Both the position numbers and the translations under genes were made by a program. Of a DNA stretch of 64,000 bases, positions 1-64,000 are shown piece by piece; positions within the stretch are counted from its first letter, which is position 1, and every line of letters starts with the position of its first letter. The DNA is from Alphaproteobacteria bacterium (GTDB lineage: Bacteria > Pseudomonadota > Alphaproteobacteria > UBA9219). The notes beneath the pieces were generated by a model. It was not told the origin of the DNA. It saw only the letters and a program-made list of their open reading frames with translations, and made no database searches. The stretch covers positions 192,062 through 256,061 of the forward strand of contig JAMFSS010000009.1 of the NCBI GenBank assembly GCA_026225415.1, given 5' to 3'.

Positions 1-58
1 TACCAAAACAGGACAACTTGCCATTCTATCCCTCTCTTTTGACCATAAGGATCATCCC

Positions 59-640
59 ATGACTGATATTATCAAATCACGCGCTTTGAAATCTTTGCAA
101 TTTGCCGCCTTGGCTTGCGCGCTTGTCACCGGCTCGTTGGCCGCTGCGCACCCTGCCATGGCGGACGGCGTGGAAGAGTTGAACACGGATTCCGACACCG
201 CCCTGAAGAACCTTATCGCGCATAATCCTTCCGCTGCCGAAGTGGCATCGCATGCCCGAGCGGTTCTGATTTTCCCGAATATCGTCAAGGCCGGCTTGAT
301 CTTTGGCGGCGCTTATGGCGAAGGCGAATTGAAGAAGGGCAATACGGTTGACGGTTATTACAACACGCTTTCGGCATCATGGGGTTTACAGGCGGGCGCG
401 CAATCTTACGGTTATGCCCTGTTCTTGATGAACGACAAGGCCGTTGCCTATCTGCACAAGACACATGGTTTGGAAATCGGCACCGGCCCCAATGTCGTTA
501 TCGTCAATGAAGGCGTTGCCAAGAATCTTTCGACATCGACATTGAAAGACGATGTGTACGCCTATGTGTTTGATCAACAAGGTTTGATGGCGGGCGTGGA
601 TATTGAAGGTACGAAGGTTTCGCACATTCATAATCCGTAA
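59..640 (+). CDS. SYLF/YSC84-like (DUF500) lipid-binding domain protein, secreted
   Basis: 193 aa ORF with an N-terminal signal peptide (LAACALVTGSLAAAHPAMA). Sequence resembles YSC84/SYLF family (GGAYGEGEL..., WGLQAGAQSYGY...). No strongly competing ORF. Confidence 0.6.
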   Translation: MTDIIKSRALKSLQFAALACALVTGSLAAAHPAMADGVEELNTDSDTALKNLIAHNPSAAEVASHARAVLIFPNIVKAGLIFGGAYGEGELKKGNTVDGYYNTLSASWGLQAGAQSYGYALFLMNDKAVAYLHKTHGLEIGTGPNVVIVNEGVAKNLSTSTLKDDVYAYVFDQQGLMAGVDIEGTKVSHIHNP

Positions 641-713
641 CCACCGTTATACGGGTGGACACCGGGAACTCGGGCGGTGTTCACCCGTTACTTTTTAAGG
701 GATTAGTAAAAAT

Positions 714-1799
714 ATGTCCTCACATTTTCGTCGTTACCTTCTGACAGGGCTGCCTTTGATGGCGGCCTTGTTGTCATATTCGGCTTATGCGGATGATCAG
801 GTTGCGCCTGTATCGGCGCCTGTTGCGTCCGCGCCTGCGCCGACGGAAGCGGGCCGCATCACTTTGATGGAAGAGGATGATTATTTCGCGTCGCATGATG
901 ACCGGCATTATACCGAAGGGGCGCGTGCGTCTTATCTATCGCCGCCCGTTACGCCCAATGGTTTTTGGGATCAGCCTTATGGATTTTTGGGCGACAATCT
1001 GCCGATTTTCGGCGGCGGCGACCGCAAGCGCAAATATGAAGCAACCATCGGCCAAAGCATTTTTACGCCGACCGATATTAACTCCCCCACACCGCCCGGC
1101 AATGACCGCCCCTATGCCGCGTGGCTTTATACGGGCGCCAGCCTTTTACAGGAGACCAAACATGATGGTTATAATACTTTGGAAAATGCTGAATTGCTGG
1201 GCGGGGTTGTGGGCCCCGATGCGGGCGGCGAAATCACCCAAAACGATTTCCACGCGCTGATCGAAGACAGCCCTGCGCGCGCATGGTCATACCAGATCCA
1301 TAATGAGCCGGGCATCATGGCGAGTTATGAAAAAAAATTCCGGTTTGAAGCGCCCGTGTCGGACAATTTCGGGTTCGACGCCATTCCCGAAGCGGGCGGC
1401 ACCGTCGGCAATGTGCTGACCTACGGCGAAGTGGGCGGCATGGTGCGCATGGGTAAAAATCTGGCGGCCGATTATGGGCAAGATCGTATCCGCCCCAGCC
1501 TGTCGGGCACCGCATGGTTTGACCCCGCGCAAATGCAAGGCCCCCTCGGCTGGTACGTCTTTGCCGGATCGCAAGGCCGCGCGATGGGGCGCAATATGTT
1601 CTTGCAGGGCAACAGTTTTGAAGACAGCCCACATGTGACCGAAAAACCTTTGGTGGCCGATTTTGTGGGCGGCGCGTCTTTGTTCTGGGCATCCGATATA
1701 CGTGTTGATTTAACCGTTACCCAACGCACAAGGGAATTTTACGACCAGCAAGGCCATCCCGACCGTTTTGGCGGCATCAATGTCGCCTTTGGGTTGTAA
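714..1799 (+). CDS. Lipid A 3-O-deacylase LpxR-family outer-membrane protein
   Basis: 361 aa with a signal peptide. The block GGVVGPDAGGEITQNDFHALI closely matches the conserved GVIGPDAGGQEVQNRAHRII block of Salmonella LpxR. An N-terminal D-rich YTEG motif is also present. Confidence 0.75.
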   Translation: MSSHFRRYLLTGLPLMAALLSYSAYADDQVAPVSAPVASAPAPTEAGRITLMEEDDYFASHDDRHYTEGARASYLSPPVTPNGFWDQPYGFLGDNLPIFGGGDRKRKYEATIGQSIFTPTDINSPTPPGNDRPYAAWLYTGASLLQETKHDGYNTLENAELLGGVVGPDAGGEITQNDFHALIEDSPARAWSYQIHNEPGIMASYEKKFRFEAPVSDNFGFDAIPEAGGTVGNVLTYGEVGGMVRMGKNLAADYGQDRIRPSLSGTAWFDPAQMQGPLGWYVFAGSQGRAMGRNMFLQGNSFEDSPHVTEKPLVADFVGGASLFWASDIRVDLTVTQRTREFYDQQGHPDRFGGINVAFGL

Positions 1800-2096
1800 T
1801 CCCGCTTTATCCTGAGGAAATATTTACGAATAGTGCCGCTTTCCCGCACTGCGTTTTTATTCGGGGCTCTTTACTTTGGTTTTCAGGAACAGGAAACAGA
1901 AAGGAACCCCGGTCATGACTCCTCTTTTACCCCCCGCTTGCTCGCGCCTTCCCCTTATCCCTGAAAACGAGATTTTGGCGATCGAAGTGGAAACGTTGAT
2001 GGTGCGGCCTAGCGTCGTTTGGCCTTCGCGTACGCGTTCTTTTGATGCCCCAGCTGCGCATCCTGTGTGGGCCAATCTGGCAAGGGAGGCATCATC

Positions 2097-2246
2097 ATGG
2101 ATGGGTATTTAGATTTCTGTGACGGCATCGTTATTTACGAAGACGAATTGCTGGACGAAAATTTTGACGAGATCGCCCCCGTCATCGACACCAATTTTCT
2201 GAGCCTTGCGCTCAATAAACCGCCGCAAACTATAAACATGCAATAG
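2097..2246 (+). CDS. small acidic hypothetical protein (49 aa)
   Basis: Not in the ORF track (<60 aa). A strong SD (GGGAGG) sits 6 nt upstream of the ATG at 2097. Translation is MDGYLDFCDGIVIYEDELLDENFDEIAPVIDTNFLSLALNKPPQTINMQ. It is followed immediately by a second RBS and ATG at 2257. Confidence 0.35.
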   Translation: MDGYLDFCDGIVIYEDELLDENFDEIAPVIDTNFLSLALNKPPQTINMQ

Positions 2247-2256
2247 GAGAAGCAAG

Positions 2257-2499
2257 ATGAGTGAAGCCGCAAGAAATTTAATGGCCCTTTTGATCGTCGT
2301 GATGATTGGGGTTTTGGCATGGAATGTTTTGACCATGCCCGATCACCGCAGCACCGGTCAACGCGTGGGCGATGCCATTGATGCGTTACCCAATGTGGGC
2401 AGGGCATCGAGCGAATTGCATGATCAGACGCCCGGCGAACGTTTGGGCGATTCCATCAAGAATGCCGGCCAAAAAGTCAAAGACCAGACCGCCAACTAA
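2257..2499 (+). CDS. hypothetical membrane-anchored small protein
   Basis: 80 aa with an N-terminal TM helix (LMALLIVVMIGVLAWNVL). AGGAGA RBS upstream. Confidence 0.5.
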   Translation: MSEAARNLMALLIVVMIGVLAWNVLTMPDHRSTGQRVGDAIDALPNVGRASSELHDQTPGERLGDSIKNAGQKVKDQTAN

Positions 2500-2515
2500 A
2501 CCATAAGGTGCAATA

Positions 2516-2875
2516 ATGCGTATACGATTGATGATGCTGCCGGTGCTGGCTTTGTTGGCGGCATGCGGCGATTCAGGGCATTTTGACGCCGACGGCAATT
2601 ACATAACGTCGGATTTTCAACAGCCGGCGCATGATAAATTACTGCCGCATTACAAGGATTATTCCGTCCCTTATACGCGCGCCGGCTATTATGATTATGA
2701 CGGCAATTACGTAACCGTTAACACAATGGCTTTGCCGTCGACATTGTTGCCGCCTGTTGGATTATGCCGTGTGTGGATAGCTGGACTGCCTGCGGACAGC
2801 GAACCACCGATTGAACCCTGTGACGGCATACAAAGCCGCTTGCCCGTGGGGGCTTATGTCATCTATGGCGGATAA
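2516..2875 (+). CDS. hypothetical lipoprotein
   Basis: 119 aa with a lipobox (LLAAC at the signal peptide end). No recognisable domain. Confidence 0.55.
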   Translation: MRIRLMMLPVLALLAACGDSGHFDADGNYITSDFQQPAHDKLLPHYKDYSVPYTRAGYYDYDGNYVTVNTMALPSTLLPPVGLCRVWIAGLPADSEPPIEPCDGIQSRLPVGAYVIYGG

Positions 2876-2966
2876 AAACGGGATAGGATAAGATGCAAAT
2901 GGCGCGCATAGAATAATATATGCGCGCCATGGTATTTTGTGCGTTTACGAAAAGGGATATAAGAAA

Positions 2967-3692
2967 ATGGCAACGCACCTGCATGAGGCAGACAAGGAAC
3001 GTGAACGCATACACAGGAATATGCTGTCGCTGGTATCGCATGATTTAAAAACGCCTTTGGCGACCATTATCGGTTCTTTGGAAATTTATACGCGCATGGA
3101 TACGCGCCTGACCGCCGAAAAAAAGGAAATGCTGGTCAATTCCGCGCTTAAGGAAGCCTATCGGCTTGACAGCTTTATCACCAACATCCTTGATCTGGCC
3201 AAACTTGAAAATGATATGGTCAGGATTAATACCGAAATGTGCGACCTGAGCCTTGTCATCAATGATTGCATCACGCGTCTGGGGCCCAAGGCAGCCAGCG
3301 TGGCATTTGATTTGAAAGGCACTTCGGCGCCCGTGATGGTGCGCACCGACCCGATGTTATTGGGTCGGGCGATTGGTATTTTGTTGGACAACGCCATTAA
3401 ATATGCCGGCACGCAAACCCATATCACCATTGAATATGGCAGCCAGGATGATCTGGCGCATGTCACCATCCGCGATAATGGCCCCGGCGTTCCGCAAGAC
3501 AGGTTGGAGGATATCTTTTCCAAATATACGCGCTTTTCCACCGCCGACCACCAGAATGCCGGAACGGGTTTGGGTTTAACCATTTGCCGTTTGATGATGA
3601 GATTATTGAATGGCAGCGTAACCGCGTTAGGGAAAAAAGATGCCGAAAAGGGCGCGGAATTTACTTTGCGGTTTTCGGCGGCGTTGGATTGA
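2967..3692 (+). CDS. soluble sensor histidine kinase (HisKA + HATPase_c only)
   Basis: H-box LVSHDLKTPL, N-box DNAIKYA and G-boxes DNGPGV / GTGLGL. No TM or sensor domain. RBS AAGGGA before the ATG at 2967. Confidence 0.8.
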   Translation: MATHLHEADKERERIHRNMLSLVSHDLKTPLATIIGSLEIYTRMDTRLTAEKKEMLVNSALKEAYRLDSFITNILDLAKLENDMVRINTEMCDLSLVINDCITRLGPKAASVAFDLKGTSAPVMVRTDPMLLGRAIGILLDNAIKYAGTQTHITIEYGSQDDLAHVTIRDNGPGVPQDRLEDIFSKYTRFSTADHQNAGTGLGLTICRLMMRLLNGSVTALGKKDAEKGAEFTLRFSAALD

Positions 3693-3805
3693 ATAAACGG
3701 GCAAAGGCGGACACGAAAAAATGCGGAGTTCGTGGAGCTGCATCTGTTGCGATTGCAACAAGTTGTAGTTCCACGCTCCGCATTTTTGTTTATTGAGTTG
3801 AAGGT

Positions 3806-3991
3806 TCAGGATAACGGTGTTGGGGGTCGGCGGCCGCTGATGACGCTGTAGATCAGGCTGGCGATAAACAGCACGACGAAGATAAGCGCGAGGAATTTGG
3901 CGATGCTGGCGAATTCCGCCGCCATGCCGCCAAAGCCCAGAAACGCCGCAAGAACGGCAAGGATAAAGAAAGTGATGACGTAATTTAACAT
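3806..3991 (-). CDS. DUF1328 (UPF0391) small membrane protein
   Basis: MLNYVITFFILAVLAAFLGFGGMAAEFASIAKFLALIFVVLFIASLIY matches the DUF1328 pattern, a typical general-stress-regulon member. Confidence 0.75.
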   Translation of the reverse strand: MLNYVITFFILAVLAAFLGFGGMAAEFASIAKFLALIFVVLFIASLIYSVISGRRPPTPLS

Positions 3992-4119
3992 GATGAGCCT
4001 CCAACCTTTTCTTGAATGTTTATTTCCTGGAAGCATGGTAGGGGCAGCCAAATAATTTTTCAGTGCCGCCCCGGCCAGGGAATGATCATGTTTCCCTAAA
4101 GGAATTTTTTTATGTTCCC

Positions 4120-4749
4120 TTAATGCGGCAATTCGGGTTTACCCTGATGCGCCACCAACAGATCATGCATGTCATTGGCATGTTCTTCTTCTTTTTCCAG
4201 AATGCCTTCCAGCATGCGGCGCGTGGTGGGATCCTTATCGCGGAAAAATTCGATGAGTTCGCGGTAATGTTCGCAGGCGATACGTTCGGCGACCAGATTT
4301 TCCTTGATCATATCCACCAAAGTTTCCGTATCCACATATTGCGAGGCGGCGCGCGATGTTAATGTGGCGGGATTGAAATCCGGCTTACCGCCCAACTGGT
4401 TGATACGTTCGCCGACCAGCTGAACATGAACCTGTTCTTCGTTGGCGTGGGTTGAGAATTCTTCCTTGATCGATTCACTGGCGATGCCGGCCGCCGCAAT
4501 CGCGTTCATGGTGTAACGCAGGACGCAGACGATTTCGGTCGCGAGAACCGATTGCAGAATGTTGATGGTTTGTTCAGGATCGCCTTTATAGGCCGGGGTT
4601 ATGGCGCCCTTGGCCAGATCCTGGCGCGCTTTTTCGCGCAGTTTTATCACATCGGTTAAAAAGGGTTTGTCGCGGTTGGCCGGTTTCGGCGTTTCACGTT
4701 GTTCGGTGGAAACGGTTTCAAGCGCTGGTTTCATTGGATTTTCTTTCAC
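4120..4749 (-). CDS. ferritin-like diiron protein (bacterioferritin/Dps superfamily)
   Basis: 209 aa with ferritin-like four-helix-bundle motifs (ExxH-type pairs: EEQVHVQLVGERI, EKEEEHANDMHDLL). Confidence 0.65.
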   Translation of the reverse strand: MKENPMKPALETVSTEQRETPKPANRDKPFLTDVIKLREKARQDLAKGAITPAYKGDPEQTINILQSVLATEIVCVLRYTMNAIAAAGIASESIKEEFSTHANEEQVHVQLVGERINQLGGKPDFNPATLTSRAASQYVDTETLVDMIKENLVAERIACEHYRELIEFFRDKDPTTRRMLEGILEKEEEHANDMHDLLVAHQGKPELPH

Positions 4750-4846
4750 GCATAAGGGGTTTGGGAGGCATGCCTATTTTATAAATTCTTCCGCACAAAA
4801 ACTCCATGCGACGGCGGCGCCTTTATATAAAAAAACGGTAAGGCCT

Positions 4847-7504
4847 TTACATATCCGGTTTTAAATCTTCATGCGGGATGTGCGCTTCAGGATGATGCAG
4901 ACCGGGCGGTGGTGATGTGTAGTTGTGCTGCGCCGCTTCCTTTTTTTTAAAATCCTGCCATTGCTGGTTTCTCTGGCTGGTGACAAAGGAAGCCGGATCA
5001 CCGGATTTTTTGGTAAGCGCAAAGGGTAAAATCCCCAAACCTGCGAAATTCGTTTTTGTATTGGCGGCCACGCTATGCATAGCCGTTCCTGGCGCCGTTT
5101 TGGTTGTTGCGGCTTTTACCGTTCCTTTTACCGCAGCAGCAGAAGCGGAAGCATGTGCGGTGCCCATCCCCGGCATTGCCACATGCCCCGGGGCGGCCAT
5201 CGCCGCGCTGTGCGTATGCAACATGCTATTGCCGAAGGAATGCCCTGCTGCTGCATGTGCGGTGGGCATTGTCACCCAATCCGCGCTTTTTATCGCGCCA
5301 TTCCTTATATCCGAATGGACGCCATGCATGATATCCGCATGTGCCACGGCATGATGCGGGAATAAATCGACGGCATGGAAGATGTCATGCGCGGGGTTTC
5401 CAGAATTCTGGTTTTGGTTATCATTATTGTCATCTCCTTCGCGACCGCGGGTTTCGTCGTGCGATGAAGATTGTTGTTCCTGACGGTCGTTTCCTGATCT
5501 GTCATTGCCTTCGTCGCGGGATGAATCCGGCTCTTCGCGACGACCTTCATCGCGCGATTCATCACGCGGATTATCTTGTTGGGAATCCTGGCGGTTATCA
5601 TCGCTCCTATCCTCGTTACGCGGTTCGTCATTACGATTTTCGTTCGTATTATCATTGCGGTTATCATTACCCTGATTAGCTTCGCTTTGCCTGTTATCCT
5701 GCGTGTCTTCATTGCGCGTTTGCTGATTGTCTTGCGACGCATTCTGGTCTGGCTGTTGGGTATTATTGTCTGGCGAGGTATTTTCATTGCCAGAGGCTTG
5801 GTTACGTGCGGGCTCATTCGCAGTCGGTTCGTTTATCGTTGGTTCGTTTGTGACTGGTTCGTTTGTCGTTGGTTCATTCGTGACAGGTTCGTTTACCCTC
5901 GGTTCATTTGTGACTGGCTCGTTTATTGTCGGTTCATTGGCCACAGTTTCGGTTGCCACAGGTTCGTTAACCACAGCTTCATTAACGCGTGGCTCCACAA
6001 CAACCGGTTCATTCGTTACGGGTTCCTGATACGGTTCCGCGACTATTTGCGTGTTGTTATCGGCAATTTCGGACGCCGCGCGTGGTTCGACCAGTTCGAC
6101 ATTTTGCGCGTTTGGTTCATTGCCTGTCGATGTGTTTTGCCCGGCTTCTGCATTAACAACCACCTGCCCGTCTGCCAATTCGGTGGCGGGCACAAGGATT
6201 TCATTCGACGCCTGTTCCACCGTCGCCAAAACATCGGGGGTAACGACGGTATTTGGTGCATCCTCGCTGGCTGAACCGCTTTCCAATTCATCTGTGTCCT
6301 GTACCGGAAAGGCAGGATTGATGCGTGCCGGATAGGCTGGCGCGGCATTGGCAGGCCCCGCCGCCCCTTGGGAGATGGGCATGAAATCGGTATAGCCCGA
6401 CGTGCTTGTATTGGGGATGGCCACGGCCAGGCTTTGGAGCCCTTCGGGCATTTGGTCGCCGATCTGTTGCGCGGCCTGTTCCGTTGGCACAGGGATAATG
6501 GGCACAATAACAGTATCCGGCCGTTTCGGTTGGCCGTTATTCGCCTGAAGCAATTCAGCCTGTGTCGCGACTTCCAATTTGGCCAGATTGTTTAGGCTTT
6601 GCATTCCGCCTTTTTTATCATCTTCGCGTTTTTGTGCTTCCTGCAAAACCGTCAGGCGGCGTTTTTCATCGTCATCCCTTTTCTGGAAGAATTGTTGTTG
6701 CTCGTGGAATTTTTTGTTTCTTAGCTTTTCTTCTTCCTGAAAAACAAGGCCGGCTGCTATGGCTGCGGCTTCGGCTTTTAAAATGGGGTGGCCGCCATTT
6801 TCATCCCTGACATAAAGGCCATAAGGATAATCGATGCGTGTTAAATAAGGCGGCACCGGCGGCAAATTAGGCGAGCGCAAAGCAGGCAAGCTTGTATCCG
6901 GCGGATTTAAAACAAGGTCGCGCGCGTCCATATCCGGTTTGTCTTTTTCATTGACATTAAACACCGATGCCCCGCCCATACCCATGGGGCGGCTGTCCCG
7001 AAAAGCATTTTGCAAAGGCAAAAGCGGTTGGCACAGAACCATTAAACCTGACGGAATTCCCATATCGGCCATAATCGCGCCGTCGCTGTCGGGCGGCACA
7101 TCGTAACGCACAAGGGTGTTTTCTTTGGTATCGAATGTCGCCAGCACCGCTTTTTCGGTCGGCACAGGCAAGGCGGTTGGCATCAACCGGGTGCGGCTGG
7201 ATGAAACGCGCACAAGGATTTGCTCGGTTGTTTGCGGCATATCCTGAACGACATTATCAATCATGTTCCATAAACGCCGCGCCTGACGCCCATCGTCATT
7301 TGTTTTGGGCCAGAAACGCGCCAGATCGTTTTTGACACGTTTATGCGATGTGATCACATCCCGTTCAAACGGATGTTGCCCCAGAAGATCGATATAACGC
7401 CCCAGCGGCGCGTCAAATTTTTCCTGTTCGACCATGACCGTATTTTGCATGTCGATATCAGGATCTGGCCGCGCCTTGGTCAGGATGGGTTGATCGGTAT
7501 TCAT
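4847..7504 (-). CDS. large low-complexity protein: globular N-terminal domain, Pro-rich and acidic/N-Q-rich disordered regions, about 20 copies of a 5-aa NEP(V/T)x repeat, His-rich C-terminus
   Basis: Uninterrupted 2.7 kb ORF on the minus strand. The ATG at 7504 (MNTDQPIL) is preceded by AAAGGAAC. No signal peptide. The repeat block is encoded by 15-bp tandem DNA repeats. Confidence 0.6.
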   Translation of the reverse strand: MNTDQPILTKARPDPDIDMQNTVMVEQEKFDAPLGRYIDLLGQHPFERDVITSHKRVKNDLARFWPKTNDDGRQARRLWNMIDNVVQDMPQTTEQILVRVSSSRTRLMPTALPVPTEKAVLATFDTKENTLVRYDVPPDSDGAIMADMGIPSGLMVLCQPLLPLQNAFRDSRPMGMGGASVFNVNEKDKPDMDARDLVLNPPDTSLPALRSPNLPPVPPYLTRIDYPYGLYVRDENGGHPILKAEAAAIAAGLVFQEEEKLRNKKFHEQQQFFQKRDDDEKRRLTVLQEAQKREDDKKGGMQSLNNLAKLEVATQAELLQANNGQPKRPDTVIVPIIPVPTEQAAQQIGDQMPEGLQSLAVAIPNTSTSGYTDFMPISQGAAGPANAAPAYPARINPAFPVQDTDELESGSASEDAPNTVVTPDVLATVEQASNEILVPATELADGQVVVNAEAGQNTSTGNEPNAQNVELVEPRAASEIADNNTQIVAEPYQEPVTNEPVVVEPRVNEAVVNEPVATETVANEPTINEPVTNEPRVNEPVTNEPTTNEPVTNEPTINEPTANEPARNQASGNENTSPDNNTQQPDQNASQDNQQTRNEDTQDNRQSEANQGNDNRNDNTNENRNDEPRNEDRSDDNRQDSQQDNPRDESRDEGRREEPDSSRDEGNDRSGNDRQEQQSSSHDETRGREGDDNNDNQNQNSGNPAHDIFHAVDLFPHHAVAHADIMHGVHSDIRNGAIKSADWVTMPTAHAAAGHSFGNSMLHTHSAAMAAPGHVAMPGMGTAHASASAAAVKGTVKAATTKTAPGTAMHSVAANTKTNFAGLGILPFALTKKSGDPASFVTSQRNQQWQDFKKKEAAQHNYTSPPPGLHHPEAHIPHEDLKPDM
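5815..6010 (-). repeat. coding 15-bp tandem repeat (consensus ggttcgtttgtgact on the + strand), about 12-13 units, encoding NEPVT-type pentapeptides
   Basis: Direct reading of the sequence. The units vary at wobble and second positions but keep the reading frame. Confidence 0.85.
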
Positions 7505-7617
7505 GATAACCGTTCCTTTTGATTGATAGCCCGTACAATCAAGGAAAACGCCCTGTAAAAACAATCATGCTTTTAGGGGGCGCATATAAAGATCCGGTAA
7601 ATTCAGGGTCTTAACCT

Positions 7618-7860
7618 TTATCTGTCCCAAACGGGTTTGCCCAAATCAACCTGTCTATCACTAGTTAAACCGCCTGCAGCACCACCCACCGCCGCGCCCA
7701 CAGCCGCACCCGCCACAGGGTTGCCGACCAATGCACCGCCAATGGCGCCACCCGCAGCCCCCAGACCGGCGCCACTGACGACGCGATCGCCCGTGTCATG
7801 CCCACACGCGGCAAGCATCAGCAGGCAGAACAGGGAAACAAGACGCGAAGATGTTTTCAT
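7618..7860 (-). CDS. glycine-zipper (17 kDa antigen / SlyB-like) outer-membrane lipoprotein
   Basis: MKTSSRLVSLFCLLMLAACG lipobox followed by GxxxGxxxG repeats (GAGLGAAGGAIGGALVG...). Confidence 0.7.
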   Translation of the reverse strand: MKTSSRLVSLFCLLMLAACGHDTGDRVVSGAGLGAAGGAIGGALVGNPVAGAAVGAAVGGAAGGLTSDRQVDLGKPVWDR

Positions 7861-8081
7861 GATGATCCTCATTTTTTATGAGAAGTATTTTCGGCAAGCA
7901 TGTATCGGGTGATGAAAAGAGTCTATGTCGTTGCGGGCAAAAAATAATAAAAAATACGCAACGTCACTTATTTTACGTAAAACTTATTTTTCACCCCCTC
8001 ATCACCCATCGCAGAAAAATAAGGGTGTTTTTAAATTGACCTTCCCGTTCTCTACTTAAACTCAAGCAAACAGGTGATGTT

Positions 8082-8165
8082 ATGAAACTCGGTGGTGGAA
8101 TTCTTTTATGGCTTCTGGGCGTGCCCTTGCCCATCCTTCTTCTTATCGCTCTTTTTTCGCGTTAA
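8082..8165 (+). CDS. 27-aa hydrophobic peptide (MKLGGGILLWLLGVPLPILLLIALFSR)
   Basis: Not in the ORF track. AGGTGA SD 7 nt upstream. Lies immediately upstream of the membrane protein gene. Speculative. Confidence 0.3.
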   Translation: MKLGGGILLWLLGVPLPILLLIALFSR

Positions 8166-8188
8166 TCCCCTTATCCAAGGAACAGACA

Positions 8189-9106
8189 ATGACAATGCAA
8201 TCACCCTATGCGCCACCTGCGCCCCTTCACGATCATTCGCACACCCATGAATCGAACATCTCTGGCGTTAGCTGGGGCGCGGTTATTGCCGGCGGTTTTG
8301 CCGCCATGGCCGTTTCGGTTGTTCTGGTGATTTTGGGCAGCGGACTTGGCCTTTCCGCGTTTTCGCCATCCTCACAGGCTTCTGCCTTTCCTATGAAAGC
8401 GGCCTTGTGGATTGTCTTTACGCAATGGATCGCGTCCGGTTTCGGCGGTTATATCGCAGGCCGTTTGCGCACCAAATGGGTGCAAATCCATGATGATGAA
8501 ATTATGTTCCGGGATTCGGCACATGGTTTTCTGGCCTGGTCTTTGGCAACGGTTGTCGCCGCTTTTCTTACGTTTTCTGTTGCCACCATGATTGTGGGTG
8601 GCGGTTTGAAAGCAGCGACACCTGTTGTGGCTGCGGGAGCCGCCGGATCGGCGCACGAAATGGCAAAACCGGGCGCGCGTTTCAATGCAGGCGACGGTTA
8701 TTATGTCGATCTTCTGGTGCGCCCTTCGGCCACCACCAATGCGGCGCCTGTGAATGCGCAGGATTCAAATGCGGAAATCACGCGCATTTTATGGCAGGGC
8801 GCGAAAAATGGCGGTGTCTCGGATGACGACAAAGCCTATCTGGCGAAAGTTGTTGCCGCCCGCACAGGCATCAGCGATCAGGAAGCCAATGACCGCGTCA
8901 ACACCACCTTGCAGAAAATAAATGATGACAAGGAAACGGCCAAACAGAAAGCCGAAGCAGCCCGCAAGGCAAGTATGCATATGGCTTTTTATATGGCGTT
9001 CGCACTGGCTATCGGCGCGTTTATCGCCAGCATCGCGTCGGTTCTGGGTGGTCGTTTGCGTGATGAATATCATGCGGAATATCACGCCGCCAAGCGCGTT
9101 GTGTAA
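8189..9106 (+). CDS. hypothetical polytopic membrane protein
   Basis: Several TM helices. Start taken at MTMQSPY (AAGGAACAGA upstream). No family recognised. Confidence 0.55.
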   Translation: MTMQSPYAPPAPLHDHSHTHESNISGVSWGAVIAGGFAAMAVSVVLVILGSGLGLSAFSPSSQASAFPMKAALWIVFTQWIASGFGGYIAGRLRTKWVQIHDDEIMFRDSAHGFLAWSLATVVAAFLTFSVATMIVGGGLKAATPVVAAGAAGSAHEMAKPGARFNAGDGYYVDLLVRPSATTNAAPVNAQDSNAEITRILWQGAKNGGVSDDDKAYLAKVVAARTGISDQEANDRVNTTLQKINDDKETAKQKAEAARKASMHMAFYMAFALAIGAFIASIASVLGGRLRDEYHAEYHAAKRVV

Positions 9107-9125
9107 TTTCCAACGAGTCTAAAAA

Positions 9126-9159
9126 TCACGGCGTGCCCCAACAGGGCACGCCGTTTTTG
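9126..9159 (+). terminator. rho-independent terminator
   Basis: cacggcgtgcccc-aaca-ggggcacgccg stem followed by TTTTTGT. Confidence 0.7.
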
Positions 9160-9310
9160 TATGCCCGCGCCCCGGGGCTCCGACAAGGCGCAAACTTACA
9201 CGCCGCTAACTTATAGAGGCCTACTGCCAAGGTGAATCCTTATCCGCGCGCTGTCATTGTCCCTTTGCACTCATGAAGGGTGCTGGTAACTCTTTCCAAG
9301 GAGATTTCTT

Positions 9311-9544
9311 ATGAATAACGAACAAGTCAAAGGCAATTGGGATCAATTCGCCGGCAAGATAAAACAAAGCTGGGGCAAATTGACAGATGACGATGTCACG
9401 CTTTTGAAAGGCAATGCCCAGGAATTTTTCGGCAAGCTGAAAGAAAAACACGGCATCGAAAAAGAAAAAGCCGAAGAACAGTTGAAGGAATTTAGCAAGA
9501 GCTGTGGCGATTGCTATACCCCCGACAGCCGTAAAGCCGCGTAA
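9311..9544 (+). CDS. CsbD-family general stress protein
   Basis: MNNEQVKGNWDQFAGKIKQSWGKLTDDDV... is the canonical CsbD signature. AGGAGA RBS. Confidence 0.85.
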   Translation: MNNEQVKGNWDQFAGKIKQSWGKLTDDDVTLLKGNAQEFFGKLKEKHGIEKEKAEEQLKEFSKSCGDCYTPDSRKAA

Positions 9545-9562
9545 CACCGGTAGATAAAAATG

Positions 9563-9595
9563 GGCCCGGCATGGTGATCATGCCGGGCTTTTTTA
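9563..9595 (+). terminator. rho-independent terminator (a second palindrome at 9606-9638 serves the convergent gene)
   Basis: gcccggcatg...catgccgggc stem plus a T6 tract. Confidence 0.75.
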
Positions 9596-9661
9596 CATAC
9601 AAGAATGCGCCGGTATATCCAAAAATATACCGGCGCATCTTACCACTCCATGGTATCGGGG

Positions 9662-10201
9662 TTACTTGGTGTTGGTTTCCTGATCGACGATTGCGCCGTT
9701 AACCGACTTGGTTGTCGATGTGGTGGTGGTCGAATTCATTAAACCCTGCGGGTCTGTGGTTTTTTCAGACTTTTCGGTCGATATGACGTTGCCCTTGCTG
9801 TCGACATTAACGTTGGTGCTGGCTTTTTCCTTCACATTCGTGCCGTCTGTGTTGGTGTGGGTGACGGTTTTGGTTTTCTTAAAACCGCCATTATCCTTGT
9901 CCTTATATTCGCTCGTGCTTTTATCCGTGGATTTATGCAACGCACCTTTCGAAGTGGTACTTTGCTTCTTGATGGTTTTGGTGGTCTTGCCGTCGGAACC
10001 GACTGTCAGATCCACCTTTTTATCATTGGTGGTTTTGCTGCCGTCCGCGCCATTTTGTTCGTCGGTCGTGGTGGTTTCATAACCGCCATTGGCTTTTTGT
10101 TGCACGTTGGTTTGCGAATCCGCGCTGGCATCCGCCGCATGCGCGGTATGGATGAGCGAGAGAGCGGTAACGGCGACCAGAAGAGCGAGAGGTTTTTTCA
10201 T
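9662..10201 (-). CDS. secreted Thr/Lys-rich hypothetical protein
   Basis: Signal peptide MKKPLALLVAVTALSLIHTAHA. The mature part is low-complexity (T, K, D, S). Confidence 0.5.
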   Translation of the reverse strand: MKKPLALLVAVTALSLIHTAHAADASADSQTNVQQKANGGYETTTTDEQNGADGSKTTNDKKVDLTVGSDGKTTKTIKKQSTTSKGALHKSTDKSTSEYKDKDNGGFKKTKTVTHTNTDGTNVKEKASTNVNVDSKGNVISTEKSEKTTDPQGLMNSTTTTSTTKSVNGAIVDQETNTK

Positions 10202-10433
10202 TGGTGTTTCCTTATTATCTGTTGATGCAACCCATACGGGAGGAGTCAATAATCACTACCGCCGCCATGGGTAAAAAATCAAAAGGGACAGCGGGGCAGG
10301 AAATAAGGAACCTGCAAATATCTTTATGCGTCTTGGTTTATCCACAATTTATTTTTCATGCGCCTTGTCGTCTGTTGGCTTTACAGGACTTGGTGCATTC
10401 TAAATCATCGAACACCATCCACAGGAGTCCGCC

Positions 10434-10664
10434 ATGCAACAGTCACCCGCCTTTGATGCGCAGAAAAACTTTAATTTGTCCAACATGCTGTTCACCGAAA
10501 TGCAGAAATATCTGAATGCGTACAGAACCGGCGCGTACAGCGAGAGCAAGCGCGGCCAATTGCGTGCCGCCTATAAGGTTGACAAGAAGCCAAAGCAAAC
10601 CGAAATGATCGGTGAATGTTTCGGTTTTAAATTCAGCCCCGACAGCGCGCATGCCCGCCAATAA
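10434..10664 (+). CDS. small hypothetical protein (76 aa)
   Basis: AGGAG SD before the ATG. No recognisable domain. Confidence 0.4.
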   Translation: MQQSPAFDAQKNFNLSNMLFTEMQKYLNAYRTGAYSESKRGQLRAAYKVDKKPKQTEMIGECFGFKFSPDSAHARQ

Positions 10665-10849
10665 TTTTGGGGGCTGGAGTAGCTAAGCGAACTGTTATTT
10701 ATGCCTATGGGCGCAAGGTAGCGATTTTAATGCTGTAGGAGCAAACGTCGCCCCGGGTCATCCTCGGTTTGCCGTTGGCCACCAAAGCCTGGAGGATATC
10801 AAGCAGGCCGCCAGTGTGGTTATCTGTTTTGAAAGACAAGGAACCCATA

Positions 10850-11326
10850 TTATATCCCGCCTGAAAAGCCTGTGCCTTCGGGCAGAACGGCCAGCGTAAA
10901 CCAGAGCTGTTCGACCTTTTCGACGACGGCGAGCGACTCTTGCAAATCGCTTGGTTTGACGATGTAGCTGTTGGCATGCAGCGCATAGCTGGAAACAACG
11001 TCTTGTTCGGCGCTGGAACTGGAAAGAACCATGACGGGAATAAGTTTAAAGGCTTCGTTTTTCTTAATCTCGCTTAAAACTTCCTTGCCGCTCATTTTAG
11101 GGAGGTTCAAATCGAGAAGAATAATATCCGGCTTCATGGCTTGTGTGTATGGCTCTTCGCGACCGAGGATCGCCAACGCTTCCTCGCCGCTGGTGGCGAT
11201 CATCATTTCATACGGCATTTTGGCCTGACGAAAAGCGCGTTTGATCATCAAAACATCACCCGGATTGTCTTCGACAATCAGGATCAAAGCGGGTCTTTGT
11301 TTTTTTTGCAATGTCTTCATAACCAT
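10850..11326 (-). CDS. stand-alone response regulator receiver (CheY-like)
   Basis: Acidic pocket ILIVEDNPGD, phospho-Asp context IILLDLNLPKMSG, and conserved K in IVKPS. Confidence 0.85.
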   Translation of the reverse strand: MVMKTLQKKQRPALILIVEDNPGDVLMIKRAFRQAKMPYEMMIATSGEEALAILGREEPYTQAMKPDIILLDLNLPKMSGKEVLSEIKKNEAFKLIPVMVLSSSSAEQDVVSSYALHANSYIVKPSDLQESLAVVEKVEQLWFTLAVLPEGTGFSGGI

Positions 11327-11340
11327 AATTTGCCCTAACT

Positions 11341-14157
11341 CTATGCCTGCTTTGCGATCGTGAATTGAAAAATACTGCCCTTGCCGGGGGTAGAGGTGAC
11401 ATGGATTTTGCCGCCATGATTTTCGACAATTTTTTTACAGATCGCCAACCCCAAGCCGGTGCCTTTAATTTCGTCCCAACTATGCAAACGGCGGAACGGT
11501 TCAAAAACTTTGTCGACGAAATCATTTTCGATGCCGATGCCGTTATCCTGAACCGACAAGGCGATCATGTCGCCCTGATCCACAGCCGCCACCGTAACGA
11601 CGGGGATTTGGCCTTCGGGTTGATATTTGATCGCGTTGGCAATCAAATTCTTCATTAGGCGCATAAATTGCACACTGCTGCCTTCGAAGGACGGTATGGG
11701 GCCGACGGTTATTTGGGCCTGTTTCTCGCGGATAAGTTCCGAAATATTATCCAACGCGCGCTTCAATTCCGCCGTGCCGTTCACTTTATTTTTCGTCAGA
11801 TTGCTTTTATCGACGCGGGCGTAATCCAGCAAATCCCTGACCATCGCGCGCATACGCTGGCTCGCCTCGACAATGGAAGTCAGGTAATTTTTTCCTTCAT
11901 CATCCAGACTGGCGGCGTAATCTTGCGACAGAATATCGCTGAGACCCGAGATCATGCGCAAGGGTTCCTGCATATCGTGCGAAGCGACATAGGCAAAGCG
12001 TTCCAGTTCGGTGTTGGAATTCACCAATCTTTGCATCAATTGTTCGCGCTCCGTGATATCGCGGTTGATTTCGAGCGTGCCGATTTGCGCGCCCTTCTTG
12101 TCGCGTTGCACAACCCATCGGCTGGTCACGACTATCTTTTGGCCATTCTTTTTGGTGTGAACCAGCTCGCCTTCCCACTTATCTTTGGCCTGCAATTCGG
12201 CCTTGATATTTTCCAACGTATCGGGAAACGCCGTTTGTAAAATATCATGCGATATATGGCCCACAACATCCACGGCCGGCATGCCGTAAGTCAGTTCGGC
12301 GCCCTTGTTCCAGAAAACGATTTCGTCTTTCTGGTTGCGGACGATAATCGCATCATGCGCAAGATCGAGAAGCGACGCCTGGTTTTGCAGCTCTTCCTTC
12401 AGCTGTTTGCTTTCCGTGATATTTTCTATTTGCGAGATAAAATATTTGGGGTTGCCATCGCCATCGCGCACCAATGACACATTCAAAAGAGCCCAGATAA
12501 TGTGGCCGTCCTTGTGGAAATATCTTTTCTCCATCTGATAGGTGCTCAGGGTTCCTGCCAGCATTTGTTCAACGAAGTTCAGGTCTTTTTGCAAATCTTC
12601 CGGATGGGTGATGGATTGAAAATTCGTCGCAATCATTTCTTTTTCGCTGTACCCCAACATCGCGCAAATGGCTTGATTGATTTCCAGCCACTTGCCTTCG
12701 GTCGAAACCAAAGCCATGCCGATAGGCGCATAATGCATGGAAAGGCGGAATGTTTCTTCGCTCTGCCGCAACCGGTCATGGGCTGTGGCATCATTCAAAG
12801 CCGCCATCAGGACGCCGGCGATAAAGGTCAGGGTTGTGATATGGTGGTCATAAAAGGCGTTCACTTCCGATGACATGATTTTAAGGACGCCGACAACGAT
12901 GCCCTGCTGCCGCAACGGCACGACAATCATCGAGGCTACATTGATCTTGCGGCAGGCATCCTTGTTCACGCGCGGATCAAATTCCGTATTGTCGCATTTA
13001 AACGCTTTGTCTTCGACCAAACATAAACCCGACAGGCTGTTGGCGATGGGCATGCGAAAACCGACATTGCCCGCCAGATTGCCGCCGCAGGCGCGATAAA
13101 CCATGTCGTCGCCTTCGATTATTGCGATCGCGCTGCCCGTGGCACCCGCAATGGCACCCATGTGATCGACGATCACATTCATGACATGTTGTTGATTATG
13201 ATGCGATTGGGCGATCTCGCTTTGGATCCTGACGACATCCATCAGGCGCTCATGATCCCTGCGCATAACACTCAGGGCTTTTTTCTCAAGCTTGTGCGCG
13301 TATTTCCACCGGAAAGCCAGATATGTGCAAAGCCCCATGATAAAGGCGATGATCAATCCGCTGATAAAAACTGTTTGCCACAAATTATTCGCGTGCATAA
13401 CGGCGAAACTTTTTGTAGCCGCAACATCAATCGTCCATGTTTGGTTGGCGATGCGCAGGGGCATGGTGACGAGCGTGTCCGTGTCCACTTTCTGATTTTC
13501 TTCCTGCTCGGTGAAAAAAGGCACGCCGTCGGATTTAAGAACGATGCTCCAGCGGTAATTAGCTTCAAGATCGAGGAAGTCTTTGAAAAAATCGTTGATA
13601 TTAAGGGCGGCGACCATATAGCCGTTAAAAACGCCGTCAACATAAACGGGGGTATAAGCCAGCAACCCCTTATAGCCTTGGGAAAGTTGCAGCGGGGGGC
13701 TTAGGGTTAGGGTGTTCCTGGCCTCTGCGTCTTTCAGCATATCCTGACGTTCGGGCGTGGCGCGAATATCCATACCGATGACAGACTGATTGGGGTCGCG
13801 CGGTTCGACCCACTGCACATGATAGGTTGAGTCCACCCATTCGATAGCGCCGAGGCCTTTTTGCGCGCCGACATGATTGGCGGCATCTTGCTGCCACAAC
13901 GCATAGGGCGTGCCGCGTTCGGCCTCCCACCGCTCAGACATATATTTAAGGGCGCCAAGCTCGCCTTTGACGGCGCGATTGATCAGGTCGCTGACTTTCG
14001 TGGATTTTTCGGCGACGGCGGCTTTGAGAGATTTGGCTTCGTCGCATTTTATTTTATACGCCAGCGCATCGGCTCCGACAGTGACACAGGTAAAAACCAC
14101 CGCGGCAAGAAAAAACTGTTTGCGCTTATCGGCAAAGGGCATTTTCAATCGCTCCAT
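11341..14157 (-). CDS. sensor histidine kinase: periplasmic CHASE domain, TM, GAF, two PAS domains, HisKA, HATPase_c
   Basis: CHASE-like block (IEWVDSTYHVQWVEPRDPNQSVIGMDI...LSPPLQLSQGYKGLLAYTPVY), H-box ASHDMQEPLR, G-box GTGLGLAICKKIVENHGG. Confidence 0.85.
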   Translation of the reverse strand: MERLKMPFADKRKQFFLAAVVFTCVTVGADALAYKIKCDEAKSLKAAVAEKSTKVSDLINRAVKGELGALKYMSERWEAERGTPYALWQQDAANHVGAQKGLGAIEWVDSTYHVQWVEPRDPNQSVIGMDIRATPERQDMLKDAEARNTLTLSPPLQLSQGYKGLLAYTPVYVDGVFNGYMVAALNINDFFKDFLDLEANYRWSIVLKSDGVPFFTEQEENQKVDTDTLVTMPLRIANQTWTIDVAATKSFAVMHANNLWQTVFISGLIIAFIMGLCTYLAFRWKYAHKLEKKALSVMRRDHERLMDVVRIQSEIAQSHHNQQHVMNVIVDHMGAIAGATGSAIAIIEGDDMVYRACGGNLAGNVGFRMPIANSLSGLCLVEDKAFKCDNTEFDPRVNKDACRKINVASMIVVPLRQQGIVVGVLKIMSSEVNAFYDHHITTLTFIAGVLMAALNDATAHDRLRQSEETFRLSMHYAPIGMALVSTEGKWLEINQAICAMLGYSEKEMIATNFQSITHPEDLQKDLNFVEQMLAGTLSTYQMEKRYFHKDGHIIWALLNVSLVRDGDGNPKYFISQIENITESKQLKEELQNQASLLDLAHDAIIVRNQKDEIVFWNKGAELTYGMPAVDVVGHISHDILQTAFPDTLENIKAELQAKDKWEGELVHTKKNGQKIVVTSRWVVQRDKKGAQIGTLEINRDITEREQLMQRLVNSNTELERFAYVASHDMQEPLRMISGLSDILSQDYAASLDDEGKNYLTSIVEASQRMRAMVRDLLDYARVDKSNLTKNKVNGTAELKRALDNISELIREKQAQITVGPIPSFEGSSVQFMRLMKNLIANAIKYQPEGQIPVVTVAAVDQGDMIALSVQDNGIGIENDFVDKVFEPFRRLHSWDEIKGTGLGLAICKKIVENHGGKIHVTSTPGKGSIFQFTIAKQA

Positions 14158-14746
14158 AGAATTGTTCTTTGGAAAGCTGGTTTTTATCGAGATAAGCGCA
14201 AACACCCTGAGCCAAAGCTTTCTTTTCAATCGCCTCGCTGGGCAAGCCGGTCACAAAAATGATGGGAGGCATGGCTTCTTTGTCCTGCTTCATTTCCGCA
14301 AGCACCTGAAAACCGTCGATGCCATACATCATGAAATCGAGAATGACACAGGCCGGTTTATGGTCGGCGAAGGCTTCGAATCCGGTTTTGCCATTCGAGG
14401 CTTCGAAAATTTCAAATTTTCGATTGGGCATTTGATCGAGCCACCTTTTGTACGTCAGCCGGTCATGGCGGCTGTCATCCACAATCAAAATCGGGATGGC
14501 CTTGAACATATTTGACTTGGGCGTCAGGCAGATGCCCTGTCTTCCCTGTGTCTCGGTAAAAAATTCGATGCCTTCGGCTTCAAGCGCCGATTGGATAGCG
14601 CGCAAGGTGCTAAGCTTGGGGTCGCGATGCGCCTGACGTTCGATATTGTTCAATGTCGCAATTGATATGCCGGCCTTTTGAGCCAGCTCTTTCTGACCCA
14701 ACCCTATCATGGCGCGCGCGGCGCGGATTTGTTCAACCGATATCAT
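14126..14746 (-). CDS. XRE-family HTH + receiver domain response regulator (N-terminal HTH_3, C-terminal REC)
   Basis: The N-terminus (MISVEQIRAARAMIGLGQKELAQKAGISIATLNNIERQ) is a Cro/C1-type HTH. REC motifs follow (ILIVDDS, ILDFMMYGIDG, YLDKNQ). Confidence 0.8.
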   Translation of the reverse strand: MISVEQIRAARAMIGLGQKELAQKAGISIATLNNIERQAHRDPKLSTLRAIQSALEAEGIEFFTETQGRQGICLTPKSNMFKAIPILIVDDSRHDRLTYKRWLDQMPNRKFEIFEASNGKTGFEAFADHKPACVILDFMMYGIDGFQVLAEMKQDKEAMPPIIFVTGLPSEAIEKKALAQGVCAYLDKNQLSKEQFYGAIENALCR

Positions 14747-15061
14747 GATCTAGCTTTCACACATAAATCTGTTACAAAACTAGGTTTTTATTATCACAGG
14801 GAAAAGTTAAGGGCTAACTAAAAATAAGGCCTTTGGCGGATCAATTTAGCGATATTCAGGAGTTTAAAACCTGATTCTAGGTCTTTGTCCCTAATGCGCA
14901 GCCTTGTTTCACAAAGGGGCGGGCGGTTTATGCCAGTTGGACAACAAAATAGTGTCCCATAGCAGCAATAAAAAAATATACACAAGGACACGCACCAATT
15001 TCAGCGACACCGACTTATGCTTTTCATAAATGGCGTCGCTGAAATCAAGCGCGGCTTAAAA

Positions 15062-15421
15062 TTAGGCTATTGCTGCCTTCTTCAGTTTCGACAGCGCGCG
15101 AATTTTAACGCGAACACTGGCGGGCTTAGCAGCAGCCTTCATCAACTCACCAGTTGCAGGGTTACGAACCAGCGTACCAGCCTTACGCGCCGCAACCTTG
15201 CGAAGCGTAACCTTTAACAGACCGGGCAAGGTAAATTCGCCAACACCGCGCGGATGCACCGAACCGAGGATCACAGATTCCAGCGTATTGAAAACACCCA
15301 CAGCAGTCTTCCGGGGAATTTCATTCTGTTCAGCGATCAGATTGATAAGCGCCGATTTGGTAATTGTTTCCTTGACCGCACGAACGGTCGCAACAGGCTT
15401 GCTGATTTTCTTTTTAGCCAT
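15062..15421 (-). CDS. HU/IHF-family DNA-binding protein with a Lys-rich N-terminal extension
   Basis: INLIAEQNEIPRKTAVGVFNTLESVI...GEFTLPGLLKVTLRKVAARKAGTLVRNPATGE matches the HU fold, including the arm motif R-N-P-x-T-G. Confidence 0.75.
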   Translation of the reverse strand: MAKKKISKPVATVRAVKETITKSALINLIAEQNEIPRKTAVGVFNTLESVILGSVHPRGVGEFTLPGLLKVTLRKVAARKAGTLVRNPATGELMKAAAKPASVRVKIRALSKLKKAAIA

Positions 15422-15916
15422 GACTTCTCCAATAGATTGTTGACGCTCCTAAGGTACGATGATTCGCGGAGGCCTATTGTTGTTAAACGTCCCCAGCCCA
15501 ATGCACAAGTAACGACTTTTTGCGGCCAAAACACAGGCGGCCACAAAGCCAGGATTAGACATTCCCCTGATGATTGAATAATAGGATAGGGTTTCAATAG
15601 CAGGATCGAAAAATAGCCCCTCAAGAAACATATTACGGCGGAAATGCATCGCAGCATGAAAGAGCAGATCAATGAAGCGATAGGTTAGGACACACTGACG
15701 TGAAAAGCTCAATCCGTTACCAAACCTGCCTTCAACGACTATTTTCAAGCTCACTCGCACAATAAAGAAGGCTAGCACTCAATCTACAAATTAGACGTTC
15801 AGTCTTTCCCCCATTTTTCCCCCACTTTTGAGAAGTGTTCTTTCATCGTTCTGCACATATCCATAGAATGTTAAAAACAGCACATTAATAAAAGCGCTAT
15901 ATTTTATTAGGAGAAA

Positions 15917-15991
15917 TGGTGCTGCCGATAGGAATTGAACCTACGACCCCGTCATTACCAATGACGTGCTCTACCCCTGAGCTACGGCAGC
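15917..15991 (-). tRNA. tRNA-Thr (anticodon GGU)
   Basis: Cloverleaf folded by hand: acceptor GCUGCCG, anticodon loop UUGGUAA, T-arm GTAGGTTCAATTCCTAT, encoded CCA. Confidence 0.85.
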
Positions 15992-16121
15992 AATTGGGTG
16001 GGCGGCAGGGTAAACCCCGCAGCGAGGCCGCTTTGTGCCACAACCCTACGGCTTGCGCAAGAAGCTGTGTTTTCTTTCGCAAAATTTGCTAGATTCGGCC
16101 GTTCCGAATCCAGAGGCCGCC

Positions 16122-17660
16122 ATGACCACACCTCCAAAACCCGTTATTTTGTGCATTCTCGATGGCTGGGGCTGGCGCGAAGACGCGCCCGACAACGCCA
16201 TTGCCCGCGCCAATGCGCCCGTTTTCCGCAGCGCCTGGGCGCAAAACCCCCATGCCTTGCTGGATGCATCCGAAGAACATGTCGGCCTGCCCGCGGGGCA
16301 AATCGGCAATTCCGAAGTCGGCCACATGAATTTGGGCGCCGGTCGGGTCATTTTTCAAGACCTTCCTTTGATCGACAATACAATTGCCAAAGGCGAACTG
16401 GCCGCCATCCCTGCCCTGAAAAACCTGATCGCCGCCCTTAAAAACAGCGGCGGCACCTGTCATCTGTTGGGGCTCGCGTCCCCCGGCGGCGTGCATGCGC
16501 ATCAAGACCATATGGTCGAGCTGGCGCGCATCGTCACGGCATCCGGCGTGCCGGTTGCCATCCACGCGTTTTTGGATGGGCGCGATGTGCCGCCGCAAAG
16601 CGCCGTGGCGCAGATTGATAAAATGGCGCGCGATTTATCGACCATACCCGGCGCGTCTATCGCCACCCTGTGCGGACGTTATTACGCAATGGACCGCGAT
16701 AAAAGATGGGAACGCGTTTCGCAGGCTTATGATTTGGTCACACAGGGCATCGGCGCGAAGGCCGAGAACGCCGACGAAGCCATCCAAAAATCCTATGCCG
16801 ATAATGTGCATGATGAATTTGTTTTGCCTGCAGCCATCAACGGCTATGCGGGCATGAATGACGGTGACGGAATCCTGTTCGCCAATTTCCGCGCCGACCG
16901 CGCGCGCGAAATCCTCACCGCTTTGCTCGACCCGAATTTCGACGGGTTCGAACGCAAGAAAATTGTGAAATTCGTCGCGGCAACCGGCATGGTCGAATAT
17001 TCCACCGCATTGAATATCTATATGTCCGCGCTGTTCCCGCCGAAAAAAATCGATCAAAGTCTGGGCGAAATTGTCGCCAATGCCGGCTTGAAGCAATTAC
17101 GTATCGCGGAAACAGAAAAATATCCGCATGTGACTTTCTTCTTTAATGGCGGGCGCGAAGAACCATTTCCGGGCGAAACCCGCATTATGGTGCCGTCGCC
17201 CAAAGTCGCGACTTATGATCTGCAACCGGAAATGTCGGCCTATGCCCTGACCGACAAAGTTGTGGAAGCGGTCGAAAGCGACAAGTTCGACCTGATCGTT
17301 TTAAATTACGCCAACCCCGATATGGTCGGCCATACCGGCATGCTGGATGCCGCCATCAAAGCGGTGGAGGCGATTGATGTTTGTCTGGGGCGGTTGTTCG
17401 CGGCGGTGGAAAAACGTGGCGGCGTAGTTTTGTTAACCGCCGATCACGGCAATTGCGAAAAAATGTATGATGACACCACCAACGGCCCACACACCGCGCA
17501 TACACTCGACCGCGTGCCGGTGATGATTGTCGGCGCGGGCGACAGGGTCAAAAAACTGCGCGATGGTAAATTGGCCGATGTCGCGCCGACCTTGTTGCAA
17601 ATCATGCAAATGCCCAAACCCGAAGTGATGGACGGGCAAAGCCTGATTGTTGGCGTATGA
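16122..17660 (+). CDS. gpmI: 2,3-bisphosphoglycerate-independent phosphoglycerate mutase
   Basis: N-terminal ILCILDGWGWRED and a metal-binding motif near the C-terminus (ADHGN), 512 aa. Confidence 0.9.
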   Translation: MTTPPKPVILCILDGWGWREDAPDNAIARANAPVFRSAWAQNPHALLDASEEHVGLPAGQIGNSEVGHMNLGAGRVIFQDLPLIDNTIAKGELAAIPALKNLIAALKNSGGTCHLLGLASPGGVHAHQDHMVELARIVTASGVPVAIHAFLDGRDVPPQSAVAQIDKMARDLSTIPGASIATLCGRYYAMDRDKRWERVSQAYDLVTQGIGAKAENADEAIQKSYADNVHDEFVLPAAINGYAGMNDGDGILFANFRADRAREILTALLDPNFDGFERKKIVKFVAATGMVEYSTALNIYMSALFPPKKIDQSLGEIVANAGLKQLRIAETEKYPHVTFFFNGGREEPFPGETRIMVPSPKVATYDLQPEMSAYALTDKVVEAVESDKFDLIVLNYANPDMVGHTGMLDAAIKAVEAIDVCLGRLFAAVEKRGGVVLLTADHGNCEKMYDDTTNGPHTAHTLDRVPVMIVGAGDRVKKLRDGKLADVAPTLLQIMQMPKPEVMDGQSLIVGV

Positions 17661-18763
17661 AATTCCGCGTCACTCTGGGCTGTGTGATGCTTGCATGCGC
17701 CGCCGCGCATGCGGAAAATGCGAAACAGGATGACAGGCTGCATCAGGTCGAACAGCAGCTGGCCGAAAAAAAACATCAGCAAGAGATTCTGGATCAGCAA
17801 GCGCGTGATGCCGCCAAAAATCTGGATGATCTGCGCGGGCATCTGATCCAATCGACACAGGCATTGCAGGACAAGGAAAACGAGCAAGAAAATCTGGAAG
17901 ACAAACTGGATGACCTGACCCAGCAAATCGCCGAGAAAAGCAAAAACGCCGAAGCCGAGCGCAAACAACTGGCGGCAATGGTGGCGGCCTTGGTGGAAAT
18001 TGCCGGACGCCCGCCCGAAAGCCTGTTTCTGCAAAACCATGTGACCGAAGACCATATCCATCGCAGCCTGTTGCTCAAAGCCATTCTGCCGCGTTTGCGC
18101 GAAGAGGCGGAAAGCGCGGCGCGCGATCTGGCTGCCCTCTATGACCTGCAATCACAAATGGCGACGCAAAAACGTTTGGTCGAAGCGTCGCAAAAGAATT
18201 TGCAAAAGCAACAGCAAGACATGGATCAGATGATCGCGACGCGTCAGGGTTTCCTGCAACGCACCGAACAACAAAAAGCCGATGTGGCGCAACATCTGGC
18301 GGCGTTGGCGGCACAGGCGCATGATTTGCGGCAACTGATGGAAAAAGTCGCACCGCGCCAATCATCCGCAAAAAACATCCCGCACAGCACCGGCAATCTG
18401 AAATGGCCCGTGTCCGGCGCCCTGCGCCACCATTTCGGCGACAAGGATGCCGACGGGGTTATCAGCCAGGGCTTAACCTTTACCGCCCCATCGGGTGCCC
18501 CCATTGTCGCGCCGCAAGCCGGACGCGTGGTTTTCGCGGGCACATTTCGCGGCTACGGCGAGATTATGATTTTGCAACACGGTAATGGCTATCACAGCTT
18601 TCTGGCAGGGTTTGGCCGCATCGATGCCGAAGTGGGGCAAGATGTCGCCGCGGGCGAACCGTTGGGCGTTTTACCGGTTAAATCTGGCGGCAAGCCGGAA
18701 TTGTATTTCGAATGGCGGCAAGGGGATGAGCCGGTTAATCCGCCCTTGCAGGACAAATCGTAA
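17657..18763 (+). CDS. EnvC-like murein hydrolase activator / M23 (LytM-domain) peptidase family protein
   Basis: Signal peptide, a long coiled-coil (Q/E/L-rich), and a C-terminal LytM-type domain (GVISQGLTFTAPSGAPIVAPQAGRVVFAG...ILQHGNGYHS). The start overlaps the gpmI stop (ATGA). Confidence 0.7.
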   Translation: MKFRVTLGCVMLACAAAHAENAKQDDRLHQVEQQLAEKKHQQEILDQQARDAAKNLDDLRGHLIQSTQALQDKENEQENLEDKLDDLTQQIAEKSKNAEAERKQLAAMVAALVEIAGRPPESLFLQNHVTEDHIHRSLLLKAILPRLREEAESAARDLAALYDLQSQMATQKRLVEASQKNLQKQQQDMDQMIATRQGFLQRTEQQKADVAQHLAALAAQAHDLRQLMEKVAPRQSSAKNIPHSTGNLKWPVSGALRHHFGDKDADGVISQGLTFTAPSGAPIVAPQAGRVVFAGTFRGYGEIMILQHGNGYHSFLAGFGRIDAEVGQDVAAGEPLGVLPVKSGGKPELYFEWRQGDEPVNPPLQDKS

Positions 18764-19052
18764 ATTTACCGCATGAAACTATTGAAATTAATCATGTTGG
18801 TTTGGTAAGAAGCAAAACCTTATTAAAAGAAAGAGAGATTATGAAAAACCCTTTTATCAGCCTTATACGGGCATTTCGCGAAGCCAAACGCCGGATGTTT
18901 GATGTTTACGCCCCTGAACGCGCCAAAACTACCGCGCTGAACAAGCGTCCTTTGCCAGGCAGACCCCGATTCTAACCCCCGGCAAGAGAGTGTTTGACTC
19001 GTCCGGGTCGAATCCCTATAAGGACGGCTCTATTTAGTTAAGGATCAAGACA

Positions 19053-19187
19053 ATGAAACGTACATATCAACCAAGCAAACTGGTGCGCAAGCGCCGCCAC
19101 GGATTCCGCGCCCGTATGGCCACGATGAATGGCCGCAAGGTTTTGGCCCGCCGTCGTGCGCATGGCCGCGCCAAACTGTCGGCTTAA
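19053..19187 (+). CDS. rpmH: 50S ribosomal protein L34
   Basis: [44 protein letters not shown], 44 aa. Not in the ORF track. Confidence 0.95.
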
Positions 19188-19193
19188 AATTAA

Positions 19194-19285
19194 AGACTCC
19201 CTCTCCCCCTGTGGGAGAGGAAGCAAAATCTTAGGCTTGCCCCCTCTTGGCAAGTCTTAGATTTTGCAGGTGAGGGGGTCTCTTG
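19194..19285. repeat. structured intergenic repeat element, copy 1 of 3 (nested palindromes)
   Basis: gactccctctccccctgtgggagaggaagcaaaatcttaggcttgcc...ggcaagtcttagattttgcaggtgagggggtc is homologous to the elements at 40745-40860 and 48773-48860. Confidence 0.8.
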
Positions 19286-19299
19286 AGGCAGACCTCTCA

Positions 19300-19659
19300 A
19301 TGCTAACATCAAAACCCAAACTCCAAATACTGCGCAAACGCGCCGAGTTCCTTGCCGTGGCGGCAAGCGGGAAAAAATGGGTCGCGCCCGGATTCATCCT
19401 TCAAATCGGCGCCCAACACCCCCCTACCCCGACCATTCATTATGGCCTGACCGCCAGCCGCAAAGTCGGCAACGCCGTCATCCGCAACCGCGCCCGCCGC
19501 CGTATGCGCGCATTGGCGCAGGAAATCCTGATCAACGCATCAACAGAACATGATTATGTGTTTGTGGCACGCCCGACGACAAAAGATTTTGATTTTAACG
19601 CGATGCGTCAGGATTTGATCAAAGGCATGAAGCGGATGAAGGTTTGGGCGGCGGATTAA
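19300..19659 (+). CDS. rnpA: ribonuclease P protein component
   Basis: Basic 119-aa protein ([13 protein letters not shown]...[10 protein letters not shown]) directly downstream of rpmH. Confidence 0.85.
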
Positions 19660-20411
19660 GCCGCGTCAAACTTATCCATATCCGCGATGGAAATATCGTA
19701 ATTCCCGAACACGGTTTGCACATCGTCATTATCATCCAACACATCAAGCAGTTTTAATAACTGCTGGGCATTGTCGCCTTCAACCGCCGTTTGCATATTC
19801 GGATACCAAACAAGTTTCGCGCCTTCGGGTTCGCCGAATTTTTCTTCGAGCGCATTGCGCACCGCGCCAAAATCCTCCACCGAGCATGTCACGATATGCG
19901 CCGTGTCGGTGCTGTCGACATTTTCGCCGCCGGCCTCAATAACCGCTTCCAACATCGCATCGGCGCTGGCGACCTTGACCGGAAATACAATTTCGCCCAC
20001 GCGCGAAAACATAAACGCGACCGAACCGCTTTCACCCATTACGCCGCCATTTTTGGAAAAGATGGTGCGCAATTCCGCTGCGGTGCGGTTGCGATTGTCG
20101 CTGAGCGCTTCGACAATCAACGCAATACCGGCGGGGCCATAGCCTTCGTAACGCACCTCGTCATAATTCACGCCGTCGGCTGCGCCGGGTTGCGCCGATT
20201 TAATCGCGCGGTCGATACGGTCGCGCGGCAAATTGTTTTTGCGCGCTTCGATGATCGCGGCGCGCAGACGCGGATTATGCGCGGGGTCGGGCATGCCCTG
20301 TTTCGCGGCAACAGCGATTTCGCGTGCCAGCTTGCCGAAGATCTTTGACCGCTTGGCCTCGGATTTCGCTTTTTGATGCATCACATTCTTGGCGTGGGAA
20401 TGGCCGGCCAT
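19656..20411 (-). CDS. YebC/PmpR-family transcriptional regulator
   Basis: [32 protein letters not shown]... is the canonical YebC N-terminus. Confidence 0.9.
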
Positions 20412-20450
20412 AGGGGTTTCTTTCAATTTAGGGTCACAAGAGGCCGCAGT

Positions 20451-21182
20451 TTATCGCGGCTGCAATAGTTCCGCAACGGGGCGTGGCGTTGAACAGGTTG
20501 GAAACCGCACGGGCAGTACTATGGCTTCTTTTCGCGCATATATATGGTCATCCATAGCGACCATTTCGCCCCCGAAAGAACGGCTTATGCAACTGGGCGA
20601 CAAGGCATCGACCATTCGGAACCCCGCCTGCGATAATAAAGAGAGCATGGCGATAAAGGCGGCGTTCCCCGCCCCCATGTAATCGCTATAAACACTCAGC
20701 CCGATAAATAAACCGCCCGATTGTATCCCCACAAGGCCAGCCAGAAGTTCGCCGCCGGCATAAACTTCCACCGAATGGGCAAGGCCATCTGCATGTAATT
20801 GCTTCAGGAATTTTTTTGTTTCGCGCCCTATCCAGGGGTCAAGATCGGGATCATTCCAATCGCGCTGCAAGGCGCAATTATAAAGGACGGAAGAAAAACA
20901 TTGGTTGGCGGTAAAGGTAAATTCATTTCTTAAAATCATCCGCCGTTGATTGCGTGAAAAATCTTTGTGTACAGGAATGATTTCCACATAATCGGGCAAA
21001 CAGCCCATAAGCCCATCCCGCCCTTCTACCGTAAAGCAACCAATCTGGTACAGGCTGAGCAAGGCTTCGGCGGTGGGATGAAACAAATCCCATTTCCGCA
21101 TCGTGTCCTTGTGAAGTTGTTCATCGCATTCTAAAGTGGAAAAACGATAATCTATGGCTTCGAGTCTGTCCTGATTGTGCAT
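20451..21182 (-). CDS. aat: leucyl/phenylalanyl-tRNA-protein transferase
   Basis: HSVEVYAGGELLAGLVGIQSGGLFIGLSVYS aligns with E. coli Aat [31 protein letters not shown]. Confidence 0.7.
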   Translation of the reverse strand: MHNQDRLEAIDYRFSTLECDEQLHKDTMRKWDLFHPTAEALLSLYQIGCFTVEGRDGLMGCLPDYVEIIPVHKDFSRNQRRMILRNEFTFTANQCFSSVLYNCALQRDWNDPDLDPWIGRETKKFLKQLHADGLAHSVEVYAGGELLAGLVGIQSGGLFIGLSVYSDYMGAGNAAFIAMLSLLSQAGFRMVDALSPSCISRSFGGEMVAMDDHIYARKEAIVLPVRFPTCSTPRPVAELLQPR

Positions 21183-21283
21183 TTTGTTTTTTAAAAATAG
21201 TAAAAGCGACAACGCCAAAATAACAGCGCAAATCAGGGCAATCTGTCAACCGGATTAAAAGCCGAAATCAGCCTTAATTATGG

Positions 21284-22390
21284 TTAAACATTAAATTTGA
21301 AATGGAACACATCGCCGTCATGGACAAGGTAATCCTTGCCTTCCTGACGCAGTTTACCGGAATCGCGCGCGCCGGACTCACCGTTACAGGCAACAAAATC
21401 ATCATAGGCGATTGTTTCCGCGCGGATGAAACCGCGTTCAAAATCGCTGTGGATGGCGCCTGCGGCTTGCGGGGCGTGTGCGCCGCGTTTCACTGTCCAG
21501 GCGCGGGCCTCTTTCGGCCCCACCGTGAAAAACGTCAATAAATCCAGACGGCGATAACCGGCGCGGATGATCTTGTTCAAGCCCGGTTCTTCCAAACCCA
21601 ATGATGACAAAAACTCTTTCTTTTCGTCGGCGCTTTCCAATACCGCGACTTCCGATTCAATCGCGGCGGTGATAATCACACATTCGGTGCCTTCGGCCTT
21701 GGCTTTGGCCGCGACTTTTTCCGACAATGCATTGCCGGTGGCCGCATGTTCTTCGGCAACATTGGCGACATACAAAACCGGTTTGGCTGTGACCAGCGCC
21801 AGCTGTTTTAAAATTTCTTTTTTCTCTGGCGACAATCCCGCCAATAATGTCCGCGCCGGTTTACCGTCGCGTAATGCCGTCAAGGCGGGTTCGATGATTT
21901 CCAATTGTTCGACAGCTTCCTTGTCGCCGCCCTTGGCTTTTTTCTGCACACCGGTCAGACGTTTTTCCAAACTATCCAAATCGGCCAACATCAATTCGGT
22001 TTCCACCGTTTCGGCGTCGCGGATCGGGTCAACCGATCCTTCGACATGGGTCACATCGCCACCTTCAAAACAACGCAACACATGGATGATGGCATCGGTT
22101 TCGCGGATATGCGCAAGGAATTGATTACCCAATCCTTCGCCGCGTGCGGCACCGCGCACCAAACCGGCGATATCGACAAATTCCAATTGGGTCGGAATGA
22201 TTTTGGCCGAGGTCGCAATCTCCGCCAATTTATCCAAACGCGGATCGGGCACCGCCACGCGGCCCACATTGGGTTCGATGGTACAGAACGGATAATTGGC
22301 CGCCTGCGCCGCAGCCGTCGCGGTGAGCGCGTTGAACAAGGTCGATTTACCGACATTCGGCAGACCCACAATACCGCAATTGAAACCCAT
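21284..22390 (-). CDS. ychF: ribosome-binding ATPase YchF
   Basis: GIVGLPNVGKSTLFNALT P-loop and a TGS domain at the C-terminus. Confidence 0.95.
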   Translation of the reverse strand: MGFNCGIVGLPNVGKSTLFNALTATAAAQAANYPFCTIEPNVGRVAVPDPRLDKLAEIATSAKIIPTQLEFVDIAGLVRGAARGEGLGNQFLAHIRETDAIIHVLRCFEGGDVTHVEGSVDPIRDAETVETELMLADLDSLEKRLTGVQKKAKGGDKEAVEQLEIIEPALTALRDGKPARTLLAGLSPEKKEILKQLALVTAKPVLYVANVAEEHAATGNALSEKVAAKAKAEGTECVIITAAIESEVAVLESADEKKEFLSSLGLEEPGLNKIIRAGYRRLDLLTFFTVGPKEARAWTVKRGAHAPQAAGAIHSDFERGFIRAETIAYDDFVACNGESGARDSGKLRQEGKDYLVHDGDVFHFKFNV

Positions 22391-22504
22391 GTTATTTCCC
22401 TTATTTTACTGACCCCTGCGGTATAATCGACCGCGCGCCCCAGACCAAGGAAAATGTTCAGCTTTCCTGTTCCGCGAATCCTTCTGATCGGCTAGATATT
22501 CACT

Positions 22505-23602
22505 ATGATTAACCTTACCACCGCCTATGCCCAACGGATCGAAGCTGGAAATCTGCGCCCCGATGCGGCGCAAATGGCCGCTTTGGCGGTGTTACAGGAT
22601 CTTGCCACGCGGGTCGATGGGTACAAACCGCGCAAACAAAATCTGGCCAGCCTATTGTTCTGGGGCAAAACCCCGCCCCCGCAGGGTCTTTATATTTACG
22701 GCGATGTCGGGCGCGGCAAGAGCATGCTAATGGATTTGTTTTACGATGCGGCGCGGATCGATAAAAAACGCCGCGTGCATTTTCATCAATTCATGCTGGA
22801 AATCCATGCGCGGCTGCATGCGCATGAGGCCGACCAAACACCCGATATTTTGCCGCGCGTGGCGCGCGAGATTGCCGCCGAAACCCATCTGCTGTGTTTC
22901 GATGAATTTCATGTCGGCAATATTGCCGATGCGATGATATTGGGGCGTTTATTCGAAGCCTTGATGGATGCGGGCGTGGTGATTGTCGCCACATCCAATT
23001 GGCGCCCCGAAAGCCTGTATAAAAATGGATTGCAGCGCGAACGGTTTTTGCCCTTCATCGATTTGATCAATCACCGCATGGATATTTATCATCTGGATGG
23101 CGCGGTCGATCACCGGTTTGAACAAACGCAAAAACTGTCGCGCTACATCCACCCGCTGGGCGAAGCGGCAACACATGAGCTGCAACGTATTTTTTACCAT
23201 CTGACGGATGATGCCGACCCCAAACCGATTACATTGCCCGTTCAGGGACGTACGTTACGCCTTACCCAAACAGCCAAGGGTGTGGGGTTTTTCAATTTCG
23301 GTGAACTTTGCACCACCGCGTTAGGCAGCGCGGATTATCTGGAAATCGCCAAATGCCTGCATACCGTCATCATCGATGAAGTTCCGCGCATGAAGGCCGA
23401 ACGCCGCGACGAAACCATGCGTTTCATCAATCTGGTCGATGCGCTCTATGAAGCCAAGGTCAAGCTGTATCTGGCGGCAGAAGCCGCGCCCGAAAAACTC
23501 GCCCCCGAAGGCGAACTCAACTTCCCCTTCCAACGCACCCTCAGCCGCCTGATGGAAATGCAGAGCGAAGAATACCGCAAAAAGCCGCATTTTGCCGGTT
23601 GA
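22505..23602 (+). CDS. zapE: cell division protein ZapE (AFG1-like ATPase)
   Basis: GLYIYGDVGRGKSMLMDLF Walker A and AFG1-family architecture. Confidence 0.9.
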   Translation: MINLTTAYAQRIEAGNLRPDAAQMAALAVLQDLATRVDGYKPRKQNLASLLFWGKTPPPQGLYIYGDVGRGKSMLMDLFYDAARIDKKRRVHFHQFMLEIHARLHAHEADQTPDILPRVAREIAAETHLLCFDEFHVGNIADAMILGRLFEALMDAGVVIVATSNWRPESLYKNGLQRERFLPFIDLINHRMDIYHLDGAVDHRFEQTQKLSRYIHPLGEAATHELQRIFYHLTDDADPKPITLPVQGRTLRLTQTAKGVGFFNFGELCTTALGSADYLEIAKCLHTVIIDEVPRMKAERRDETMRFINLVDALYEAKVKLYLAAEAAPEKLAPEGELNFPFQRTLSRLMEMQSEEYRKKPHFAG

Positions 23603-23763
23603 GCATTAACCATACCGCTTTATTTGACTCCCGCCCTTAATATCCCTATAAACCCGTCATTCCTGAGAAAGCGGTTGGGGGCATGCCCCCTAAACCCGTC
23701 ACCCCATAAGGGGATGAACTATCGGGACAATTTGAAAAAGCCGAATAATCGGCAGGAGCCACT

Positions 23764-24378
23764 ATGACAAAACGTTTAGAAGCTAAACATAAAATCGACC
23801 GCCGTTTAAAGGTCAATCTCTGGGGCCGCCCCAAGAGCCCGCTGAACAAGCGCGACTACCGCCCCGGCCAACACGGCCAAGGCCGCCACAAAGTTTCCGA
23901 TTACGGTATCCAGCTGAACGCCAAGCAGAAACTGCGCGGCTATTATGGCAATATCGGCGAACGCCAATTCCGTCGTTATTATCAGGAAGCGATGCGCCGT
24001 AAGGGTAACAATGGCGAAATCCTGATCCAGCTTCTGGAACGCCGTTTGGATGCCGTTGTATACCGCATGAAATTCGCCGCGACCGTTTTCGCATCGCGTC
24101 AGCTGGTTAATCACGGCCACATCCTGGTCAACGGCAAGAAGGTCAACATCTCGTCTTACCAAGTCAAAGACGGCGATGCGATCGAAGTGCGCGGCAAAGC
24201 CAAGCAAATGATCCCCGTTTTGGCGGCGGCAGAATTGGCCGAACGCGACGTGCCCGATTATATGACGGTCGACCATAAGGAAATGAAGGGTCAGTTTGTT
24301 CGCACCCCCGCCATGACCGATGTTCCTTACCCTGTGCAGATGGAACCCAATCTGGTTATCGAATATTACTCCCGTTAA
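23764..24378 (+). CDS. rpsD: 30S ribosomal protein S4
   Basis: [26 protein letters not shown]... plus an S4 domain. Confidence 0.95.
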
Positions 24379-24400
24379 TCGACGCGGGGTTGAGACAAAA

Positions 24401-24429
24401 ACGGGGAGAGAAATCTCCCCGTTTTTTTG
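24401..24429 (+). terminator. rho-independent terminator of rpsD
   Basis: cggggagag-aaat-ctctccccg stem plus a T7 tract. Confidence 0.8.
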
Positions 24430-24575
24430 TGCCTTACTAGGTAAAATTTATTGCCAGCATTACCACATGGAAAAACGCCTAAAAGGTTGCTAGAATCACA
24501 AGAAGCAGGCAATGATGGCTGATAGAATTGTGCATCACCCAATGTTGCCTTCCCTTCTGCATAGCAAAACCAACA

Positions 24576-25421
24576 ATGACCGATCAAAACCCCTATAAGG
24601 ATTTCACCAATAGGTTGAAGCTGTTCATCAGCAAGCATCCGGCATTAATAACGACTACACTCAGCAACATTTTTACGATGCGCCTTATCGGCAATAAGAC
24701 CCATGGCGACTTAGCTGAAATAGCGATAGCAGAATTTATCAACCAATATATGTATGATTTCAAGTCACTGCATGTGGGCAAAGACTTATACCGCACTAAA
24801 TCCAGAGAAGAAGATATTACTATTACAAACGAAATTACTAAAGTTCAATTTCCCGTCAGCCTCAAAGCATATGGTGATGGCCCCCTTCAATTATCAACAG
24901 ATAAAAACACCTTGATGTACCCACGACTTATGAAAGAGGTTAATCATACTATTGAAGGCCGCACAAGAATTGATGCAGTTTTTGCTGATCCTGCATTTTC
25001 CGTATTTTCACAAATAAATGTATTGCCACTTATCTATGATGAGAAAAAACAAAGATGTAACATTTTGGTTTTTGATTATGAGGCAGCTCGCACTCAAACG
25101 GCAAAAATAGAGCGCGCCCATGAAGGCAGTGGGAGGAAGCACCCCGTTTTTCGATTTTATGATGCCAATAATGATTATATTTGCGAAGTAAGATATGGTG
25201 ATGCCGCAGCAAATGCTTTACAGCGCGGGCTATGGACACACACCAAAAATGCATTAAAGCACTTTGATAGCATTACGAGTGGTTGGGTTGATTACTCTCA
25301 CAACAAGATATTAGTACAACTTTTTTCTCATGCGCTAGTGTCAACAAGTGCTGGACATGATAGAGCACTCATTGAAATCAAAAAAGATATTCAGCAATTA
25401 AAAGAAAGAAATCAGCTATGA
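24576..25421 (+). CDS. hypothetical protein in a low-GC island, a candidate restriction endonuclease (possible PD-(D/E)xK: ...GDLAEIAIAEF... / ...EEDITITNEITK...)
   Basis: About 281 aa. Marked drop in GC relative to its flanks. Stop/start overlap (ATGA) with the downstream DNA methyltransferase. No family confidently recognised. Confidence 0.45.
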   Translation: MTDQNPYKDFTNRLKLFISKHPALITTTLSNIFTMRLIGNKTHGDLAEIAIAEFINQYMYDFKSLHVGKDLYRTKSREEDITITNEITKVQFPVSLKAYGDGPLQLSTDKNTLMYPRLMKEVNHTIEGRTRIDAVFADPAFSVFSQINVLPLIYDEKKQRCNILVFDYEAARTQTAKIERAHEGSGRKHPVFRFYDANNDYICEVRYGDAAANALQRGLWTHTKNALKHFDSITSGWVDYSHNKILVQLFSHALVSTSAGHDRALIEIKKDIQQLKERNQL

Positions 25422-26554
25422 ACCAAATGGCTCTACAAAGAGAGCTTTTCGCAGCGAACTACCCCACTGCCCCTTCCACAGAGGGGATTAAGTATGCTGG
25501 TTCAAAGTTAAAATTATTACCTCAGATTTTATGGCTCGCAGGAAAAACCGATGCGAAGATAATTTTTGATGGCTTTGCTGGATCGACCAGGGTCTCACAA
25601 GCACTCGCCAAATATGGGTACCAAGTGATTTGCAATGACCGCGCCATTTGGTCAGAGATATTAGGGCGGTGCTATTTAAAGGCGGGGTCGAAAACTAAGT
25701 ACGAAACGCTTATTAACGATTTAAACACATGCAAACCTAGGGATGGTTGGTTTACAGAGCATTACGGCGGCGACCCATCCGTAATTGATATAGAAAATAC
25801 CATAAAAATGCCGTGGCAGATTCATAACACACGAAAACTTGATGGAATAAGAGAAGAAATAGACCGTCTTAGTCTTGATGCTAATGAAAAAGCAGTTGCC
25901 TTGACTAGTCTTATGATGGCCCTTGATCAAGTAGATAGCACATTGGGGCACTTTTCGTCGTATCTGCGAGAATGGTCGCCCCGTTCATTTAAGCATATGA
26001 AGTTGCAAATCCCCGACATTATTGATTGTGAGGATATGCATCAAGTTACTAATGGGGATGTCTTTGATATAGCAAAAGGCGTTAATGCTGACTTAGCCTA
26101 TTATGACCCACCATATGGCTCTAATAATGAGAAAATGCCGCCATCCCGTGTTCGTTACTCCGCCTATTATCATGTGTGGACTACAGTTTGCCTTAACGAC
26201 AAACCTGAAGTTTTTGGCAAGGTCAATCGACGCGTCGATACGCGCGATGATGTAGCAGCTTCTGTATTTGAAGAGTTTCGTCGTAATGACAGCGGAAGCT
26301 TTATAGCGGTCGAAGCAATTCATAAGCTTATTAAAGACACCCCAACTCAATATATCATCTTATCCTACAGCTCAGGCGGAAGAGCAACGGCACGTGAATT
26401 AAATGAAGCCATGAAAGATGCCGGAACCCTTATTGAAGTTATCGAAATGGATTATAAAAGAAATGTAATGGCAGGAATGACATGGACGAATGAATGGCTT
26501 CGTGATGCACAAGAACAAAATAGGGAGTTCTTGTTTTTATTAGAAAAACATTAA
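25418..26554 (+). CDS. D12-class N6-adenine DNA methyltransferase
   Basis: IKYAGSKLKL (motif X), FDGFAGSTRV (motif I, FxGxG), NDRAIW, and the catalytic motif IV DPPY (AYYDPPYGSNN). 378 aa, low GC. Confidence 0.8.
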   Translation: MNQMALQRELFAANYPTAPSTEGIKYAGSKLKLLPQILWLAGKTDAKIIFDGFAGSTRVSQALAKYGYQVICNDRAIWSEILGRCYLKAGSKTKYETLINDLNTCKPRDGWFTEHYGGDPSVIDIENTIKMPWQIHNTRKLDGIREEIDRLSLDANEKAVALTSLMMALDQVDSTLGHFSSYLREWSPRSFKHMKLQIPDIIDCEDMHQVTNGDVFDIAKGVNADLAYYDPPYGSNNEKMPPSRVRYSAYYHVWTTVCLNDKPEVFGKVNRRVDTRDDVAASVFEEFRRNDSGSFIAVEAIHKLIKDTPTQYIILSYSSGGRATARELNEAMKDAGTLIEVIEMDYKRNVMAGMTWTNEWLRDAQEQNREFLFLLEKH

Positions 26555-26569
26555 ACAAACTAAACCAAC

Positions 26570-26607
26570 AAAAAAAAGCCTGACTGCAAAACAGTCAGGC
26601 TTTTTTA
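26570..26607. terminator. bidirectional rho-independent terminator (A-tract / stem / T-tract)
   Basis: aaaaaaaa-gcctgactg-caaaaca-cagtcaggc-tttttt sits between convergent genes. Confidence 0.85.
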
Positions 26608-26626
26608 TTCTCAAATATAAAACCGC

Positions 26627-27415
26627 TTAGTGCAATTTCTTCCAAATGCTGCGCTTCAGGAAATACATCACAACGGCCAAAATAACGAGGAACAAAATTA
26701 CCCGCACACCCATTTGTTTGCGTGCTTCCATCTTTGGTTCCGCCGCCCATGTCAGGAATTGCGCAACGTCACGCGCTTCCTGTTCCACGGTCGCATTGGT
26801 GCCATCGGCATAGGTGACTGCGCCGTCAACCAGCGGTGCAGGCATAGCAATTTGATGACCGGGGAAATACGGGTTGTAATTCATCCCTGCGGCAATCTTT
26901 TCATCGGCGGCTGGCGTTTGGCCAAAACCGGTGAGCAACGAGTACACATAGCTTTCGCCGCCATGACGTGCCTTGACGATCAAGGACAAATCAGGTGGCA
27001 AAGCGCCATTGTTGGACGCGCGTGCGGCCTTGTCATTTGCGAAAGGCGAAACAAACGCATCCGAAGGACGGCCGGGACGTTGGAACATATCGCCCGCATC
27101 GTTCGGGCCGTCTGTCACTTGATAATCCGCCGCAATCGCCTTCACTTCGTTTTCGTTGAAACCCAGATCGGTCAGGTTGCGGTACGACAGCAACTTCATG
27201 CTGTGGCAGGTCGAACAAACTTGTTTGTAAACCTGAAAACCGCGTTGCAACGCCGCGCGGTCATAGGTGCCGAATACGCCCGCTTGCGGCCAACCACCGG
27301 CGGGTGCATGCGGATGCAACGAAGTTTCTTCCCGGGGCGCAAATTTTATGTACCCCAGAGAGCCGACGAGACCAGCAACGACAAGAATTTGAAAAGCGAT
27401 AACAACTTTACGCAT
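26627..27415 (-). CDS. petC: cytochrome c1
   Basis: Signal/TM, heme motif CSTCH, and a C-terminal TM anchor. Confidence 0.9.
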   Translation of the reverse strand: MRKVVIAFQILVVAGLVGSLGYIKFAPREETSLHPHAPAGGWPQAGVFGTYDRAALQRGFQVYKQVCSTCHSMKLLSYRNLTDLGFNENEVKAIAADYQVTDGPNDAGDMFQRPGRPSDAFVSPFANDKAARASNNGALPPDLSLIVKARHGGESYVYSLLTGFGQTPAADEKIAAGMNYNPYFPGHQIAMPAPLVDGAVTYADGTNATVEQEARDVAQFLTWAAEPKMEARKQMGVRVILFLVILAVVMYFLKRSIWKKLH

Positions 27416-27424
27416 GGCCAGCCC

Positions 27425-28648
27425 CTAAACTTTCTTCAAAACGGCTTCCGAAATACTGTTCGGAAGCTGCAAGGTCTTCTCATACTTCGTCAGCAAAGGC
27501 AGAATGACGAGAAAATGGAAGAAGTAATAAAAGGTCGCGAATTGCCCGATCGAGATATACGGCTCTTCAGCAGGTTGCGAACCGATAATGCCCAACAACA
27601 CCGTATCCAACGCGAATATCCAGAAGAACGCGCGGAAGGTAGGCCGGAACAAAGCCGAACGCACTTTCGACCGATCCAGCCAGGGCAGAACCAGTAACAT
27701 GACAATCGCGCCAAACATCGCACACACGCCGCCCAGCTTGGACGGAATTGAACGCAAGATGGCGTAGAAAGGCAGGAAGTACCATTCCGGCACGATATGC
27801 GCAGGCGTCGACATAGGGTTCGCCGGAATATAATTATCCGGATGCCCCATATAATTCGGGTTGTAACAAACCACCGCCGCATAGAAAATCAGGAAGATGG
27901 AAAGACCGAACAAATCCTTGACCGTATAATAAGGATGGAACGGCACGGTGTCCTTGTCCGATTTCGGTTCGATGCCCAGCGGGTTGTTGGAACCGGTGAT
28001 GTGCAATGCCGCGATATGCAGAACCACAACGCCGATCAAAACGAACGGCAAGAGATAATGCAAAGCAAAGAAACGGTTCAGTGTCGGGTTATCAACCGAG
28101 AACCCGCCCCACAACCATGTCACGACAGCCTTACCCACAACAGGGATGGCGGAAAACAGATTGGTGATAACGGTAGCGCCCCAGAAAGACATCTGACCCC
28201 ATGGCAACACATAGCCCATAAACGCGGTCGCCATCATCAACAACAAAATCACCACGCCGAAAATCCACAATAATTCGCGTGGATTTTTGTACGACCCTTA
28301 AAACATGCCGCGGAAGATATGCACATAAACGACGATAAAGAACATCGACGCGCCATTGGCATGCACATAACGCAACAACCAGCCGCCATTCACATCGCGC
28401 ATAATGCGTTCGACCGAATTAAACGCGTGATCGGTCGAAGGCGTATAATTCATCGCCAAAAAAATGCCCGACGCGATCATGACGATCAGCATCACCAAAG
28501 ACAAAGCGCCGAAATTCCACAAATAGTTGAAATTGCGCGGTGTTGGGAATTGTCCATATTCCTTGTTCATGAACGAGAACAAAGGCAAACGTGAATCGAC
28601 CCATTCAATAACAGGATTTTTAAAAGGTGTACGGGTGCCGTGTGACAT
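27425..28648 (-). pseudogene. petB: cytochrome b interrupted by an in-frame TAA (ORF fragments 28298-28648 and 27425-28270)
   Basis: Translation reads ...[23 protein letters not shown]..., where canonical cytochrome b has RGxYYGSYK. The stop lies at 28298-28300 (minus strand) in place of a Tyr codon. Confidence 0.8.
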
Positions 28649-28784
28649 GGTTTTTCTTTAGGGGCTAGAGAAGAAGGGAAAGGGAGGATGAGAGAAGGGG
28701 AGAAAGAACGGGATCAGAGCATAACCGGCAAGCCAATTCCCTCTTAAGCTCTGATCCCGTTCTTTCTCTCATCTTTGCTCTTCC

Positions 28785-29393
28785 TTACCCTATTTTAATA
28801 TGCGTGGCATCGGTAAAACTATAAGGAGGCACTTCCAGATTTTTGGGCGCAGGGCCTTTGCGGATGCGCGCGGCGCTGTCATACTGTGAACCGTGACAAG
28901 GGCAGAACCAGCCGTCGAATTCACCGTGCGGATCGGTTGGTTTTTGGCCCAGCGGCACGCAACCCAAATGAGTGCAAACACCAATCACCACCAACCATTC
29001 GGCATCAAATTTACCACCGATAACCGATTGCTTGAAACGTTCTGCGTCGCTTTCGGGATCGCGCAAGGTGGAAACATCAACCGCATTGGCTTCGTCAATT
29101 TCCGCCTGTGTGCGGCGGCGGATGAAAACCGGCTTGCCGCGCCACACGACGGTCATGGAATCCCCGACCTTTAATTTCGACACATCGACTTCGGTGGTCG
29201 ACATCGCCAGCGTATCGGCCGCCGGATTCATGGAATTGATCAAGGGCCAGGCGGCAGTGGCGGCGCCTACGGCGCCCATCGCGCCAGCGGTATAGGCCAA
29301 AAATTCGCGGCGGCTTTGCGCGTCTTTTTCATCCTGGTCGGAGGAGCAGAGGCAATGGCCGGAACAGCCTTGTTCGTCGGAAGACGACGTCAT
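28785..29393 (-). CDS. petA: ubiquinol-cytochrome c reductase Rieske iron-sulfur subunit
   Basis: Tat-like N-terminus and cluster boxes CTHLGCVP and CPCHGSQYD. Confidence 0.9.
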   Translation of the reverse strand: MTSSSDEQGCSGHCLCSSDQDEKDAQSRREFLAYTAGAMGAVGAATAAWPLINSMNPAADTLAMSTTEVDVSKLKVGDSMTVVWRGKPVFIRRRTQAEIDEANAVDVSTLRDPESDAERFKQSVIGGKFDAEWLVVIGVCTHLGCVPLGQKPTDPHGEFDGWFCPCHGSQYDSAARIRKGPAPKNLEVPPYSFTDATHIKIG

Positions 29394-29486
29394 AATCTAA
29401 ACTCCGTAATGAACGAATGACCGATTCACGGACGCAAACCGGAATGCGCGCAACTTAAACCAACCCACAATAAAGTCAAAGCCTCT

Positions 29487-29945
29487 ATGAAAAATTCCTC
29501 TTTACGCCTCGCTTTGTACCAACCCGACATGCCGCCCAACACAGGCACCATGATGCGAATGTGCGCCTGTCTGGGCGTGGGGCTGGATATCATCGAACCC
29601 TGCGGTTTTCCGATGGATGACGCCAAGCTTCGCCGCGCCGCCATGGATTATATCGACCATCTGGATTATGCCCGCCACGCGTCATGGAACGCGTTTCAGG
29701 CACAGAAAGCCTCGCGCCGCATCGTCCTGCTCTCGACCAAAGCGGCACAGCCCTATACCGGCTTCGCCTTTCATGCCGATGATATCCTGATGGTCGGGCG
29801 CGAAAGCGCGGGCGTGCCGGATGACGTGCATAACAGCGTCGATGCGCGGATTCTGGTGCCCATGAAGCCACCTTTGCGGTCTTTAAACGTCGCCATCAGC
29901 GCGGCAATGGTTCTGGGCGAGGCTTTGCGGCAAATAAAATTTTAA
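29487..29945 (+). CDS. trmL: tRNA (cytidine/uridine-2'-O)-methyltransferase TrmL (SpoU family)
   Basis: LALYQPDMPPNTGTMMRMCACLG...ILVPM is the typical TrmL layout, 152 aa. Confidence 0.85.
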   Translation: MKNSSLRLALYQPDMPPNTGTMMRMCACLGVGLDIIEPCGFPMDDAKLRRAAMDYIDHLDYARHASWNAFQAQKASRRIVLLSTKAAQPYTGFAFHADDILMVGRESAGVPDDVHNSVDARILVPMKPPLRSLNVAISAAMVLGEALRQIKF

Positions 29946-30225
29946 AAATGACCAAATCATACAATTGTATTTACACGTTCAGGTTGCAATTGGCCGTCGA
30001 ACATGAGGGTATGAAAGACGCCCCACAGGCCAAAAGTCAGAAAAACGGGCTTTGTCAGAGCGATAGTTCGAAATTTGAACCAATCTGTTGCCATTTTATT
30101 CACAATATATCATATTGTTTTTGCTATGTAATTTCCGTATTTGTTCATCATTCCTTAAAGCTTTTGGCCTATTCTGGGCTTATCCGAACCCCCTGGTTCT
30201 CAACTTTTTTAGTAAGGAGATCACT

Positions 30226-30387
30226 ATGCGTAACATGATCAACCGCTTTATGAAATCTGAAGAAGGCGCGACCGCCATTGAATATGGCCTGATCGCCTCG
30301 CTGGTCGCTGTGGCGATCGTTGCCGCCCTGACCGCCCTTGGTGGTGGTCTGAAGGGTGTGTTCACGACCATTACAACCAGCCTTTAA
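30226..30387 (+). CDS. flp: Flp-family type IVb pilin
   Basis: Flp motif ...EEGATAIEYGLIASLVAVAIVAAL... with AGGAGA RBS. Confidence 0.9.
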   Translation: MRNMINRFMKSEEGATAIEYGLIASLVAVAIVAALTALGGGLKGVFTTITTSL

Positions 30388-30479
30388 GAGAACCCAGGCT
30401 AATGGGGTACGGGGGTGCCGATCTTCGGGTCGGCATCTCCCCCGCCTGGCTCTGCAGCTCATGAAAGTGGAGAAGAAAG

Positions 30480-30638
30480 ATGCATAACCTTATGAGATTT
30501 ATAGCAAATGAAGAAGGCGCGACCGCCATTGAATATGGCCTGATCGCCTCGCTGGTCGCGGTTGCGATCGTCGCAGCCCTTACTTTGCTGGGTGGCGGCC
30601 TGAATAACGTCTTCACGACAGTAACGACCGCCCTGTAA
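30480..30638 (+). CDS. flp: Flp-family type IVb pilin (second paralog)
   Basis: MHNLMRFIANEEGATAIEYGLIASLVAVAIVAALTLLGGGLNNVFTTVTTAL, 52 aa, not in the ORF track. Near-identical core to the first copy. Confidence 0.85.
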   Translation: MHNLMRFIANEEGATAIEYGLIASLVAVAIVAALTLLGGGLNNVFTTVTTAL

Positions 30639-30664
30639 AGGCTAGACGTTTCTGGGGTAGGAGT

Positions 30665-30694
30665 AATGCCGGCCTTCGTGCCGGCATTTTTTTG
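30665..30694 (+). terminator. rho-independent terminator after the second flp
   Basis: atgccggc-cttcgt-gccggcat plus a T7 tract. A GC-rich stem-loop without a T-tract also follows the first flp (30411-30443). Confidence 0.75.
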
Positions 30695-30858
30695 GGAATT
30701 TTTGACAAGACCGGCAACACCATTCATTCCTCCTGCGGAATGATTCGATTCATTGGTCGTTAATCATACCGCTGGTATGGTTAACAGGTTATATTAAGAT
30801 ATCACTTGAAGTTTCCCGCGCACCCCGTCTGTCTGTTTATTATTAAGGTTCCCATTCT

Positions 30859-31365
30859 ATGGCTTTGGCTTTCACCGCCTTCCATGTTGCGATTCTTGTT
30901 ATCGCCGCTGCGATCTTTATCGCGGCCGCGGTCTGCGACGCCTGTTCCTACCGGATCCCCAATTATCTGTCGGCGCTCTTGGTGGGCATGTTTCCGCTGG
31001 TGGTTATCACGGCGCCGCATGGCATCGACTGGAAACAAAACAGCATGATTTTCGGCCTTGTCGTCCTGACCGGCTTTATCCTGTTTCTGGGCAAGCTGAT
31101 CGGCGCGGGCGATATCAAACTTCTGGCGGCGGCCAGCCTGTGGGCGGGGCCGCATCTGATCGCCGTTTTGCTGATCGTCACCGCCCTTGTCGGCGGCGCG
31201 GTTTCGATTGCCATGGGCGTTATTACCCATATCCGCCAACGCAAAAACGATAACGCCACCGAAGTCGAATTGAAAAAAGTGCCCATCCCCTATGGCATTG
31301 CGATCGCCGCCGGCGGTTTGGCGATGTTGGGCATGATGGCGCAACCCATTCTATTACCGCGTTAA
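30859..31365 (+). CDS. cpaA: prepilin peptidase CpaA/TadV (A24 family)
   Basis: Polytopic 168-aa protein. Conserved Asp in AAVCDACSYRIPN and a second in GAGDIKLLAA. Confidence 0.85.
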   Translation: MALAFTAFHVAILVIAAAIFIAAAVCDACSYRIPNYLSALLVGMFPLVVITAPHGIDWKQNSMIFGLVVLTGFILFLGKLIGAGDIKLLAAASLWAGPHLIAVLLIVTALVGGAVSIAMGVITHIRQRKNDNATEVELKKVPIPYGIAIAAGGLAMLGMMAQPILLPR

Positions 31366-31374
31366 GAGGGAAAA

Positions 31375-32238
31375 ATGGCCACACGCAAAGTCACCCTTCT
31401 TCTTGTCGCCGCCGCGGTCGCCATCGGCACTATGGCCGTGGTGCGCAGCATGATGAGCGACGCGCCGCCGCCCGAACAAGCGCCAGCCATTCAAATTACC
31501 GAAGTGGCAGTAGCCGCGCATGATTTACCGACCGGCACCATTTTAAAAGAGACCGACATGAAATGGGTGCAATGGCCATCGACATCGGACACATCCGCGC
31601 TCTTCGTCAAAGGCCAAAGCAGTATGCCAGATATCGCAGGCGCCGTGGTGCGCGACGGATTCCGTTCGGGCGAACCGATCATGGCCTCGCGCGTCGCGCA
31701 TGCGCATGACCAGGGATTCCTTGCCGCCGTTTTAACGCCGGGCATGAAGGCGATGTCGGTATCCCTGAGCCCGACGGCGGAAGTCGCCGGTTTTATTTTC
31801 CCGGGCGACCGCGTCGATGTGATTTTAAGCCACAGCTTCAGCCGCAAGGACAGCGCGGAATTCACCGAACGCCGGGTCAGCGAAACCATTTTGCAAAATG
31901 TGCGCGTGCTGGCGCTTGATCAACGCAGCGATAACCAAAGCACCGACCCGAAAATCGCGCAGACGGCAACATTGGAAGTGGCGGATAAAGACGCCGAAAA
32001 ACTGGCGCTGGCTGTTGATATGACCAGCAGCTCTTCCGCAAGCAAAGCCTCCATCTCGCTGATCCTGCGCAGCCTGGCATCCGATGACAAATCGGGCGAC
32101 ATCAAACCAACCCCCACATGGGACAGCGATGTCAGCCCCGCCTATCCCACAGTAAACGGCGATGACGGGCTTATCCAGCGCGTTCAGGTTATGCGCGGCA
32201 AAGTTATCACCGAAGACACATTCGAACGGCACAGGTAG
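31375..32238 (+). CDS. cpaB: Flp pilus assembly protein CpaB/RcpC
   Basis: N-terminal TM anchor, SAF-like domain, and position in the locus. Confidence 0.8.
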   Translation: MATRKVTLLLVAAAVAIGTMAVVRSMMSDAPPPEQAPAIQITEVAVAAHDLPTGTILKETDMKWVQWPSTSDTSALFVKGQSSMPDIAGAVVRDGFRSGEPIMASRVAHAHDQGFLAAVLTPGMKAMSVSLSPTAEVAGFIFPGDRVDVILSHSFSRKDSAEFTERRVSETILQNVRVLALDQRSDNQSTDPKIAQTATLEVADKDAEKLALAVDMTSSSSASKASISLILRSLASDDKSGDIKPTPTWDSDVSPAYPTVNGDDGLIQRVQVMRGKVITEDTFERHR

Positions 32239-32242
32239 CGTG

Positions 32243-33928
32243 ATGAAAAAACTTCTTATCCTTGCTTTGCTCTTGTATGTGTCGCCCGCGCTGGCGGCAT
32301 CTTCCTCTTTGTCGCTGACGGTTGATCACGGCACATCGCTTACTTTGTCCGGCCCCGCTTCTTCGGTCTTTATCGCCAATCCCGACATCGCCGATGTTCA
32401 GGTGATGTCGCCGACGCAGGTGATGATTTTCGGCAAACGCACCGGCGAAACCACCTTTATGGCGACGGATGCGCGCGGCCATACGCTGGCGCAACGCACA
32501 GTCACCGTGACACAGGATATGAGCGAATTGCGCAACGAATTAAACGCCGCCATTCCCGGCAACACGATCAAAGCGACGCCGGTGCCAAACGGCATTGTGC
32601 TGACCGGCATGGCCAAAGACCCCGCCGCCGTGGCAGATGCCTATAAAATCGCGATGCGCTTTATGCCCACCGGCGGCGATATCATCAACCGCGTGCAAGT
32701 GAATGGCAGCAATCAGATCAGCATCCATGTGCGCTTTGCCGAAGTTCAACGCAACGTCGATAATACGCTCGGCTTTGATTTGCAAAATGCGCTCACGATT
32801 GGCGGCGGCATGGTTGTCGGCCTTGCGACGGGCAACGGCGTCAACGCCATTACCACGGCCACGAGCGGAACTATTTTTGACCAGAACGAACTTAACGGCC
32901 TGTTCCCCCGTCCTAATAATTCGACGCTTAATACTCCTAATGATGTGCTGGGTGCCAATTATACCGGCAAGCATATAACAGCAGGCGCCATGATCGACGC
33001 GTTGGCACAGGAAGGCATGATCAACATTCTGGCCGAACCGACTTTAACCGCGATGTCGGGCGAAACCGCCAATTTTCTGGCGGGCGGCGAATTTCCCATC
33101 CCCATCCCGCAAGGCAACGGCACCATCAGTATCACGTTTAAATCCTATGGCATCTCGCTGGAATTCACGCCGACCTTGTTAAGCGGCAACCGTATCAGCC
33201 TGCATGTACGCCCCGAAGTCAGCCAGCTGACGACGGCGGGTTCGATTATTTTGAACAATATCACAGTGCCCGCTTTGACAACGCGTAAGGCCGAAACCAC
33301 CGTCGAAGTCGGCAGCGGCCAAAGTTTTGCCATCGCCGGTCTGATGGATAACAGCCAGGCGCAGACCGTCGATAAATTCCCGTTGCTGGGCGATATGCCG
33401 ATCCTTGGCGCGTTGTTCCGTTCCGAACATTTCCAGAGTGGCCAGACCGAATTGATGGTCATCATCACGCCCTATGTCGTGAAACCTTCCACCGGGCAAT
33501 TGGCGTTGCCGACCGATGGCATGGCGCCACCCAATGAAACCGAAATGCTGGTTGGCCTCCGCAAGACCAGCAGCGACCCCAACGCCCGCCCAATGAGCGG
33601 TGATCCGGTTGGCGTTGCCGCGCCTACGCCCACGCTTGCCCCTGTGCCAGCCGCCGCGCCTTTGGTGCCTGTCACCAATGCGCCGGATGTCAGCACCACA
33701 GATATCGTTATGCCACCGGTTGCGGCGACGCCCGCGCTTGTGGAAACACCTCTTGCACCTGCACCTATTGTATCGGTGCCTTCTGAACCCGCGCCTGCGC
33801 CAACTGTCCCAACGCCTTCCGCGTCTTCTGTTGCACCCCCTGTCCTACCTGCCGCTGTTTCACCCCCTGTCGTTCTGCATCCTGTAGGCGACATGGATAA
33901 ACATAGCGGCGGCATTTTGGTGGAGTAG
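32243..33928 (+). CDS. cpaC: Flp pilus secretin CpaC/RcpA with a C-terminal Pro/Ala/Val-rich tail
   Basis: Signal peptide and a secretin domain (GGEFPIP..., AIAGLMDN..., LMVIITP...). The tail of about 110 aa is P/A/V-rich (APTPTLAPVPAAAP...). Confidence 0.85.
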   Translation: MKKLLILALLLYVSPALAASSSLSLTVDHGTSLTLSGPASSVFIANPDIADVQVMSPTQVMIFGKRTGETTFMATDARGHTLAQRTVTVTQDMSELRNELNAAIPGNTIKATPVPNGIVLTGMAKDPAAVADAYKIAMRFMPTGGDIINRVQVNGSNQISIHVRFAEVQRNVDNTLGFDLQNALTIGGGMVVGLATGNGVNAITTATSGTIFDQNELNGLFPRPNNSTLNTPNDVLGANYTGKHITAGAMIDALAQEGMINILAEPTLTAMSGETANFLAGGEFPIPIPQGNGTISITFKSYGISLEFTPTLLSGNRISLHVRPEVSQLTTAGSIILNNITVPALTTRKAETTVEVGSGQSFAIAGLMDNSQAQTVDKFPLLGDMPILGALFRSEHFQSGQTELMVIITPYVVKPSTGQLALPTDGMAPPNETEMLVGLRKTSSDPNARPMSGDPVGVAAPTPTLAPVPAAAPLVPVTNAPDVSTTDIVMPPVAATPALVETPLAPAPIVSVPSEPAPAPTVPTPSASSVAPPVLPAAVSPPVVLHPVGDMDKHSGGILVE

Positions 33929-33932
33929 AGCT

Positions 33933-34400
33933 ATGAAAAAAACCCAACTCGCTTTTTGTTCCCTGGCGCTTTTGACAACGGCCTGCTATCCGGCCACGCC
34001 GCGCCCCGATTACACGATCAAGGTCGCGCAAACGGCGCAGGGCTCCGTCGCCACGCCGCCCACCTGCCCCAGCTGGGCGAAAGACAATGCGGATCCGTAT
34101 GACAATCAGCCCGAACCGCAATTTGGCTGTTCGCAAGCGCGCAATCTGGCTTTGGAAGTTGAAAATCCCGATGATCTTCTTCATGGCCGCGCCTTGGCCG
34201 ACCAACGCGGCGTCACCGCCGTCGGCGCGGTACGGCGCTATGACAACAACCAGACACGCGGCCTGATAACGCCCGACACGGAAACCAGCCAGTTGGCCGT
34301 AACCACAGCGCCAACAGCCGCATCACCCATGAGCGGCGATGTGACAGGCAGCGCGGGTTCAAGCAGTTCTTCGGCAGGGGCGGCGGCAGCATCACCATGA
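33933..34400 (+). CDS. cpaD: pilus assembly lipoprotein CpaD
   Basis: Lipobox LLTTAC plus CPSW...FGCSQARNLA, which matches the CpaD signature. Confidence 0.75.
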   Translation: MKKTQLAFCSLALLTTACYPATPRPDYTIKVAQTAQGSVATPPTCPSWAKDNADPYDNQPEPQFGCSQARNLALEVENPDDLLHGRALADQRGVTAVGAVRRYDNNQTRGLITPDTETSQLAVTTAPTAASPMSGDVTGSAGSSSSSAGAAAASP

Positions 34401-35665
34401 GCGGCATGTTTTCCTTTGGGCGTGGCGAAGACACCATGCATGGCGAATTTATGGGATTCATCATGGATGATGAATCCCTTGTTGTGTTGCGCGGCTGGGC
34501 GGAACGTCAGGGCTATCCGCAAGCGTCGGTGCAACAAGGCGGCCCCGATATGTTCGCGCAATTGCTGGAATCATCCGCGCCGCCGAAAATGGTGATGATC
34601 GATGTCGACGGCCATGCCGACGCCGCCGCGACCATTGCGCGTCTGGTCAGCCTGTGCGGCGCCGAATGCCGCGTTATCGCCGTGGGTTCGGCCAATGATA
34701 TCGCCCTTTATCGCCGTATCCAGAATGCGGGCGCGGTCGATTATGTCGTGAAACCCCTTATGCCCGATATGCTGAACCACGCTTTGGCGGCGGCCCTGCG
34801 CGGCCCTTCGTCGAACCACAACAAAACCGAAAACAAGGAAGCCCGCGAAATCGTCGTGATAGGATCGCGCGGCGGCGTGGGCGCCAGCGCCACAGCCCTG
34901 AACACCGGTTGGTTGATGGCGCATGAAATGGGTTTGAACGTCGCCCTGTTCGATCTCGATTTGCAATTCGGCAGCAGTTTTCTGGCGCTCGATCTGGAAC
35001 CCGGTCGCGGCTTGCGCGATATTGTCAGCTCGCCCAACCGCGTCGATAGTTTGATGATCGCCAGTTCCATTGTGCCGGAAAGTGAACATTTTTCGGTGCT
35101 GGGCGCCGAAGAAACGGTTGATGAAATCGTGCCCATCGATGGCGGCGCGATTACCGCCTTGCTGAAAGAAATGAAAAGCAATTTTGACGTCATCATCGTC
35201 GATATGCCGCGCACGATGTTGGCCGCGCATAAACGCCCTTTGATGGGCGCGCATGAAATCGTGATTGTTTCCGATTTGTCATTGGCCGGTATCCGCGACA
35301 CGTTGCGCATTAAAACCGCCTTGACCAGTCTGGGCAGCGCGGCACGCATTTCCATCGTCGCATCGCGCACCGACAGCACAGGGCGCGGCCAGATCAACGC
35401 CGATGTTTTTGAAAAAGGCGTGCAGACCCCCATCGCCATCACCATCCCCGAAGACATTATCGGTTTCGCGGCAGCATCCAACAGCGGCAAAGCGATGGGC
35501 GCAGCGGCCACCAAATCGCCCGCCACCAAAGCGTTGCGCGAATTGGCGCAACATCTGGTCAACGAAACCGCGCCCGTGCCGAAGAAAAAATCTTTCCTCG
35601 ACAAGATTTTTACCGATGCGAAAAAGAAATCCAAAAAACCGGATAGCGGACGGAGTCATGCCTGA
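34397..35665 (+). CDS. cpaE: CpaE/TadZ pilus-assembly ATPase-like protein (REC-like N-terminal domain + MinD/ParA-type domain)
   Basis: Deviant Walker A VVIGSRGGVGASATALN. Confidence 0.85.
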   Translation: MSGMFSFGRGEDTMHGEFMGFIMDDESLVVLRGWAERQGYPQASVQQGGPDMFAQLLESSAPPKMVMIDVDGHADAAATIARLVSLCGAECRVIAVGSANDIALYRRIQNAGAVDYVVKPLMPDMLNHALAAALRGPSSNHNKTENKEAREIVVIGSRGGVGASATALNTGWLMAHEMGLNVALFDLDLQFGSSFLALDLEPGRGLRDIVSSPNRVDSLMIASSIVPESEHFSVLGAEETVDEIVPIDGGAITALLKEMKSNFDVIIVDMPRTMLAAHKRPLMGAHEIVIVSDLSLAGIRDTLRIKTALTSLGSAARISIVASRTDSTGRGQINADVFEKGVQTPIAITIPEDIIGFAAASNSGKAMGAAATKSPATKALRELAQHLVNETAPVPKKKSFLDKIFTDAKKKSKKPDSGRSHA

Positions 35666-37278
35666 TGCCCCACTCTACCGGCATGGACACCACCATCACC
35701 ACTTTACGCAACAAGGTGATGCCCGCGCTCAAGGAAAAAATTCCGGCGGATAAAGTCAAATGGACGTCACGCGCCGATGTCGCCCGCGAAGCGAAAACTG
35801 TCGTGGGCGATTTTCTGTTCAGCACCGGCATTGAACTTAACCTGCTCGACCAACGCGATCTGGTCACCTCGTTGATCAACCATTTCATCGCCGAAAATGC
35901 CGGTATCGCCGCCCCCGTTCAGGCGCCGCAACCAACCGCGCCAACCGGCACCGAAACCAACGGCGAACACGGCGAAGCGCCCGCGGTCGATCCCTATGCC
36001 ACGCGCAATTCCGCCCGCGCCACCTTGGAACAAGCCAAAAATAAATTGCAACCGATGGTGTTGGAACGTATCGACACATCGGCCGCCGCCAAATTGCCGC
36101 GCGAAGAATTGTCGCGCGATCTGACCGGCCTGATCGCCGAATTGCTGAACGAAAACAAAATCCATCTGAACGCCGCCGAACGCACCGATCTGGTTAAACA
36201 GCTTCTGGACGATATGCTTGGCCTTGGCCCGCTTGAACCATTATTGGCCGATGAAACGATTTCGGAAATCATGGTCAATGGCCCCAAAATGGTTTTCATT
36301 GAAAACAAGGGCAAGCTGACGCTTTCCGATGTGCAGTTCCGCGATAACGCGCATGTGCTTTCCATCGCCACGCGTATCGTCACCGCGATTGGCCGCCGCA
36401 TCGACGAAAGCTCGCCGCTTTGCGATGCGCGTTTGATGGATGGCAGCCGCGTCAATATCATCATCCCTCCTTTGGCGATTGACGGGTCGACCATCACCAT
36501 CCGTAAATTTTCAAAGAAGAAAATCACGCTGGAAACCATGCTTAAATTCGGCAGCATATCGCCGAATATGGCCAAGCTTCTGCGCATCGCGGGTCGTTCT
36601 CGCCTCAACATTCTGATTTCCGGCGGTACGGGTTCGGGTAAAACCACGTTGCTCAACGCCTTGTCGCAAATGATCGATCACGGCGAACGCGTCGTGACGA
36701 TTGAAGACGCGGCGGAATTGCAATTGCAACAACCGCATGTCGTGCGTTTGGAAACGCGCCCCGCCAATCTGGAAGGCAACGGCGAAGTCACCATGCGCGA
36801 TCTGGTCAAAAACGCTTTGCGTATGCGCCCCGACCGTATCATCGTCGGTGAAACGCGTGGCGGCGAAGCGTTGGATATGTTGCAGGCGATGAATACCGGC
36901 CATGACGGATCGATGTCCACCGTCCACGCCAACCGCCCGCGCGAAGCCATTATGCGTTTGGAAAATCTGGTCGGCATGTCGAGCGCCAACCTGTCGCCGC
37001 GCGCCATCCGCCAACAGATCGCCGCCGCCGTCGATATGATCATTCAGGTTTCGCGTATGCGCGACGGGTCGCGCCGCGTTACCTACATCACCGAAATTAC
37101 CGGCATGGAAGGTGAAGTGATCACCATGCAGGATCTCTATACCTGCGAAGTCACAGGGGAAACGCCCGACGGCAAACTGGCGGTAGATTTCAAAAACCAC
37201 GGGTTACGCCCGCATTGTCTGCCCAAAGTCGCCTATTTTGGTTTGGATAAACAACTGATGGAAACAATGGATGGCTAA
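35665..37278 (+). CDS. cpaF: Flp pilus assembly ATPase CpaF/TadA
   Basis: Walker A ILISGGTGSGKTTLLNAL, Walker B RIIVGETRG, and a His box. Confidence 0.95.
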   Translation: MPHSTGMDTTITTLRNKVMPALKEKIPADKVKWTSRADVAREAKTVVGDFLFSTGIELNLLDQRDLVTSLINHFIAENAGIAAPVQAPQPTAPTGTETNGEHGEAPAVDPYATRNSARATLEQAKNKLQPMVLERIDTSAAAKLPREELSRDLTGLIAELLNENKIHLNAAERTDLVKQLLDDMLGLGPLEPLLADETISEIMVNGPKMVFIENKGKLTLSDVQFRDNAHVLSIATRIVTAIGRRIDESSPLCDARLMDGSRVNIIIPPLAIDGSTITIRKFSKKKITLETMLKFGSISPNMAKLLRIAGRSRLNILISGGTGSGKTTLLNALSQMIDHGERVVTIEDAAELQLQQPHVVRLETRPANLEGNGEVTMRDLVKNALRMRPDRIIVGETRGGEALDMLQAMNTGHDGSMSTVHANRPREAIMRLENLVGMSSANLSPRAIRQQIAAAVDMIIQVSRMRDGSRRVTYITEITGMEGEVITMQDLYTCEVTGETPDGKLAVDFKNHGLRPHCLPKVAYFGLDKQLMETMDG

Positions 37279-37290
37279 GGCGGGGGACAG

Positions 37291-38271
37291 ATGAATCTAA
37301 ACGCACACGGCCTCTACATCATCCTCGGCATCGGCATCTTTGTCTTTGCAGCCCTTGTGCTGTCGGCTTTTTCCAGTGGTGCTTCGGATATGGAAAAACG
37401 CCTGGCGCGGGTCAGCAGCGGCAAACGCGCGGCAAACCCCGACGGGCGCCTGTCGCCCAACAGCGTCAAATCAACCAAAGACAGCGCCATTCCGTTTCTT
37501 GACCGTCTGGTCAAAATGGTGCCCAACCCCGATAAAATGCGCAACCGCCTGTCGCGTACCGGCCGTTCGATAGCACTCGGCGAATATCTTTTGATGAACG
37601 CGCTAGCGGTTTTTATTTTCTATATGATTTTCAGCATTTTGGGCTGGGCGAAAATCGTCGCGCTTTTGGTCGGCGTCATGGCCGGGTTAGGGTTGCCGCA
37701 TCTGGTCATCGGCATCATGGGCGCGAAACGTATCAAAAAATTCTTGGCCAATTTCCCTGAAGCGATTGATACCATGTGCCGCGGTATCCGCTCCGGCCTG
37801 CCCATCACCGAATCTATCGCCTCTGTCGGGCGCGAAATGCCTGATCCTGTTGGCATCGAATTTCACCGTATCAGCGACGGCGTGCGCATGGGCAAAACAG
37901 TGGAAGCATCGATGTGGGATGTAGCCAAACGCATCGACACGCCCGAATGGCGTTTTTTGATTATCGCAATGGCCATTCAAAAAGAAACGGGTGGCAATCT
38001 GGCCGAAACTTTGGGCAATCTGTCTGACCTAATCCGTAAACGGCGCCAGCTGCGCCTCAAAATCAAAGCCATGTCATCCGAAGCCAAGGCCAGCGCGGGC
38101 ATCATCGGCTCTCTGCCCTTTGTCATGGGCATGTTGCTGTTTGTCGTTAATCCCGATTATCTGTCGGTGATGTTCACGAAAACCACCGGCAAAATCCTGC
38201 TGGGCGGCGGTTTGTTCTGGATGACGATGGGCTGGGCCGTGATGCTGAAAATGATTCATTTTGAACTGTAG
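37291..38271 (+). CDS. tadB: Flp pilus assembly inner-membrane protein TadB
   Basis: T2SS-F-like polytopic protein of 326 aa, position in locus. Confidence 0.85.
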   Translation: MNLNAHGLYIILGIGIFVFAALVLSAFSSGASDMEKRLARVSSGKRAANPDGRLSPNSVKSTKDSAIPFLDRLVKMVPNPDKMRNRLSRTGRSIALGEYLLMNALAVFIFYMIFSILGWAKIVALLVGVMAGLGLPHLVIGIMGAKRIKKFLANFPEAIDTMCRGIRSGLPITESIASVGREMPDPVGIEFHRISDGVRMGKTVEASMWDVAKRIDTPEWRFLIIAMAIQKETGGNLAETLGNLSDLIRKRRQLRLKIKAMSSEAKASAGIIGSLPFVMGMLLFVVNPDYLSVMFTKTTGKILLGGGLFWMTMGWAVMLKMIHFEL

Positions 38272-38347
38272 GTAAGATTTTTGATTAATCCGGCGATTCA
38301 CGTTTCCTGTTGAAACGTGAACGCTTCAACAGGAAACGATCGCGGAT

Positions 38348-39313
38348 ATGACACTCGACCATGCCATGCACGACCCGAATATCATCGCGATGCTGTGCGC
38401 CGCCGGTGCCGCCGCCGTTGTTGTGTTGATATGGATGGCGATGGTCGATGGCGACCCCCTGCCCGAACGGTTGAAAAGCATCACCGAACGCCGCGACGAA
38501 TTGCGTATCGAGGAAAAGAAAAAGAAAACATCACGCGTCGAAGGTGCCACGCGCGCCGATATGATCAAAAACATCGTACAAAAACTGCAATTGGAAAAAG
38601 GCAAAAAGATCAACGAAATCCGCCTCAAATTGGCGCGCGGCGGTTACCGTTCACCCGATACCGTCATGACTTATTTGTTGATGCGTGTCATGGCACCTTG
38701 CGTGACCGGTTTTATGGCCTTCTTCTTTTTGTTTATCGGTCATGCCTTTGAGATGCAAACAATTATGAAAATTCTGATTGTCATTGCCGCCATTCTGTTC
38801 GGCATCAAACTGCCCGATATTTTCCTGAAAAACGCCAGCCAGAAACGCGAAATCGTTTTGCGCAAAGCCATGCCCGACGCGCTCGATCTTATGGTGATCT
38901 GCGCCGAAGCGGGCTTAAGCCTTGATGCCGCGCTTGACCGCGTCAGCCGCGAAATGGCCTTCGCCGCGCCCGAACTGTCCGAAGAAGTCGGGCTTACCTC
39001 TGTCGAGCTGGGTTTCTTTCCCGACCGCAGCCGCGCCTTGCAAAACCTGTCCGACCGCGTACCGCAACCGGGTGTGGTCGCGTTGGTCAACACGCTTATC
39101 CAAACCGAAAAATATGGCACACCTTTGGCGCAGGCTTTGCGCGTTTTGTCGTCGGAATTGCGCGACGACCGCATTATGGCGGCGGAAACCAAAGCGGCGA
39201 AATTACCCGCCACACTGACAGTGCCGATGATTTTGTTTATTCTGCCGCCGCTCTTCATCGTTCTTCTGGGCCCCGCGATTATGCGCGTTTCCGGCCTCAT
39301 GAGCGGCAACTAA
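38348..39313 (+). CDS. tadC: Flp pilus assembly inner-membrane protein TadC
   Basis: T2SS-F-like polytopic protein of 321 aa, position in locus. Confidence 0.85.
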   Translation: MTLDHAMHDPNIIAMLCAAGAAAVVVLIWMAMVDGDPLPERLKSITERRDELRIEEKKKKTSRVEGATRADMIKNIVQKLQLEKGKKINEIRLKLARGGYRSPDTVMTYLLMRVMAPCVTGFMAFFFLFIGHAFEMQTIMKILIVIAAILFGIKLPDIFLKNASQKREIVLRKAMPDALDLMVICAEAGLSLDAALDRVSREMAFAAPELSEEVGLTSVELGFFPDRSRALQNLSDRVPQPGVVALVNTLIQTEKYGTPLAQALRVLSSELRDDRIMAAETKAAKLPATLTVPMILFILPPLFIVLLGPAIMRVSGLMSGN

Positions 39314-39315
39314 TC

Positions 39316-39831
39316 CTAGCGTGGCCCCGAAGGATTTCCTGTATCAGGCGTGATGCTTCCGCTGGAATTCAATCCGGTCGTGGTGTTGCCGCCACTTAAT
39401 GTGTTCGTGGGATAGGGTTGCGTTGCAGACCCCACCGTACCCGTCACAGAACCCGCAACACCCGAAGAACCTGCCGTGATGCCATTCGATGTTACGCCGC
39501 TGTTGCTTACGCTGTTATTCGTCACAGCCATATTGTTTGTCACACCATTATAACTGCTGGCTGCCGCACCCGATGGCGCCGTTTGCACGCTTGTGGAAGA
39601 CGCAGCCGATGGCAACGCACCAATCCCCATGCCGGTACCCGAAGGCGTTACCCCCTGATCAGAAGGAAACCCCGCACCGGAAATATTACCCGCCCCCGCG
39701 GCATTACCCGGTGCCGCCGCGCCCACCGTGGCATGCGCCGCAGTAGTGGCAGCGCAAACAGATACGCCCGAAGAAATAACCATGCCCATAACAAAGGCAC
39801 AAATTTTTATGGATGTTTTGGCATTATGCAT
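39316..39831 (-). CDS. secreted Gly/Ser/Thr-rich low-complexity protein
   Basis: Signal peptide, then a G/S/T/A/N-rich sequence. Convergent with tadC. Confidence 0.45.
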   Translation of the reverse strand: MHNAKTSIKICAFVMGMVISSGVSVCAATTAAHATVGAAAPGNAAGAGNISGAGFPSDQGVTPSGTGMGIGALPSAASSTSVQTAPSGAAASSYNGVTNNMAVTNNSVSNSGVTSNGITAGSSGVAGSVTGTVGSATQPYPTNTLSGGNTTTGLNSSGSITPDTGNPSGPR

Positions 39832-40041
39832 TTGTTTTTCCTTTCAATGAATATGCCCCATCCTTAAACCTGATTGAGCCGGAATTGTGATAATTCATAC
39901 GTGGCAAAATAAAGAAAGGATATGGTTTTGAAATAACCACGCCTTTTACCCCGCGCTTATTCCCTATGCGCCATAAGAAACTGCATTCTTATAACAAGCG
40001 CTTTACGCTCCCTTGAACTCACCAACTTCCAAGGACATATC

Positions 40042-40194
40042 ATGAGCACCATTCTTCTCGTCGTTCTTATCCTGCTGCTGGTCGGCGGTTTGCCCACATG
40101 GCCACACAGCCGCAGCTGGGGCTATTACCCATCCGCAGGCCTCGGCACAGTCCTTATCGTCGTCGTCGTCCTGATGTTGATGGGACGGATTTAA
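40042..40194 (+). CDS. DUF3309 small membrane protein
   Basis: MSTILLVVLILLLVGGLPTWPHSRSWGYYPSAGLGTVLIVVVVLMLMGRI matches the DUF3309 pattern. Not in the ORF track. Confidence 0.7.
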   Translation: MSTILLVVLILLLVGGLPTWPHSRSWGYYPSAGLGTVLIVVVVLMLMGRI

Positions 40195-40214
40195 CCTTAA
40201 CCCGCGAGGCTTCC

Positions 40215-40742
40215 ATGTATCCCGCCGCCAAATCATCCTGCACATATCTGATCGCCACCACCGTCATCTGCTTTTCACTTTTGGGCGCGGCGCATGCAAT
40301 GGCGGCGGAATCGACCAAGGATTTTGCCCATGATACCTCGGTCGGCAACTCGTTTGAAATCCAGTCGAGCCAATTGGCGTTGGAAAAAACGCAAAGCAAA
40401 GACATTAAATTATTTGCGCAACACATGATCGATGATCACGGCAAGGCGCAAGATGATTTAAAGAGCGCCGTGTCGGCATCGAACGCCGATGTGGTAATGC
40501 CCGATGGCAGCCTGGACGGCAAGCATCAGAAAATGTTGGGCAAGCTGAACGACGAAAAAGGCAAGGATTTCGACAAGCTGTATGTGCATGACCAGGTTGT
40601 GGCGCATGACGACACGGTTGCGATGTTCATGAATTATGCCCAGGACGGCGATAACGCGGCGTTGAAAGATTTTGCGAACGCAACTTTGCCAACACTTAAA
40701 GAACATCAACAGGATATCCACAAAATCCGCTCGAATATGTAG
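40215..40742 (+). CDS. DUF4142 domain periplasmic protein
   Basis: Signal peptide and a DUF4142-like helical domain (FEIQSSQLALEKTQSKDIKLFAQHMIDDH...). Confidence 0.65.
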   Translation: MYPAAKSSCTYLIATTVICFSLLGAAHAMAAESTKDFAHDTSVGNSFEIQSSQLALEKTQSKDIKLFAQHMIDDHGKAQDDLKSAVSASNADVVMPDGSLDGKHQKMLGKLNDEKGKDFDKLYVHDQVVAHDDTVAMFMNYAQDGDNAALKDFANATLPTLKEHQQDIHKIRSNM

Positions 40743-40744
40743 CA

Positions 40745-40860
40745 AGACTCCCTCTCCCCTTGCGGGAGAGGAAGCAAAAAACTTGGGCTTACGCCCTTAA
40801 AGCGTAAGCCCTAAGTTTTTGCAGGTGAGGGGGTTGCTTGCTATCCGCTAGCAACCCCCC
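40745..40860. repeat. structured intergenic repeat element, copy 2 of 3 (with an extra GC hairpin at 40830-40860)
   Basis: gactccctctccccttgcgggagaggaagcaaaaaacttgggcttacgcccttaaagcgtaagccctaagtttttgcaggtgagggggt... Confidence 0.8.
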
Positions 40861-40866
40861 ACTAAC

Positions 40867-41439
40867 TTACAAATTAGCCTCGGACTCAATATACAACTTC
40901 ACCTCATCCCCCAACGCAGGCAAATAGGTTGTCATCCCGAAATCCGACCGTTTGACGGTTGTGGTCGCGCTGAACCCCGCGGTTTTCTTGTGCATCATAT
41001 TGTCGCCGATTTTGTTCAACGTCACATTCAAAACTTCCGGCTTGCTGATACCGCGCAGCGATAATGTGCCTTCGACCTTGGCGCTATTTTTACCGGTCAA
41101 AACCACTTTGGTGCTGGTAAAAGTCGCAGTCGGATATGATGCCACATCAAAAAATTGATCCGACTTCAAATGTTCGTCCAGCTTGGGGATACCCGTCACC
41201 AGCTCATCGGTTGGAATGGTCACCGACAGGCTGCTGTTCTGTGGCGCGGCTTCATCCAGCGTCAAAGAACCCGTGATCATCGAAAATTTACCCCACGGGT
41301 TGGAAAACCCGAAATGGTTGATGGTCCAGGTCACCGCCGTGTGCATGGGGTCGAGCGTATAGGTATCGGCCGCATGCGCAACGCCGGATATCATCATCAA
41401 TCCGGTCAGCAACATGGAAGTGCGAAGAAAATTTTTCAT
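40867..41439 (-). CDS. YceI-family periplasmic protein
   Basis: Signal peptide and the YceI-like lipid-binding barrel signature (TWTINHFGFSNPWGKF...). Confidence 0.8.
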   Translation of the reverse strand: MKNFLRTSMLLTGLMMISGVAHAADTYTLDPMHTAVTWTINHFGFSNPWGKFSMITGSLTLDEAAPQNSSLSVTIPTDELVTGIPKLDEHLKSDQFFDVASYPTATFTSTKVVLTGKNSAKVEGTLSLRGISKPEVLNVTLNKIGDNMMHKKTAGFSATTTVKRSDFGMTTYLPALGDEVKLYIESEANL

Positions 41440-41463
41440 TTCTGTCTCCTGTGGGTGGAACGG

Positions 41464-42024
41464 TTATTTAAAACGCGCGGTCAAGGTAGCGACGCGCTTG
41501 CCCAGATGTTCCGCCGTTTTCAGGTCGCTGGCAATAGGGCCGTTATCGGGGCCCTGATCGGCGTTCGATTGCGCCATGGCGCCCAGAAAACTTCCCAACC
41601 GGTTCAGATCTTCAACCGAACCTTTGCTGTTATTATTGCCGGGCATCAAATCCAAACCGACCCAGATCATGCCATGCTGTGCCGCGAAAACGGCCAACCC
41701 TTGCAATGTGTTCAGCTTGTCGCCGCTTTGGCTGGCCGAATTGGTGAAACCGGCGGAAATTTTATCAACCCATTTACGCGCCATCCAGACTTTAGAGCTT
41801 TCATCCATAAATTTCTTAAACGGCGCGCTGACATTGCCCATATAAGTCGGGCTGCCAAAAATAATCGCATCGGCGCTGTCCAATTCATCCCACGGTGTTT
41901 CATTGTCACCCACCGCGATCAGTTTGACGATGCCCCCCGCCACCGACTCGGCGCCCTTGGCGACGGCCTTGGCTTGTTCGGCGGTATGGCCGTAGCCGCT
42001 GTGATAAACAATCGCGATTTTCAT
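41464..42024 (-). CDS. flavodoxin-like fold NAD(P)H:quinone oxidoreductase family protein (WrbA/NQR-like)
   Basis: MKIAIVYHSGYGHTAEQAKAVAKGAE...IIFGSPTYMGNVSAPFKKFMD. Confidence 0.65.
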   Translation of the reverse strand: MKIAIVYHSGYGHTAEQAKAVAKGAESVAGGIVKLIAVGDNETPWDELDSADAIIFGSPTYMGNVSAPFKKFMDESSKVWMARKWVDKISAGFTNSASQSGDKLNTLQGLAVFAAQHGMIWVGLDLMPGNNNSKGSVEDLNRLGSFLGAMAQSNADQGPDNGPIASDLKTAEHLGKRVATLTARFK

Positions 42025-42148
42025 GATTTTCCCTGTGTTTGTTATTGGTTGTATTTAGTAACTGACTAAGTTATAAATACCAATATGAAAACCGCAAGTA
42101 GGCACTGTTAAATTACACAGTCACCCCAAAGTAACTATAAAGGCCAAA

Positions 42149-42589
42149 ATGATGAAACCACATACAGATAAAACACACGCGGGTAGGACACGTTGCCCCT
42201 TACAAGAATTGCTGACGCGACTGGGCGATAAATGGAGCCTGCTGATCCTGTGCACCCTGTCCAACGCGCCGAATAATTGCGCCCGGTTTTCCGAATTGAA
42301 ACGCGGCATCAACGGCATTTCGCAACGGATGCTTACGGCGACTTTGCGGAATCTGGAACGCGACGGCATTTTAACGCGCGTTGTCTTTCCGGTTATCCCG
42401 CCGCGCGTCGAATACAGCCTGACCCCGCTTGGCAAGAACCTGCTTCAACCTGTGGAATCTTTGGTCGGATGGGTCGAACAACATTGGGAAACAATTGAAA
42501 AATCACGCAGCGTGTATGACGCGACCCATACGCCTCCGGCCATGGCAAAAGAAATTATCGTCCAAACGCGTTTTTCGGCGTCACGGTAA
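42149..42589 (+). CDS. HxlR-family transcriptional regulator
   Basis: CPLQELLTRLGDKWSLLILCTL...RFSELKRGINGISQRMLTATLRNLERDGIL. It is divergent from the oxidoreductase gene, and AGTAACT-containing near-palindromes lie in the shared spacer. Confidence 0.85.
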   Translation: MMKPHTDKTHAGRTRCPLQELLTRLGDKWSLLILCTLSNAPNNCARFSELKRGINGISQRMLTATLRNLERDGILTRVVFPVIPPRVEYSLTPLGKNLLQPVESLVGWVEQHWETIEKSRSVYDATHTPPAMAKEIIVQTRFSASR

Positions 42590-43655
42590 ATATCTTGGAC
42601 ATTAATGTGATAAATTCGCGCGTCTGTTCCCATGCCATCTTGCGGTTGGGAAAACGTTTCGACATAACGTCCCAGCAATAAGTCGCATGCCCGGTACGCC
42701 CCAACCCATTGCCCAATGTTTGATAGGCCTTGCTGCTGTTCTGTAAAAAATTCACGAAATCGGTCGAACCGCTGCGCAAAATAAACATTTTGTCATAGGC
42801 CGTTTGATACTGGTTCAAAACCTTCTCAACCGCCTGCCATTCATTCTGAAAACCTGCTTTAATCTGTTCAATCGTCGCCTTCAACGTATCACGTTCCTGT
42901 CCCGTGGCGGCGGCGGGCGGTATCTTGATGCCCTGCATCCATCCATGCAATTCGGTATACAGCGCCGTCGCGCGTTGCCGTTCGAACCCGTAATAAATAA
43001 CACCCTTCCACGCCGCGAAAATTTCTTTTTCCTTGCCCTGCGGCAAACGGAAAGCCATCACCAAAGGCTTCAGCGCGTCCATATCGCGGCCTTCCCAGAT
43101 TTTTTCGATCAGCTTGCGCGCCATTTCATCCGAAGCAACCGCATCGGGGAACGCGGCCTTGGCCAGCGGTTCAAAATTTTGCAGAATATAGAGTTCGATC
43201 TGGTTCCATAATTCTTCCGACACATCGAAATAATCGTCGTTCATTTCGATATTTTCATTCCTGAAAACATCCTTCAGCAAAAACGGGTCGAGCGAGGGAA
43301 GCCGGTCGAGGATTTTCATCACCCGCATATCGTCGGCCAACCATTCTTTGGGCAACGCGCCTTCGCCGAACGTGTCGATCAACCCGCGTTCGGCGGCAGT
43401 GTCATGCACAAAAATCGTGCGGCCGCCTTCGTAAATATCATTCTGGTTAAACGGTAGATAAATTTTGGTGCCGATGGAAGAATTACGCGCGTCCGCATCG
43501 GTGTCTTTGATCAACACGATATTGTTCAACGGTTTGCAACGAAAGAAGGTCCGCGCGATGGGGTCTTTGGCCAAAATCTTTTTGGTCATCACATTGCAAT
43601 TCAGGACGCGCGGCGACCCGACATCAAGCATTGGTTTAAGATATTCGCCAGCCAT
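42555..43655 (-). CDS. hypothetical cytoplasmic protein (366 aa) downstream of the alternative sigma factor
   Basis: Long clean ORF with no TM or signal peptide. No family recognised. Confidence 0.55.
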   Translation of the reverse strand: MAGEYLKPMLDVGSPRVLNCNVMTKKILAKDPIARTFFRCKPLNNIVLIKDTDADARNSSIGTKIYLPFNQNDIYEGGRTIFVHDTAAERGLIDTFGEGALPKEWLADDMRVMKILDRLPSLDPFLLKDVFRNENIEMNDDYFDVSEELWNQIELYILQNFEPLAKAAFPDAVASDEMARKLIEKIWEGRDMDALKPLVMAFRLPQGKEKEIFAAWKGVIYYGFERQRATALYTELHGWMQGIKIPPAAATGQERDTLKATIEQIKAGFQNEWQAVEKVLNQYQTAYDKMFILRSGSTDFVNFLQNSSKAYQTLGNGLGRTGHATYCWDVMSKRFPNRKMAWEQTREFITLMSKIFTVTPKNAFGR

Positions 43656-43778
43656 GCATTAACCACGAAAAACGGAAAAACAGCCAAAACTATAACGGCG
43701 ATTAAGTTAACAAAGACTCTACAAAGAAACCTGTTTATGCTCAATAAGTTATGAAGTTTTACGGAGGCAGAAAACCGA

Positions 43779-45083
43779 TTAAAGACCAGCGCCCATGGGT
43801 GGTTTTACCCGAGGCTCCATCTTTCGCCGGGCCTTGCGCGCAGGCGCCGCCGCTTCGACACGACGCTCGCCGAATTCTGCGGCATGCTTGCCCAACACGG
43901 TCAAAGCCTTTGCTTCCAGCTGACGGATACGTTCGCGGGTAATACCATATTTCACGGCAAGCACTTCCAGCGTTTGTGTTTCCTCGCCCGAAAGACCGAA
44001 ACGTTTGCGCACGATATCGCTGTGCTTTTCCGACAAAGAAGAGTCGACCGTGTCGCGCAACCGCGCGTAAATCTGCGCGTTGATCAATCCTTCCATGGCA
44101 TCCGGCAAGGATGTGTCCGGAAGATAATCGCCCAGCACCGCGTCGCTATCTTCCCCTTTTCCGACGGGGCTATCCAAACTCACAACCCGCGCGTCAATCG
44201 ATTGCAGGTCGTGGATTTTATCAACCGGCATGTCCATGGCCTTGGCAAGTTCCACAAAACTGGGCGACCTGCCACATGTTTGACGAAAATTACTTTCAAG
44301 CCGCAACATCTTGGCCTGTGCTTTTTTCATGTTCATAGGCAAATAAATATCACTGCCCTGTTTATGCACAAAATCACTCAAAGCCGCTTCGACCCATGGG
44401 CAAGCATAGGTGTAAAGCCGGAAACCACGATGCGGGTCAAACCCTTCGATACCGCGCATCAAACCGATACCCGCCTCTTGCTTCAAATCATCACCGTCAA
44501 AACCAGACTTGATATAAGTATATGACAGACGCGGCAAGAGCGTATCCTGGCTCATAAATAATGTATTTTTTGCGCGGTCCAACGCCCGACGGTTCTTTTT
44601 GATATCTTTGATAATATCTGAAAATTCAGATTGATCGTCAAACGCGACCCCATCCGCCAGATCATAAAGAACGGAATCTTTTAAACGCACAACATCGATA
44701 ATGGTGGATATAATCTGCTGACGCGCATCGTCTGTTGGCAGCTTTTCGCGGTTTGTTATCACATCGTGAATAAGACCGGCCAGCTGCGCAGCCAACGCGG
44801 CTCTTTTATGCGGCGCATCATCTTCCGACTCTTTTTTACGAAGAAAAAGATAATCATTAAAATCCAACGAAGCATCGGCGACGCCGGCATAAATGGCGTG
44901 GATTTTTTCTAAAGTCTGGGGAAAGGCGACCAGCCCCTGAACAAGTTGCGTTCTTGCATCCAGCATTTGTTGCGCGATGACGAATTCATTGGCGCCCGAT
45001 AATCTTAAACCATTTGTTCTGGCAAGGATCTCGCCGGCGGCTGCAAAATCAACCGCGGCGGATATTTTTCCTAAATGCGTCAT
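43779..45083 (-). CDS. sigma-70 family sigma factor (non-primary, RpoD-like regions 2-4 with an atypical N-terminal extension of about 200 aa)
   Basis: Region 2 IGLMRGIEGFDPHRGFRLYTYACPWVEAALSDFV and region 4.2 KYGITRERIRQLEAKAL. Confidence 0.8.
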   Translation of the reverse strand: MTHLGKISAAVDFAAAGEILARTNGLRLSGANEFVIAQQMLDARTQLVQGLVAFPQTLEKIHAIYAGVADASLDFNDYLFLRKKESEDDAPHKRAALAAQLAGLIHDVITNREKLPTDDARQQIISTIIDVVRLKDSVLYDLADGVAFDDQSEFSDIIKDIKKNRRALDRAKNTLFMSQDTLLPRLSYTYIKSGFDGDDLKQEAGIGLMRGIEGFDPHRGFRLYTYACPWVEAALSDFVHKQGSDIYLPMNMKKAQAKMLRLESNFRQTCGRSPSFVELAKAMDMPVDKIHDLQSIDARVVSLDSPVGKGEDSDAVLGDYLPDTSLPDAMEGLINAQIYARLRDTVDSSLSEKHSDIVRKRFGLSGEETQTLEVLAVKYGITRERIRQLEAKALTVLGKHAAEFGERRVEAAAPARKARRKMEPRVKPPMGAGL

Positions 45084-45198
45084 AATTTTAAAACCTCACT
45101 CTAAAAATATCTGGGACACCCTAACGCTAGCATCCCCTCCCTTTTTAAACCTGAGCGAATTTACTTTCAAACCCAATCGACCAAAAACATGGTTAACG

Positions 45199-46647
45199 TT
45201 AGGGTTTTTTGGCCCTGACCACGTCATGCAACCGCATAACCAGCGCGCCCATCGACCGTACAGTAACATTAAGCGTATCGATATTTTGTTCAATGCTTTG
45301 CATCCATAACGCGTTTGCGCTGTCGGCAACGGGCACAACGGGCGCATCCAGCGTCGCCAGCAAAAACGCGAAATGCCATTCCGAAACCGGTTTGGCCCAT
45401 GTCTGTTCCAACCACGCGCGATAGGGTTGCGGCATGTTATAGGGGCTGATGAAAGGCGGGCGCGAAGGCTCGGTGTCGAAAACGCGGCGCGTCACCACTT
45501 CATTCACAAACAAAAAGAAAGCCAGAAAAATATCATCCGGCCAGACGCAATCGCGCTTGGCGGTCGAGATTTCGTTATAATCAATCAGGTACGGAAAATT
45601 ATTTTCCCCCATGATGATATTCCACACCCGTAAATCGGCATGATACAACCCGGTTTTTTCCAACTGCGCCAACTGTTGCAACACGCCGCGCAAAATATCG
45701 CGCGCGTCGTAATCACCGCCGTTGGTGATAACGTCACTCAGCCGCACGCCCTTGATTTTTTCCTGCACCAACCACGCGGTATTTTCATCCCCACCGCTTT
45801 GCACAAGTTTAGGCGACCACTCATACCCAACGGGGGGCGATTGCAAAAACTGCGCCGCCTGCGTGATGGCATAGCGGTTAATCGCGCCATAATCGCCGGT
45901 GACGTCATACAGTTTGGCCATAGATGTATCGCCAAAGAAATACCGACGCCCGCGCCCGTTATCTGCATGCGCGTCAAACGCGCCCATCTCGCCGCCCAGA
46001 TACCAAAAAACACGGCTGCAATAATACAAAGGGCGCGTGGAATTCAGATGCGTTTCATGATGCGCGATAATGCGGTAAAAAGGTTGCGGCGCAATCAGAT
46101 AATCAGAATGTTCGGGCTGTGCCGCGGCAAAGCCGGGCTGTTCCGTCGCCAACGCCATTTCAAAAATCCCCGTCGGAATTTTCTGCATGATGCGCGTCAC
46201 GATATCGCGTGTGGCTTCCTTGCCATTATGCAGGCAAAGATGGTGAAAAACGCTAAGCCCCAACACCAGATCGAATTGATCGTCACCCAACGTGCCGACA
46301 ATTTTTTCTATCTCATCCGCCTGAAACCGTATCGCCAGTTGCCGGTTTTCCAGCAACAGCATATGACAGACATTGATATTATCCTGCAAATAATCAACGC
46401 CCAACACCTGCGCGCCCGCCTGCGCCAGATGAAACCCAAACCAACCTTGCGCGCACCCTAAATCCAGCACGCGTATGGGTCGCCCCAATTGCCGCACCAA
46501 CGCGTGATGCACGCCCATAATATGCCGCAAGCGGTCTTCGCATTTGCGCGAAGCTTCATTGCCAAATTCATCATGGCCGAAAATCGGTTGATAGACTTCT
46601 TTAAGGTTGCCGACGACAGTTTTTAATTCGGGAAGAGGATCCATCAC
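45199..46647 (-). CDS. bifunctional class-I SAM methyltransferase / protein-kinase-like (APH-fold) fusion, WbdD-like architecture
   Basis: N-terminal MTase motif I RVLDLGCAQGWFGFHLA. C-terminal kinase catalytic loop YHADLRVWNIIM plus a DYN(E) metal-binding motif. Confidence 0.65.
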   Translation of the reverse strand: MMDPLPELKTVVGNLKEVYQPIFGHDEFGNEASRKCEDRLRHIMGVHHALVRQLGRPIRVLDLGCAQGWFGFHLAQAGAQVLGVDYLQDNINVCHMLLLENRQLAIRFQADEIEKIVGTLGDDQFDLVLGLSVFHHLCLHNGKEATRDIVTRIMQKIPTGIFEMALATEQPGFAAAQPEHSDYLIAPQPFYRIIAHHETHLNSTRPLYYCSRVFWYLGGEMGAFDAHADNGRGRRYFFGDTSMAKLYDVTGDYGAINRYAITQAAQFLQSPPVGYEWSPKLVQSGGDENTAWLVQEKIKGVRLSDVITNGGDYDARDILRGVLQQLAQLEKTGLYHADLRVWNIIMGENNFPYLIDYNEISTAKRDCVWPDDIFLAFFLFVNEVVTRRVFDTEPSRPPFISPYNMPQPYRAWLEQTWAKPVSEWHFAFLLATLDAPVVPVADSANALWMQSIEQNIDTLNVTVRSMGALVMRLHDVVRAKKP

Positions 46648-46707
46648 GCTCTCATCATCTGTGGGGCGACCATCTTCCTATGCCGTTATCCCAAGCACAA
46701 GAGAGGA

Positions 46708-46896
46708 TTATACAGCCCCGGACGCGGGCTTAAACTGCTTGAGCCGTTTAAGCATCCTTGCGCGATCGCCATCCGTGTGAAGTTCTGCAGTTTCGCCGCT
46801 TGGGGTGCGAACCGTCGCCACCGTGAATGACCCATTCCAACGGAGCAATTTCAGGCCATGTTTTTCGATAAGCCTTACGGCGCTGTTTCTGTTCAT
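46708..46896 (-). CDS. HicA-like (YcfA family) small protein, possibly a degenerate orphan toxin
   Basis: [19 protein letters not shown]... resembles the HicA core L.k.GW.l.r..GSH but carries F in place of the catalytic His. No adjacent HicB. Confidence 0.4.
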
Positions 46897-46965
46897 CAGA
46901 TGGCCTTAAAAATAAAATGGACACATAATAAAATGGCTGTGCCATCCGAAGCTTTGGCGCAGAAT

Positions 46966-47051
46966 GGTGCCCAGGAAGAGACTCGAACTCCCATGACCTT
47001 GCGATCGCTAGCACCTGAAGCTAGTGCGTCTACCAATTTCGCCACCTGGGC
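46966..47051 (-). tRNA. tRNA-Leu (anticodon CAG)
   Basis: Hand-folded. Acceptor GCCCAGG, anticodon loop UUCAGGU, long variable arm, T-arm GGAGTTCGAGTCTCTTCC, encoded CCA. Confidence 0.85.
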
Positions 47052-47103
47052 ACGGTCTTGCGAAGGCGTTTGAGTACGGCGACAGCCGGCAAAAGTCAAC
47101 CGC

Positions 47104-48609
<1,506 letters not shown>

Positions 48610-48772
48610 TTAGTTAATGGCAGGGATGTATAAGGCGAAAGGGGCATAGGCGTAAAGGCCAAAATTACTTACAAAGAGCATTACCTTCTTAACCCCTTGC
48701 TGACATTGATCTTTCTTGAAAAATTATCCTCAAACACGAGCCAATGTTTAGGCACAATATAAAAGGACATTT

Positions 48773-48860
48773 AGACTCCCTCCCCCCTTGTGGGGGAGGA
48801 AGCAAAAACTTGGGCTTACGCTCTTGAGGCGCAAGCCCTTAGTTTTTGCAGGTGGGGGGT
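48773..48860. repeat. structured intergenic repeat element, copy 3 of 3
   Basis: gactccctccccccttgtgggggaggaagcaaaaacttgggcttacgctcttgaggcgcaagcccttagtttttgcaggtggggggt. Confidence 0.8.
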
Positions 48861-48894
48861 CGACTTTTTCACGTGAACTAGAAACATTCTTAAT

Positions 48895-49855
48895 TTAACG
48901 CGCCAACTTTCTTACAAACCCAACCCATTCCACCACCCGTTGTTCCCACTGATAATGCGCATGGAAATAATCGATTTGTTTGCGCAACTGCGTTTCCGCA
49001 GCCTCAGATTTTTCATCCAGCACCGCCAGAATTTCACCGGCAAAAGCATCATAATCCACCGGCATATTAAACCTTGTCGCGTCATCGGCATCTTCAACCG
49101 GCACATGCCGCGCAAACCCATGTGCCGTTTCCGGCAAGGCCGCGCGGTTGGTCGCCACAACCGACAAACCCGATGCCAATGATTCAATCATCGCAATACA
49201 CGATGTTTCCGGCCATGGATTGGGCGCGATCATTATCGAAGCCGCCTTCATGCGTCGCGCCAGTTCCCCCTGCCCCACCATGCCGACATGTGTGATGTTC
49301 GGTTGTGCGCACAACCAGTCGATATATTTTTTATCCTGCGCAACATTGCGTGAAGGATCGAGATTGCAAAACATCTCCACCGAAAAATCGGTACGTACCG
49401 CGCGGATTTTTTCCAGCACAGGCGGCACATGAAACGCGCCCCGCGCAAAGGAACCGACAAATTGCAAAACAGGTGGTTGGATTTTCTGCGGCATAATAGC
49501 CTGCCCCGTCGCAAAAGACCCCGCCACCAAAGGATTCATCCCATTGCGAATAACCGCCTGCCGCCATTTTGGACGCGCCGCGTTTTGGCACACGCGTTGT
49601 TGCCATTCACTGACAAACACCACCCCGTCAAACGCCGACAGCGCGGGCGTAAGAGGCGATGCAAAAACGCTTTCATGCATCCATGCAATCAGCGGCGCGG
49701 TCGGTACGGCGATTAAAAAACACGCATTCCACGCCTGTTTTCACCATTTCCCGCGCCAGAAAGCACACAGCCGACGTGGTGCCGCCCAGCGGTTCACCGC
49801 TATCGGGGCGGGCGGCATCGTAATGATACACAAAATCGATAAAAGCGAGGCGCAT
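48895..49855 (-). pseudogene. GT4-family glycosyltransferase split by a frameshift (N-terminal fragment 49673-49855, C-terminal fragment 48895-49680)
   Basis: The N-terminal fragment (MRLAFIDFVYHYDAARPDSGEPLGGTTSA...) is a GT-B N-terminus. The C-terminal fragment carries ...DGVVFVSEWQQ... and a C-terminal GT-B domain. The two fragments overlap by 8 nt in different frames. Confidence 0.65.
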
Positions 49856-49896
49856 AAGGGATTCTCAACGGGCTATTCTTATAGTATAAAGAGATC

Positions 49897-50712
49897 ATGA
49901 CCGATAACAACATCACGCGGCGCAAATTTATCCAGGCAAGCCTTGTGGCATCCTTTATGTCGAGCAGCGCGGGCGCATGGGCTTCAACGGCGACACCGCG
50001 CCCGGCACCCGTCCATAAACCACGTGCGCCGCGCTTGCTGATGCTTGACCCGGGACATGGCGGCCGCGACCCCGGTGCGATTGGCCGCATCGGCACGTAT
50101 GAAAAAGACGTCACATTGGACATAGCGCGACGCATGGCCGATGCCCTGTCGGGCATACCGGGCATCACCGCGAAATTGACCCGCGACGACGATACCTTTA
50201 TTCCGCTCGAAGAACGCGTGCGCATAGGCCGCGAAGCGCATGCCGATTTGTTTTTATCGGTGCATGCCGACAGTGCGCCCAACATGGCCGCGCGTGGATT
50301 ATCGGTTTATACTTTATCGTCCAAGGCATCGGATGATTTTTCCAAACATCTGGCCGACAAGGAAAACGAAGCCGACATGATGGGCGGCATGGATTTGCCG
50401 CCGGCGGACAAAGAAGTCACCTCCATCCTTATGGATCTGGCGGCGCGGCAAACGCACAACACCGCGCAACATGCCCGCGCATCGTTTGTCGAAGCTGTCG
50501 GGCAGAAATGGCATTTGTTGGAAAGCCCCATGCGCGCCGCCAATTTTGTGGTGCTGCGCGCACCCGATGTGCCTTCGATGCTGGTGGAAACGGGTTTTCT
50601 GTCAAACCCGCAAGACGAACAATTACTGCGCCAGCCCCAACAACGCAACAAAATCGCCCAAGTGATGGCCAAAGACCTCGCCACGATTTTGAACAGCAGT
50701 TTGTTCAGCTAA
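49897..50712 (+). CDS. amiC: N-acetylmuramoyl-L-alanine amidase (amidase_3) with a Tat signal, no AMIN domain
   Basis: Twin-arginine MTDNNITRRKFIQASL... and catalytic motifs LDPGHGGRDPGA and ...SVHAD... Confidence 0.8.
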   Translation: MTDNNITRRKFIQASLVASFMSSSAGAWASTATPRPAPVHKPRAPRLLMLDPGHGGRDPGAIGRIGTYEKDVTLDIARRMADALSGIPGITAKLTRDDDTFIPLEERVRIGREAHADLFLSVHADSAPNMAARGLSVYTLSSKASDDFSKHLADKENEADMMGGMDLPPADKEVTSILMDLAARQTHNTAQHARASFVEAVGQKWHLLESPMRAANFVVLRAPDVPSMLVETGFLSNPQDEQLLRQPQQRNKIAQVMAKDLATILNSSLFS

Positions 50713-51001
50713 CCCTCACTTCGTCATCCCGTTTTTCTTATTATGGAAAAATCTTTGTAATATGTGATTTTTCCCTTGACAAGATCCCCACCCCCTGCTA
50801 AACCACACCTGCATCCCTTGAAAAAGGATGCCAACCGTTGGGTGGATTTGCCGTCAAGCTGCAGATTACGGAAAGGAACCCCAGTGGCCAGAGCCGTGAA
50901 CGTACAACCTTGTTTGCGCAAGGTGCCCCGGGGAACGACTTTTTTTAGGATGAATAAAACGAAGGAGTGAGGAATGAGATAAAAACGAACCCAGGTCTAG
51001 C

Positions 51002-51595
51002 TCAGGCGAAACTCAAACCGCGCGCAGCAGTCCGTTCGAGGAATACAGCTTCTTCCGGCGTGGCTTCGCGTCCCAGATAGGGGTTGCGGTGCGGGAAACG
51101 CCCGAAACGTTGGACAATTTCATAATTCCGTTCGGCGAAAGTCAGCCAATCGGAATCCTTGGTGCGTTCGCGGATATAAAACAGCGCCAGCCTTTGGTCG
51201 CCCATATTTTCCGAATTAAGGAACGGCAGATAGAAAAGCAGCTTATACTGTTTATCAATCCGGTCATCGAAATGTTTGATAATCGCGTCGCGGGCCAGTT
51301 CCAGCGCGACATCATCGGTTTCATAGGCGCGCGAGGTGCCACGGAACATGCGGCGCGGAAATTGATCCAGCAACAGCAGCAAAGCCAGAGAACCTTCGGG
51401 CGTGGTTTCCCACACTTTCAATCCACCGGCGACAGCCTGTTCATAAACGGGTTGGAAACGGGTACGGATCTCGCCATCCAAAGCGACATCGTCCGAAAAC
51501 CATCGGTCACGGCCAACTTCGTAAAACCAGAAGTTCAGAATGTCTTCGGAGCTGGCCATCTGTTCCTTACCCATAAGCAGCGTTCTAACCATCAT
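51002..51595 (-). CDS. DUF924 family protein
   Basis: ILNFWFYEVGRDRWF...LLLLDQFPRRMFRG...GRFPHRN matches the DUF924 pattern. The start may be the internal Met (51574 or 51559). Confidence 0.75.
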   Translation of the reverse strand: MMVRTLLMGKEQMASSEDILNFWFYEVGRDRWFSDDVALDGEIRTRFQPVYEQAVAGGLKVWETTPEGSLALLLLLDQFPRRMFRGTSRAYETDDVALELARDAIIKHFDDRIDKQYKLLFYLPFLNSENMGDQRLALFYIRERTKDSDWLTFAERNYEIVQRFGRFPHRNPYLGREATPEEAVFLERTAARGLSFA

Positions 51596-51824
51596 AGGGC
51601 ACGAAGGTTACAAATGAATTACCAACAATCAAGAAAAACACGATTCTTTTAACGAAAATCCGGCTTTCTTGCCGCCAAAACCGGTTTTTTACAAGAGAAC
51701 ACGATAGATAAAATACCCGATAAATTGCATCTTCGTTCTTATGCGGAAATGGTGGAAGTCGCATCGAACCTGTCGTATCTTGATTCCCTCTCTCTGATTC
51801 ATGCCTCGCGCTGCTCCGGTTTTC

Positions 51825-54800
51825 ATGCGTAAAAATCTTTTCCTCGCCGCGTCTTTGGCGCTTACGGTTGGTGTCGCCGCGCAGGGGGGTGCCGTGTCCG
51901 CATGGGCTGCCGATGGGGCGACGAATGGCGCGTCCATCACTGTGCGCGCCGCAACGCATGAAGGCTATGACCGCGTGGTGTTCGACTGGCCGCGGTCGGT
52001 CGGATACAAATTGACCCGCGACGGCAATCTGGCGACGCTGACTTTCGATGCCGATGCCGATGTGAAATTTTCGCGCGATGTTCAGGCCTATCTGACCCGC
52101 GCGCGTGGTTTTGCGGCACACAGCGATAACGGGCATGTGGTCGTTTCTTTTACCGTCAATCCCACCGCAACGTTAAAAAGCTTTACCAGCGATAAATCGG
52201 TTGTGATCGATATTAATGGCAATCCCGCGCCGCAAGTTTCTGCCCCCCCGACACAGGCTGCGGCACCTGCCGCCACGCCTGACGTCACACCACCAGCGGC
52301 GGAAGCGCCCAAGAAAACAGAAACAAAAACCGATGCCGCAACGGCTGGGCCGCAAGCTTTAACACCGCCTTCGCCGATGCCCGTGGTGGCGGCCTCTGTG
52401 CCTGCGCCCACACCCGCCCCCAAAAAAATCGCGCCGCCAAAAAAATCCGAACTTCCCCCCGCCCCGCCAACACCCGCCGCTGTTGCGCCGCCTGCACCAA
52501 AACCCGCCGCACCTGTGGCGGCAACAACCACGCCTGCAATCGTCACACCACCACCTATTGCAGCAGCCACGACACCCCCGCCCAAAAAACTGGCGGCATC
52601 CAGCTTGCCCTTGGACAGCGCGCCCACGCTTGTCGCCTCGCTCGACCCGCATGTGGCGACACGCACCGCCATTTTCCAACGCGCCGATGTTGGCTATATC
52701 ATCTTCGACAAAAAACTGACGCTATCCGCCGCCGCTCTCGAAAACGGGATACCGGCGCAAATTGATTTGCAAGTTTTGGATATGCCGAAAAATTCGGGCT
52801 ATCGTTTCGCCGTACCGCCCAACAGCGATATGCAGGCGACGCTTAACGGCACGATGTGGAAAATTTTCCTGAGCAAGAAAAGCGGCAGCACGCCGGTAAC
52901 GACAGGTCTGGTGGCACAGCCGGATTTCGCCTTGGGCGCGCGCATTTTATTGCCCTTGCCCGATGCGCCCGACCCCATCCATTTTACCGATCCTGTCGTG
53001 GGCGATGACCTTATCCTGATCCCTTTGGCGCAAAGCGAAGCCTTTAACGCGCAACGCAATTTGTCGGATATCACCATTTTACCGGCGGCACAGGGTTTGG
53101 TGATCAAACCGCAAACCGATAAAATTATCGTCCGCGCCGTTTCCGACGGTATCGAAATCACCGCCGAAGGCGGGTTGCTTCTGTCGCGCGCGATGGATAC
53201 CGGCGCGTCGCAACAATCGACCACCAAGGCCAAAGCGGCGGCGGCGGGCAAATCGATGTTTGATTTTGCGACATGGGGCGGCAAGGTCACGGAGAATTTT
53301 TCGCAAACCCGCCAGCGTTTACAACAAACCATTGTCGATGTGCCGGATGCCGAACGCAACCGGGCGCGTCTGGAATTGGCGCGGTTTTATTTCGCCAGCG
53401 GTAATGGCGAAGAAGCTTTGGGGCTGTTGAATTATCTGGCGCAGCAAGTGCCGGATCTCCGCGCCCATGCCGATTTTATCGGCCTTGTCGGCGCGTCGGA
53501 AATTTTGTCTTACCGTTCCGATGAAGGGTTACGCGATTTGTCCTTACCCATACTTGCCGACCAACCGGAAACGGAATTATGGCAAGCAGTCGGTCTGGCG
53601 CAATTGCGCGAATGGAAGGAAGCCGAAGAAAAATTCGCCGTCCGCGAAACTATCCTGACCGGCTATCCCGAACCGTTTTTCTCGCGCTTTTTCGTGTTGG
53701 CGATCGAATCCGCGGTCGCGACCGACAAGGTGCATGAAGCCGCCGACTGGCTGGATTTCGTTTCCAACGCGCCGCATGACACGGAAATTGATCCGGCCTT
53801 GTCCTATCTGCGTGGCGCGTTGCATGCCAAAGCGGGACGCGCCGAAGCGGCAGAGTCGGCATGGAAAGAAACCATGGCTTCCAACGACCGTCTGTACAAA
53901 GTACGCGCCGAACTGGCGTTGATCGATCTGGGCGTTTCGACCGGCTCGTTGACCTCGGCACAGGCCGCCGACAGGCTGGAAGCGTTGCGTTTCGGTTGGC
54001 GCGGCGATGATCTGGAAGTCGATATTCTGCATCGTCTGGGGCAATTTTATATTCAGGCTAAAAATGTCAAAGCCGGCCTCAGCGCGATGTCGCAGGCGAT
54101 TACCCTCTATCCCGCCAGCCCGATGGCCCCGCAAATCCACACCGAAATGGAATCCGTTTTCCATGAAGTTTTTCTGGGCGCGCTCGGCAAAAAATTATCG
54201 CCGCTCGACAGCCTGACACTTTATCAACAATATCGCGATCTGATGCCCAGCGGTAAAGACGGCGACGCGGTCATGAATAATCTGGCCGAACGTTTGATCG
54301 CGATTGATCTGCTGGATCAGGCGGCGACCTTGTTGCAAGAACTCGCCAAAAACCGTTTGCAAGGCCCGGACAAAGATCATGTCGCCTTGCGTCTGGCGGC
54401 CATACGCCTGCTCAATCATCAACCCGATGAAGCTTTGTCGGCGCTTGATCTGACCACCACATCCTTGCCCGAAGCCTCACAAAACGAACGTGTGTTGTTG
54501 CGCGCCCGCGCTTTGTCCGAATTGCATAAAGACAGCGAAGCAGCGGCTTTGTTAAAAGACAATCCGACGCAGGGCGCCAAAATGTTGCGCGCCGATATCG
54601 CCATGCATGGCCAGCAATGGGCCGACGCCGCCAAAGCTTTGATGGAACTGGCAGGCCCGCCACCCGCCAGTGGCCGCGTGTTGAAACCCGAACAGGCCGA
54701 TTGGATTGTCAATGCCGCCATAGCCTATGCGTTGGACGGCAATCAACCCGGCCTTGACAGGTTGGCGATCGATTACAGCGCGGCCATGGCCACAACGCCG

Positions 54801-54971
54801 CAAAACGACACGTTCCGCCTTTTGACCGAACCCGAAAAAACCGGCCAGATGCGCGATCTGTCGGCGGCGCAATCGCAAATTTCACAAGTCGATATGTTCC
54901 AGGGCTTCTTGAATAATTACCGGAATGTGCCTGATGCCAATGCACCCGCCACGCCGCCCACCAAGCCATAG
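51825..54971 (+). CDS. large periplasmic protein: signal peptide, AMIN-like domain, long Pro/Ala-rich linker, central domain, C-terminal TPR-like repeats
   Basis: ITVRAATHEGYDRVVFDWPRSVGYKLTRDGNLATLTF resembles an AMIN domain. The linker is P/A/T-rich for about 150 aa. Helical TPR-like repeats begin after about residue 560. Stop overlaps the start of the next gene. Confidence 0.6.
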   Translation: MRKNLFLAASLALTVGVAAQGGAVSAWAADGATNGASITVRAATHEGYDRVVFDWPRSVGYKLTRDGNLATLTFDADADVKFSRDVQAYLTRARGFAAHSDNGHVVVSFTVNPTATLKSFTSDKSVVIDINGNPAPQVSAPPTQAAAPAATPDVTPPAAEAPKKTETKTDAATAGPQALTPPSPMPVVAASVPAPTPAPKKIAPPKKSELPPAPPTPAAVAPPAPKPAAPVAATTTPAIVTPPPIAAATTPPPKKLAASSLPLDSAPTLVASLDPHVATRTAIFQRADVGYIIFDKKLTLSAAALENGIPAQIDLQVLDMPKNSGYRFAVPPNSDMQATLNGTMWKIFLSKKSGSTPVTTGLVAQPDFALGARILLPLPDAPDPIHFTDPVVGDDLILIPLAQSEAFNAQRNLSDITILPAAQGLVIKPQTDKIIVRAVSDGIEITAEGGLLLSRAMDTGASQQSTTKAKAAAAGKSMFDFATWGGKVTENFSQTRQRLQQTIVDVPDAERNRARLELARFYFASGNGEEALGLLNYLAQQVPDLRAHADFIGLVGASEILSYRSDEGLRDLSLPILADQPETELWQAVGLAQLREWKEAEEKFAVRETILTGYPEPFFSRFFVLAIESAVATDKVHEAADWLDFVSNAPHDTEIDPALSYLRGALHAKAGRAEAAESAWKETMASNDRLYKVRAELALIDLGVSTGSLTSAQAADRLEALRFGWRGDDLEVDILHRLGQFYIQAKNVKAGLSAMSQAITLYPASPMAPQIHTEMESVFHEVFLGALGKKLSPLDSLTLYQQYRDLMPSGKDGDAVMNNLAERLIAIDLLDQAATLLQELAKNRLQGPDKDHVALRLAAIRLLNHQPDEALSALDLTTTSLPEASQNERVLLRARALSELHKDSEAAALLKDNPTQGAKMLRADIAMHGQQWADAAKALMELAGPPPASGRVLKPEQADWIVNAAIAYALDGNQPGLDRLAIDYSAAMATTPQNDTFRLLTEPEKTGQMRDLSAAQSQISQVDMFQGFLNNYRNVPDANAPATPPTKP

Positions 54972-57900
54972 ATGATGAACAAGCAACGCCTTCTTTACAG
55001 CCTGGTTCTGGTCACAATTTTATCGGGGCATCAGGCATGCGCACAGACCAAAGACAACGCGTTGCATGTCGTTAAAACCGATATCAATGCCGAGTCGGAA
55101 AATGCCGAACTTTGCGTGGAATTCGATAAGCCACTCGCGCCCGCATCACCGGCGCATCTGGCTTCGGCTTTGCATCTGGAAAGCGACGGCAAGGCTGTTG
55201 CCATTCCGTCGATTGCCGCAGCCGGAACATCCCTGTGCGTTTTTCCGCTGGCGCGCGGCACACAATATCATCTGACGCTTTCCGGTTTGCGCGGATCAGA
55301 TGATGAAAGGCTGGACGAAAGTTACAAAACAACATTCACCATTCCCGACCACACCGCGACCCTCAGTTTTACCGGTGCCAATGGCGGCGTGAACGGGTTT
55401 GATTTTTACGACACGCCTTTGACGCTCCGCGCCGTTAATGTGCCGCATGTCAAAATCGACATTTACCGCGTCAGCGATGCGCCAAGTCTGGCGCGCGCCT
55501 GGATCGACCGCGCCCAAACCGCATTGGCGCCGACCGAAAGCGCCTATCTGGCTCATGACAAAGGGCAAGCCGTCTGGCATGGCGATGTGCAGTTTGACGT
55601 TACCGCCAATACAACCAGCACCCAGCAAATCGCGTTGCGCGACAAAGCGCCCGATCTTGCGCCCGGCCTATATCTCATTGTCGCGGATGCCGAAAATCAC
55701 GACGCCTCCAAACCTGCCAGCAAAGGTCTGGCGCCCTTGGCCGCCGCGTGGTTTACGCGTGCCGATTTTTCCATGCAGGCGCTCCGCGACGATAAAAATC
55801 TTCATGTCTTTGTCACGCGCAACGACAACGCGGCCAAAGACGATATCATTGTAAATGCCATCAACAGCAAAGGCGAACCAATCGCCACCGGTAAAATCAC
55901 CGGTGACGCCAATACCGACGTGATCACCTTACCTGCCGCGGTGGATTCGGGCGATGCCGTCAGCCTGATCGGCACCGATTCCAAAGGCGGCATCGGTTTC
56001 GCCGACAGCGATAAAATGCCTTTGCCCAAAACACCGGAAGCGTTGGGCACCATCCATGCCGCGTCGGATTTTGTCGCCCCGTTTGACAATATCGAAACCG
56101 GCCTTTCTCTGGCCGCCGCCGATAGCGGCCCCAAAGCCAATGAAGCCAGCCTGTTGCGCCTGACGCAAAAAGAAAGTGATTACGCGACGATAGCGGTGCC
56201 GCCGCTTGCGCCGACAAACATACGCCTGTCTTTTGCCGCGCCCGCCACCCAAGGGTTATGGGCGATGCGTTGGCAAAAAAATGACGGCACGATGCTGGCC
56301 ACCAAAGACATCCATATTTCCGACAATGCCGATCTGCCGCATTTGGAAGTTACCTCGCATCGCGATGCGTTGGGCAGCGACGGCGTGTGGCCGGTGACCA
56401 TCCGTTCCGTGACACAGGCGGGGCAGGCAGCGCCTTTGATCGGCGGTCATGTGTCGCTTGTCTGGCAGAAAATGGATACGGCCTCGTTGGGGTGGAAAGA
56501 TTATGTTTTCGGCACTGTGTCCGATGTCGCCGAAACGCCGGTGCCAGTTGGCGATTTCATCACCGATTTGCAGGGAATGGCGCAGCTTCATCTGGCATTG
56601 CCCGCGCACCCCACCGATCATGGTTTGTATCAGGCCAAACTGCGCGTAACGGCGGATGCCGATACCGGCGTTGGCTGCGCCGCGCCTGTCATTCTTCCGC
56701 TGCGCCCCGACGCCACAATTATCGGCATCAAGGCATTGACGACCGCAGCGCGTTTCCCGCAAAACGGCATTGCCCGTTTCGCCCTGATCGGCATTGATTC
56801 CGACGACAAGCCGCATGATGTCGGCAATCTGTCTTATCAGCTGTATGAAGAAGGCCGCAGCTTCAGCTGGTTTCAGGATGAAGGAAAATGGAATTATAAA
56901 CAGGCGGCGCAATTGCGCCCCATCGGCGGCGGCGCGTTGGCGATTAAAGCCGATGGCAGCAGCATTTTGGAATGGCCGGTTACCGCAGGCAATTACCGTT
57001 TGGAAATTCTTGACCCGAACGGCAAGACCCTTGCGCAGACTTCGTTCAGCGCGGGATGGGATTCAACCGGCGCAAGTGCGGTGGCGGCGTTGCCGTTGGA
57101 TATTGCATTGCCCAAAATTTTATTGCCCAATCACGAAGCGGCCGCGCGCAGTGTTTTACCCGAAGCGTCGATGGTCACATTTGTCGTGGGCGACGGGCAT
57201 ATCCGCAAAACTATTCATGAATACCGCGCCAAGGGCGACAATAATTTCACGTTTGTTCCGGCATCGGACTGGCAGGAAAATATTACCGTCAGCCTGGCCG
57301 CCCAACCGATCAGCAACCCCGCCTTGCAACGCGCGGCCACGGGCGAAGCTTTGTTGACGCAAAACAGGCAGGCGATTGACAACACAGCGGCGACATTATC
57401 GTTGATTGCCAGTGACGATCCCGCCGCGCTGGTGCTGCATAAAGGCGGGTCGGGGCTTTTATCATTTGCCCTTGTCAATAACGGCACCGACACGGAAACC
57501 TATCATTACAATTTCGGGTTATCGGCGGGGTTGAAAGCCGAGAGCGAAGACAAGGGCAGCCTGACAATTGCCGCCGGCCAAAGCAAACCGCTATCCCTTG
57601 CGTTATCCGCCAACCAGACCGGCGTGAAGGAAATCAGGCTCGATATCACCGGCTCGCGCGCATCGCATATCAGCCGCAGCTGGCCGCTCAGCGTCGCGTT
57701 GAACAACAGCGAATTAAAAAGCGTTTCGACAAAAAATGTGGAAGGCAAACAAATCCTGTTTTCTGCGCCCGCCAAACAGGATGCCGCCGAAACTTTGATG
57801 TTTGTATCGCGCCGCCCGATGGATGGGTTGGCGGAAATTTTGTCTTTTGCGGTTCATGCGCAGCCCTTCACCACCACCCGTCTGGCATCCAATCTTGAAG

Positions 57901-59102
57901 CGTTACGTTTGTGGCGCGGCGTGATTGCGGAAACGGGTTTGATGCATGATTTTGCGGTCGATGCGAAACGCCGCGCCTTGTTTATCCAGATGTTACGCCA
58001 CCAAAACACCGATGGCGGTTTTGCCCCCTATCGCGGCACCGACAGCACATTAACCGATACGGCAGCCGCATTAACTGCATTGGGCAAAGAAACATCCCCG
58101 CAAACCGATGCCGCCAAAAAACTGGCCATCACCTATATCCAGCAAAGGCTGGCCAACACCTGGGTCGATGAAACGGAACGCGCGCCGCGGGCATACGCCT
58201 ATGCCGCGTTGGCGGCGGCCGATGCCGTCGATATAGCGTCTTTGCATTATTTTTCGGACACCAGCGCGACATTGCCCCTGCCCGCAATAGCGGAAGCGCA
58301 TATCGCGGCGGCGTTCAAGCAAGTGCGCGACCCGAATGCGGCGGCGTTCTGGATCAAGAAAATGCTCGATGAAAATCCGGGGCAAAAGAATATCGAATTG
58401 CTGAATGCGCTGGCCGACACCGATGCGTTATCTTCCGATGATGTGCATGCGGCCATGCTTGCGATGAAAAATGATTTGCAGAAAAATATCGATGTCCCGT
58501 CGCATGATGCCGCATTACTATTGCGGGCAATTGCCGCCGATAACATTGACGCTGGCAAGGCACATTGGACGGCGGGCAATGAAAGCCACGATATAAACAA
58601 TGTCGGCGTGATACGGGGCGCAGGCGAAACGCTGGCCAGTTACCGCAATGGCGATGCGACGTCTTTGTCGATGACACTTATCGGCGAAGAAACCAAAACG
58701 CTGGCCGCGCCCACGAACATCACGCGCCATATTTATCGCCTGAATGGTGTTGAAATTGCGCCGCCTGCCCGTCTTGTGCGCGGCGAAAATTATATTGTCG
58801 AACTTAAGGGAACCTATCCCGTGACCGATATCCAAATGTTGGTGCAGGATACCGGCATGCGCCCCATGGGCTGCCCGTTATCGGCGCGCACCAACATTTT
58901 GTCTTTCATGCCGTGGCTTGACACGCATGGGTTGACCGACAGCGTCACCTGCGAATTTACGCATCACGAAATGAATATCTTGCTGCCCGCGTCGGACACC
59001 AAGGATGCCGGTTTTTCAACCGTGTATTTCGCGCATAGCGATGAAACAGGTTTGGGCAATTTGCCGCCGCCGCGTTTACGGGCTTTGAAATCAGTTAATT
59101 GA
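54972..59102 (+). CDS. alpha-2-macroglobulin-family protein (thioester-less, MagD-like), 1376 aa
   Basis: Signal peptide, many beta-rich MG-like segments, and a C-terminal alpha/alpha-toroid TED-like region (MLRHQNTDGGFAPYRG...). No CxEQ thioester seen. Confidence 0.5.
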   Translation: MMNKQRLLYSLVLVTILSGHQACAQTKDNALHVVKTDINAESENAELCVEFDKPLAPASPAHLASALHLESDGKAVAIPSIAAAGTSLCVFPLARGTQYHLTLSGLRGSDDERLDESYKTTFTIPDHTATLSFTGANGGVNGFDFYDTPLTLRAVNVPHVKIDIYRVSDAPSLARAWIDRAQTALAPTESAYLAHDKGQAVWHGDVQFDVTANTTSTQQIALRDKAPDLAPGLYLIVADAENHDASKPASKGLAPLAAAWFTRADFSMQALRDDKNLHVFVTRNDNAAKDDIIVNAINSKGEPIATGKITGDANTDVITLPAAVDSGDAVSLIGTDSKGGIGFADSDKMPLPKTPEALGTIHAASDFVAPFDNIETGLSLAAADSGPKANEASLLRLTQKESDYATIAVPPLAPTNIRLSFAAPATQGLWAMRWQKNDGTMLATKDIHISDNADLPHLEVTSHRDALGSDGVWPVTIRSVTQAGQAAPLIGGHVSLVWQKMDTASLGWKDYVFGTVSDVAETPVPVGDFITDLQGMAQLHLALPAHPTDHGLYQAKLRVTADADTGVGCAAPVILPLRPDATIIGIKALTTAARFPQNGIARFALIGIDSDDKPHDVGNLSYQLYEEGRSFSWFQDEGKWNYKQAAQLRPIGGGALAIKADGSSILEWPVTAGNYRLEILDPNGKTLAQTSFSAGWDSTGASAVAALPLDIALPKILLPNHEAAARSVLPEASMVTFVVGDGHIRKTIHEYRAKGDNNFTFVPASDWQENITVSLAAQPISNPALQRAATGEALLTQNRQAIDNTAATLSLIASDDPAALVLHKGGSGLLSFALVNNGTDTETYHYNFGLSAGLKAESEDKGSLTIAAGQSKPLSLALSANQTGVKEIRLDITGSRASHISRSWPLSVALNNSELKSVSTKNVEGKQILFSAPAKQDAAETLMFVSRRPMDGLAEILSFAVHAQPFTTTRLASNLEALRLWRGVIAETGLMHDFAVDAKRRALFIQMLRHQNTDGGFAPYRGTDSTLTDTAAALTALGKETSPQTDAAKKLAITYIQQRLANTWVDETERAPRAYAYAALAAADAVDIASLHYFSDTSATLPLPAIAEAHIAAAFKQVRDPNAAAFWIKKMLDENPGQKNIELLNALADTDALSSDDVHAAMLAMKNDLQKNIDVPSHDAALLLRAIAADNIDAGKAHWTAGNESHDINNVGVIRGAGETLASYRNGDATSLSMTLIGEETKTLAAPTNITRHIYRLNGVEIAPPARLVRGENYIVELKGTYPVTDIQMLVQDTGMRPMGCPLSARTNILSFMPWLDTHGLTDSVTCEFTHHEMNILLPASDTKDAGFSTVYFAHSDETGLGNLPPPRLRALKSVN

Positions 59103-59610
59103 GGATTTCGATTGCTGTCGCTTCCCTACCTTTGTTGGCGGTCTGCACCGACATCCTGACCTTCTGGCCGGAATCAAGGCTTTCGGCACCGGCACGCAAA
59201 ACAATCGTGCGATGCACGAACACATCGCGCCCGCCATCATCGGGCGTGACGAAACCAAAACCTTTATCGGGTTTGAACCATTTAACCACGCCGGTCAGTT
59301 CTTCTTCGGGGCCGGTCGGCGATGCACGATGCGTGTTGGGCGATGAGGGAATTTCGCCCATCCCCAACACTTGAACGATGCTGAGAACCTGCCGGCCTTT
59401 GGCGCCGTCGCTGATCGTCACCAATAATTTGGTGCCTTCCGCCACATCGCGCAATCCTGCGCGGCTGACAACGGAAGAATGGATAAAGGCGTCGGCAGAG
59501 CCATCGGCGGGGGCGACGAAACCGAAACCTTTTGTCAGATTGAACCATTTCACAATGGCTTCGGTCTGAAAACCCTGATCGGGCGCGGGGGACATATCAA
59601 AGGAAGACAA
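59095..59610 (-). CDS. tandem cold-shock-domain protein (two CSDs)
   Basis: Two copies of VKWFNxxKGFGFV...DVFVH. Confidence 0.85.
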   Translation of the reverse strand: MSSFDMSPAPDQGFQTEAIVKWFNLTKGFGFVAPADGSADAFIHSSVVSRAGLRDVAEGTKLLVTISDGAKGRQVLSIVQVLGMGEIPSSPNTHRASPTGPEEELTGVVKWFKPDKGFGFVTPDDGGRDVFVHRTIVLRAGAESLDSGQKVRMSVQTANKGREATAIEILN

Positions 59611-59756
59611 GGGGTGACCTCATGCAAACACTGATAGGCAAGAACATAACAGATGCGTAATGTTAATATTTTTTTAAGAACCGCACAACAGTCAAGTTCA
59701 GACTTTATTAGTCAGTTTGGGATTATAATTTAAGGGTTGATTCAGAATGGTTTTCT

Positions 59757-60587
59757 ATGCGCATCGGCGGGAAAAAAGATAATTATATCAAACACAATGC
59801 CGGTCTTGCGGCGTTGCTGGCTTTGTTTGCCCTGGGGTCTGTGCCCGCCATGGCCGCCGAGGATCCGTTTGATATGGAGGGCGGCCATTGGATGTCGTTC
59901 GACCATTACAAGGATGCCGATACCCGCGGCATGTTGCCCCCCGTTAAAGCGCCCGAGACCGCCGATGTTTCGGCAAGCGATGCGACGGCCTCCGTTAACG
60001 CGCCAACGCTGGCCGCACCCACTGTGGCCGCACCGGCCCGCCCGATTGATTTGCCGGTGATGCCCGGATTGAACAAAGGTTTCAGCGTTCAGGTCAATTC
60101 GACCATCGAGGAACAGCCCGCGTCTTCTGCACCCCCTGTTGATGTGGAAAAAACGGCGCCCGTTTCGGACAAAAACTGGCAATCGCCCGCATCGGTGCAG
60201 ACGGTCAGAAAAGCCGATGATGAAGGCGGCGAAGATGTGCCGTTGAATGTGCGGTTAAGTTATCTGCCTGATCACAGGATCACGCCGATTGCATCGCCCG
60301 ACCGCGAGTCGGCATTGAAGTTGGGTCACGTCGCGTTGGAAAAATTATTGGCGGCAAAGGCAGCCGCGAAGACGCCCGGGGAAACCGCCGCCTGTGCCGC
60401 GATTGATGCGCATAAGAAACAGGAACTTGCGGCGATACAAAGCGACCGCGAGACATTGAAGGCGTTGCAGGACGCCATTCATTCACTGGGGTTGGATAGG
60501 CAGTTGGATTTCATGCAAGGCGGCAATAACAGCGCCTTGAATGTCACAGGCAAACAGGACGCGCCGACCACAACCAGCGTAAGATAA
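59757..60587 (+). CDS. secreted hypothetical protein
   Basis: Signal peptide LAALLALFALGSVPAMA. No family recognised. Confidence 0.45.
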   Translation: MRIGGKKDNYIKHNAGLAALLALFALGSVPAMAAEDPFDMEGGHWMSFDHYKDADTRGMLPPVKAPETADVSASDATASVNAPTLAAPTVAAPARPIDLPVMPGLNKGFSVQVNSTIEEQPASSAPPVDVEKTAPVSDKNWQSPASVQTVRKADDEGGEDVPLNVRLSYLPDHRITPIASPDRESALKLGHVALEKLLAAKAAAKTPGETAACAAIDAHKKQELAAIQSDRETLKALQDAIHSLGLDRQLDFMQGGNNSALNVTGKQDAPTTTSVR

Positions 60588-60657
60588 TCGCGCAAAAAAA
60601 CCGCGTCATCCAAAGATGCGCGGCAAAAAAAAATCCAAAAAACTTAGGCGCCAAAAC

Positions 60658-61002
60658 TTAGGCGGTTGTGTCGGCAGAAACGGCGGAAGGTTTACGCGTA
60701 CCGTCACGCTCCAGACCGTTGCGCAAATAGGCAACCGTGATCGCATTAGGCGATTGCAGCAAAACTTCTTTGCCATCGACGCTTAGATATTGCGTGATAA
60801 CGCCCGCCGAAGGATCTTGCAAAATGCGCGGCGTATGGAACGCAGGCAAGCCCGAGGTGGAAGACGAGGCGGATGAATTGGACGATGTGTTGGCGGCGTT
60901 GTTCGTGTTGGTTGCGGAAGACGCCGACGATGTAGACGCAGAAATAACCGCGGCGTTTACGCTGCTGATTGTCGAAGTTATGCTGCCTACGGCACTTGTC
61001 AC
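60658..61002 (-). CDS. Ser/Thr/Asn-rich small hypothetical protein
   Basis: 114-aa ORF with a low-complexity N-terminal half and a structured C-terminal about 45 aa. Upstream spacer has a TTGACA box and palindromes. Confidence 0.35.
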   Translation of the reverse strand: MTSAVGSITSTISSVNAAVISASTSSASSATNTNNAANTSSNSSASSSTSGLPAFHTPRILQDPSAGVITQYLSVDGKEVLLQSPNAITVAYLRNGLERDGTRKPSAVSADTTA

Positions 61003-61257
61003 AACACTCTCTCCTGCTACAACGCTTTTTCTGCTATAACCTTATACGGGCTGAACCCGATATAGATACAATACACACATATTGTATGATTCGACTATAC
61101 CCTAAAAAAGAGCGCTTGACAAGAAAAAAACGACTGCCTTGCGTCAACAGATTACCGTTAATCAATTGATTTCCATCGTATTTTTTAAGATAAATAAACC
61201 TGTCTTAACGCCTTTTTATTGGGTCGCGCGGCCCAACCAACTGAAATACAATGTTCT

Positions 61258-62481
61258 TTAGTCCTTTTGGGGGAATGATTTGATTAACGCCGCCAGCCTG
61301 CCAATGCCTTCAGCAATGATTGCGGGCTCATTGAGCGAAAAACTGAGCCGCAGCGTATTCACCCCCGAACGGTCGGGGTAAAAGGCCGCCCCCGGCACAA
61401 AGGCGATGCGGGCTTTTTCAATCGCCTGTTTCAGCAATTCGCCCGCATCGATGGCGGGGGGCAACGTGACCCAGACAAACATGCCGCCCTGCGGTTTGGT
61501 CCATGTGACTGTCTCTGGCATATGATGTTCCAAAGCCGCCAGCATCGCATCGCGGCGTTGGCGGTAGACGCCGCGAATTTTGGCGGCGTGGGTGTCGATA
61601 AGCGCGGAGGCCACATCATACATGATCATCTGATTGAGCGACGAGACATGCAGCGATGAGGCCTGATTGATTAGCACCAGTTTTTCGATAATTTTTTTCG
61701 GCGCGACAATCCAGCCGATGCGCAAAGCGGGTGCGATGGATTTGGAAAAAGTGCCACAATAAATCACCCGCGTGTTATCAATGCCGCCCGCGCGTTGTGC
61801 CGCCAGCGCGATAAGCGAAGGGACAGCCTCGCCATCATAACGCAGACATTCATAGGCATTGTCTTCGATGATTGGCAGATCAAGCGCGTCGGACAGATCG
61901 AGCAGCGATTGGCGTTCGGCCAGATCGAGGCTGGTGCCGGTCGGGTTTTGAAATTCCGGCATGACATAGGCGAAAGACGTTTTATTGGCATAGAGGCCTG
62001 CGTCGCGTTTATTCTGCGCATCGGGTAACGCGGCATAGACGGGTTCATAGGCATTAAAAGCCTGCAACGCACCCAGATAGGTTGGGTGTGCTGTCAAAAT
62101 AGTATCGCCCGCATTGATGAAAAGCTTGCCGAGGAAATCGAGCGCCTGTTGCGAGCCGTTGGTGATGAGAATGTTATCGGCATCGCATACCAAACCGCGC
62201 CGCCCCATATAGGCGCTCAGCCATTCGCGTAGGGGCAGATAGCCTTCGCTGATGGAATATTGCAAAGCCTGAATGGCGCGGAAGGGGTCGGACAAAATCG
62301 CGTGGCTGGCCGCCGCAATTTCGGTAACGGGAAAAAGTTCGGGATCAGGGATACCCCCGGCAAAAGAGATGATATCGGGTTGCGCCAGTAATTTCAGAAG
62401 TTCGCGTATTTCCGACGCGCGCATTTTCTGGGCGCGGGTGGCGAAATGGGAAGACCAGTCGATGGGGGTAGAGAGCGCCAT
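61258..62481 (-). CDS. PLP-dependent aminotransferase, class I/II fold (MocR/LysN-like catalytic domain without HTH)
   Basis: 407 aa. RASEIRELLKL N-terminal motif and a probable PLP-Lys in TFSKSIAPALR. Confidence 0.8.
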   Translation of the reverse strand: MALSTPIDWSSHFATRAQKMRASEIRELLKLLAQPDIISFAGGIPDPELFPVTEIAAASHAILSDPFRAIQALQYSISEGYLPLREWLSAYMGRRGLVCDADNILITNGSQQALDFLGKLFINAGDTILTAHPTYLGALQAFNAYEPVYAALPDAQNKRDAGLYANKTSFAYVMPEFQNPTGTSLDLAERQSLLDLSDALDLPIIEDNAYECLRYDGEAVPSLIALAAQRAGGIDNTRVIYCGTFSKSIAPALRIGWIVAPKKIIEKLVLINQASSLHVSSLNQMIMYDVASALIDTHAAKIRGVYRQRRDAMLAALEHHMPETVTWTKPQGGMFVWVTLPPAIDAGELLKQAIEKARIAFVPGAAFYPDRSGVNTLRLSFSLNEPAIIAEGIGRLAALIKSFPQKD

Positions 62482-62638
62482 TATGTGACCTTATTCATCT
62501 TGCAAGAAACAGGGGTTGCGGCAGTGATTGCGTTTAGCCTTTATGGCATATAGATTGTTGGCAAGCATTTCAACCAAAGCCCATATTGCGTTGCATATAT
62601 TTTTAACCAAGCGCGCAACCTACGGATGAGACACGGCA

Positions 62639-64000
62639 TGAAAAAGATAGTTTTGATAATCGGGGTTTGGCTGTCTGTGTTGGCTGCCTTGCACATGCCC
62701 GCTTTTGCCCAACAGACGATCGCCATTCCCTTGCCGATTTCATCGGCCACCGTCACTATTCCCCCCATGACAACGGCGCCTTTGGCACCTTTGGCCACGC
62801 AATTGGGGCAGACCTTGCAAACATTGGTGGGGGCAGCGCCCGCCAATGAAGACGACACCAACCCCACGATTGCCGACAGTTTCGCGACGCATTTTTTGGA
62901 AATGCTGGCGCAAATGGTGGACGGCATCAAGGCGCACAGCAATGTTTGGGCCGACACCCAGAACGCGTTGCCCGATTTTGCCCAGTGGTTGCAAACACAA
63001 TTCAGCGATACGCATCGTCAGGCTTTGTGGGGCGCCATTGGCAATGATTGCCTGATTATCATCGGCGCGCCGCTTTTGATCGGGGTTGCGTTGTCGTTAT
63101 TGTTGTTGCCAGTACGCACCAACCTGCGCCGCAAAAATCCGCATAACAGGCCTTCGCGTGTGGGGCTGTTGATTGGTTTGTTTGTCCTGCGCGTTTTGCC
63201 GATGCTGGTGTTCCTGGGCATTGCATTGACATTGCTGGATCAGAATGAACCCCATCGTTTACCGCGTTTTGTTATTTTGAATGTTATTTACGCTTTGGGA
63301 CTGGCTTATTCCATTCAGCAAATCGCCCGCGGTATTTTCGCGCCGACATCCCCGCATTTGCGTCTTTTTGAAATGCCGGTTGATCGGGCGCGTTCGGCCT
63401 ATCGGTGGGTCAGCGTTTTTACCTATCTGATCGTCTATGGCTATTTCTTTATCGATGTCGCGACCGTTTTGCGCGTGCCTTTCACCTCCATCGGCCTGTT
63501 CCAGAATTTGCTGGCCGTTCTTTTGACCGTCTTGGCGATCATCGTTATTTACCGCAAGCGCCCTTATATCGCCGGCGTTATCCACGGCCAGATTGAAGAC
63601 GAAAACACCGAAAGTTTCGGCCTTGCGTTACGCGCGTGGTTGTCGCGCCATTGGCATTGGCTGGCCACCGTTTATCTGATCGTCAGTCTGTCGGTCACTT
63701 TGGTGGGCATTGAAAACGGTTTCGCGCTGTTGTTGCGCAGCACGATTTTGAGCATTACGATTTTGGTTGTTTCGCGTTTGTCGTTTATGGCGATCCGTTA
63801 TTGGGCGATGCCGACATCCACAGGATCGGGGATGATCCACCGGCAGATTTTAGCCTTTTTCCTGCGGCCTTTTATTTGGGTCAGCGCGGCCGTGGCGATT
63901 GCCGCCGTGTGGGGTTTTCCGTTGGCGCGTTTAATGGCGACGCCGTTGGGGCAACGCGCGACCGGCGCCGTCAGCAGTTTTGGCATCACGCTGGTTGTGT
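62639..64000 (+). CDS. mechanosensitive-channel-family membrane protein (MscS/KefA-like N-terminal region), 3'-partial at the window edge
   Basis: Open frame from ATG 62639 to the window end, missing from the ORF track because it has no stop. Signal peptide, then many TM helices. Confidence 0.5.

Follow-up and report, generated by a model that had tools for sequence, protein, structure and literature searches.

What the low-GC genes between rpsD and petC encode

Between two housekeeping genes of an uncultured alphaproteobacterium lies a pair of genes of markedly lower GC content, and this locus raises the question of what the pair encodes, whether it was acquired from elsewhere and which DNA sequence it would recognise. 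The initial annotation had offered two readings, a compact Type II restriction-modification (R-M) system with a PD-(D/E)xK-type nuclease or a hitherto unseen kind of methylase-associated defence or toxin pair; PADLOC profiles and gene linkage bear out the former, and the latter found no support. From the analysis of the 64-kb stretch of DNA that carries the pair (hereafter the window), we consider it very probable that the island represents an intact Type IIP R-M cassette gained by horizontal transfer. This carries little weight for biology at large, since it adds a further Type II R-M cassette, from an uncultured alphaproteobacterium, to those known.

The whole span, assigned to neither strand, runs from the terminator of rpsD to a terminator common to the second gene and petC (24397-26606), and the low-GC island proper occupies about 24430-26560 in the GC profile. 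GC content is 0.38-0.43 across about 24400-26600 versus 0.51-0.56 on either side, and the island holds the lowest 1-kb GC of the window (0.413). It contains two ORFs on the forward strand, located and composed as first described: R (ORF1, 24576-25421), encoding 281 aa counted from an ATG, and M (ORF2, 25418-26554), encoding 378 aa. An alternative TTG start for R is present at 24528, the ATG being favoured by the N-termini of homologs and by the onset of DNA homology. In the sequence, the stop codon of R (TGA) and the start codon of M (ATG) share four nucleotides, ATGA, at 25418-25421. The GC fraction at the third codon position (GC3) amounts to 0.355 in R and 0.385 in M, versus 0.58-0.69 for seven neighbouring genes (ychF, the AFG1-like ATPase gene, rpsD, petC, petB, petA and the SpoU-methylase gene). 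The two proteins had also been called rich in lysine, asparagine and isoleucine, a description that we do not retain, as 6-7% K, 5-6% N and 7-8% I are not notable.

The flanking genes were confirmed by Pfam as rpsD (Ribosomal_S4 and S4) and the cytochrome c1 gene petC (Cytochrom_C1), and both flanks end, as had been proposed, in a hairpin with a T-run. On the left, the terminator scan placed the intrinsic terminator of rpsD at 24397-24426 (forward strand), a bidirectional hairpin of the form A5-stem-T7 that corresponds to inverted repeat I3 (13-nt arms, 100% complementarity). On the right, a bidirectional intrinsic terminator at 26572-26606 (A6-stem-T6, on neither strand in particular) serves the convergent genes M and petC and corresponds to inverted repeat I2 (15-nt arms, 5-nt loop, 100% complementarity). 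A search for direct or inverted repeats flanking the island returned these two terminators only, and no tRNA gene, integrase or insertion sequence that could mark the island was found in the window. The nearby core gene petB contains a nonsense codon (TAA at 28298-28300), so the assembly or the genome may hold errors or pseudogenes.

The first gene belongs to a catalogued family of Type II endonucleases

The initial annotation could name no family for the R protein. This does not hold, since R matches the PADLOC REase_II model PDLC03568, a REBASE-derived "Type II restriction enzyme" profile, practically from end to end (profile positions 4-277 of 281, E 4e-143). Homologs of R form 3,837 clusters at 90% identity in a large protein collection. 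The best 120 of these are 72-100% identical to R, among them a protein identical to it (P0001, 100%), and their sources include Parvibaculum, Nitrospira, Terriglobia and Phycisphaerae. One homolog from Neokomagataea (P0114, 74% identical) bears the UniRef name 'SspI'. We regard the family as compact because clustering of 1.84 billion proteins at 50% identity leaves it with no more than 272 representatives, of which many are fragments.

Neither R nor a profile built from 50 R sequences had a match in Pfam, NCBIfam or the PDB sequences, and a Pfam scan of ten divergent members of the family returned nothing but a sub-threshold DUF4143. Homology to a non-nuclease protein family, which had been considered as a reason to abandon the proposal, was not displayed by R. 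In the 2008 survey of Type II folds by Orlowski & Bujnicki, SspI was listed as a one-member family with an unassigned fold (PMC2441816). By profile match and homology, R (24576-25421, forward strand) is thus an uncharacterised member of an already catalogued family of Type II restriction endonucleases, one of whose members is labelled SspI.

Predicted fold and candidate active site of the nuclease

We modelled R with AlphaFold2 using 50 homologs (mean pLDDT 81.4, pTM 0.78). A Foldseek search with this model gave no significant match; the best ones were Hjc, SwaI and HinP1I, which belong to the PD-(D/E)xK superfamily, and among the structural neighbours of the model, enzymes that cut short palindromes to blunt ends predominate. 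The model displays the alpha-beta-beta-beta-alpha-beta core of this superfamily. The PD-(D/E)xK-type nuclease proposed at first agrees with this predicted fold, the motif being a putative S-x-K variant.

Conservation was assessed in an alignment of R with 23 divergent members, with identities down to 26%. Twelve positions are invariant (G44, E48, G68, S95, K97, Q105, T108, N213, Q216, R217, G218 and W220), and D80, H66, K69, R73, Y99, K110, K188, R206 and Y207 are at least 90% conserved. In the modelled secondary structure, helix 43-58 carries E48, D80 stands at the start of strand 81-85, and S95-L-K97 belongs to strand 91-99. Because the conserved residues map in this way onto the helix and strands of the model, we infer an E48...D80...S95-x-K97 variant of the PD-(D/E)xK site as the candidate active site, in which the second acidic residue of the canonical (D/E)xK is replaced by the invariant Ser95. 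As predicted from the alignment and the model, the third metal ligand is likely to be E48, which is likewise invariant and lies on the helix before it. Similar non-acidic replacements occur at the PD-(D/E)xK sites of MspI, HinP1I and Cfr10I. A conserved NALQRGLW motif (residues 213-220) putatively takes part in DNA recognition.

The family is distinct from the group of ThaI, NaeI, SwaI, MspI, HinP1I and EcoRV. R is only 9-14% identical to these enzymes, with no significant sequence or Foldseek match, and is set apart by a C-terminal half that carries the invariant NALQRGLW and a long terminal helix. What is added here is a predicted PD-(D/E)xK fold, a candidate active site (E48, D80, S95-x-K97) and a putative recognition motif (NALQRGLW) for a widely used commercial enzyme family to which the survey of 2008 had given no fold.

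The second gene is a D12-class adenine methyltransferase

The assignment of M (25418-26554, forward strand) to the D12-class N6-adenine DNA methyltransferases, originally made from its AGSK, FxGxG and DPPY motifs, is confirmed by Pfam PF02086 (67.8 bits for a cutoff of 22, E 1.6e-18). The protein also matches the PADLOC model MTase_II PDLC03342 over its full length (E 8e-155). Its motifs are YAGSK at residues 26-30, motif I (FDGFAGS) at 50-56 and motif IV (DPPY) at 230-233; motif I preceding motif IV is the order of the alpha group. Going by these motifs and profiles, the second gene is an alpha-group (D12-class) N6-adenine methyltransferase of 378 aa. It shares with Dam, DpnM and M.EcoRV, all of the D12 class, a PF02086 score above threshold and the FxGxG ... 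DPPY order, but it is no ortholog of Dam (TIGR00571, 11.8 bits vs. a cutoff of 114.85) and differs from these enzymes in having no sequence relative in the PDB and in never being an orphan in the loci examined. The names of its homologs are generic ('DNA adenine methylase' and the like).

The two genes are inherited and move together

We scanned metagenomes with R and obtained 80 loci. A homolog of M (55-72% identical) lies directly 3' of R on the same strand in all 76 loci that extend 150 nt or more past R; in the four loci where none was seen, the sequence stops 55-95 nt past R. The initial annotation had allowed that M might be an orphan methyltransferase, a candidate rejected on account of this constant pairing wherever there was room for it and of the absence of M near petC in 80 relatives. 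The ATGA overlap recurs in loci L081, L167, L168 and L170, and the R-ATGA-M order is found, in other contexts, in a Parvibaculum genome and in cultured Neokomagataea strains, the NBRC strains of N. thailandica and N. tanensis (L168 and L169) carrying a 74%-identical cassette. R and M are thus separate, adjacent and co-inherited genes, as in Type II systems.

Among the 47 metagenomic loci with enough flanking sequence, 36 have a cassette GC at least 0.05 below that of the flanks; in the others it is near the flank GC, being slightly higher in three (L119-L121). Two close copies lie in unrelated surroundings. In L081 (R 95% and M 89% identical at the amino acid level), the cassette is located near secE-nusG, between genes encoding an IS1-family transposase and an acyltransferase; the L167 copy (R 92%, M 88%) adjoins the pyruvate kinase gene. 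A 281-aa ORF upstream of R in L081 was considered as a paralog of R and rejected, as it encodes the IS1-family transposase. By blastn, the similarity to the window is confined to 24571-26554 for L081 and 24559-26549 for L167, i.e. to the two ORFs and no more than 17 nt ahead of them, with 81-83% nucleotide identity. Judged from these alignment limits, the mobile unit is the two ORFs alone, which makes the locus a clean case of a minimal R-M cassette. A tblastn search of R against collections of plasmid and phage records gave no match.

In comparison with the close copies, R has a dN/dS of 0.015-0.026 and M one of about 0.04; dS is close to saturation. These values indicate strong purifying selection on both genes, and R is more conserved than M. 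Such conservation is unusually strong for a restriction enzyme, R being more than 70% identical across several phyla among the matches listed, with a dN/dS of about 0.02.

Target sequence

SspI is the nuclease of a Type IIP R-M system from Sphaerotilus sp. that cuts AAT^ATT. The cassette resembles this system in consisting of two genes of Type II, with a nuclease some 280 aa long whose 74%-identical homolog P0114 is named SspI, in belonging to an R family that has neither a Pfam model nor a solved structure, as expected for the singleton of 2008, and in having an m6A methylase as its M, consistent with the blocking of SspI by m6A. It differs in its host, here an uncultured alphaproteobacterium and not Sphaerotilus, the link between the two being one UniRef name. 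SspI has been reported to be sensitive to m6A (PMC3459991). Because of the label on P0114, the compactness of the family and the fit between an m6A partner and this sensitivity, together with the structural similarity of R to blunt-cutting enzymes, we propose that the target is AATATT with a blunt cut as by SspI, an assignment that we hold as likely though well short of certain.

A less probable alternative, yet one that retains a substantial share of the probability, is that the locus is a true Type II R-M cassette of the R family with another target, the 'SspI' label being a loose annotation transfer. A single UniRef name on a homolog 74% identical to R is the sole link with SspI, and the homologs of M, with their generic names, add no other. 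Site avoidance also leaves room for this alternative. AATATT occurs 10 times in the window versus 23.2 +/- 4.5 times in shuffled sequences, but its observed/expected ratio of 0.47 ranks only 24th of 64 palindromes, most palindromic hexamers being depleted. In 227 kb of flanks of the carrier contigs, the ratio is 0.68 (rank 23 of 64), compared with 0.90 in 1 Mb of control loci. The depletion of AATATT is thus real but not specific. On the other hand, restriction enzymes as similar as the members of this family, most of which are more than 70% identical among those listed, usually share their specificity, and with 272 representatives at 50% clustering in 1.84 billion proteins the family is compact. 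The structural neighbours of the R model, most of which cut short palindromes bluntly, and the agreement of an m6A partner with the m6A sensitivity of SspI likewise argue for AATATT rather than for another target. On the SspI sequence, AATATT methylomes and Sphaerotilus, the 2008 classification and the m6A sensitivity of SspI were all that a literature search yielded of use. The commercial high-fidelity version of SspI carries Y98F; in the R family, the near-invariant Tyr99 lies two residues past the predicted catalytic Lys97.

Expression and present activity of the cassette

A consensus scan of the 150-nt leader between the rpsD terminator and R gave a candidate sigma-70-like promoter at 24468-24496 on the forward strand (TGGAAA-17-TAGAAT, with an extended -10 TG), which has 9 of 12 consensus matches, such sites being fewer in the region than in shuffled controls. 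The operon is probably transcribed from the leader, where this weak site would be its promoter. No strong promoter or Shine-Dalgarno sequence was seen ahead of R, and no gene for a controller (C) protein is present. A single transcript would start in the leader, past the rpsD terminator, and carry the endonuclease first and the methyltransferase second, ending at the terminator of the convergent petC, which would also close the R-M operon. The overlapping codons at 25418-25421 agree with the coupled two-gene operon of the initial annotation; the coupling itself, as deduced from this arrangement, would tie the translation of M to that of R, so that the methylase would be produced whenever the nuclease is. 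M, dependent on AdoMet, would methylate adenine at N6 in a short palindrome on the host chromosome. R, probably a homodimer, would cut that palindrome wherever it lacks the methyl group, e.g. in phage or plasmid DNA that enters the cell, using Mg2+ held by E48 and D80, with K97 and S95.

It is quite unlikely that the cassette gives no restriction now, whether because an inactive R leaves M as a de facto orphan or because the pair is a purely selfish element acting by post-segregational killing. R-M cassettes often decay following transfer, petB nearby has its nonsense codon, and the sequence ahead of R offers neither a strong promoter nor a strong Shine-Dalgarno signal. Against such a loss, both ORFs are full length and remain intact despite the state of petB, R is P0001 at 100% identity with every family-invariant residue retained, and dN/dS values of 0.015-0.04 against close copies point to continuing selection on both proteins. 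A cassette that may still restrict is the reading we prefer.

It is very improbable that ORF1 is no classical restriction endonuclease and forms with the methylase a toxin or defence system of a type not seen before: this would accord with an ORF1 having no Pfam, NCBIfam or PDB sequence match, with an SspI family that was a singleton of unassigned fold in 2008 (PMC2441816) and with phage contigs that bear an ORF1 homolog without a D12 methylase.

Origin of the cassette at this locus

We then considered the locus in related genomes by scanning genome contigs with cytochrome c1. The relatives found are 52-78% identical, and the best of them, at 70-78%, are uncultured Alphaproteobacteria. No R, M or rpsD was found up to 8 kb from petC in any of the 80 relative loci, which indicates that the cassette is absent beside petC in these relatives; none of them offers an uninterrupted rpsD-petC spacer that would reveal a simple insertion. 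The initial annotation had regarded relatives carrying the same genes at the same GC as an argument against its proposal, and none with the genes was found at this position. With a GC3 of 0.36-0.39 compared with 0.58-0.69 in the neighbouring genes, and close copies in unrelated contexts, the claim of horizontal acquisition holds, and by composition and distribution the cassette is a horizontally acquired one. That the low GC would be native and the genes ancestral in the lineage, with no horizontal transfer, is scarcely credible: the window has no integrase, tRNA gene, flanking repeat or insertion sequence at the island, in line with such an origin, but R and M are missing up to 8 kb from petC in all 80 petC-bearing relatives, GC3 is about 0.25 below that of all the neighbouring genes, and closely similar cassettes turn up in other phyla and in quite different contexts, the homology being confined to the ORFs.

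A broader reading, in which an acquired R-M cassette is taken together with its fold and its surroundings, is in our opinion rather unlikely to be right in all its parts. It would make the SspI-type family, unassigned in 2008, a ThaI/NaeI-like PD-(D/E)xK family with an unusual E...D...S-x-K site, carried by a bare, recombinase-free cassette that moves between the chromosomes of many phyla, lands between the terminators of housekeeping genes and here took part in a rearrangement at a synteny breakpoint next to petC. The breakpoint itself is visible in L004-L007, the four nearest relatives whose contigs are long, where petC is followed by orthologs of genes located 22-25 kb away in the window, namely those encoding a DUF924 protein (51002-51595), an Amidase_3 protein (49897-50712) and a glycosyltransferase (48895-49680). 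Because the genes that lie downstream of petC in these relatives are found elsewhere in the window, we place the island at this synteny breakpoint.

Genomic context and mobility of the R-M island

The low-GC two-gene R-M island (24430-26610) lies between rpsD and petC. In the four closest relatives with long contigs (L004-L007), the genes encoding DUF924, Amidase_3 and glycosyltransferase proteins directly follow petC (positions 8700-11800 of these loci). Their orthologs in the window were found at 48895-51595, i.e. 22-25 kb from position 26610. In addition, among the 80 relatives, none has rpsD near petC. The position of the R-M island is therefore that of a synteny breakpoint.

In the locus with the closest cassette copy (L081), a gene encoding an IS1-family transposase (5119-5964; Pfam DDE_Tnp_IS1, E 3.5e-07) ends 36 nt upstream of the gene encoding the nuclease R, and this transposase is a possible vehicle for the mobilisation of the cassette. 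The transposase and the nuclease are of equal size (281 aa each) and are nevertheless unrelated.

A homolog of the nuclease R (265 aa, 57% identical) is also encoded on phage-like contigs from IMG/VR (L083, positions 3124-4534; also L084 and L085). A RecA/UvsX-like gene and a gene for a DNA polymerase of family B are present on them as well. On these three contigs, no D12 methylase was detected within 5 kb of the nuclease homolog, the start of which is overlapped by a Methyltransf_24/O-methyltransferase-like ORF.

Other features of the window

The petB gene (cytochrome b; 27425-28648, minus strand) contains an in-frame TAA (28298-28300), which replaces a tyrosine found in relatives (RGMF*GSYK in the window vs. 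RGMFYGSYK in L004) and splits the gene into two separate ORFs of 116 and 281 aa. An error in sequencing or assembly could account for this codon, as could read-through or decay of petB to a pseudogene.

Several palindromic hexamers are almost missing from the window outside 24430-26610. GTGCAC occurs once there, compared with a dinucleotide-based expectation of 15.6 and a Markov-4 expectation of 5.3; CTCGAG, GAGCTC, CCTAGG, TCTAGA and CTATAG are each absent. Other restriction systems of the host may be responsible for this near-absence.

An ORF of 1056 aa (51801-54971, plus strand), without any Pfam match, overlaps several ORFs of the opposite strand and may not be a genuine gene. Finally, three patches of lowered GC (0.44-0.47), all smaller than the R-M island, were observed at 14000-16000, 20800-21400 and 29950-30400. 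A tRNA-Thr (15917-15991) adjoins one of the three, and one of them comes directly after a SpoU-methylase gene.

Follow-up and report, generated by a model that had tools for sequence, protein, structure and literature searches.

A lineage-specific pairing of a probable MotK/FssB-like flagellar scaffold gene with a degenerate alpha-2-macroglobulin gene in an uncultured alphaproteobacterium

Introduction

Previous studies indicated that MotK, a protein of the Fla2 system of Cereibacter sphaeroides whose architecture and gene context resemble those of the first gene described here, interacts with MotE and MotB2 and is associated with a Mot- phenotype; its AMIN-like domain was read as a stator anchor (PMC10954123). 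FssB (CC_2058) of Caulobacter crescentus is similar to MotK (PMC7885107), and both have been described as PflA-like (PMC13023049). PflA of Campylobacter and Helicobacter and MotC of Sinorhizobium are E-ring partners that contact the MotE/FlgY ring and the stators (PMC13023049). Known bacterial alpha-2-macroglobulins (A2Ms) are paired with peptidoglycan (PG)-related partners, and one of them, MagD, traps protease without a thioester (PMC5764988). Here we describe a locus of one uncultured alphaproteobacterial lineage in which these known kinds probably meet in a new combination, a flagellar scaffold gene and an A2M gene lacking both thioester and bait region.

Results

The window (the whole stretch of 64,000 nucleotides that was analyzed) contains two large, conserved open reading frames, ORF1 (1048 aa, or 1056 aa from an alternative ATG at 51801) and ORF2 (1376 aa) (Table 1). 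Both have numerous homologs, and therefore neither is a chance reading frame, in agreement with an earlier sequence-only reading of this DNA. That reading also had the stop of ORF1 overlapping the start of ORF2; at the junction, TAGATGATG, the TAG (54969-54971) instead abuts the ATG at 54972 without overlap. The two genes share one frame with a single TAG between them, and no Shine-Dalgarno sequence is visible at the junction. A read-through fusion can be set aside: ORF2 carries a signal peptide of its own, and in relatives the two genes are separated by anywhere from 0 to 236 nt, in various frames. A search for promoter and terminator signals gave none above chance; alignment of the upstream regions showed that a candidate −10 element, CCTGTCGTATCTTG, is conserved in the subclade some 45-70 nt before ORF1.

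Table 1. Features of the ORF1-ORF2 locus (positions in the window)
Feature	Position	Strand	Basis
Amidase_3, AmiC-type catalytic domain only, 271 aa	49897..50712	+	Pfam 1.5e-44; synteny
DUF924 gene, between amidase gene and ORF1	51002..51595	-	Gene map
CCTGTCGTATCTTG element, candidate promoter −10	51769..51782	+	Upstream-region alignment
ORF1, probable MotK/FssB-like periplasmic flagellar stator-scaffold homolog	51825..54971	+	Family in flagellar clusters; AF2
ORF1 signal peptide, MRKNLFLAASLALTVGVAAQGGAVSAWA/ADG	51825..51908	+	Inspection of sequence
AMIN-like beta-sandwich, residues 36-131	51930..52217	+	Pfam PF24837; AF2 secondary structure
Disordered Pro/Ala-rich linker, residues about 140-252	52242..52580	+	Sequence; pLDDT <50 (AF2)
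Central beta domains, residues 268-447	52626..53165	+	Conserved motifs; AF2
TPR-type alpha-solenoid, residues 481-1033	53265..54923	+	AF2 model; Foldseek
Junction TAG/ATG ATG	54969..54977	+	Stop abuts start; same frame
ORF2, soluble periplasmic A2M homolog without thioester or bait region	54972..59102	+	hhalign, Pfam, AF2, Foldseek
ORF2 signal peptide, A-x-A/Q SPase I site	54972..55046	+	N-termini of all family members
bMG6 domain, residues 585-696	56724..57059	+	Pfam 2e-20; conservation profile
Site of ~160-residue deletion vs canonical A2M	57324..57416	+	hhalign; Pfam map of P0026; pLDDT dip; low conservation
TED-like alpha/alpha-toroid, residues about 953-1194	57828..58553	+	AF2 helices; hhalign; squalene-cyclase repeat matches
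Degenerate thioester site, AQPFTTTRL	57858..57884	+	hhalign
Double cold-shock-domain (CSD) gene	59095..59610	-	Convergent with ORF2; 8-nt overlap with its 3' end

By inspection, the N-terminus of ORF1 carries a Sec signal peptide with the cleavage site between MRKNLFLAASLALTVGVAAQGGAVSAWA and ADG, and the protein is predicted to be periplasmic. In the AF2 model (pLDDT 81, low over residues 1-34), the AMIN-like domain consists of nine strands and one short helix, all at pLDDT >90. The corresponding Pfam profile, PF24837, scores 19.5 bits on ORF1, below the cut-off of 27, and matches 24 of 34 family members (best E 1.9e-6); the TPR match in ORF1 itself is also sub-threshold, and TPR matches occur in the family as well. 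The invariant motifs of the family, TDPVVGDD and PAAQGLVIKP, fall in the central beta domains. The first of these could itself be AMIN-like, as a divergent second copy: hhalign aligned residues 262-352 with the N-terminal domain at 57% probability (E 1e-4). The top PDB match of the solenoid in Foldseek is 9hmf_K, a flagellar periplasmic scaffold of C. jejuni (TM about 0.2), and the remaining matches are generic TPR proteins. Together, the Pfam matches in the family and the AF2 architecture bear out the AMIN-like domain, Pro-rich spacer, and TPR repeats that the sequence-only reading had assigned to ORF1.

The ORF1 family is widespread in Rhodospirillales (at least 411 genome matches, with 79 loci examined), where the gene is the last of a flagellar operon, fliL-fliM-DUF6468-motE-(cheY-cheZ-motB). 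Pfam identified fliL, fliM, DUF6468, MgtE_N (motE), cheY, cheZ, a MotB_plug protein, and motB upstream of the homologs, and fliP, fliO, flgBC, fliE, fliQR, and flhB lie downstream; the order fliL-fliM-DUF6468-MgtE_N(motE)-(cheY-cheZ-MotB_plug-motB)-ORF1 was found at loci L019, L023, L035-39, L060-83, and L109, and in a 58%-identical relative, ORF1 closes a fliL-fliM-DUF6468-motE operon. On a neighbor-joining tree, flagellar context occurs on every deep branch, with the window protein nested inside; almost every lineage outside its terminal clade has this context, as do some members within. The 64-kb window itself holds no recognizable flagellar gene and no ORF that matches flagellar clusters, and the neighbors of ORF1 there are GT1, Amidase_3, DUF924, the A2M-like gene, and CSD. 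We read ORF1 as a member of the MotK/FssB/PflA class because architecture and gene context agree, and the best reading is that it belongs to a MotK/FssB-like flagellar-motor scaffold family and not to a cell-division one. The septal or cell-wall factor that had been proposed for ORF1 found no evidence in its favor.

ORF2 aligns with canonical A2Ms over 1335 columns in profile-profile comparison (hhalign, probability 100%, E 1.7e-84), and its best structural matches in Foldseek are ECAM (5a42, 2.3e-48) and the Salmonella A2M (4u48, 7.5e-47); the family profile matches 4u48 and YfhM by sequence. Pfam detected bMG6 (2e-20) and A2M_bMG2 (1.4e-6) in ORF2, and gave no match for A2M_BRD or PF00207. 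Conservation is highest in two parts, one of them bMG6, and is strong around residues 1051-1150 of the TED-like toroid. SPase-I-type AxA/Q signals occur across the ORF2 family, with no lipobox; YfhM has LAGC. The CxEQ motif is absent from the full ORF2 protein, from all 25 full-length family members, and from roughly 75 nearest representative clusters, and in the hhalign alignment the segment AQPFTTTRL stands opposite YPYGCSEQ of canonical A2M, with Cys replaced by Thr and Gln by Leu. The proposal that ORF2 is a thioester-less A2M-like protein is thus confirmed.

In addition, ORF2 lacks residues about 963-1122 of the canonical A2M P0026 (hhalign and Pfam domain map), a deletion that takes out the bait together with the C-terminal portion of A2M_BRD and the N-terminal portion of the PF00207 domain. 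The linker that is left (~25 residues, about 785-815) is hypervariable with low pLDDT, and this loop might still serve as bait. The ORF2 family profile aligned with YfhM over 1247 columns (hhalign, 98.8%, E 6.5e-17) and with YfaS over 433 columns (58.9%, E 9e-5), and in hmmsearch it matched YfhM and not YfaS. These profile comparisons indicate that ORF2 is nearer to the Type I protein YfhM than to the Type II protein YfaS. The loss of the thioester in its family appears to be independent of the Type II loss.

A gene-neighborhood survey showed that ORF1 and ORF2 are neighbors in close relatives and do not form a conserved module. Of the 79 ORF1-homolog loci, 66, including all cultured genera, lack an A2M-like gene in the ~1.5 kb downstream of ORF1 (a few of these contigs end too soon). 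The two genes adjoin only within one terminal clade. At ~15 of its 22 informative loci they lie side by side on the same strand, mostly 0-67 nt apart (236 nt in one lineage), and in two lineages stop and start abut (TAG-ATG or TAA-ATG). Several genomes of this clade carry the genes at a distance of 30-200 kb or on separate contigs. Members of the A2M-like family also stand on their own beside clpA, mutS, dnaJ, and transketolase genes; outside the paired clade the family sits in an old block, FAA-hydrolase(-)/A2M/CSD(-), beside housekeeping genes. Three contexts were distinguished: clpA-YjgF-FAAhyd(-)-A2M-CSD(-); ORF1-FAAhyd(-)-A2M-CSD(-), in L019, L020, and L092-94; and the window type, ORF1-A2M-CSD(-). 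The CSD gene is the most constant neighbor of the A2M-like family, and the A2M and ORF1 trees mirror each other. At one locus, L108, a family member has a start/stop overlap with a gene for a different TPR protein.

The amidase described earlier as next to the pair is indeed AMIN-less but is not directly adjacent, being separated from ORF1 by the minus-strand DUF924 gene. Amidase_3 is syntenic with the pair within the subclade, lies directly upstream of ORF1 on the same strand in L007, L011, and L034, and, together with GT1, is part of a purM-purN housekeeping synteny block. As already stated in the sequence-only reading, no pbpC or mag/yfa partner was found: pbpC is absent beside ORF2 in the window and in more than 30 related loci (E. 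coli has yfhM-pbpC), and comparison with the E. coli yfa locus gave no DUF1175, DUF2138, DUF2300, or DUF2135 partner among the window neighbors.

Discussion

The best reading of this pair is a lineage-specific operon capture that brought together a relocated flagellar scaffold gene and a degenerate periplasmic A2M. The ancestral block would have been FAA-hydrolase(-)/A2M/CSD(-); the end of a fliL-motE-ORF1 operon would have come to adjoin it, the state seen at L019, after which the hydrolase gene would have been lost together with its divergent promoter region, and the A2M gene captured into a presumably shared ORF1 transcript, and ORF1 would have parted from the other flagellar genes. We consider it somewhat more probable than even that the outcome is a two-gene operon for two functionally separate periplasmic proteins, a MotK/FssB-like scaffold and a Type-I A2M derivative.

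ORF1 would be the counterpart of the PflA-like stator scaffolds MotK and FssB in this uncultured, Rhodospirillales-related lineage. Exported by Sec, it would be anchored to PG by its AMIN-like domain, with the Pro-rich spacer of roughly 110 residues and the beta domains placing a TPR solenoid of roughly 550 residues; the solenoid may bind MotE of the E ring and the periplasmic region of MotB, by which stator units would be recruited and activated. ORF2 would be a soluble periplasmic derivative of a Type-I bacterial A2M that no longer has the cysteine and glutamine of the thioester, nor ~160 residues around the bait, and retains the chain of MG domains and the strongly conserved TED-like toroid. 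Given these losses, ORF2 would be unable to trap proteases covalently, and it is most likely a non-covalent binder of protease or ligand via its TED-like/MG6 surfaces.

A flagellar role of ORF2 is possible. The A2M-like protein could be a true partner of the scaffold, docking onto the TPR solenoid and building or shielding a periplasmic structure around the motor; TPR scaffolds are protein-binding platforms, the loss of thioester and bait suits a structural and not an inhibitory role, and the tight same-strand junctions, the congruent gene trees, and the L108 overlap with another TPR protein gene all point the same way, as does the fact that ORF1 kept its A2M neighbor and lost every other flagellar one. 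The tightened junction and this selective retention could reflect selection for co-expression and a real functional link. However, most ORF1 loci lack a nearby A2M-like gene, the A2M-like family predates the pairing and sits in housekeeping contexts, the two genes are far apart in several genomes of the same clade, an opposite-strand gene parts them in the L019-type state, and a literature search found no link of macroglobulins to flagellar motors. We therefore regard such a partnership as unlikely, and the specific version in which the A2M fold without thioester and bait was recruited as a stoichiometric partner of the scaffold, a new motor component or protective cage, as rather improbable; if true, this would be the first structural role of an A2M-family protein in a bacterial flagellum.

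That ORF2 has remained a MagD-like protease trap, with the 785-815 loop as bait, non-covalent entrapment, and ORF1 irrelevant, also seems doubtful. MagD manages entrapment without a thioester, the ORF2 loop is hypervariable and poorly modeled, and the overall A2M fold is kept, but the missing segment includes structured parts of BRD and of the following MG domain, YfhM, not YfaS, is the nearer relative of the family, and mag partners are lacking nearby. The proposal of the sequence-only reading, an envelope-protection or cell-wall module, taken here as one in which the AMIN-bearing protein would bring the A2M-like protein, and perhaps also the AMIN-less amidase, to PG by analogy with ECAM-PBP1c or the Mag complex, strikes us as very improbable. 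An AMIN-like domain is a PG-binding fold, known bacterial A2Ms have PG-related partners, and the amidase is syntenic in the subclade; yet that association does not extend beyond the subclade, the amidase belongs with GT1 to the purM-purN block behind an opposite-strand gene, and the corresponding domain of MotK was read as a stator anchor. The domain calls and the close-relative pairing stood, while the septal role and the conserved module did not; the proposal is only partly supported because the ORF1 family is flagellar by context and the A2M adjacency is limited to one clade.

Under the operon-capture reading, ORF1 is likened to MotK (PMC10954123) and FssB (PMC7885107) by architecture and gene context. 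All share a Sec signal, an AMIN-like beta domain at the N-terminus (8-9 strands, one short helix), Pro-rich stretches followed by a TPR remainder, and, at the family level for ORF1, a gene position at the end of a fliL/motE/stator group. ORF1 is longer than MotK (1048 vs 652 aa), with extra central beta domains, its lineage is Rhodospirillales-type and outside those of the MotK/FssB papers, and the window copy, unlike MotK and FssB, has left the flagellar cluster. PflA and MotC are likewise periplasmic scaffolds with beta domains and TPRs (PMC13023049); the structural match of ORF1 to PflA is weak, with no sequence similarity, and MotC, unlike ORF1, has no AMIN domain. With Type II A2Ms (P. 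aeruginosa MagD and E. coli YfaS), ORF2 shares a periplasmic location and the lack of a thioester, but its similarity to YfaS is only weak, its bait region is deleted down to the short hypervariable linker, and it is without the partners of the six-gene mag/yfa operon (PMC5764988). Type I A2Ms (E. coli ECAM/YfhM and Salmonella SaA2M) have the CxEQ motif, the bait region, a lipoprotein signal for inner-membrane anchoring, and a pbpC neighbor, whereas ORF2 has none of these, carries an SPase-I signal, and is about 280-360 residues shorter; the two nevertheless share full-length homology, the same fold, and a conserved N-terminal Cys pair and bMG6.

Organization of the locus

ORF1 and ORF2 share a reading frame and are separated by a single TAG (junction CCA TAG ATG ATG AAC). 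The sequence-only reading had the stop of ORF1 overlapping the start of ORF2; the stop codon instead abuts the start codon. Read-through or fusion of the two ORFs was considered and rejected, because ORF2 has a signal peptide of its own and the genes of relatives are spaced by 0–236 nt in various frames. The same reading had placed the pair beside an AmiC amidase; the amidase gene is nearby, but it is not adjacent, as a minus-strand DUF924 gene lies between.

Features of the ORF1/ORF2 locus (nucleotide positions in the window) and of the ORF1 protein (residues)
Feature	Position	Strand	Basis or remark
IMPDH		-	flanking gene
GT1 glycosyltransferase	48895-49855	-	upstream of amidase gene
Amidase_3	49897-50712	+	catalytic domain only
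DUF924	51002-51595	-	
Direct repeat GTTAC-N7-TTAC	51607-51622		DUF924/ORF1 intergenic region
ORF1	51801/51825-54971	+	ORF call
ORF2	54972-59102	+	ORF call
Double cold-shock-domain (CSD) gene	59095-59610	-	overlaps ORF2 end by 8 nt
Overlap of convergent CSD gene	59095-59102		convergent CSD gene also at L001, L084-89, L094-96, L106, L107
Unknown ORF, then aminotransferase			beyond CSD gene
ORF1 signal peptide	N-terminal		AF2 model
ORF1 nine-strand beta domain with one short helix	residues 36-131		AF2 model
ORF1 disordered Pro/Ala-rich linker	residues 140-252		AF2 model
ORF1 central beta domains	residues 268-447		AF2 model
ORF1 TPR-type solenoid	residues 481-1033		AF2 model

The GT1 gene is split: two separate frames match residues 99–366 and 1–52 of the intact 371-aa ortholog at L001 (L-numbers denote genome loci of relatives), with about 46 residues missing. 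The split probably reflects either a frameshift in a pseudogene or an assembly error.

A generic promoter/terminator scan returned sites no more numerous than in shuffled sequence, and regex scans of the upstream regions for sigma-54 and CtrA-box sequences gave no consistent match. A sigma-28 promoter candidate, CCCGATAA, about 108 nt upstream of ORF1, was rejected as a chance match because it is absent in every relative. The direct repeat, kept in at least eight relatives, sits 12–27 nt upstream of the DUF924 start codon and looks like a putative site for an OmpR/CtrA-type response regulator.

ORF2 is a Type I-derived A2M variant

Single-sequence PDB searches gave no match for either ORF1 or ORF2; for both proteins, matching by sequence required profiles. 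In Pfam, ORF2 matched bMG6 (2e-20) and A2M_bMG2 (1.4e-6) and no BRD, A2M or TED model. When a profile of 22 ORF2-family sequences (A1) was compared by hhalign with one built from canonical thioester A2Ms (A2), the two aligned over nearly the whole length (probability 100%, E 1.7e-84, 1335 columns). In the AF2 model of residues 177–1376 (pLDDT 76.8, pTM 0.69), beta (MG) domains form a chain, accompanied by an alpha/alpha toroid and a further beta domain at the C terminus; the best PDB matches of the model were E. coli ECAM (5a42, 2.3e-48) and Salmonella A2M (4u48, 7.5e-47), followed by CD109, A2ML1, TEP1, and C5. The profile alignment and the matches to ECAM and 4u48 agree with the A2M-like assignment that the sequence-only reading had left to a structure check.

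ORF2 was also right to be called thioester-less: a search of the full protein found no CxEQ, and AQPFTTTRL aligns to the canonical YPYGCSEQ. The family consensus at this site is PFTTxEL, with EPYSSSE, EPFTVSEI, and YAFTTHE in other members. CxEQ occurred nowhere in the 25 full-length family members, nor in any of the 77 top full-length (≥1200 aa) matches listed when 1.84 billion representatives were searched exhaustively; the earliest thioester-bearing protein there appeared at about E 6e-28. In public data, the ORF2 type accounts for roughly 75–100 clusters (50% identity). In addition, about 160 canonical residues (approximately 963–1122 of the reference A2M P0026) have no counterpart in ORF2; on P0026, Pfam places in this segment the C-terminal part of A2M_BRD, the bait, and the beginning of the PF00207 domain. 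What stands there in ORF2 is a short linker (residues ~785–815) that is hypervariable and modelled with low confidence. A sister subgroup (~1500 aa; L019, L093–95) keeps the PF00207 domain and has also lost the thioester. Conservation in the ORF2 family peaks in bMG6 (residues 601–700) and the TED-like domain (residues 1051–1150), which points to a function still using those surfaces. Within the TED-like domain, A1 positions 996–1057 (about 57950–58150 in the window) match the squalene-hopene cyclase C-terminal domain repeat (E ~2e-9), owing to QxxDGGF, a motif of alpha/alpha toroids.

Comparison with YfaS and YfhM by hhalign and hmmsearch ruled out a Type II (YfaS/MagD) assignment. In hhalign, E. 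coli YfhM (Type I) aligned strongly with the ORF2-family profile (98.8%, E 6.5e-17, 1247 columns), whereas E. coli YfaS (Type II) aligned weakly (58.9%, E 9e-5, 433 columns); on this evidence, the thioester seems to have been lost independently of the MagD/YfaS lineage. YfhM carries a lipobox, whereas signal peptides across the ORF2 family are of the SPase-I type (A-x-A↓Q), as in a soluble protein. No pbpC or mag/yfa partner gene lies near ORF2 in the window, which bears out the earlier remark that the usual A2M partners are missing. ORF2 is thus a new bacterial A2M variant: Type I-derived, soluble, and without thioester or canonical bait region.

ORF1 relatives reside in flagellar gene clusters

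The AF2 model of ORF1 (pLDDT 81.3) resolves the parts listed in the table. In hhalign, the N-terminal domain aligned with residues 262–352 at a probability of 57% (E 1e-4); the first of the central beta domains may be a second, divergent AMIN-like domain. The Pfam AMIN-like model PF24837 was sub-threshold in ORF1 of the window and matched by 24 of the 34 family members. The earlier description of ORF1 as an AMIN-like domain, a Pro-rich spacer, and TPRs stands. An NCBIfam scan yielded TPR-type matches only, all sub-threshold. The best PDB match of the model was chain 9hmf_K of the C. jejuni motor scaffold (E 4.4e-8, 879 columns), with a low TM-score and generic TPR proteins close behind; it lends weak support to a scaffold reading of ORF1.

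A genome scan returned at least 411 genomic matches encoding an ORF1 relative, the best 80 of which, representing 79 loci, were examined; neighbouring ORFs were clustered and the clusters annotated by Pfam. The loci belong to Nitrospirillum, Azospirillum, Skermanella, Rhodocista, Thalassobaculum, Curvivirga, and many MAGs. Outside the subclade of the window, ORF1 homologs lie inside a flagellar cluster in almost every lineage, in the order flgH-flgA-flgG-flgF (divergent), fliL-fliM-DUF6468-MgtE_N(motE)-cheY-cheZ-MotB_plug protein-motB-ORF1, with fliP, fliO, flgB/C, fliE, fliQ, fliR, and flhB on the 3' side. At L072, motB and ORF1 overlap, at the stop of the former and the start of the latter. 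In one relative, a 58%-identical ORF1 closes the gene series fliL-fliM-DUF6468-motE, and flgD, fliK, flgJ, and flgI lie nearby. On a neighbour-joining tree labelled by context, every deep branch is flagellar and ORF1 of the window is nested among them.

Two further observations concern these clusters. The gene for the MotB_plug-only protein (~230–270 aa, without an OmpA domain; L072:8503-9926, L079:8387-9924, and many other Rhodospirillales loci) immediately precedes those for a full MotB (plug and OmpA) and the ORF1 homolog. Contig CAYMGM010000005.1 (L031 and L057) carries two ORF1-family paralogs, one after cheY-cheZ and the other without flagellar context.

The pairing is confined to one lineage

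Of the 79 loci, 13 have an A2M-like gene downstream of ORF1; a few of the remaining 66 contigs stop too soon past ORF1 to be informative. At 11 loci the A2M-like gene is directly adjacent, and at L019 and L020 an opposite-strand FAA-hydrolase gene (FAAhyd) intervenes. All 13 fall in one terminal clade, whose informative loci have the A2M-like gene in about 15 cases and lack it in about 7. Conserved adjacency in relatives, on which the sequence-only reading hung, is confined to that clade. Gaps of 0, 0, 2, 7, 20, 23, 24, 29, 50, 67, and 236 nt at the junction suggest co-transcription. In several other genomes of this clade the two genes are separated: they lie ~30 kb apart at L017/L003 and ~200 kb apart at L109/L106, and on separate contigs in three MAGs (locus tags P4M13, ABTQ34, and SFW62). 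ORF1 is much better conserved among relatives (50–79% identity) than ORF2 (≤53%). The pairing is real, yet confined to one lineage.

The A2M-like family is older than the pairing and usually has no ORF1 beside it. At L106 and L107 the order is clpS-queF-clpA-YjgF-FAAhyd(-)-A2M-CSD(-)-rpoN, and elsewhere the gene lies 3' of mutS (L096), dnaJ (L098), or transketolase (L003). At almost every family locus a CSD gene is convergent with it, often overlapping or abutting, and is a steadier neighbour than ORF1. The gene for a distant thioester-less member (1304 aa; L108:8229-13915) and that for an unrelated classical TPR protein of 591 aa overlap by 4 nt at the stop of the latter, a second, independent TPR–A2M coupling; at L098 a similar TPR protein is encoded two genes upstream. 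In the genome where the A2M-like gene follows transketolase, a DotD gene (type IVB secretion) is found nearby (L003:1-205). The label Bdellovibrionales, under which NCBI places Micavibrio, is attached to several related MAGs. The DotD gene and these labels hint at a host- or prey-associated lifestyle of the clade.

An intermediate arrangement, (flagellar operon)-ORF1, FAAhyd(-), A2M, CSD(-), is found at L019 and L092–94. The A2M tree mirrors the ORF1 tree, and the directly adjacent group is monophyletic, with L003 nested inside it as a secondary separation. The simplest account is that the end of a fliL-motE-ORF1 operon came beside an old FAAhyd/A2M/CSD block, that the hydrolase gene and divergent promoter region then dropped out, and that the A2M gene would have come to depend on the ORF1 transcript. 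ORF1 would finally have been severed from the other flagellar genes, to lie now after Amidase_3/DUF924 in a purM-purN housekeeping block.

Discussion

Taken together, the data are explained best, and in our judgement somewhat more probably than not, if ORF1 works like the periplasmic stator scaffolds MotK and FssB, ORF2 is a non-covalent binder on an A2M fold, and the pairing arose by operon capture. The AMIN-like domain of ORF1 would anchor in peptidoglycan, the linker and beta domains would serve as a spacer, and the TPR solenoid would bind MotE and MotB, recruiting or activating stators. ORF2, having lost thioester and canonical bait region, would bind its partners in the periplasm non-covalently. 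On this reading, the pairing is operon capture and not an obligate module.

That ORF2 is instead a genuine motor accessory held by the TPR scaffold seems unlikely: ORF1 did retain its A2M neighbour while every flagellar neighbour went, and in two lineages stop and start have come to abut at the junction, but a link between macroglobulins and the flagellar motor was not found in the literature searched. We give a similarly low chance to ORF2 being a MagD-like non-covalent protease trap acting through a residual loop; a short linker does persist where the bait was, and the family aligns more strongly with Type I than with Type II. Least probable is the cell-wall module including the amidase, as first proposed; an AMIN-like domain and a nearby amidase are present, and the ORF1 family is rooted in flagellar clusters.

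Under the operon-capture reading, the locus illustrates operon formation through loss of an intervening gene, and tight coupling alone is no proof of common function. ORF2 represents a third kind of bacterial A2M, Type I-derived and soluble, in which the thioester was, apparently independently, lost, and in most members the canonical bait region too, while a highly conserved TED-like domain was retained; it calls into question the view that bacterial A2Ms always trap proteases. The ORF1 family is a concrete candidate for cryo-ET and genetics of alphaproteobacterial E-ring and stator scaffolds.

ORF1 is probably a new, enlarged, Rhodospirillales-type member of the recently described MotK/FssB class. 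This class of peptidoglycan-anchored TPR stator scaffolds would then reach the Rhodospirillales, covered by neither the MotK nor the FssB paper, and related uncultured lineages; the Rhodospirillales protein is large (~1000–1300 aa), highly conserved, and encoded last in a fliL-motE(-motB) operon. In a 2026 review, MotK, MotC, PflA, and FlcB are grouped as TPR proteins that partner the E-ring of MotE/FlgY/FlbB (PMC13023049). MotK of C. sphaeroides is periplasmic and made up of an N-terminal AMIN-like domain, stretches rich in Pro, and TPRs over the remainder. Its gene lies with motE and those of the stator; the protein is indispensable for rotation and has MotE and MotB2 as binding partners (PMC10954123). 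Caulobacter FssB (CC_2058) resembles it, with a Sec signal, TPRs, and a paralysed-flagellum phenotype (PMC7885107). The ORF1 family matches MotK in both architecture and motE/stator gene context, the AMIN-like domain having eight strands and a short helix in MotK and nine strands and one short helix in ORF1.
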